DNA of 64,000 nucleotides from Octopus bimaculoides (Eukaryota), in assembly GCF_001194135.2 (NCBI RefSeq), contig NC_068981.1, forward strand, positions 128,673,422 to 128,737,421, in the 5' to 3' direction. Of the stretch, positions 1 to 64,000 are shown piece after piece. The position numbers and the translations under genes were made by a program. A model generated the notes under the pieces. That model worked only from the letters and a program-made list of their open reading frames with translations. It was not told the DNA's origin and did no database searches. The number at the start of each line of letters is the position of its first letter. Position 1 is the first letter of the stretch.

Positions 1-48
1 TGTATCTACACATCAGAATATTTCCAACCATTATAAAATAAATGTTCT

Positions 49-303
49 CAATAGTACTCAGCCATTTTTACCTATGGACCCCTTTTATCTATATTTTACT
101 TGGGTGGGCCCTCATAGCCATGCAATATTTTAAAAATCCTATTATATTTTTATATTTATATATTATTAGGCATTGTACAAAAAAAAATGGTTGAAATATT
201 TCATGTACTGTAAAAGTATAACCAATTTATTGCACATAATTTTTAACAATGAAATCTTGTATGGACCCCTAAGGGTCATATGGAATCCAGTTGCAAACCA
301 CTG
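49..303. mobile_element. Degraded hAT (Charlie-like) MITE
   Basis: Degenerate TIRs caatagtactcagcca...ttgcaaaccactg. Internal similarity (atggacccc motifs) to the intact copy at 53624-53890. Confidence 0.55.
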
Positions 304-1089
304 GTTTAAAACCTTGATTCAGCAGATACGATCAACTTTGTGTATCTTTCTTCCTTTCAGAGTTAATAAAATAAAATACCAGTCCAAGGCAGTGGATTGG
401 GAAAATTCATAACATGTTGGACAAGATGCCTTACAAGTAACTGTTTCAGCTCTTTGCATTCTGAGTTCTTGGTTAATAGGTCTAACCTGTTACCCAGTTT
501 AACACCGGCACCTGGTCCTTGGGAACCAAAGGTAGGGTTCACTCTACTAAACGCAACCAAGTATTTAAACCAGACCTCTTGATTTAAGGATAAATTCCTC
601 TTTTTCTCTCACCATTCTTAAATTGCCTGTCTTGCCTTAAACTAAGTGATAAAAAAGGCACTCCAGCCATGACCATGCCATCATTTTGTCTATCTAGAAA
701 TACATGTATTCCAGTGTATTCTTCCTTTTACAAGACAAGGATTAATTAGAGGGAATTTGGCTATTTGTGGCCGGTTGAGAGATTATATATTGGCTTCTCC
801 ATCTAGTTTGAAAGTTAGTATGTTGGTTATGGTTTAGAAATAGCAATAGTGGTGATGCCAGCAACAGCTGAACTTTTTAAAGTTTAGTAAACAAAAAGGG
901 GTAGAATAGTCCAGAGCTCTGAAACAGGAAGCTCAAACTGTCCAACATATTTGTAGCTATGTTGAGGATATGAAACTCCAAAATAGGATGCTATAGAAAA
1001 TTCAAAATACTGTGTACAAAAATTGTAAAAATTATAACTAAGAATTGTAAAGATTCTAATTCTTGAACAAAAGAGGTGAACTAAATTTT

Positions 1090-2245
1090 ATACATTATTT
1101 ACATTTGACGAATATTTGTCCTTATCTTGTTTGTTGTTAAGACGTTTTGGCTGATATACCCTCCATCAGGTGTTTTGGGGAAATTTCAAACCTAAGTTCT
1201 CATACCTAAGGTATTTTTTGATGTTATTATTATTATTCAGCTCACTGCTTGGAATTGAACTTGGAATCTTGGGGTTAGTAGCCCGCGCTCTTAACCACTA
1301 TGCCATGTGCCCATCGGCAATTATGGAGTGAATTTCAGGGCTTATAAATCTATTATTTTCCTATCCTTCCTTAATACCGGTTCCCATATGCTACTCATAT
1401 CTGCACTCGGTCTGCTTAGGAGGTTGTTGTGTCCTAGCATATATGCTGCTTCTTTTAGTTTTCATATTTTACAATGGTGTTCTCTGTCTATTATTTTAAC
1501 TTCATTCCACAGGGGGAGGTGGTCTCCATTTTTCCATATATGATCAGCTATACTCGATTTATCAATATCTCCTCATGTCACAGCTTTGTGATGTTTGTCT
1601 ACCCTTATTTTGAGAGGTGGGGGTATGTTTCGCCTTTGTATATCCTACCAAAGACTGCGTGTACTCCATCCTATGCAGCTGTGGTAGGTTATACATAGGT
1701 GAAATATGCTGCCCCCTCAAAATAAGGCTAGACAAACATCACAAAGCTGTGACATGAGGAGATATTGATAAATCAGATATAGCTGATCATGTATAGAAAA
1801 ACGGAGACCACCTCCCCCTGTGGGATGAAGTTAAAATAATAGATAGAGAACACCACAAGAAAATACAAAAACTAAAAGAAGCAGCACATATGCTAGGACA
1901 CAACAACCTCCTAAGCAGACCAAATGCAGATATGAGTAGCATATGGGAATCAGTATTAAGGAAGGATAGGAAAATATTAGATTTATAAGCCTTAAAATTC
2001 ACTCCATAATTGCCCATGGGCATATGGTGTAGTGGTTAAGAGCGCGGGCTACTAACCCCAAGATTCCAAGTTCGATTCCAAGCAGTGACTTGAATAATAA
2101 TAATAATAACATCAAAAAATACCTTAGGAATGAGAACCCAGGTTCAAAATTTCCCCAAGATACCTGATGAAGGCTGGAGTGTATATCAGCCTAAATGTTG
2201 TTAACAACAAACAAGATGAGGACAAATATCCATCACATATAGAAC
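1090..2245. mobile_element. Palindromic (head-to-head) Penelope-like element: GIY-YIG relic + tRNA-like module + (AAT)n + hammerhead-like tail
   Basis: Arms ~1090-1650 and ~1685-2235 are reverse complements. + strand 1650-1988 reads VYSILCSCGRLYIGE...RLDKH...DHV...WDEVKIIDRE...LKEAAH with stops. 13-bp TSD tgaactaaatttt at 1077-1089 and 2246-2258. Confidence 0.82.
2018..2090 (+). other. tRNA-like Pol III module inside the Penelope-like element (not a functional tRNA)
   Basis: A-box TGGTGTAGTGG (2025-2035), anticodon-like loop ctACTaa, B-box AGTTCGATTCC (2069-2079); no intact acceptor stem. Confidence 0.7.
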
Positions 2246-2335
2246 TGAACTAAATTTTGTTTGTATTTTTGTAGTTGTTTATTTGGATATTGTAAAGAGC
2301 TTATTTTTTTAAAAATCTTATTGTAAATATTGCAG

Positions 2336-2464
2336 TCAATCGAAGAAGACGTAAATGAGGATGAGAAATTGGATAACTTACAGCTTACCCTTGAAGTGCC
2401 ACTGTATGATTCAGAAAATGTTGTTGCCATTGAAATGTTACTGTTTTTCCATTATGAATTGCAT
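2336..2464 (+). CDS. TMEM231: TMEM231 internal exon (129 bp, phase 0/0)
   Basis: tgcag|TCAATC...TTGCAT|gtaagt; SIEEDVNEDEKLDNLQLTLEVPLYDSENVVAIEMLLFFHYELH. Confidence 0.93.
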
Positions 2465-5400
2465 GTAAGTTCATTGTTAAACATTTCATATCATTGAAAT
2501 TAGAAACAGTTTTAACTCTATTGATTCACACTCAACGGCCTCCATCAATTGATAACCTGTAACAGAAACAATAGGATAATGTATGTAAAATCTGTTTGTT
2601 ATATGGACTACTCTTTGGAATTCAGCATGAGTGTATGACAAGTGAACAGTTTGTGTATCACACTTTTTAACATGTTAGAGACAGGGTTATAAGAAGATTT
2701 TGTGAGGTTGGTAAGTCTTCTTGAAATGGCATGGTTTCTACGGTGGCAAGAAATTCTCTGTTTTATCTCATTTAGCTGTAAGAAAGTAGGATAGTGTTAA
2801 CCCATTAGCATTTAAACTAGCCATATCCAACTCTAATATTCAAACTGGCCAGATTTGGCTTTTCACACATACCCTACAATGTCATTTTAAAAATAAACAG
2901 TCACCTCATCAAAATCTCAAAGCTATGAGATAATACATGATTAATTCAAAACAATGTCAATAAATAAGCATTACATTTGAAAGAGTAATCTGAATCCTGA
3001 AGGGTTAAATGTATTTAGTTTTTTAGTAAGACTTGAAAACAATATTCAAGGCACTCGTGAAAGGTAATATTTATTATGAAGTATTTTTCTCTGTATTTCA
3101 TTTTAGAAGAATTTTAGTACCTTACAATCTGTCTACAAATATATCATTTGCTTCAAACTCCCAATACACTAGCTATCAACAATCAGTTCAGTAGCTATCA
3201 GTGATTTATGTGCTTCCACCAACTAACCCAAGTATAGATTACCACTCTATTAGCTATCAACACTCAGCATGAATGTCAAGACACTAGCTTTCTGTAACAA
3301 ACCCACTAAATACAAATCGCCAGCCTTTTACCTATGAACAGACTTTTTATTTTAAAATATTGACTGTGTTGCACACACTCAATTCAGTAGCGTACCAGTC
3401 TATCAACTAAAGTATTGATGGTTCATATCTTCACACTGGCAAAGACATGCAACCCTCCATGTGCTTATTTGTCAGTTGTAATGCCATGAAAACACTTTAA
3501 TTCTCAAGTATTTTGTTGCCTTGCTGTCCTAAGTTCAAAATCATACTATGGACTTAATAAATAGCAATAGCAAGTTACTGTAGTAATCAATTTAGTAATG
3601 TTCCTAATGGGTTATATAACATGACATTTAAATTCCTTATTGTCTTTCTTTTTGCAGAAGCATGGTTCATTGTATATGAATTCTATGGCTTATATTCATC
3701 ATTCATCTGTAATACCAGGTGCCAAAATAGATGTGTATGGTACATTGGAAACTGTGCAGAGAATACCTCTTCACTATAAAGGCAATGATATACGATTTAA
3801 CGTAAGTTTAATGATGTAATTGTTCTCTTTTCTACTACAGATAAATCACCCACTTCTTTTAACATTTGTTTTATTTTGTTTACTACTGTACTGATGGCAT
3901 GTAAAATGCACCCAGCACACTCTGTAGAATAGTTGGTGTTAGGAAGGGCATCCAACCATAGAAACCTTGCTACAACAGATAATTGGAATCTGGACAACTC
4001 CCCAACTGGCCAGCTCCTGTCAAACCATCCAACCCATTCCAACATGGAAAATAGATGCTAAATGATGCTGATGGTGATTGTAACTGCTATTTTCCCATTA
4101 TGGAAAGCTGAAATGATATCCTCTTTTGGGGAGAGAAGTTACTGTTTCATTTGTTAAACATTGCTGAATCTGTATCTAAGAGAATGTTTGTTATATGGAC
4201 CACTATTTGTAACCCAGCTTGAGTGTATAACAAGTGAACATTTGTGTATGACACCTTTTAACATGTTAGAGATAAGGTTATTGGAAGATTTGGGTGATTG
4301 GTAAGTCTGCTTGCAATGGCATGGTTATTTACTGACTACTTATGGGGATTGTTTCCAAGCACAGCAAGAAGAAAGCCATGCTCAACAAAATAGAGCAATA
4401 GCAATGTTCATGCATTTTCCCAATGCTTGCAACATTTTTCCTTTTGTGAACAACCACTGGAAAAAACAGAATATTTATACTTCAGAAATTGTGATACTCA
4501 GTATTAGAAAAAATGAGAAAAAGTGATGGTCTCAGATGAAATACCTCTATCATATGTCTTCTCAGTAAGAGTCAATCTGATGCTTAACAAAAATAGCAAC
4601 AACTGTTAATGCAACTAAAACTCCATGACCTTTAAAAACATTATTACGCAGTTAAGTTTGGTAATTTATACCAATACTCATTGTTAGAGCTTTAATATTG
4701 GTTTCATATTTGTGACAGCATTAATTTGGACTGTTGTTTCTAGCAAAAGGTCCTGTCTCATCTACACTCACGCATTAAATCCACTTCAGAATCAAAACAA
4801 CAAACATTGTGCTGTAATTTTTAACAAGTCAACACTGCCCTATTTATCATATATCTCAGGAGAATTTTCTTCAGTGAGGAATTTCCAAACATTCTGTGTC
4901 ACTAATACCTTTTGGCTAGAAATTCACCTCCTGTAGACTGAATGTCCTTTCTTACAAAAAAGAAAACAAACACAATAAGCATGAGTTTGTTTTTTTGCTG
5001 GAATTTTTTTTTCTGCTTTCATAACAGAGTAAATTTCTCTGTGAATTTATCAGACTTTAAGCTTTTCCTTGGACAGCCTTTTGTTTCATTATTTTTGTCT
5101 TTTCCTTCTAAAAGCCATTTTGCTTCTTATTAATCATGTTGGCAGAGAGACAGACAAATGAGAGGAGTGACATTTATTTTACATTCCTGTGTCTTTCTGT
5201 AATTTCATTTCCATTTTAAGATATTTAATGAAATTTTTTTAAATGTTAATTCATATACATAACGCATAATATATTTATTGTACTTATATATACATATATA
5301 ATACATATACTTGGAAATGGATGCGTGGCATTCGATCATATAATAATATAAATAATATATAAATATATGCATATATCCATACATATATGTACATACCTAC

Positions 5401-6930
5401 ATATATATGTATATATACATGCATATATGGGTACAGGACATCAAGAAAACGTTGAACACAATGAGAAACAAAAACATAGAAAACAAACTTTGTTTTTGTT
5501 TTCGTTTCTCATTGTGTTCAACGTAAATAGCACCATTTGAACATGATCGTTACCAGCGTCGCCTTACTAGCACTTGTGCCGGTGGCACGTGAAAAAACAT
5601 TCAAGCGAGGTCGTTCCCAGTGCTGCTGGACTGGTTCCTGTGCAGGTGGCACGTAAAAATCACCATTTGAGCATGGCCGTTGCCAGTACCGCCTGACAGG
5701 CACGAGGGCCGGTGGCACGTAAAAGCACCCACTACACTCTCAGAGTGGTTGACGTTAGGAAGGGCATCCAGCTGTAGAAACTCTGCCAGATCAGATTGGA
5801 GCCTGGTGCAGCCTTCTGGTTCACCAGTCCTCAGTCAAATCGTCCAACCCATGCTAGCATGGAAAGCAGATGTTAAACGATGATGATGATGATGATATAT
5901 ATATATCCTAGGATCACTACCCTCAAACCAAATTAAATGAATGGTTTTTAAACATATATATATATATATATTTATGTATAGGCATAAGTGTATGTTTGTA
6001 TGTACATGCATCTATATATATATATATATGGGCCAAGTTTAGAGAGCTCTTACCTCTGCTGGCGACAAAGGGACTCTCACTCAGCGTAAAAGGCAGACTG
6101 TATGATGCATGTGTACGAACAGCCATGCTACATGGCAGTGAAACATGGGCTGTGACTGCTGAGGACATGCGTAAGCTCGCAAGGAATGAAGCCAGTATGC
6201 TCCGCTGGATGTGTAATGTAAATGTGCATACCCGTCAGAGTATAAGTATCTTGAGAGAAAAGCTGAACATAAGAAGCATCAGTAGTGGTGTGCAAGAGAG
6301 ACGATTGCGCTGGTTTGGACATGTGGTGAGAATGAATGAGGATAGCTGCGTGAAAAAGTGCCACTNNNNNNNNNNNNNNNNNNNNNNNNNNNNNNNNNNN
6401 NNNNNNNNNNNNNNNNNNNNNNNNNNNNNNNNNNNNNNNNNNNNNNNNNNNNNNNNNNNNNNNNNNNNNNNNNNNNNNNNNNNNNNNNNNNNNNNNNNNN
6501 NNNNNNNNNNNNNNNNNNNNNNNNNNNNNNNNNNNNNNNNNNNNNNNNNNNNNNNNNNNNNNNNNNNNNNNNNNNNNNNNNNNNNNNNNNNNNNNNNNNN
6601 NNNNNNNNNNNNNNNNNNNNNNNNNNNNNNNNNNNNNNNNNNNNNNNNNNNNNNNNNNNNNNNNNNNNNNNNNNNNNNNNNNNNNNNNNNNNNNNNNNNN
6701 NNNNNNNNNNNNNNNNNNNNNNNNNNNNNNNNNNNNNNNNNNNNNNNNNNNNNNNNNNNNNNNNNNNNNNNNNNNNNNNNNNNNNNNNNNNNNNNNNNNN
6801 NNNNNNNNNNNNNNNNNNNNNNNNNNNNNNNNNNNNNNNNNNNNNNNNNNNNNNNNNNNNNNNNNNNNNNNNNNNNNNNNNNNNNNNNNNNNNNNNNNNN
6901 NNNNNNNNNNNNNNNNNNNNNNNNNNNNNN

Positions 6931-6973
<43 letters not shown>

Positions 6974-9900
6974 GTGTGTGTATAGGGAAGAAAATGTTGT
7001 AACTGTAACAATTTCTTCCACCTCTCTTGTGTCAAACTCACTCGATGCACCTTGGAATCGCTGCATTGGTGGCACTGCCCAAGCTGCCTAACCTCCAGAG
7101 GAGAATGTAATTCTCAATACTATGAGCGAACACAGAGGTGTGGCGTAGTTGTGACTTGACCCCACTCAGTCATGATGAAGTCTTGGTGTCAATCTCCGGC
7201 CTTACACAGTGGCAGAGAATCATCTTCAGAATCCCCAAAGCTGCCCATACTTTTGTGGCTGAAGTACTAGTGTCATCTATAGACCAGGCACTTGCTACCA
7301 ACAGCTTGCAAGACTGGAACATCCAACACACTCATGGCTGCTGACAACAGGGTTGCTTTTTCCACAGGTATCCAGCAGGGTGACCTTCATAGTCCACTCC
7401 TTTTTGTGTTGGTTGTCAGTGATGTTGCCCAACCAGTCCACTGACCCTTCAGTGTCTGGTACCTGGATGACATGACCCTGGCTGGCTCAGCTGAGCCTGT
7501 AGTTGGAGACTTTCAGCAGGTCATCCCAGCCCCAAAGCTTCTTAGGTTTGAGATCAAATCTGCCCAAGTCAGAGGTGATAAACATGAACTGTGATGAGGT
7601 TGATTTCTAGGACACCATATTCAGCATCCAACCCATCTTGGCAGGGGCTCAGCTGACTCCAAGAGATGCCATCTGCATTCTTGGCTTCTCAATCCTCCTG
7701 AAAGCCATAACAGAGTGCCTGGAGACTAAGCTTGCAGACTTGTCTAGGATGACTGAGAGATTGCACCTCATTGACACACATCATGCTCTTCCTTTTGAGG
7801 AATTGTTTTGCTCTGCCTAAGCCCCTTTTCTCACTATGTAAGATGCCATGTCATCCTCTCACAGATTGCCTCAGGGAAGTCAATGCCACCATCTGTTATT
7901 GTGCTGAACTGATCTGCAATGTCAGTTTTGACAGCACCAGCTGGCAACAGGCTAATCTACCTATTAAATTCAGTGGCCTTGGCCTCCATTCCACTATTGA
8001 CCTGGCTCTGGTAGCTGATCTTTTCCTCAATCTCCTCCTGCCACACCCTCATCAACAAAGCACCCCACAGGATGACTGAACCCAATGTGACCCAGGAACT
8101 GGAACAGTCAGCTCTGGCCAATTGGACCATTGAAGGTCTTGCCATCCCCCAGAATACAGATGTCTAATGTAACAGCAATGACATCAAATCAAAATCTACC
8201 TTCAGGCAGAATGAGACATCCTTAGACCAGCGCTGCCTTGCCCACCTCCATTCTGCTTCACAGTCAAACAGTGGTGCATAGCTCAATACAATGCCTTCTT
8301 CATCAACTATCTTGATCGTGAGTGCACTCATATCAAGGTGGCTCAGGACCTTGGTCTGTGTGTGTGTGCGAGCCACACAAATGCCATTATGGAACTGTAG
8401 TCAATGAATTCAACCTGCATCAATTATTTCGCAGCCATAGTGCAGGCAGGTTCTCTTGACATGCCACCCTGAATGGTATAATTAGAAGGGGCCTCCACAC
8501 AGCCTGCTGCATGTCACAACTGAAGCCAGTTGGTCTTGACTGCAAAGATAGTAGGCATCTTGATGCTATAAGCTTCTTATATGAAGGAGACACTGCAAAA
8601 TGCTGCAACACGTTCTCCAGCTCCAACCATGTAGAGGAGAGAAAGATAAGCAAATACATGAGCCTAATCAGCCGTTGTCTGTTTGTGCTAGTCACCATCT
8701 AGACCTCAGGTGCTCTTGGATCCTGCACTGTTGATTTTCTCCACAAAATCAGGATGACTACAGCCCCTCTGAGAAATGATCCCTGCAAGATGGGGTAGTT
8801 GTTGCAGTGAGTATTGCTAGTTACTCTCTATGGCAATGCCTTTGCAGCTATGTTCACAAGGCATGGCTGCACACCACACCATTTAGTCTGGGGTGTACAG
8901 TACAACTTGTTACTCCCTCCTCCTCCTCCTGTAAAAATATGTTAATAAATAAACAAAAGATTAAACAAAAAAATTATGATGATTATTTTTCACCTTTACA
9001 TTGGTTGGATGGCTTTGCAGAACCCAGTATTTCTACAGTAGAAAGACTTTGGTTTTATACCCTTTCTTAATATTAATTATTTAATGAGAAAGCAGTTTCT
9101 AAAACCAATTGGAGCTTGTGGAAGAGGAAGACCAAGAAAGGCATAGGAAGAAATGATGAAAGCTGATCTCAGGAGAGGATGAAGATGAGATCCAATACAG
9201 AATCTCACCAACTAGTGTGATGTGCTGTACAGACAAAGACCTGCACAACCCATGCAAATATGGTAAAATGGATGTAAAGTGATAATGTGCTGTATCCAAG
9301 AATACAAGGCAATAACTGTAGCAATATTTGAAAGCACAAACTACAGTTAAGTCTGAAAACAATTGTCTTTAAATTTATGATTAAGAAAGTAATTATTTAA
9401 GTATGTGGAGATTCTTATCTTATTAATTACTATCAAGAATTTCATTTAATTGTTGTAATTACCTAAGGACACAATTTAGGTAGAACAGTTTGCCAAATTG
9501 GCACAATAAATTGCTCTTAGCAGAAGTTGATATTTTGACTTTCAAGGGTTTGTAATCAATTCTTTTAATTTTGTTTGGAATTATGTTCATGTGAATTTGC
9601 TTTCCAATGTCAGTCAGTTATAAATCATCATCTGCAGACTGATGATTGGTAATGTCAATCGCAGTTGTGAGGGTGATGGTTGTGGTGGTAGCAATGGAGG
9701 GAAGAGGAGGAAGAGGAATATTACATCGGCAATGATATAGACATGATAGTGAGTAATGAGTATTATTGTGCTGCTGGTATATGAGGACAATGACAATTAC
9801 ATTGTTGGTTCTAATGATGTTAACAATAACAAAAGGGGGTGATCATTTCTAGTATAGGAATGATCATTTCTAGTATATGTTCAAGACTTCAGATTTAGTG

Positions 9901-12900
9901 GGAGGAATATGGTCAATTTAATTGATCTCAGTACTTCACTGGCTCCAATTTTTGGCTCTGGGACTTAATGCAATAGTACATGACATTTTATCCAACATTT
10001 TACTATTGGAATTATACTTATAATCATAAAGATGATTAGACATGCAAAATTGCTGTAAAACAAACTCTATGTTATATAGTTCATCTTGACACAATATTTC
10101 ATGAGATATATTAACTAACATTCTTTCAATGTCTATAATTCAATCTGTTCTCCCATTCATTTCCAGACATCCGTAATTGATTCTGACAGTGCATTTGCCT
10201 CAGCTTATGATTTGTCTAATATTCTGAAGAAGTATCATGAAAGAAATGGTATGTTCATTCTTTTGTAAAAATTTGCTGGAGGAACAATATCTTGCTTCAT
10301 TTAACACCTGTCGAGTGTCCTAGTCTAATCACCTATTTGTCCAAGTTTTTTTCCCCTATTTGCTCTACTTTAGTCACTCGCTTTTCTTTATTTATTTCCC
10401 CTATTTGTTTTAGATTATTTTCCTTATTCTAATTTTGGCCACCTACTCATCCATATTTAATTTCCTGAGTAGTACTACTTTAACTTCCTTAGTTACTATT
10501 CTTTACTCCACTTACTAGTTTACTCCACCAATTTCATCTATTTTGATTTATCTATTTGTCCTAATTTAGCCAAACTATTTGTTTTGATATAATACTACAT
10601 TTCTCAGTGTAACCAACCTACTTGGCATGTTCTAGTTTAGTCTCAGTTTAGTTCATTTATTTGCCTAATTTTAGTTTAAACCACCTACATAGTTGGTCTT
10701 AGTTGAGACTGCTTACATTACCATTCTCACTTTAGACCACCAAGATGATGTGTCATTTTCCTTACCTTCTTAAACATTTCCAGGTTTTATATTTTTGCAA
10801 AAAATTCCTATACTATTAACTCCATATCCCTAGAACTAGTAATTATCTTAGTTCAGATGCAATCATAAACACAAGAGATATGTTAAACAACTTTTGGATT
10901 ACCTCTAGAAGATAAATTGCTCCTACAACCATCAATTAACCACTAGGAAGATGAAATTTATTAGAGCTGGACTTTTGTTGTGTTGGTAGTTTGGTAGTCT
11001 GAACTGGGATGCATTATGTCAGTGGACAGGTATCAAGACATGACAATAACCTTGATTTATTTGTCAAATATCTCACTGGCAATTTTTTAAACAGCTCATA
11101 TTTATTGCTTTTTTTTTACATGTGCAGTAAAGGAAGTGGTATTGACTTCATCATCATCATGTGTGATGTTATCATCATGATGAACATTCAGCACATTATT
11201 AATATCATCATTCCTATTCTCACACATATATTGTTTGAAAAACATTGTAATCATCATTATTATCAGTTTAACATCTATCTACAAGTATGCAAGGGTGAGA
11301 AATATATGAGCTGTGGTTAAATATGTGTTCTAGTATAAATTTTATAAAAGTTTTTCTCTGAAAATTTTTTAAACCAAATTTTATCGCCTGTCAAATAATT
11401 AAAAACTTGACAATCTCTTTCGTAATATATGGTGTTTATATATGTTTTATCATCCATCTTGTTTCAAACTTGAACTTCTATACTGAATAGTAAAGAGTTC
11501 AAGAAAGTTATATGTAAAAGCCATATTACACTATTGCCAGCAACTGTAGATTACACAAAAGTAACTAATTGACATGAGGATTTTCAGTTAAAATAATTAC
11601 ATCTAGTAGCAGCCTTCACATAATGCTGAGAGCAGAAAGAATTAACTCATTGACAACAAGATTTATACAGCTGTTAGTGGTAGAGAAATATCCTATTGTG
11701 GAAAGAGTTCACAGTTGTTTGGTATGTCAGAACGTTTGTTCTTCACATAATGCTGACAGCAGAAAAAATTAACTCATTGACAACACGATTTATACTGCTG
11801 TTAGTGGTAGAATAATATCTAATTGCAGAAAGAGTTCGCAGTTGTCTAGTATGTCAGAATATGTGTTTGAGATATGGTTAGGTTTGGATTTGAACTAGTA
11901 CATACATTTCAGAATGATTGATGATTTTGTGTTTAAGACAACAGTCTCAGGTTGAAAGGAATACAAGAGCAAAGAGGAGCCATGTGCTATAAAGATAAAG
12001 TTCCCAAGTGCAATGACTTCAGGCACAGTTAGATGCTCATCCTATCACCAATTTTTATAACATCAACAGGATTTAAAGAGCATCATTTCTCAAAACCATC
12101 ACACCCATGCTAACATGAGAAAATAAATACAAAATGAAATCAGTTTTGTTATATTTTACCTTATCATAACAGTGCACTAAATTTTCTGTTTCTTTCCAGT
12201 GACCACCAAATTGATAGAACCGTACTATGTTTGGACCATTGGACGTGGGGCCAAAATGCCATTTATTATTTCAGTGACCATTAACTACCCACAGCAAGAA
12301 TTTATGTATCCTTTTAATCATTCATTTGTTTGTTTTTCATTCATTTTTCTATGCTAGCGGAAGTGTGCATCTGTACATTTACATTCGACAATTCATATAA
12401 AAAAAGCACTGAGCTGTAGATGGTAATATTGATATTTGTCAATAATCATTTGCAAATTCCTTACTTTTGAAGGCAAGTGGAATGAAAACACCTTTACTTG
12501 TAAGATAGGTTAGTAACAGGAAGGGAATCTGGCTGTAAAACAATACCTCAGTAATATGTATTTGTTTAAACCATGCTAGCATGGAAAAATAAGACAAATG
12601 AATATATTTGAGGTGCATTCTAGAATTTTTGAAACTTTTTCAGGAGATACATTTACTAATTTCAAAGAGGTACAAAACTCTGACTTCAATGCACTTGTTG
12701 TAGTGCACCAGCCACTTCATGAAAGCCCCATGGAAGTCCTCCAAAGTGAAAGTGTCCAGGACTCTTACATTATCCTGGTGCAGGTGCCATCAACCCAAGT
12801 GGAAGAGCTCTGGCCTTTTGCAACAAAATCTTTTCTGAACTCCCTCAAAACCTCCACAAAGTATTCTTTGTTGACCATCTGATCAGGGAGAACCCAATAG

Positions 12901-14039
12901 ATATAGATGATACCCTTGCTGCTAAAAACAGGGATCATCATCAGCTTCCTAATGGACTTGCTTTGCCTGACCTTCTTGGGTCTAGGACTGACAAGATGCT
13001 TTCATTGGGCACTCTGTCTCTTGGTTTCTGGATCATAACAGTAGGCTCATCTTTTGTTACAGGTCACCAGAGATTCAAATACTCTTGGACTGGAAGTAAT
13101 GAGCTCAACCATCTCCATGCTGTCACAGCACCTCTTCCTTTCTGTTCATCACTGAGCACTCTGGGAGCAAACTTTGCATAAATTTTTTGCATGTTCAGAT
13201 CTTCATGAATAATTCTGTGTACAGTTGCCACACTAAATCTAAACTATGCTGTTTGTCTTTATAGACATACTATGTTCTTCATCCAAATCATTGCAAATTT
13301 TCTCAGGATATCCTGATGTCCCTCTCCTCCCACACTTCTCATCGTCTCTCACCTCCTCTCTATCATCCTTGAACCTCTCTTTCTGGCAAAAAACATGCTC
13401 AGCTCATACAAGTTAATCTATGAACAGTCTGTAGCATTTCACAAGTTTCTGTAGCATATTTGTTTTGTTTAACACAACACTTTATTGCATAGCAAGCTTC
13501 TAAATTGTCTTCACATCTCAACTGCATTCTGCAAACTAGCCAGCTGTGGCAAGCAATGTTTAGTAGAGTATGTTCAAAGTGCTGTAACAGCTGTCTCTTT
13601 CAATCTGGATAAAAAAAAGTTGGCAGGTCAGGTAATAATATGTATAGTAATGACATGCTAAAATTACAATCAATAATCTAGGACAGTTATAACTGCCTCT
13701 CCTAAATAAAAAGTCTCAAAACTTCTGGAATGCACCTTAATTTGAATGAAATGACTACAATTTTACATCCAGTTTTCCATGATTAGGATGCCTTTTTGTT
13801 GAATTTCATCATCCTCATCATCATTTAACGTCTGTTTTCCATGCTGGCATAGGTTGGATGGTTTAACTAAAAACTGGTAAGCTGGGCATTATGTACATTA
13901 TTTACATTTGACGGATATTTGTCCTCATATTGTTTGTTGTTAACACGTTTCAGTTGATATACCCTCCAGCCTTCATCAGGCGTCTCAGAGAAATTTTGAA
14001 CCTAGGTTCTCATTCCTAAGGTATTTTTCGATGTTGTTG

Positions 14040-14075
<36 letters not shown>

Positions 14076-14540
14076 TCACTGCCTGGAATTCAACNNNNNN
14101 NNNNNNNNNNNNNNNNNNNNNNNNNNNNNNNNNNNNNNNNNNNNNNNNNNNNNNNNNNNNNNNNNNNNNNNNNNNNNNNNNNNNNNNNNNNNNNNNNNNN
14201 NNNNNNNNNNNNNNNNNNNNNNNNNNNNNNNNNNNNNNNNNNNNNNNNNNNNNNNNNNNNNNNNNNNNNNNNNNNNNNNNNNNNNNNNNNNNNNNNNNNN
14301 NNNNNNNNNNNNNNNNNNNNNNNNNNNNNNNNNNNNNNNNNNNNNNNNNNNNNNNNNNNNNNNNNNNNNNNNNNNNNNNNNNNNNNNNNNNNNNNNNNNN
14401 NNNNNNNNNNNNNNNNNNNNNNNNNNNNNNNNNNNNNNNNNNNNNNNNNNNNNNNNNNNNNNNNNNNNNNNNNNNNNNNNNNNNNNNNNAGAAATTTTGA
14501 ACCTAGGTTCTCATTCCTAAGGTATTTTTCGATGTTGTTG

Positions 14541-14576
<36 letters not shown>

Positions 14577-14634
14577 TCACTGCCTGGAATTCAACTCGGA
14601 ATCTTGGGGTTAAGAGTTCAATACCAGGCAGTGA

Positions 14635-14676
<42 letters not shown>

Positions 14677-17600
14677 CAACATCGAAAAATACCTTAGGAA
14701 CGAGAACCCAGGTTCGAAATTTCCCCAAGACACCTGATGAAGGCTGGATGGTATATCAGCCAAAACGTGTTAACAAACAAGATGAGGACAAATATCCATC
14801 AAATGTAAATAATGTACATAATTCCTCATCTCTTAAATATAGAACTGGTAAGCTGGGGAGCTGCACCAGGATCCAATCTGATTTGGCAAGGTTTCTACAT
14901 CTGGACGCTCTTCCTAGCACCAACCACTCTGAGAGTGTAGTGGGTGCTTTTTACGTGCCACCAACATGGATGCCATTGACCTGACACTGAGATCAGCCAC
15001 AACTACAGTCTCACTTGGCTTGAGAGGTCCACACAGCACAGTATATCACCAAAGGTCTCGGTCACCTATCACTGCCTCTGTGAGGCCCAATGCTCGAATG
15101 GTGCTTTTTATATGTCACTGGAACAGGTACCAATTAGACAGCACTGGCATCAGCCACAACTACGATTTTACTTGGCTTGACAGGTTTTCACAAGCACAAC
15201 ATATTGCCCAACATTTGAAGGGTGCTTTTAACAAGCCAGTTACATGACACTGGAATCAGCCATAACTACAATCTCACTTTGTTTGACGGGTCTTCTCAAG
15301 CACGGCATATTGCCAATGGTCTCAGTCACTCGTCATTGCCTCCATAAGGCCCAACATTCGGGGATCACGCTTCACCACCTCATCTTGTCTTCCTGAGTCT
15401 ACCTCTTTCACAGGTTTCCTCCACCGTTAGAGTGCAATACTTCTTCACGCAGCTATCCTCGTCCGTACACATCACATGTCCATACCAGCACCGTCATCTC
15501 TCTCTTGCACACCACATCTGATTCCTCTTATGCCCAACTTTTCTCTCAGGACGCTTACACTCTGTTGTGCATGCACACTAACATTACACATCCAGTGAAG
15601 CACAGAACCTTCGTTTCTTACAAGCCTACACATATCCTCAGCAGTCACAACCCATGTTTCACTGCCATGTAGCATGGCTGTTTGAACACAGGCATCATAC
15701 AGTCTGTCTTTCACTCAGAGCAAGAGGCAGAGATAGCTCTCTGAACTTTGCCCAACCTATTCGTATTCTAGCAGTTAGACTCTCAGAGCATCCACCCCCA
15801 CTACTGATCTGGTCACCTAGGTAATGAAAGCTATCAACTACTTCTAGTTTTTCTCCCTGGCATGTGATGGAATTTATTTTCTGTACGTTCTTAGTGTTAA
15901 TTGTACCTGTGCACCTTCCACACACAAAAACTATTTTCCTTGTTAACCTTCCTCTGTTATTGCTGCACCTCTTATGTGTCCATAGCTTACACCGGGTACA
16001 TTTTATGGAGTTTCTACCTATGCTTTTTCTACAGATCAAGCAAGGCCATCTACCTAAAGTGATTTGTGATTTGTCTGCCTTCCTACTTACTAAGACTTTG
16101 ATTTTTGCTAGGTTAACTGTAAAGCCCTTCGATTCTAGATCTTGCTTCCACACTTGAAACTTCTTCTCTAGTTCTGGTAGTGATTCAGGTATAAGAGTAA
16201 GGTCATCAGCATAGAGGAGCTCCCAAGTGCAACCTGTCTTGAATTTCTCTGTTATNNNNNNNNNNGGGGGGGGGGTGTATTTCCTGTGAGAAACTTTTTT
16301 GCCACAAGATTGTCTGGCTGCAAAGGAAAGTAAATTTAAGTGAATACTGATTGCAACCTCTGAAGAAATACACCATGCCAGTTTTTACACATGTTTTTCC
16401 TGTAGTATCAGCTTTCTCCAGGTTTATTCTTATCTTTTTCTCCAAAGATCAACTAATTTTCCTCTTGGTATTAGATCTTAGGTTTCTTAAAAACCACTCC
16501 AGCAAGCACATCATCATTATCATTATCATTGTTTTAATGTTCAATTTTCCATGCTTGCATGGACTGGACAGGATCTGTTGAGATGGATTTTCCTTGGCTG
16601 GATGCCTTTCTTATTGCCAATCCCTACCCTTTTCCAAGTGAGGTGATATTTTCCCAAAACCAGATGTTTTCATGGAAGACTGGAAACAGAAGACACCACG
16701 TGCATAGCAGCAAAACTCATTTACAACTACAGTGGCGACTCATAGATAAAATTGGTGGGGGTGCTACATCAGAAAATTTTTAGCTGTTGTTTTAATATTA
16801 TGTAAAAGGAAACAAACATATAAAAAGAAAATTTATGCATAAACTTGATCGGTTCATGTTTTAGCCACTGACGGGTAGGGTGTTTAATTTTTTCACTGAA
16901 CACTGCCACAAATTCCCTCTTGTTTTTCAAAAATCCTCCCTAAATCACAAAATAAGGGGAGGAAATGTGCCTATTGTTCAAATCCTGGCAGCAACACTGA
17001 AGCTGGAAGCAGGATAATAATCTAATCCTACACTTTATCACTTTCAAGCATATAAACACGTTTTTAACCACAACACACACGGAATTAAAAAGAAACACTA
17101 CCTTTCACCCAGCACTGTCGTTCATGCAGTGCTGTCTCTCCCTTGTGTAAAGCTTCCTATCCTGGACATGTGAGCATGCATACAACAGCCAAACACTGTG
17201 TCGCTGGAACTGCGAAGCACACAGTTCTATACAAGGATTTTTGTATTTTTTCGTAAACTAGGGGATGGCTACTGACATTAAACTTAAGGATTATATAATG
17301 TACAAGTATAAAGAAAGAATTAAAGAAAAAAAGGACTCATTATGTTGAATGTTATCAATAGTATCGACTAGAAATAGGGGGTGCTGCAGTTCAGAAGTTC
17401 CTATACACAAGTCACCACTGTACGACTGCCAAATGATGTCAAGACTAGGAGACAGCAATGCACACACACAGACACACATACACATGAACAGTATGAATGA
17501 AGACAGTTGCATCAAGAAGTGCCAATCTCTAATTGTGGAGGAAATGTGGAAGGGACAGACCCAGAAAGACGTGAAACAAAGTGGTGAGAATGGACCTTCA

Positions 17601-20600
17601 GACATTGGACCACACAGAGGGGCTGACAAGGGACTGAGACTTGGCAGTTTGCTGTGCTTGATATCATGGTTGACCTTGCATACAGATATGTCCACTGCAT
17701 CCCTCTCCAGCTGAGCATTCCTAATCTTGTTGGTTCATGGGTGCTGGTGCCACATAAAAAACACTTTTACCAGTGTCACATAAATGCACTCATGCTGCAT
17801 TTGGCATTAGAAAAGGAATCCAGCTGTAGAAACCATGCCAAAACAGTCATGGAGCCTGGGAAACTCTTCAACTGGCCAGCTCCTGTCAAACCATCTAACC
17901 CATTTCAGCATGGAAAACAGATGTTAAATGATGATGAACAGACAGCTTCTTTCAGTTTCTGTCTATCAAATCCACTCACAAGGCTTTGGTCAACCTGGGT
18001 CTATAGCAGAAGACACTTGCCCAGACTCCCATGCAGTGGGGACTGAACCTGAAGCCACGTCATCGGGAAGCAAACTTCTTACCACACAACCACACCACTC
18101 TATACATAATTTTTATTATAACCAAATCACACATTACTAAGATACAAGCAATTAGTGTGGTTTATTAAAAATTAAAAACATGACTTTCTACAGCATACAA
18201 AATATAAAATACTTAAATTAAAATACTTAAATTAAGGAAAATGAGATTAGGGCTTCATTAACTCAATGAATATATTATGAAATAATTGGTGTTCTTGTTG
18301 ATTTAGTTCTATCTAATAGGTATCCTTTCACTGACCTACCAACTTTAGTAGAAGATAGTAAACTCTGCAATTTGTCAGTTGGTCAGTTTATTGGCTAATT
18401 ATGGATTTGGTTATAAATGTCAACAAACTTCATATGACTGAAAAGAAAATCTAACCTTTTCTGCAATTTCTCTCTCCACTAAAATATTTCTACAGCTGAC
18501 TTGAAGTATGTTAGTCATCAAATCCAGAGTTATTGAGTGGTTGCTGGTCAATACATTCTGGTATTTTACTTTGAAAATAGACATTTGTAGATATTTGATA
18601 CCTTAATGATTGGAAGGGATCTAAGCACTGTGCTTAATGTTATTTTCATGTCCGAGGAAGAAGGCCATTGTTGTAGCTCATAAACAGCCTTTTTGAATTT
18701 GGAACCTGGAGAGAATGATTGAAATTGATAAGACTAAGGATAAAGTTTGAATTTGGAGTCTGTGAATTGAGTGAGTAGTACAGAGAGCTGGGAATGGTTT
18801 ATGAAAGCCAAAAGTATATGTGGTTCTTTCTTAAAATAGTGTATTATGAATTGAAAACTATGAACTGCTCAGATATAGAACTTAATGAAAAGTAGAAAAA
18901 TAAACTCTGTTATATAGGTGATAATAATTTATATTGACTGTGACTCCAGTGATAGCATGGATCCTTGGAATGTAATCTTTGATGTGGGTTTTCAGCACAT
19001 GAGGAGCCAGGCAAATTCAGTGGGGGACTTCATGAAGAGTCGATATTGTATGCAACAAGTAAATAAAGGGATAAGTTAATTACATCAACCCCAAAAGGAT
19101 GAAAGGCAAAGTCAATCATGGCAGAATTTGAACTCAGAACATAAAGATGAACAAAATGCCACTAAGCATTTTACCTTGTGTGCTAATGTTTCTGCCTTGG
19201 CTCTAATTATTATTAGAGTATTTAAAACTTCTGGGTCAGCAGAGGTACTGAGTTCTATAATTTCTTCAATCTTTATTTAATTTCATTTTACTCTTTCTGT
19301 ATTTTTTATTATATTTAGTTATTTCCTTTTACGCAAATAGTTTCTTATTTTTCTTTTATTAAGTGGTATTTTTTAAAAGACTATTTAAGTTATGGACATT
19401 ACTTTTTAAATTGTCCAACCTTCTTTCAGTTCTTCATCTTTAACATTCTCGTGTGTGTGTGCACACACATGCACTTTGGTATTATAATTGATAGCTGAGT
19501 GGAATAGCTATGTATCTTTCTATCATGTGTAGCAAGAATATTTTTTTATGCTGGGAATAGTTTACAAAAGCTAAGAGTATGTGTGGTCCTTACTTGAAAT
19601 ATGAATTATGAATTAAAAACTATGAACTGCTCAGATAGAGAACTTAATGAAAGTAGAATATAAACTCTGTTATATAGGTGATAATTTATGTCGAATGTGG
19701 ATCTGGTGATAGCATGATGATTATCCAAAATGGCAACCAAAATACAACACTATGGAAGACTAGGTTTATAAACTTATGAGATAGAGTTTCATATTCCCCC
19801 TAAGTAACTATAGAATGTCTTAACCCTTTAGCATTCAAACCAGCCTTATCTGGCCCAAATATTCTACTTTATGTTCAAACTGTTCACATTTGGCTTCTCA
19901 CACATACCTTACAATGTTATTCTAAAACTAAACAATCACATCATCATAATCTTGAAGCTTCAAGATAAAGCATGATTAATTCAAAATAATGTAAATGAAT
20001 AAGTATTGCATTTGACAATAATCTGAATGCTAATGGATTAAACATTTACATAGAATGATATCAAGATGAGCAACTAGAAATTTGGGTATATACAGGGTGT
20101 CCCAAAAGTCACTGATGGGTTTCAATTTTTAATACCTTCCTTAAATTTACAAATAAATGCATGAAATTTTGATACAATATAAAGGACATAATGGAAATTA
20201 ATATGCACAAGTCAAATTTTGTAACACTACTACATCACATGTGAAAAATGACATCGCATAAATGTCAGCCATTTTCAGCTTTGCATGCCCATACTCTTTA
20301 TAAAATTTTGCACCATAACACCCTCAAGAGTTTCAAACCCCACTTCTCTATTTTCTTTATTGATGTTCGCCTTCAGTTGCACCAGGGTCTTCAGTTTGTT
20401 GACATAAACCTTCTCTTCCAGGTATCCATGATTGAGACCTTTTTGCACCCAGCCAGTCAAAAGTAGACCTCACACATGGTTCCAGTAAGATGGAGCAACT
20501 GCTCATACCACAAGAGAAACAATGCAGTTGCTACAGCAGTGCTTTGGAGAAAGAATAATCTCCTGCTATGGCAATGTCAACTGGCCTTCACATTCCCCAG

Positions 20601-23600
20601 ACTTGACTAACCCAGATTTTTTTCCTGTGGGGATACCTGGAAGAGATGGTTTACGTCACCAAATCAGAGACCTTGGAGAATATCGATAGAGAAATCAGAG
20701 AAGTGGGGTCTGAAACTCTTGAAGGTGTTATGGTGCAAATTTTGGAAAGAGCACGAGCATGTGAAGCTGAAAATGGCTGCCATTTAAGCAATGTCGTTTT
20801 TCACATGTGATGTAGTGGTGTTGCAAAATTTGACTTGTGCATATTAATTTCCATTATATCCTTTATATTGTATCAAAATTTCATGCATTTATTTGTAAAT
20901 TTAAGGAAGGTATTAAAAATTGAAACCCATCAGTGACTTTTGGGACACCCTGTATTAAGCTAAAATATTTGTGGTGGTAACTCTTTAAGGACAGTTATGC
21001 AAAACAGTCTTTCACAAAGTTTCTGCCTACCTCAAAGGATTAGATAGCTGAAGAATGACATGGTGTTGTGGATAACACAAAGTTGTGTAGTGTTGTGGAT
21101 GATACAGCGTCACTATAAAATGCCGTATTTACCAGATGCTTGTCCAAACAGTTCTTTTCTATGGTAGTGAGACCTGACAAATGCATGTTGCTGGTCTACA
21201 GAAGTGGGAGGTCTTTGACTGCTTCTGTATTCATCATCTTCTCTGACCATGTATCTCACACTGCATTTTGAACCAACAACTTTATGCTCACTGCAATCTC
21301 TCACCTCCTAAGGGAACTCTTCCGACAAGGGGACTACAGTGGTTTGGTCACACATTGTGGTTTCTCCATATTGAAATCATCCAGAAGGCAATAGCACCAA
21401 ATCCTCCCTTGGGTTGGCATAAGTGGAGAGATGGTCAGCTGTAGACATGGCTCACAACAGTCAAAACAGATATGGAGCTCACTTCTGGTCCTCAAGTCTT
21501 TGACATTCATTGCTGGAACTGGAAATGGCTTCAACACACTGCAAAATTGGCTGCCGACAGACATGCACGGATTGTTTTGACCCATGGCACTGAATGCAAT
21601 AGGAGCCAGCTTAACCCCTCCCGGCTAAATGCCGTTACAAGACAAGAAGAGAAAATATGAGGTTGGGATAGGCCAAAGAAGGTTTAAAAGAGGATAGCTA
21701 GAGTAATGCTTTAAGAGATTAAATATCTAAGATAAATTATTATGACGACCTTCAAACATTAGGCCTCACTGAGGCAATGACTAGTGACCGAGACCTTTGG
21801 AAATATGCTGTGCGTGAGATGACCCGGCAAGCCAAATGAGACCATAACCCGTGGGCTTTGCCAGGGGTGTAGCCAGCCTACTTATGCGTACCTTTCCTTC
21901 ACTGGACACTAAACTCTGCTTGCGAAGACCTGTTGAGGCAAATGAAATTGAAATCAAACCAAATTCAACGACTGACACCCATGCCAACCTTTCCTTCATT
22001 GGACACTAAACTCTGCTTGTGAAGACCTGTTGGGGCAATCAAAATCAAAATTGAACCAAATTCGATGACTGGCACCTGTGCCAGTGGAGCACTAACAGCA
22101 CCATCCGAGCGTGATCATTGCCAGAGCAGCTGTCTGGCTTCCATGCCAGTGGCACATAAATAGCACCAATTGAGCGTGATCATTACCAGCGTCGCCTTAC
22201 TGGCACTTGTGCCAGTGGCACGTGAAAAAACATTCCAGCGAGGTCGTTGCCAGTGCCACTGGACTGGCTCCTGTGTAGGTGACACATAAAAAACACCATT
22301 TGAGCGTGGCCGTTGCTGGTACTGCCTGGCTGGCCCTTGTGCTGGTAGCATGTAAAAGCACTCACTACACTCTCGGAGTGGTTGGTGTTAGGAAGGGCAT
22401 CCAGCTGTAGAAACTCTGCCAGATCAGATTGGAGCCTGGTGCAGCCATCTGGTTCACCAATCCTCAGTCAAATCGTCCAACCCATGCTAGCATGGAAAGC
22501 AGACGTTAAACGATGATGATGATATTACTGATAGATGAGCAGTGTTTAGTTTTGATGCTATGATGTAGTACAGAATAAATCTAGATAGCCAATACTGTGT
22601 GCTTGAATTAAATTCAAGATTAATTTACAATGTTGGCAGAAATTTATTAGTTTATTCTGATGTACATCATAGCTTCAAATTATTGTTAATACAATAATCA
22701 TTTTTCAAACTATAAATCTCATTTCTAATGAGAAAACAATTATTGATATTTACATGAGATAAGGCATCAAGCTGGCAGAATTATTACACCAGATGAAATC
22801 GTTAGGGGTACTTTGTCTGTCTTTACAATCTGAGTTCAAATTCCACCAGGGTTGGATTTCCTTTCATCCTTTTGGGGTTGATAAAATATGTACTAGTTGA
22901 GTCCTGGATTCAGCATAATTGACTTACTCCTTCCCCCCAAACCGCTGGCCCTGCGCAAAAATTTGAAATTAATATTTAAAAGCACCCACTACACTCTCTG
23001 AGTGGTTGGCGTTAGGAAGGGCATCCAGCTGTAGAAACTCTGCCAAATCAGATTGGAGCCTGGTGTAGCCATCTGGTTTCACCAGTCCTCAGTCAAATCG
23101 TCCAACCCATGCTAGCATGGAAACCGGATGTTAAACGATGATGATGATGAAGGTGGTGAGCTGACAGAATCATTAGCACATTAGACAAAATGCTTAGTGG
23201 CATTACATCTGTCTTTAAGTTCTGAGTTCAAGCTTCATGGAGGTCGACTTTGCCTTTCATCCTTCCAGGGTTGATAAAAGAAGTACCAGTTGAACACTGG
23301 GTGGGGTGGGGTGTGATCAATTTACCCTCTCCCCTTGAAATTGCAGGCCTTGTACCAAAACTTGAAAGGAAAGATATATTACAAATATATCCAGTATACA
23401 TCAGCATGGAAAACCAAACATTACATTGATGATACTAAATCAATTTTATATTCAACTTGTAGCTTTTCTATAGACTAGCATTTCTTTTCTCTCCCTCCAA
23501 AGTTTACTTTTTTTCCTTGACTCTTCCTTGTTATACTCCAAGCTTACTGTACCAGCTAAAGTGGGGTTGGGTGCAGTATGTATCATTGCTGATTTTCTTC

Positions 23601-23702
23601 CTTGTAGTGGGTCATAACCTAAAGGTGTTCATCTTTAGCAACCAACTTGTGAATACAATCATAACAAGGCCTTACAGAGATACGGGGCTGAAACTTTCCT
23701 GA
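2336..23702 (+). CDS. TMEM231: TMEM231 (transmembrane protein 231, ciliary transition zone), 5'-partial, 5 exons joined: 2336-2464, 3658-3801, 10167-10248, 12200-12305, 23531-23702
   Basis: Spliced translation SIEEDVNEDEKLDNLQLTLEVPL...MNSMAYI...AYDLSNILKKYHERNVTT...NYPQQEFIYTPSLLYQLKWGWVQYVSLLIFF...FSNQLVNTI is colinear with the human TMEM231 C-terminal two-thirds as recalled. Exon sizes 129/144/82/106 keep the frame. Upstream exons were not found in the window. Confidence 0.93.
2797..3008. mobile_element. piggyBac-type MITE family A
   Basis: TTAA-CCCATTAGCATT ... AATCCTGAAGGG-TTAA; homologous copies at 19820, 25228, 62562. Confidence 0.7.
3658..3801 (+). CDS. TMEM231: TMEM231 internal exon (144 bp, phase 0/0)
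   Basis: tttgcag|AAGCAT...TTTAAC|gtaagt; KHGSLYMNSMAYIHHSSVIPGAKIDVYGTLETVQRIPLHYKGNDIRFN. Confidence 0.93.
3903..4075 (+). mobile_element. RTE-type 3' tail / SINE fragment
   Basis: gttaggaagggcatccaaccatagaaacc...acccattccaacatggaaaa...gatg tail shared with many copies in the window. Confidence 0.7.
5522..5893 (+). mobile_element. RTE LINE 3' UTR with ~64-bp hairpin-containing tandem units and (GAT)n tail
   Basis: Three units ending gtgccggtggcac, then the conserved tail; same order as 22150-22523, where it follows RTE ORF2. Confidence 0.8.
6029..6365 (+). mobile_element. RTE-clade LINE ORF2 fragment (post-RT region), cut by gap
   Basis: WAKFRELLPLL...KGRLYDACVRTAMLHGSETW...RRLRWFGHVVRM. 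Confidence 0.9.
6931..6972. repeat. (TA)n microsatellite at gap edge
   Basis: Direct reading. Confidence 0.95.
7010..8860 (+). mobile_element. Decayed CRE-like non-LTR retrotransposon (RT + Zn-knuckle + restriction-like endonuclease)
   Basis: GIQQGDLHSPLLF...WYLDDMTL (~7370-7480); LGLCVCEPHKC...SAGRFS(R)HATLNGIIRRGL; E-RKISKY; TSGALG; C-terminal SIA...GNA; many stops and frameshifts. Confidence 0.7.
10167..10248 (+). CDS. TMEM231: TMEM231 internal exon (82 bp)
   Basis: ttccag|ACATCC...AGAAATG|gtatgt; TSVIDSDSAFASAYDLSNILKKYHERN(V). Confidence 0.92.
11614..11867 (+). repeat. Tandem duplication, 2 x ~127 bp
   Basis: cttcacataatgctga... starts at 11614 and 11741 with high similarity throughout. 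Confidence 0.9.
12200..12305 (+). CDS. TMEM231: TMEM231 penultimate exon (106 bp), followed by U12-type donor
   Basis: tttccag|TGACC...GAATTTAT|gtatcctttt; (V)TTKLIEPYYVWTIGRGAKMPFIISVTINYPQQEF(I). Confidence 0.92.
12306..12315 (+). promoter_or_regulatory. U12-type (minor spliceosome) 5' splice site GTATCCTTTT
   Basis: Exact match to the RTATCCTT consensus at the exon end required by frame and homology. Confidence 0.9.
12608..13741 (-). mobile_element. Near full-length decayed mariner with TIRs
   Basis: TIRs gaggtgcattctagaatttttgaaactttt / aaaaagtctcaaaacttctggaatgcacctt; minus-strand YDPETKRQS, KLMMIPVF..KGII, VNKEYFVEVL. Confidence 0.85.
13811..16255 (-). mobile_element. 5'-truncated RTE LINE (RT C-half with YADD, 3' UTR, tail), interrupted by the Penelope-like insertion
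   Basis: Minus strand WELLYADDLTLI..ELEKKFQVWKQ, C-x-C-x-H Zn motif (KCTRCKLWTHKRC), FHYLGDQI, WAKFREL, MLHGSETW; conserved tail ending (gat)n at ~13811. Confidence 0.9.
13887..14842. mobile_element. Second palindromic Penelope-like insertion (tRNA-like part + (AAT)n + hammerhead-like tail), nested in an RTE tail
   Basis: Same sequence as the arms of 1090-2245; inversion loop 14598-14613; 15-bp TSD aactggtaagctggg at 13872-13886 and 14843-14857. Confidence 0.82.
17395..18095. mobile_element. RTE ORF2 end and tail (+) followed by a CORE-type SINE (-)
   Basis: MNEDSCIKKCQSL at ~17490-17530; tail 17790-17935; inverted SINE head 17940-18095. Confidence 0.7.
18786..19715 (+). repeat. Dispersed direct repeat, ~170 bp copies at 18786-18958 and 19548-19715
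   Basis: Shared core aaaactatgaactgctcagata-agaacttaatgaaa...taaactctgttatataggtgataat. Confidence 0.85.
19820..20041. mobile_element. piggyBac-type MITE family A
   Basis: TTAA-CCCTTTAGCATTC ... GAATGCTAATGGA-TTAA. Confidence 0.75.
20093..20952. mobile_element. Tc1/mariner DD41D (rosa-like) fold-back element with ~330-bp inverted arms
   Basis: TA-CAGGGTGTCCCAAAAGTCAC ... GTGACTTTTGGGACACCCTG-TA; internal WFQ*DGATAHT...WPSHSPDLTNPDFF(L)WGYL with 41 residues between the last two Asp. Confidence 0.88.
21110..21600 (+). mobile_element. Decayed RTE-like LINE ORF2 3' part (second family)
   Basis: KCRIYQMLVQTVLFYGSET*, RRGLQWFGH, TWLTTVKTDME..GPQVF, AADRHA. Confidence 0.65.
21750..22523 (+). mobile_element. 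RTE LINE C-terminus + repeat-containing 3' UTR + (GAT)n tail
   Basis: DLQTLGLTEAMTSDRDLWKYAVRE..RQAK-stop, duplicated ~105-bp segment, ~64-bp units, conserved tail. Confidence 0.82.
22760..23370 (+). mobile_element. Cluster of SINEs (tRNA-derived SINE, RTE tail, tRNA-derived SINE)
   Basis: ctgagttcaaattcc...ctttcatcctttggggttgataaaa core twice; RTE tail 22980-23148. Confidence 0.75.
23513..23521 (+). promoter_or_regulatory. U12-type branch site TTCCTTGAC
   Basis: Matches TTCCTTRAC. Branch A at 23520 lies 10 nt before the inferred acceptor. Confidence 0.85.
23531..23702 (+). CDS. TMEM231: TMEM231 last coding exon (start could alternatively be 23537 or 23543)
   Basis: YTPSLLYQLKWGWVQYVSLLIFFLVVGHNLKVFIFSNQLVNTIITRPYRDTGLKLS-stop matches the TMEM231 C-terminal TM segment. 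U12 branch site lies just upstream. Confidence 0.88.
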
Positions 23703-25227
23703 AGCTGTTCTTGGATGACATTTGTGTTGGTGTTCACCTTACATGTACCAAGCTACTATACTGACTAGTATAGCCACTACAAAGATATCAGAATTACACA
23801 ACAACAATGAAAACTTATACATATAATCACAACATAAATATGCAGTTATATAATTAAACTTTATCACCAATGCTATGTGAAACATATTAATTCTGAACCT
23901 ATTGTTGCAGCAATAAGCATCCAACTCACTCTCAGACATACACCAAGGTTGCAATGTAAACAAACATTATATTTCCAATTTTTCATACCCGTTTTCTTAT
24001 TTCTATAAATTTTCTTTGATTAAGAGTATGACCCAAAACTTTAGATCCTTTTTTTTTTTTTTTCATTTCCCATATTTATTTTCAATCTACACATTCTTTG
24101 ATTGTTATTGTCTCGTTTCATTTTTCTGCACTTCTTCCACCATGTGTTTTATTTGTCTAAATTCATATGTTGTTCATTTGTTTATCTCTTTACCTTATGA
24201 TATGCCTCATTTTACTTATGCATATTTTTATTGATATATTGAGTGTGTTTATACACAAATTTGTACACCTGGGACATTATAAGAAATCTTTATTGTAATT
24301 CAAAGGAGATAACTACATACTTTGTTGTGTGTATTAGTTCTTCTTCCTTCTAAATTCAAACTTTGCTGATTGTAATTTTGTCATTTATCCTTTTAAGATG
24401 AATGATACAATTATTACTTTCATGTTAGAGTTCAAAATTACTCCCCTACAAAATGATAATTTGTCTGTATATTCACTTATTTATAAATTCAAACATCACT
24501 TTTACTGCATAACTATTTAGCAATGATAAGTCAGCTTAAGAGAGGTTTTGACAAAATACATAGATCTCAGTGACAAAATTAATATATTAAACCAAAGAAT
24601 ACATGTCATATATTGAAAATATGGCTACAAGAATTCCTTCTTTTGTTAGAGCTAGTTACAGTCATAATGATGTTCATCTCATGCATTTATTTACTAAAAG
24701 AATTGTGAGTCAATGAAGAAGTTTGAATACAGTCATTCGACCTGTTAGAAATAGTAGTCAAATCTCATAAAACATATCTCACTTACTTAAAAAAAAGAAG
24801 GTCATATTGGATAATGTCTTGGGTGCACAATGTCTTAAAAAATGACAGGATGATCTCAGCCATAACGTGTTTGCTCATAGGCATCTTCAATCAGAGTTAC
24901 CTGGGATCACATAACTAAAACTGTAAATGAAAATAACAGTACCCTCTTTGAAGGCACAAAAGACCTAAGGGCATATTAGAAGCAACTTAATTTCATCAGT
25001 ACATATTTTAAAAAATGGATTTAGTGCATTAAAGTATGCAATATAGGCCCAACTTTTCATAAAGGACCCGGGATAATTTTGGTGGGCATTGTTTTGGAAA
25101 AAGTACATCATATATGCTATCAAATATGATATTTATCCATAAATAATATTGATAAATACTAGAAACTCTAGTTTTCTTTCAAATGTTTTGAATATTTTGT
25201 CACTCCATTCAATATTTCAAAACATAT

Positions 25228-25455
25228 TTAACCCTTTAGTATTTAAACTGGCCATGTACAGCCCAACTATTCTGTCTGTTTTATGTTCAAACTAGCCAGA
25301 TCTGGCCTCTCACATCTACCCTACACTGTCATTCTAAGAATAAACAACCACACCATTAAAATCTCAAAAAGCTATGACACAGTGCATGATTAATTGAAAA
25401 CAATGTGAATAAATAGGCATTACATTTGACAGTAATAGGAATGCTAAAGAATTAA
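25228..25455. mobile_element. piggyBac-type MITE family A
   Basis: TTAA-CCCTTTAGTATT ... AATGCTAAAGAA-TTAA. Confidence 0.72.
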
Positions 25456-26408
25456 TTGCATTGTTTATAAATAAAATTAATTTTCTTTATTGAAATGTTG
25501 AATTATTTTTCTAACACCTTTTGATTTATAGATCAAGGGAAGCAACTCTACCTATGGCTTTCTTATGCCAAAATGTAATTCGGAAAATATATACTGTATA
25601 AGCATATACTATAGTTCTTCATTCATGTGAGGATGCATCATCGGTGTTGTGCCGTGGTGACACTGGGTTCTCTGAGGTCTTAGAGCATACACCCTTATCT
25701 CTGGTGTAATATCGCTTAAATTTCTTGCATTTGCTTACAGTTCAAGGGAAGCAATTCTAGATATGGACGATTATTTAAAAATCGTTATTTCTTAATAACA
25801 TTTAAAAAATCGTTTTAATGATTTTTTAACTCTATATTATTTCTTTTATTTGAAGTAGAAAATAAGCCGAAAGATATTTACATAATGATATATATGTATA
25901 TATTATTATGTAAATATAAATTATATCGTCATCCTCACTTTACGTCTATTTTTCCAGTTGGATCTTCTCCACTGTAGTGTCTGGTCACTTGTTGCTGTCC
26001 TTTGTTATCTTTGTAAGGTTCAATTTTTGCAACGTTTATCCATGTTTTCTTCTTCTGCAGGTTCCTGAATATTATAAATTGATATGTGTGGTAATATATA
26101 TGAAGACTACCCTTCTTGCCAACCAGGCCATTATAGTTCTTGTGCATCTGTGGTTTACAATGGATATGCTGTATAAACACAAATTTCATTTGGTGTACCT
26201 ATTGTAAACTGGACGTACAAAATAAGTAGGGAAATCATAGGCAGGCTGAAAAGGAAGAGAGATTTGATAAATGGCAGGTGCAAGGGGTCAATTAGCTGTA
26301 ATAGAAAGCATGGAATAAATTACTTCAGATATCCAGAAGACTCCCTAGAAGTACTGATAGCTTCTGATGTTTTTATGAGGTGATTTAATTAGCAGAAAGT
26401 GGGTAGTT

Positions 26409-26648
26409 TAAGGTGGCAAGCTGGCAGAAACGTTAGCACGCCAGGTGAAATGCTTAGCGGTACTTCGTCTGTCTTTACGTTCTGAGTTCAAATTCCGATG
26501 AGGTCGACTATACCTTTCATCCTTTCAGGGTCGATTAAATAATTACCAGTTACGCACTGGGGTCAATGTAATCGACTCAATTCCTTTGTCTGTCCTTGTT
26601 TGCCCCCTTTATGTTTAGCCCCTTTTGGGCAATAAAGAAATAAGAAAG
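26409..26648 (+). mobile_element. tRNA-derived SINE
   Basis: aaggtggcaagctggcagaaacgttagc...gagttcaaattcc...ctttcatcctttcaggggtcgat-like core; near reverse complement of 40447-40679. Confidence 0.85.
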
Positions 26649-28387
26649 TGGGTATTTCAAAGGTCTAGTTGTTAGAATAAGAATGAGATGAAAAAGGTTC
26701 AAGATACTATTGCTTCTGTTAGCAACAAAAGGTTTTTCTCTCAAAGTGACAGGCATGATTCTGTATGGTACTGAGATGTGGCACTGAAAGTGGAGGAGGT
26801 GTGAAGGCTGGGACAAGAATACAAATGAGCTGAGATGAAAAACTGAGTGTTAGAGGAATCGGAAACACTACTAGAGAAAACTGAGCTGGTACAGACCTGA
26901 TGTGTATGGAAGATAGCGCAAAATAAGCACATGCTTAGTGCATCAAGGGAAGGTAGGGCACCACAGAAATGGTAAATGATTTATGGCATGAAAGAAATCA
27001 CTTTAAACTTGCTAAAATAATATTTGGAATATTAGCTCTACTAAGTATAAAAGCAGATGCGTTACATAAGATTCATTTGAGGCTCTGATCAAAGACTTGG
27101 CAATTAAAAAAGTAGGAGGAAACTTTTCAGGTGCAGACCAAATATTCTATCTGTTTTGTAGTCGAACCAGCCAGAACTGGCCTCTCACATCTATCCCTCA
27201 GTATCATTCTAAGAATAAATAATCACAGCATTAAACCTGGCCTTGTGCCAAAATTTGAAACCAATATTATAAGTAGGCAAAGCAAAACTTATGTTTTATA
27301 AAATATATAATGTATACTTATCTGAGAATTTATTGGTGTCAAGTTTACATTCCCTGTAAGCAATACATTCCATAGCTCTACATTTATAAAGACCAGTAAA
27401 ATAAAAAAATAAACATTTGTTATTTGAAAAACAGGTAAGGTTTGGGTGACAAGAAGGGCCTCAATGCATCTTCATTGAATCCATGCCAGCATGGAAACGT
27501 GAATGAAAATGAGCAAACAAACTGTGTGTCTTTGTTCTATGAAAGAACTAATTGGTCATTTCTCAGTTTGGAGAATCTCATTACCTCTTTTCAAGAAAGC
27601 TGTGCTCATCTGACAGGAAGTGTTTAGGTTGCACTTGGATGATGCCCTTGTGTGGAAGGTTTGGAGGTGTTAATGGAGACATCATCTATACAATTCTTTC
27701 TACAATGAACAGAAGGCCTTAAATTTTAGGAGAGCAGGCCAACGAATTACATCAAACCCAGTGCTCAACTGGTACTTGTTTTATCAATCCCAAAACAATG
27801 AAAAGCAGAGTCGACTTTTGCAGAATTTGAACTCAGAATGTAAAGCAAGGAGAAATGCAGCAAAGCCTTTTGTCTGGCATGCTAACAGTTTTACTTGCTT
27901 GCCATCTTAGCATCATTTGTATTATAATATATCTTATTAGATGTGCAAGCAAGAAGGTTGTTAATTTACCAATTCAAGAGTGTAGTATGTTACCCAAGTG
28001 TTGATAGAGTATAAACTGGAAAAAGTACAAACAACATGTGCTGCAATAGTGTGATCCGACAAGAGGCTACTATTCCAAGAGCTGAATGATGGATGGCACC
28101 AATATGCTGTCAACTTAAGAAAGTGTTGCAGAGAATTCAGAATGGTAGAAAATTTTATTCCATGTCAGCAACATATATATGTATTTATATTTAAGACAAG
28201 GGGATAAAATTCATGAAGAGTTGTGTTGAAGTCATTGAAGATATTAACTTATATGTGTGTGAGAGAGAGAGGTGGGTTTAAACTTTAAATCTTAAACGTT
28301 AACTATATTAGGTGTTTTAACGGTATTCCAGTTCCACATAATATACTGTAGAATGTGAAATATGATGATGTTAATATAAGTAGGCAA

Positions 28388-28810
28388 AGGCAGTGAGCTG
28401 GCAGAATCATTAGCACACTGGGTGAAATGCTTAGTGGCATTTCATCTTTCTTTACATTGTGAGTTCAAATTTCACCGATGTTTACTTTGCCTTTCATCCT
28501 TTCAGAGTTGATAAAATAAGTAGCAGTTGAGCACTGGAGATCAATGTAATCAACTTAGCCCCTCCCCTGAAACTGCCGGCCTTGTGCTAAATTTTGAAAC
28601 CAATATTATAAGGTGGCAAGCTGGCAGAATCATTAGCATGCCAAGTAAAATCCTTAGTGGCATTTCCTCCATCTTTATGTTATGAGTTCAAACTCCACCA
28701 GTGTTGGCTTTGCCTTTCAGGGTTGAAAGTTGAACACTGGGGTTCATTTAAGCAAATTAGTCCCTCCCCTAAACCTTCTGGCCTTGTGCCAAAATTTGAA
28801 ACCAATATTA
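28388..28810 (+). mobile_element. Tandem dimer of tRNA-derived SINEs with TSD tataagtaggcaaag
   Basis: Two consecutive copies (28388-28610, 28611-28810); the duplicated flank occurs before and after. Confidence 0.75.
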
Positions 28811-29339
28811 TAAGTAGGCAAAGTAAAACTTATGTTTTATAAAATATATAATGTATGCTTATCTGAAAATTTATTGTTTACAAAGCATGAAAATAGATTT
28901 AGGACAGACTGTTATCTATTTCAGATAACATGTAGTGTTAAAATAAAAAATAAATAATATGTTCTAAGCTGATGAGATACTGTTGTTTTACCATTCAACC
29001 ACATATAGCAGTGGTACTACCTGTTATACATAATTTTTCAAACATGTCTATTGCCACCAAAATAACACATTGTGTAATGTTGTACTCAATATACTGTATC
29101 TGAAGGAACATTTTCATCATTGGCTTGCTGAATTTAGGGTTAAACAATAACAATTGCAGACACTTCTACCTATCTTCATGCAAACACTTCTATATCCAGC
29201 TATCCATCCATCCATTCATCTGCACAAGTCTCTCTCTCTTTCTCCCTCTCTCTCTCTCCCTTTCTCTTTCCCTTGTATCAAGTGAATTCCTTTATTCTAA
29301 ACTGAGGTTCAATGTAACACTCTAACCTCCTTGCTGTAG

Positions 29340-30170
29340 TGGTGGGGCAGCCCTATTAAAGATCTCTCAATTGGCCGAGAGATTAGATAGTCATTTGCTA
29401 ATGCTTGAAATCAAGTTTCTAATTACAGTGGGGTGATGGTTTGAGCTCTTGTGGATGTATACTGTTTCCTCATTAGGCTTCCTGTACAAATAATACTTGC
29501 CCGTATTCAGGTCTAAGGTTACGTCCAAGAAATCGACCACAGTCAGATTGGTCACTGTTATGGACAAGCTGAATTCCTTGGATATTTTTATCAAGTCCTT
29601 CCTAAACTTGTCCATGGCATGGCCATTCATATGGCTTGAGATAGCCAGTCTCTCGTCCCTATAGAGGGCCAACCTATGTGGGTGAGTACATCTCTTGAGG
29701 GTATCCAAGATGTATAACCCAACAAAGTTAGTGATTTCAGCCCCGTCAAAGCTCCCCATAGAGACATCAAACAATGGATCACCTTTCTTCACCCAGAAGG
29801 AATCATCATGGACCAGAATTGATTTTCTGGCCTTCATGATAATCCTGATATCAAGATCACTAATGCTGGTGTATTGCTCAGCAAAAGTTAGGGCCTTCAG
29901 AAGGAGGGGCTTAGATATGGAAGGGTGGAAGTCAACAATGTCAAACCAGATGAATCTCCAGGCTGATTTATTCTCGATACCATGGAACCAATTGATCACG
30001 GCTGCACTGGAGTGCCATTGAGTCAACCCTGTAGCCCTTCTGATAATTGGAGTTGACAGTATTGAGAATACATTTGCTAATGATACCCATTTCACTTTTA
30101 GAGGGGTTGATCAGCCTGCATTTGGGATGGGAGAGGAAGTTGAGATTATAGTCCTTAAGTGTAATATATG
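29340..30170 (-). mobile_element. Penelope-like (Naiad-type) reverse transcriptase fragment, decayed
   Basis: ITLKD..NF..HPKCRLINPSKSEMG; FIWFDIVDFHPSISK; RKS; FDVSMGSFDGAE; LYRDE (YRDD mutated); DFLDVTLDL; YIHKSSNH. Confidence 0.82.
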
Positions 30171-30223
30171 TATATATGTATATATATATATATATCATGG
30201 TCCTTAAGTGTAATATATATATA

Positions 30224-31488
30224 TGTAGTGAAACTACCTATCGCCATTAGATACAAAACTGCTATCGCCATTCTTCTCATTTAAATATAAACAAACGCGA
30301 ACGTAGGGGAAAACATTAACCTTGTCATCACGTGACTGATCATTATTCGAATCGGCAACTTCTTCGAACCTTTCCCGCCAGAACGCAAACTGACCAATCA
30401 CGGCCCCTAATAAGGTCACATGATAGAGTAAAATTCTGAAGCCATTTGGAGCCCTCTTAACGCTATAAATAGATCAACTCATACCCCACAAATTTGTCTC
30501 GGTCCAGTTTCTCTTTGAGAACTGTTCCGTGTACCACACGACAGCAGCAGCAGTTCCAACAACCACTTCAACAGCTTCGTCCAGCCAACGATGACCACCG
30601 CCGTCGCCATATCNNNNNNNNNNNNNNNNNNNNNNNNNNNNNNNNNNNNNNNNNNNNNNNNNNNNNNNNNNNNNNNNNNNNNNNNNNNNNNNNNNNNNNN
30701 NNNNNNNNNNNNNNNNNNNNNNNNNNNNNNNNNNNNNNNNNNNNNNNNNNNNNNNNNNNNNNNNNNNNNNNNNNNNNNNNNNNNNNNNNNNNNNNNNNNN
30801 NNNNNNNNNNNNNNNNNNNNNNNNNNNNNNNNNNNNNNNNNNNNNNNNNNNNNNNNNNNNNNNNNNNNNNNNNNNNNNNNNNNNNNNNNNNNNNNNNNNN
30901 NNNNNNNNNNNNNNNNNNNNNNNNNNNNNNNNNNNNNNNNNNNNNNNNNNNNNNNNNNNNNNNNNNNNNNNNNNNNNNNNNNNNNNNNNNNNNNNNNNNN
31001 NNNNNNNNNNNNNNNNNNNNNNNNNNNNNNNNNNNNNNNNNNNNNNNNNNNNNNNNNNNNNNNNNNNNNNNNNNNNNNNNNNNNNNNNNNNNNNNNNNNN
31101 NNNNNNNNNNNNNNNNNNNNNNNNNNNGTCATTTACTGACTCTCTTTCTATTTGCTGTAATATTTCACATACACATACATGTATCACTCACATAAATACT
31201 TTTCTTTGTACGACGGCCTGTCTTTGATTATGTTATTATATGTCGCATTCACACTCACACATAGACATTCATCTTTAACGCTACAATAAATATCTCTGTT
31301 ATTCATCTAATACGGTTGTGGTCTTTCATTACTGGTCATCTATGTTATCGTCGCATAACATATTAGTATATCATCATCGATATATAATTGTGTGTTCGAC
31401 CGTGTGACACGTGTAAATAAAAGGAGTCCTCTGTTTTTCCATTCGTCACCATTTCTCCTTTTTTGAGTTCGCACGATCGTTCCTTACA
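30224..31488 (+). mobile_element. Putative solo LTR inserted in a TA run
   Basis: TGTAGT...CCTTACA termini flanked by tata; CpG-rich; CCAAT (tgaccaatca), TATA (ctataaatag), AATAAA; internal 514-N gap. Confidence 0.6.
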
Positions 31489-31885
31489 TATATATATCAT
31501 GAACTCTCCCATCGTTAGACAATGTATGAGGGTTGGCAATTTCTTACCAAACAACCACACAGGTGATTTGTTTATAGTAATCAAATGTTTGTGTACACAT
31601 AAGCTCACTCCCTCCATTGAATCTACATTACCTGTACAGGTGCACCATGTGCCACACGTCAGATGATGAAATGATTGTAGAGCAACATGAAATGAAGTGC
31701 TTTGCTCAAGAACATAACGCAATGCTCAGTCTGGGAATTAAACCCATGATCTCGCAATTATGAGTGTAACACCCTAACCACTATGCGCCATGTGCCTATA
31801 CATACATATATATATAAAAATTGGAGGGGAGAAAGAATATTGGCTCTAGGACTAATAGTGTTTTAATCATTTCAGTAACCCAACA

Positions 31886-32200
31886 TTGTGTAGCTCAGAG
31901 ATCAGGGAGTCTCTCTACATTGAGCCACTATTTCCCCACATTGAGAGGTCACAGTTTCAGTACTATGAACATGTGATTAGGGTGTCACAAGAAAGAATTA
32001 TAAGATGGATTCTCCAAGCCAAGCCAACTGGTAGGAGACCTAAGGGCAGACCAAAACTGAGATGTTAGATAGTATCCATAGTCTCAGTTGGTCATGCTAG
32101 AGAGTTCAGTCAGAAAGTGTAATGACAGTTGCTTTTGAGAGGACCCTATGAAGGAGGCACTTGAAGACCCTACCTCCATGACCCTCCCAGGAATAGCAGG
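31886..32200 (+). mobile_element. RTE-like LINE C-terminal fragment
   Basis: IERSQFQYYEHVIRVSQERI...AKPTGRRPKGRPKLR(W). Confidence 0.65.
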
Positions 32201-33280
32201 CAGAGAAAATGAATGGATTTCAGCAAGAATAGGAGACCACTATCAACATGTTTTAGTCTTATTGGAACTTATCAATGAAGCACAAACTTCACTTATTGGT
32301 GAAGTTTATGCTTCATTAGTAACAAAGGAAGCATTAAATAGTATTACAGCACTGCAACCTGAGTAGGCATTGAAAATTGTATGGTAAATGCTAGTCTTTG
32401 TTGAGAAGTTCTGATAAGACTGAAACATGTCCAAAATTTTCTGTCTTATTTGCAATGATTAAAATATTAGTCTTTCAGTTATGTTCCCCTCCTCTCATTA
32501 GTATTTTTAACTAGATTCTTCATCAATATTAATTATGTTCACCACTAATTAATGTTGGTTTTCAGGCAAATAGTGTCGCTGAATAATTAACTTCAGTATT
32601 TTGCTTTCCTAAATAGATATATACGGGTCGTTGATGTCAACCTTACAGAATAGACAACAATGATCATTTGAGTAGTTTGTTGGTAAACAAGGACTTCATA
32701 TATCATTACATAGAGGAAGAGATATTACAAACAAGTACATAACCTTTATATAAATGCAATCTAAAGATATCAACTTAACACAAACAACAGATATACAGAC
32801 AATTGTTATTAATAAGATAAAAGCAATCTAAAAGTGTCTAGTTGGTGGAGACAGTCTATAAATGTTAATTTTATTTTTTTCTCATGACAGTTTAACAATT
32901 TTCTGGTCATTTACCTCTAAGTCTTAGTTTATGCAACCCAGGGTGGAGCATTGCCAAGAAAAACATGGCTCAACTAGAAACCCTATACATTGCACTCCAA
33001 TGACTGATGGTTTATTTCTTTTTAACACTGGCATCTAAAATTACATATACTTAAATATACCAAGTGTGCAACAATGTTTTTGACAAAGATGAAATAGAAT
33101 CTTGTTACATTTTTACCTTTCGCAAAAGCATTAGTGATGCAAAATGAAATCGTTCTAAGTAACAAAACAAAATTACAGACTGTTTCTCCAGAGACAGATA
33201 GTAGTCACTAAAAAAAAATTCAATATTTAATTAGTATAAAATACAAAATTAGTCATCCTAGTCTAATAGAATGATATGTT

Positions 33281-33958
33281 TTAACCCTTTTGTTACCACA
33301 TATATAGGCGCAGGAGTGGCTATATAGGTGCAGGAGTGGCCATATAGGCGCAGGAGTGGCTGTGTGGTAAGTAGCTTGCTTACCAACCACATGGTTCCAG
33401 GTTCAGTCCCACTGCGTGGCACCTTGGGCAAGTGTCTTCTACTATAGCCTCGGGCCAACCAAAGCCTTGTGAGTGGATTTGGTAGATGGAAACTGAAAGA
33501 AGCCCGTCATATACATGTATATATATATATGTGTGTGTGTGTGTGTTTGTGTGTCTGTGTTTGTCCCGCCAACATCGCTTGACAACCGATGCTGGTGTGT
33601 TTACGTCCCCGTAACTTAGTGGTTCGGCAAAAGAGACCGATAGAATAAGTACTAGGCTTATAAAGAATAAGCCCTGGGGTCGATTTGCTCGACTAAAGGC
33701 AGTGCTCCAGCATGGCTGCAGTCAAATGACTGAAACAAGTAAAAGAGTACATTTCTAATGAAATACATCACCTTTGTTTCAATTAATTTAAAATATAATG
33801 CAGAATTTGGTAAAATAACTTTGTCATGATAAGGCTGGTTTTGGCGACATGAATTAGCATGAAATTTTGATGTAGGGTTTTAGTTTAGATCAATTTAAAG
33901 CAAAATCTGTATCACAGAACTAGGGAGATCTTGGACAGACTAGTATCAAAAGAGTTAA
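33281..33958. mobile_element. piggyBac-type MITE family B interrupted by a CORE-type SINE (33301-33750)
   Basis: TTAA-CCCTTTTGTTAC ... GTATCAAAAGAG-TTAA; SINE with A/B boxes and caccttgggcaagtg core. Confidence 0.7.
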
Positions 33959-34918
33959 ACTAATTTTATTTCTAAACTGAGTATTGTAGTGCAAAAAACA
34001 AGCTTTCAGATAGATAAATCATCAATTCAATTCATCATTGAACTTCAGAGATGTAGCAAAAGAAAAAATTTCTTTGGCAATAAACATTACTAAATCCCAC
34101 TTGTCTCTTAATTCATCCAAAACATTGTAGCTTATCAAAAGACATGAAAATACATTCCAGTAAAATAAGAACATTTTTATTATTCACAAATATGGCAGTG
34201 TCATATATGTAATGCAGTGAAATCATCCAAGCGATTTGTAGAGAAAAGAAACTACCTCTAGAGATATTTAATATGTATAAACAACAAGCAAGGTTTATAA
34301 CTCAAATAAAATCAGTTGACTGGAATTTTTTGACAATATGGAAACAACAAAGTGGAGTGGATTTGATCCATAAAGCTAACAGTGAAAGCAATAGAACATA
34401 GCTTCGTCTTATTAAATCATCTCAGCAATGCATATTCCTATTCAGTTGGCATGAATTTTAGAATGATCACTACGCACACACGCACACATATATAAAATTT
34501 CATTTGGGTAATAAACCCTGGAGTTTACACTATTAAGTTCATTCATGGGCCCAACCTATCAGGCAGATAATATTCCATAGATGGTTTATTTTATCAAATA
34601 CATACCTGAAAATCTACAAATATCTGAGGAGTTTCTGCAATTATAACCAATGCGAATGGAGTGAACAAGTCCTTTTTATTACATTGATTCATAATTGTTT
34701 CATTGGAAATTGATCACATGAGTATTGCTATATAATGCAATATCATATGCAAACATTGATTCATAAGGCATCACTGATACAAATCAAAATTCAGCACTTT
34801 GGATTCATACTGACAGCCTTTCAGTTTGTGTCAATGGCACCTCATGAAGCAAGAACTTCATATATTATTACATAATATAGTAATATTCGTTGGACCAATT
34901 TCCAATGAAACAATTGTA

Positions 34919-36469
34919 CAAGTCAGCTGAAAGTTCATGGGTTGACTAAGATACTTTCATGGAGTGCGCAGGAGTGGCTGTGTGCTAAGAAGCTTGCTTC
35001 CCAACCACATAGTTCTGGGTTCAGTCCCACTATGTGGCATCTTGGGCAAGTGTCTTCTACTATAGCCTTGGGCCAACCAAAGCCTTATGAGTGGATTTGG
35101 TAGATGGAAACTGAAAGAAGCCCGTCGCAGATATGTATATATATATATATGTGTATATATTTGTGTGTGTGTCTGTGTTTGTCCCCCCACCATCGCTTAA
35201 CAACCGATGTTGGTGTGTTTATGTCCCCGTAACTTAGCAGTTTGGCAAAAGAGACCAATAGAATCAGTACAAAGAATAAGTCTTGGGGTCAATTTGTACA
35301 ACTAAAGGCAGTGCTCCAGCATGGCCACAGTCAAGTAAAAGAACAAAAGAATAAATGAGATTTGTTTTTCAGTTTAGTCCCCCTTGCATTCCACACACTT
35401 CTTCCATCAGTGTTTTAGTGCTTGGATCCCATTGGTGAAGAAGTTTTCGTCCTGTTGGTCATAGAAGTCATCATCAACAGTCAATATGATGTCACCATCA
35501 CTGTGATACTAGTTCCCAGTCAAGTGTTTTCATGTTGGTCAGATGGGGCCAAATCAGGAGGATAGGAAGAGCAATCAACCAGTTCAATGTCGGTCATGCA
35601 CTGCAGCCTTTGAAACCAAGGACGATTTTCATCAATTTTCCTGGGAATCTGGTTTTGATAACCTTTCATATCTGCCTCAGCAAGTTGGTATAGTACTCTC
35701 CATTGATAGCGTGACTCTTTTGAAGATAGTCAATGTTTTTTGCATCCCAAAACACTAAAGCCATCAGCTTCCGTGCAGATGAAACAACCTTGGCCTTCTT
35801 TGGAGCAGGTGAGAATGGGTGTTTCCACTGCATGGATTGTCTCTTTGTCCCTGACTCAAAGTGATGAACCCAACACTCATCCTGGGTTAGGAAACATTGA
35901 AGGAAGCCAGCTGGATCTGTTTCAAACAATGTCAGATTTTCCCATGATGTGATCAGCCTGATGCAGTTTAGATCAGGTGTCAAATGTTATGGCATCTAAC
36001 GAGCAGAAACCTTTGTCTTGCCAAGTTCATCATGCAAAATATTCTCAACTCTCTCACAGACTTGTAATTGCCTGCCATCCATCACCATGTGATGAACGCG
36101 ATCAATATTTTCTTCGGTGGTGGCAGTTGCAGGATGTCCAGACTTTGGGTCATCTTCAAGCCTCTCCTTTCCCATCCTAAATTCAGCTGCCCACTTTTGC
36201 ACAGTTGACAAAGCAACCATACCAGCATGAATATCTTTGGAGGTCTAAACTCTTTTTCTGCAAATACTTGATAATATTATGATGCCAAATTTTGTCCATT
36301 TTCAAGAGAAGTTACTACTAGTTACTTTTGAAGTGCTCTTTGAACAATCAGATGGCATTCTAACTGGAATGCAGGTATAAATAGGAAGTGTTGAAATTAA
36401 TGCATGCAAGATTTCACAGCTCCAGCATCAATCTTACATAGTCAGACTATGAACTTTTCAGCCCACTTG
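34919..36469 (-). mobile_element. Decayed mariner with TIRs, interrupted by a CORE-type SINE (34963-35352)
   Basis: TIRs caagtcagctgaaagttcatgggttgacta / tagtcagactatgaacttttcagcccacttg; TVQKWAAEFRMGKERLEDD, LTQDECWVHHFE..TKRQSMQW, KLMALVFWDA, INGEYY. Confidence 0.88.
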
Positions 36470-37369
36470 CCCACTCTCGTAAATTAATTAAAAAAATTCT
36501 TGCTACTCTATTGTATGTTATCTAAAACTTTCAGTCAATTGATCTTTTTGGAATTACTTCACTTTTTTATTGTTTTTCGGTTTTTAATACACTTAGCGAA
36601 AGGCTTTAACTACAAATTGCTTCGATAAGTTCAGATGTATGAAGTCTTTCAATTCACAATATTATATATGATATTCTAGAGTATTTGTATTTAGAATGCA
36701 GAACATTCCCTTACAGGTTTTTCCCCACTTAGCCATATAGCTGGAATTTTTAATCGGTAGCAGAATATTTCCCTTATTTCTACTAATCGATATATTGATC
36801 ACTTTTAGTTTTACCAAGTAAAAAGAAAATGCTTCACTGAGAAGATTTAATAAGACCGAAACACGCCGTTTCTTTCTTCAGTTGACTTCACACACCAGAT
36901 CCACTCCAATATGCATTTGGGTTTATTGGAGTTACCTCCCTTGCTTTTATTTTAGATTTTAGGGAGGTTTCCTCTAGCGATGGTTAAGATAATCGCAGCT
37001 GACTGAAGTTTATCATCTCACTACATCACATGTGAGACCTAACCATGTGCATATTTAGTATGTAAAACACCCCCACAGCCGCCCATCTGAAGTATTTTCC
37101 TTCAGCCATATTTTTATACTCCTTTTTTTTTTAAATATGTGATAAGTTTACAGCGTTAAAAACTAAATTTTCATAAAAATACATTTTCACTTGAAAGAAA
37201 TGCAATTTAGATAAAATAAAAAACCAGGAAACAAAACGTGGTTTACGTAACTATGTGCATGTAAAGAGTTAAGATATAGTAGTGAGGTTTAGGCTTTGGC
37301 AGCCGTAACTAACCGATAACAAGCGTTGCTCCGCACAGGCGGCTGTCGTAAGAACTTGACCTTCATACA

Positions 37370-63146
<25,777 letters not shown>

Positions 63147-63272
63147 TGAAACACTTCTACTTTGTTTTTTTTTTAATAGTATACAGTAGAAACTATTCAG
63201 ATGTTGCTCAGTTCCAGATTAAAAAGAATGAGACATTTTAACAACTAATCAACCTGATGACTCCACTCTTGC

Positions 63273-63297
63273 AAAAAAAAAAAAAAAAAAAAAAAAA
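63273..63297 (+). repeat. Genomic A25 tract in the presumed DLD 3' UTR
   Basis: Direct reading; 127 nt after the stop codon. Confidence 0.95.
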
Positions 63298-63660
63298 TGA
63301 ATTTTTACAACTATTTTCATTTCACATGAGTCATTAGAGCCAGGTCCATATTTTCCTCTGGAATCCTTAACACCTCTGTATCCATAAAAAGATAATTAAT
63401 AAAATGTTACCAAGTTATCTTGGTTGTCTAAAGCAATGCAATGTTGAGGCTATAATATATTATGTAATAAATGAATGAGTTATACATTAAATTAAATATG
63501 TATATATGTGTGGGAATGTGCATTAATTTATTATTTCTTATGCCTAAAGATTTTGTATTGTATGCCTATAAATTTGAGATATTTGTATAGTTGATATTAA
63601 GGTTCTCTCATTTTGAATCTATTTGTCTACTCAGTTGCCTGACTAAAGTAAGTCATAACT

Positions 63661-63699
<39 letters not shown>

Positions 63700-64000
63700 A
63701 GTAGATATAAATTTTTTTTTCAAATAAAAAAGTATTGCATTTCCAAAATCATCTAACCTACTTAGTCAAGAGAAAACTATGTATACTACAAATTTTCTTT
63801 CTCCCTTCCACCAAAAACATTTCCTAAGGATTATAAGTAATATTCAATTATCAAATGAATTGATTCAGCACATAGAAGCTAAATGTTAGTGTACTGAATG
63901 AAAGGAAGGATATAATTTATTCGTTTATTTATTTCTCATATGTTTACACCTTATTGTAATATTTATCAACAGGAATAATAATAAAAAAAAAAAATTCTTT

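What the first reader, a model, noticed from the sequence alone, without database searches (positions are those of the whole stretch)
12306..23542. 11.2-kb U12 (minor) intron in TMEM231 apparently ending in TG, with three in-frame candidate acceptors
Seen: perfect U12 donor GTATCCTTTT and branch TTCCTTGAC, with no AG within 20 nt after the branch A. Candidate ends are TG (23530), TAC (23536) and AAG (23542). They are spaced 6 nt apart and all in frame. Only TG gives PQQEFI-YTPSLLYQLKWGWVQY, which is gap-free against human [22 protein letters not shown] (recalled) and keeps the conserved Y-x-P. Known: U12 acceptors are chosen largely by distance from the branch site, and the first and last intron bases interact (G-G or A-C). 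That favours GT-TG over GT-AC. Inference: a rare GT-TG minor intron, or tandem acceptors giving isoforms that differ by 2-4 aa just before the last TM helix. Automated annotation would probably miss it.
Basis: partly seen in the sequence, partly recalled or inferred. Interest (0 to 1): 0.75.

Follow-up and report, generated by a model that had tools for sequence, protein, structure and literature searches.

The report
Octopus TMEM231 minor intron ending TG
The last intron of the octopus cilium gene TMEM231 is a genuine minor-spliceosome (U12-type) intron that ends in TG instead of AG in three octopus species and a cuttlefish; this intron end is rare but already catalogued, and NCBI's gene models already use it.

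Summary
A GTATCCTTTT donor sits at 12306 and a TTCCTTGAC branch site at 23513-23521. No AG ends within 21 nt after the branch A. Three in-frame candidate ends lie at 23530 (TG), 23536 (AC) and 23542 (AG).

The window is Octopus bimaculoides chromosome CM046601.1. Both assembly gaps lie inside the intron, in a block that O. sinensis lacks, and the flanks are collinear with the gap-free O. sinensis intron.

The TG end is the productive junction:
- RefSeq proteins of O. bimaculoides and O. sinensis both read EFI|Y(T/S)PSLL.
- 117 TMEM231 representatives show no indel at this point.
- TG lies 10 nt after the branch A in O. bimaculoides, O. sinensis, O. vulgaris and Sepia pharaonis.
- In Sepia the nearest AG and AC are out of frame.
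- The AC is lost in O. sinensis and O. vulgaris.

The same intron is GT-AG in two gastropods and a mussel, and AT-AC in amphioxus and a fish. It is absent in Dreissena.

GT-TG minor introns are known but rare (about 0.04% of conserved animal minor introns). This is a new, deeply conserved member of a known kind. I could not obtain RNA reads. Three non-RefSeq gene models mis-annotate this junction.

The parts
2336..2464 (+). TMEM231 coding exon (SIEEDVNEDEK...HYELH); the two first exons lie upstream of the window
   Evidence: Pfam TM231 positions 102-152. AG|...|GTAAGT borders. Identical to XP_014772534.1 residues 104-146.
3658..3801 (+). TMEM231 coding exon (KHGSLYMNS...DIRFN)
   Evidence: Pfam TM231 positions 141-199. 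CAG|...|GTAAGT borders. tblastn of P0001.
10167..10248 (+). TMEM231 coding exon (TSVIDSDSAFASAYDLSNILKKYHERN + 1 nt)
   Evidence: tblastn of P0001. CAG|...|GTATGT borders.
12200..12305 (+). TMEM231 penultimate coding exon; it ends with 2 nt (AT) of the Ile codon
   Evidence: Pfam TM231 from position 223.
12306..12315 (+). U12-type 5' splice site GTATCCTTTT (base -1 is T)
   Evidence: Identical in O. sinensis and O. vulgaris. The orthologues have GTATCCTT or ATATCCTT at the same codon position.
12306..23530 (+). U12-type GT-TG intron, phase 2; 11,225 nt as assembled, including 405 N
   Evidence: Collinear with the 6,138-nt gap-free O. sinensis intron.
14095..14489 (.). Assembly gap inside the intron (395 N); does not touch coding sequence
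   Evidence: It lies in the O. bimaculoides-specific block 13995-18044.
16256..16265 (.). Assembly gap inside the intron (10 N)
23513..23521 (+). U12-type branch-site sequence TTCCTTGAC, branch A at 23520
   Evidence: It is the only TTCCTTRAC in the window on either strand. Identical in O. sinensis and O. vulgaris; TTCCTTAAT in Sepia.
23529..23530 (+). Inferred 3' end of the intron, TG, 10 nt after the branch A
   Evidence: RefSeq models of two species. Family alignment. Conserved in four cephalopod genomes.
23535..23536 (+). Rejected candidate 3' end AC (+16)
   Evidence: In frame here, but changed to TC in O. sinensis and O. vulgaris, and out of frame in Sepia. It removes the conserved Tyr.
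23541..23542 (+). Candidate 3' end AG (+22), most likely ordinary coding sequence (CCA AGC)
   Evidence: In frame in Octopus, but it deletes 4 residues including Y-x-P. Sepia's AG is at +21 and shifts the frame.
23531..23702 (+). TMEM231 last coding exon (…YTPSLLYQLKWGWVQY…GLKLS, stop 23700-23702)
   Evidence: 61% identical at protein level to the Sepia exon.

Best explanation
Positions 12306-23530 are the last intron of Octopus bimaculoides TMEM231. It is an ancient U12-type (minor-spliceosome) intron whose 3' end is TG rather than AG.

Inferred mechanism, from established knowledge of minor splicing:
1. U11 and later U6atac pair with the donor GUAUCCUUU.
2. U12 pairs with UUCCUUGAC and bulges out A23520. 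The G before the A can still pair with U12 as a G-U wobble.
3. After branching, the 3' site is chosen mainly by its short distance from the branch.
4. The only usable dinucleotide in that range is UG at +10. Its terminal G can make the usual first-base/last-base G-G contact with G12306.

Ligation gives ...GAA TTT AT|T TAT ACT CCA..., which reads EFIYTP. This keeps the conserved Tyr-x-Pro and the family-standard spacing before the last transmembrane helix.

The TG end is a derived state shared by coleoid cephalopods. Other molluscs have GT-AG and chordates have AT-AC at the same position.

What is shown: the motifs, their positions, their conservation, the protein-level constraint, and the RefSeq models. 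What is inferred: the actual use of TG in RNA, and dependence on the minor spliceosome.
For: 1. The motifs sit exactly at the exon borders.
2. XP_014772534.1 (O. bimaculoides) and XP_029642118.1 (O. sinensis) both contain the TG-junction peptide: EFIYTPSLLYQ and EFIYSPSLLYQ.
3. In an alignment of 117 TMEM231 representatives, the spacing between YP..E and K..W.QY never varies and Tyr-x-Pro is conserved. The AC and AG ends would delete 2 and 4 residues that no homologue lacks.
4. Pfam TM231 scores are 79.9 bits (TG), 67.8 (AC) and 60.7 (AG).
5. TG at +10 is present in four cephalopod genome assemblies from four species: O. bimaculoides, O. sinensis, O. vulgaris and Sepia pharaonis. This rules out a base-call error.
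6. In Sepia, only TG (+10) and GG (+22) keep the frame. The AG (+21) and AC (+17) shift it. The Sepia annotation that used the AG has a frameshifted C-terminus without KWGWVQY.
7. The AC is lost in O. sinensis and O. vulgaris.
8. The orthologous intron, at the same codon position and phase, is U12-type in Lottia, Biomphalaria and Sinanodonta (GT-AG; branch A to end 12, 13 and 10 nt) and in Branchiostoma and Nerophis (AT-AC; 11 and 12 nt). A distance of 10 nt therefore occurs with a canonical AG in this same intron.
9. Human TMEM231 is a known minor-intron gene (PMC9992838, PMC8280824).
10. GT-TG minor introns are catalogued (PMC1557818 Table 2; PMC13602164 Table 1; PMC10639083 Table S1).
Against: - I examined no RNA read or cDNA. 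RefSeq models can be shaped by protein homology as well as by RNA-seq, and I could not see which supported this junction.
- Ten nt is just below the 11-13 nt optimum given in PMC3584512.
- TG ends are very rare (about 0.04%).
- In Octopus, an in-frame AG remains at +22.
- The last 7 nt of the intron (TTCCTTG, 23524-23530) repeat the branch-site core. In principle this offers a second U12 pairing register that would place the AG 11-12 nt downstream. However, that register has no A at the branch position, and the repeat is degenerate in Sepia.
Confidence: 0.85

Rival explanations
1. Tandem acceptors: TG is used, but the AG at 23542 (and in O. bimaculoides the AC at 23536) is also used at appreciable levels, giving isoforms 4 or 2 residues shorter just before the last transmembrane helix.
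For: All three ends are in frame in O. bimaculoides. The choice of U12-type 3' sites is reported to be error-prone (PMC3584512). Most non-canonical splice sites in human take part in alternative splicing (PMC4176328).
Against: The AC is absent in O. sinensis and O. vulgaris, and Sepia's AG and AC are out of frame, so no conserved tandem exists. The shorter forms would delete the conserved Tyr-x-Pro. RefSeq names no isoforms for the two Octopus proteins. The AG lies 22 nt from the branch, well beyond the 11-13 nt optimum.
Confidence: 0.1
2. The real acceptor is the canonical AG at 23542 (a GT-AG minor intron). The RefSeq junction is a homology-driven artefact.
For: AG is the normal partner of a G-start minor intron. 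The AG is kept in all three Octopus species. A second TTCCTTG copy ends 12 nt before it.
Against: The AG is part of codons CCA AGC, which encode the conserved Pro, so its conservation has another explanation. The result would be a 4-residue deletion seen in none of 117 homologues and a 19-bit loss of Pfam score. In Sepia the equivalent AG shifts the frame and destroys the last helix. At +22 it is far from the branch A.
Confidence: 0.04
3. The TG is an assembly or base-calling error, or the gaps hide a mis-join, and the true intron ends in AG.
For: The O. bimaculoides assembly has gaps within the intron.
Against: The same CTTG|TTAT junction is present in the O. sinensis, O. vulgaris and Sepia pharaonis assemblies, with no gaps in those introns. 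The flanks of the gaps are collinear with O. sinensis.
Confidence: 0.01
4. The intron is removed by the major (U2-type) spliceosome using another acceptor, such as the pyrimidine-rich AAG ending at 23502.
For: A good polypyrimidine tract followed by AAG lies at 23480-23502. Cryptic major-type sites are activated in human TMEM231 when minor splicing is impaired (PMC8280824).
Against: The donor TAT|GTATCC is a poor U1 site and a perfect U11/U6atac site. An acceptor at 23502 adds 28 nt, which is not a multiple of 3, so the downstream conserved frame is lost (read). The U12 motifs are conserved from molluscs to fish.
Confidence: 0.02

Closest known systems
Catalogued GT-TG U12-type introns: Sheth et al. 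2006, PMC1557818 (1 in mouse); Minor Intron Database, 1 human case (PMC13602164 Table 1); Larue and Roy 2023, PMC10639083 Table S1 (29 of about 73,700 conserved animal minor introns, 15 in plants)
   Same: A perfect U12 donor and branch site; the first and last bases are G...G; only the second-last base departs from AG.
   Different: I found no paper that describes this gene or lineage. Here the TG state is shared by octopods and a cuttlefish. It can be polarised as derived from GT-AG, which is the state in gastropods and a mussel.
The TMEM231 minor intron of vertebrates (a human minor-intron gene linked to Joubert and Meckel ciliopathies; PMC9992838, PMC8280824)
   Same: The same gene and, as shown here for a fish and for amphioxus, the same intron position and phase, directly before the conserved Tyr codon.
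   Different: The chordate copies examined are AT-AC and the molluscan ones are GT-AG or GT-TG. I did not retrieve the human locus itself.
TG alternative 3' splice sites of U2-type introns (Szafranski et al. 2007, PMC2374985)
   Same: TG serves as the 3' terminal dinucleotide; it is conserved across species; an AG lies within 28 nt downstream in Octopus.
   Different: The U2-type TG sites are never the sole acceptor and depend on a nearby AG. Here the intron is U12-type, TG appears to be the only productive end, and in Sepia the nearby AG is out of frame.
GT-GG and GT-AT minor introns (the commoner non-canonical G-start subtypes)
   Same: A one-base departure from GT-AG that the minor spliceosome tolerates.
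   Different: The changed base differs. A GT-AT reading (+14) is possible here but shifts the frame into a stop codon in all four cephalopods.

Membership tests
U12-type (minor-spliceosome) intron | 5' splice site matching /RTATCCTT | tested here: met
   GTATCCTTTT at 12306 with T at -1. Identical in O. sinensis and O. vulgaris; GTATCCTTAA in Sepia.
U12-type (minor-spliceosome) intron | Branch-site sequence TCCTTRAY close to the 3' end (optimum 11-13 nt; PMC3584512) | tested here: met
   TTCCTTGAC at 23513-23521, with the A 10 nt from the TG end. That is 1 nt below the optimum, but equal to the canonical GT-AG orthologue in Sinanodonta.
U12-type (minor-spliceosome) intron | The orthologous intron is U12-type in other lineages | tested here: met
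   Same position and phase, with U12 motifs, in Lottia, Biomphalaria, Sinanodonta, Branchiostoma and Nerophis. The intron is absent in Dreissena.
U12-type (minor-spliceosome) intron | Removal depends on U11, U12, U4atac and U6atac | not testable with these tools
   This needs snRNA knock-down or a blocking oligonucleotide in cephalopod cells or a heterologous minigene.
GT-TG subtype of minor introns | The intron starts with GT and its last two bases are TG at the junction actually used in mRNA | tested here: inconclusive
   The junction is inferred from two RefSeq models, the family alignment and cross-species frame analysis. I could not examine any RNA read.
TMEM231 (Pfam PF10149, TM231) | Significant match to the family profile, and orthology | tested here: met
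   79.9 bits, E = 2.5e-22, for the last two exons. The window encodes residues 104-313 of XP_014772534.1 without a mismatch.
Conserved tandem acceptors (NAGNAG-like alternative 3' sites) | Two or more in-frame acceptors kept across species | tested here: not met
   The AC is lost in O. sinensis and O. vulgaris. In Sepia the AG and AC are out of frame.

The most novel reading that the evidence does not exclude
TG may have become the sole, constitutive 3' end of this minor intron in the common ancestor of octopods and decapodiforms, and may have been kept for the whole history of coleoids. That history is roughly 250-300 million years, by my own knowledge of cephalopod divergence dates. If so, this would be a natural demonstration that the minor spliceosome can run indefinitely on distance plus a terminal G, without the second-last A. 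It might also reflect either a deliberately inefficient splice that throttles a ciliary transition-zone gene, or a lineage-wide relaxation of second-last-base specificity in cephalopods, which would show as an excess of GT-NG minor introns genome-wide.
Probability: 0.15. Interest if true: 0.5.

Novelty: new member of a known kind. Interest (0 to 1): 0.35.

Why it matters
It is a clean, phylogenetically polarised example of a very rare minor-intron end. The same ancient intron is AT-AC in chordates, GT-AG in gastropods and a mussel, GT-TG in coleoid cephalopods, and lost in Dreissena.

It also has a practical consequence. Annotation pipelines that insist on canonical ends either truncate or frameshift the C-terminal transmembrane helix of TMEM231. 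This happened in the original O. bimaculoides model, the O. vulgaris model and the Sepia pharaonis model, so comparative studies of ciliary transition-zone proteins that use those gene sets would be misled.

It does not change what is known about splicing. The subtype is catalogued, and RefSeq already carries the correct junction.

Tried and rejected
- A first word-indexed homology search with the 91-residue peptide of the last two exons found nothing. A longer 182-residue query found the O. bimaculoides RefSeq protein. The first result was therefore a limit of the index, not an absence.
I used P0001 instead.
I pasted stop-free open-frame pieces instead, which located two upstream exons.
- The alpaca isoform look-up found no record, so no mammalian locus was examined.
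- The experimental papers on U12 3' sites (PMC86782, PMC1370826, PMC2578861, PMC60238) are not held. Statements about them rest on reviews and later papers.
- Motif enrichment in the window is not significant by itself.
- Rfam found nothing in the window.
- A-to-I editing cannot create an AG here, because neither base of the TG is an A.
- A shift of both borders giving the same mRNA is not possible, by inspection of the sequences.
- A GT-AT reading at +14 shifts the frame into a stop codon.
Full report
**What is in the sequence.** The penultimate TMEM231 coding exon runs from 12200 to 12305 and ends ...CCA CAG CAA GAA TTT AT. The next bases are GTATCCTTTT (12306-12315), a perfect U12-type donor with T at -1. 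At the other end, TTCCTTGAC occupies 23513-23521, with the branch A at 23520. It is followed by CTCTTCCTTG|TTATACTCCAAGCTTACTG. No AG ends before 23542 (+22). TG ends at 23530 (+10), AC at 23536 (+16) and AG at 23542 (+22). All three keep the downstream frame ...KWGWVQY...GLKLS-stop.

**Chance.** Counting motifs alone is not impressive. RTATCCTTT occurs 4 times in the window against 2.0 expected, and TTCCTTRAC once against 1.4 expected. What chance does not give is their position at the exact borders of conserved coding sequence, and their conservation in orthologues.

**Origin of the window and the gaps.**
- A 182-residue query made from four exons retrieved XP_014772534.1, TMEM231 of Octopus bimaculoides.
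- Its locus is GCA_001194135.2, chromosome CM046601.1. It matches the window without a mismatch over the 25.7 kb they share. Window base 1 is CM046601.1:128,673,422.
- The window holds five of the seven coding exons: 2336-2464, 3658-3801, 10167-10248, 12200-12305 and 23531-23702.
- The two N runs flagged by the scan (14095-14489 and 16256-16265) lie inside the intron.
- They sit in a block of about 4 kb (13995-18044) that the gap-free O. sinensis intron (6,138 nt) lacks.
- The sequence before and after that block aligns in the same order and orientation with O. sinensis at 86-94% identity.
- The two exons are therefore truly neighbours. Frame is not an issue, and only the intron length (11,225 nt as assembled) is approximate.

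**Which 3' end is used.** I could not reach RNA reads, so the answer is comparative.

1. *Gene models.* The RefSeq proteins of O. bimaculoides (EFIYTPSLLYQ) and O. sinensis (EFIYSPSLLYQ) both correspond to the TG junction.
2. *Family alignment.* I aligned 117 near-full-length TMEM231 representatives from an exhaustive HMMER search (957 hits at E <= 0.001). The distance between the YP..E motif and K..W.QY never varies, and the Tyr-x-Pro just after the junction is conserved. The AC and AG ends would delete 2 or 4 residues, including the Tyr, or both the Tyr and the Pro.
3. *Profile score.* The Pfam TM231 score is 79.9 bits for TG, 67.8 for AC and 60.7 for AG.
4. *Other Octopus genomes.* O. sinensis and O. 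vulgaris have the identical TTCCTTGACTCTTCCTTG|TTAT. The AC candidate has become TC in both.
5. *Cuttlefish.* In Sepia pharaonis the intron is only 212 nt. It has donor GTATCCTTAA and branch site TTCCTTAAT, and again TG exactly 10 nt after the branch A, followed by T TAT AAC CCA (V-Y-N-P). There the nearest AG (+21) and AC (+17) shift the frame. Only TG (+10) or GG (+22) keeps KWGWVQY.
6. *A natural control.* The deposited Sepia model used that AG. It carries a frameshifted C-terminus, VISVPVKVGLGSICVCLGAVHHHF, in place of the conserved helix.

Taken together, TG is the only end that gives a conserved protein in all four cephalopods.

**The intron is ancient and of the minor type.** I mapped orthologous proteins onto their loci. 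Each locus has an intron at the same codon position (phase 2, directly before the Tyr codon), with U12 motifs.

| Species | Intron ends | Branch A to 3' end (nt) |
|---|---|---|
| O. bimaculoides, O. sinensis, O. vulgaris, Sepia pharaonis | GT-TG | 10 |
| Lottia gigantea | GT-AG | 12 |
| Biomphalaria glabrata | GT-AG | 13 |
| Sinanodonta woodiana | GT-AG | 10 |
| Branchiostoma floridae | AT-AC | 11 |
| Nerophis lumbriciformis | AT-AC | 12 |

Dreissena polymorpha has lost this intron and the one before it. The TG state is thus derived within cephalopods from a molluscan GT-AG. The 10-nt spacing is also used with a canonical AG in a mussel. Human and zebrafish TMEM231 are established minor-intron genes (PMC9992838; PMC8280824).

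**Mechanism (inferred).** The defining signals of minor introns are the donor and the branch site. The 3' end is recognised loosely and mainly by its short distance from the branch, with an optimum of 11-13 nt. GT-AC and AT-AG combinations are disfavoured (PMC3584512; PMC2374985). A 5' G is reported to splice to a 3' G or T (PMC4176328 discussion). Here no AG lies in range. The UG at +10 supplies the terminal G, and the AG at +22 is too far. I therefore propose ordinary minor-spliceosome splicing with UG as the exon-ligation site.

**Comparison with what is known.** GT-TG minor introns are catalogued:

| Source | GT-TG minor introns |
|---|---|
| SpliceRack (PMC1557818 Table 2) | 1 in mouse |
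| Minor Intron Database (PMC13602164 Table 1) | 1 human entry |
| Conserved animal minor introns (PMC10639083 Table S1) | 29 of about 73,700 (0.039%) |
| Conserved plant minor introns (same table) | 15 |

The PMC10639083 survey included Octopus sinensis. TG ends of major-type introns are different. They are never the sole acceptor and depend on a nearby AG (PMC2374985). I found no paper on this particular intron. The finding is thus a real, well-conserved new member of a known rare kind, already correctly modelled by RefSeq.

**What remains open.**
- Direct RNA evidence for the junction is missing.
- The level, if any, of use of the in-frame AG or AC in O. bimaculoides is unknown.
- It is unknown whether the TG end lowers splicing efficiency.
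- The last seven intron bases (TTCCTTG, 23524-23530) repeat the core of the branch site (23513-23519). I note this as unexplained. As a second U12 register it lacks a branch A, and the repeat is degenerate in Sepia.

Noticed in passing
window 12306 onward (read-through); P0004, P0003, P0192; L004 52335: Three deposited gene models get the TMEM231 C-terminus wrong because of this intron. UniProt A0A0L8HGA7 (O. bimaculoides, 273 aa) and CAI9715125.1 (O. vulgaris, 293 aa) read through the U12 donor (…EFMYPF…). The Sepia pharaonis model (279 aa) uses an out-of-frame AG and ends VISVPVKVGLGSICVCLGAVHHHF.
   Followed up: yes
L008 16547-16924 (Dreissena polymorpha): The zebra mussel's TMEM231 has lost this minor intron and the preceding intron. 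Residues 194-311 are encoded by one continuous exon.
   Followed up: partly
L007 6526-7296; L009 31061-33065; L006, L010, L011: The same intron shows subtype switching: AT-AC in amphioxus and a pipefish, GT-AG in two gastropods and a freshwater mussel. An ATG8-family gene sits next to TMEM231 in both amphioxus and the fish.
   Followed up: partly
window 23513-23519 and 23524-23530: The last seven bases of the intron (TTCCTTG) are a direct repeat of the branch-site core 11 nt upstream. This is identical in O. sinensis and O. vulgaris and degenerate in Sepia (TATCTTG). Its meaning is unknown.
   Followed up: partly
window 23480-23502: A strong major-type acceptor look-alike (ATTTCTTTTCTCTCCCTCCAAAG) lies 28 nt upstream of the TG junction and is out of frame. 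It is a plausible cryptic site if minor splicing fails, as reported for human TMEM231.
   Followed up: no
window 13995-18044: This block inside the intron is absent from O. sinensis and holds both assembly gaps. It also holds repeat-derived ORFs, for example 15695-16153 on the minus strand with weak PHD/C1 zinc-finger matches, and low-complexity poly-Leu ORFs.
   Followed up: partly
window 18320-18328 and 20856-20864 (+): Two further perfect U12-donor nonamers (GTATCCTTT and ATATCCTTT) lie inside the intron with no coding context. The first is not present in O. sinensis. They are probably chance, given 2 expected per window.
   Followed up: partly
window about 7000-8100 (+) and 29391-30095 (-): There are open frames that look derived from retroelements. 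One has a YLDD-like reverse-transcriptase motif (…PFSVWYLDDMTLAGS…) in the intron between the 3658-3801 and 10167-10248 exons. The 234-aa ORF at 29391-30095 had no Pfam match.
   Followed up: no
window 56494-56726 and 57703-57840 (+), possibly from about 50.6 kb: The next gene downstream on the same strand encodes a pyridine nucleotide-disulphide oxidoreductase (Pfam Pyr_redox and Pyr_redox_2). By eye it is dihydrolipoyl dehydrogenase-like. The GTATCCTT at 57286 lies deep in one of its introns with no exon border.
   Followed up: partly
The word-indexed protein search returned no candidates for a 91-residue query that is an exact substring of a database protein (P0001). Negative results from that tool with short queries are therefore unreliable.
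   Followed up: yes
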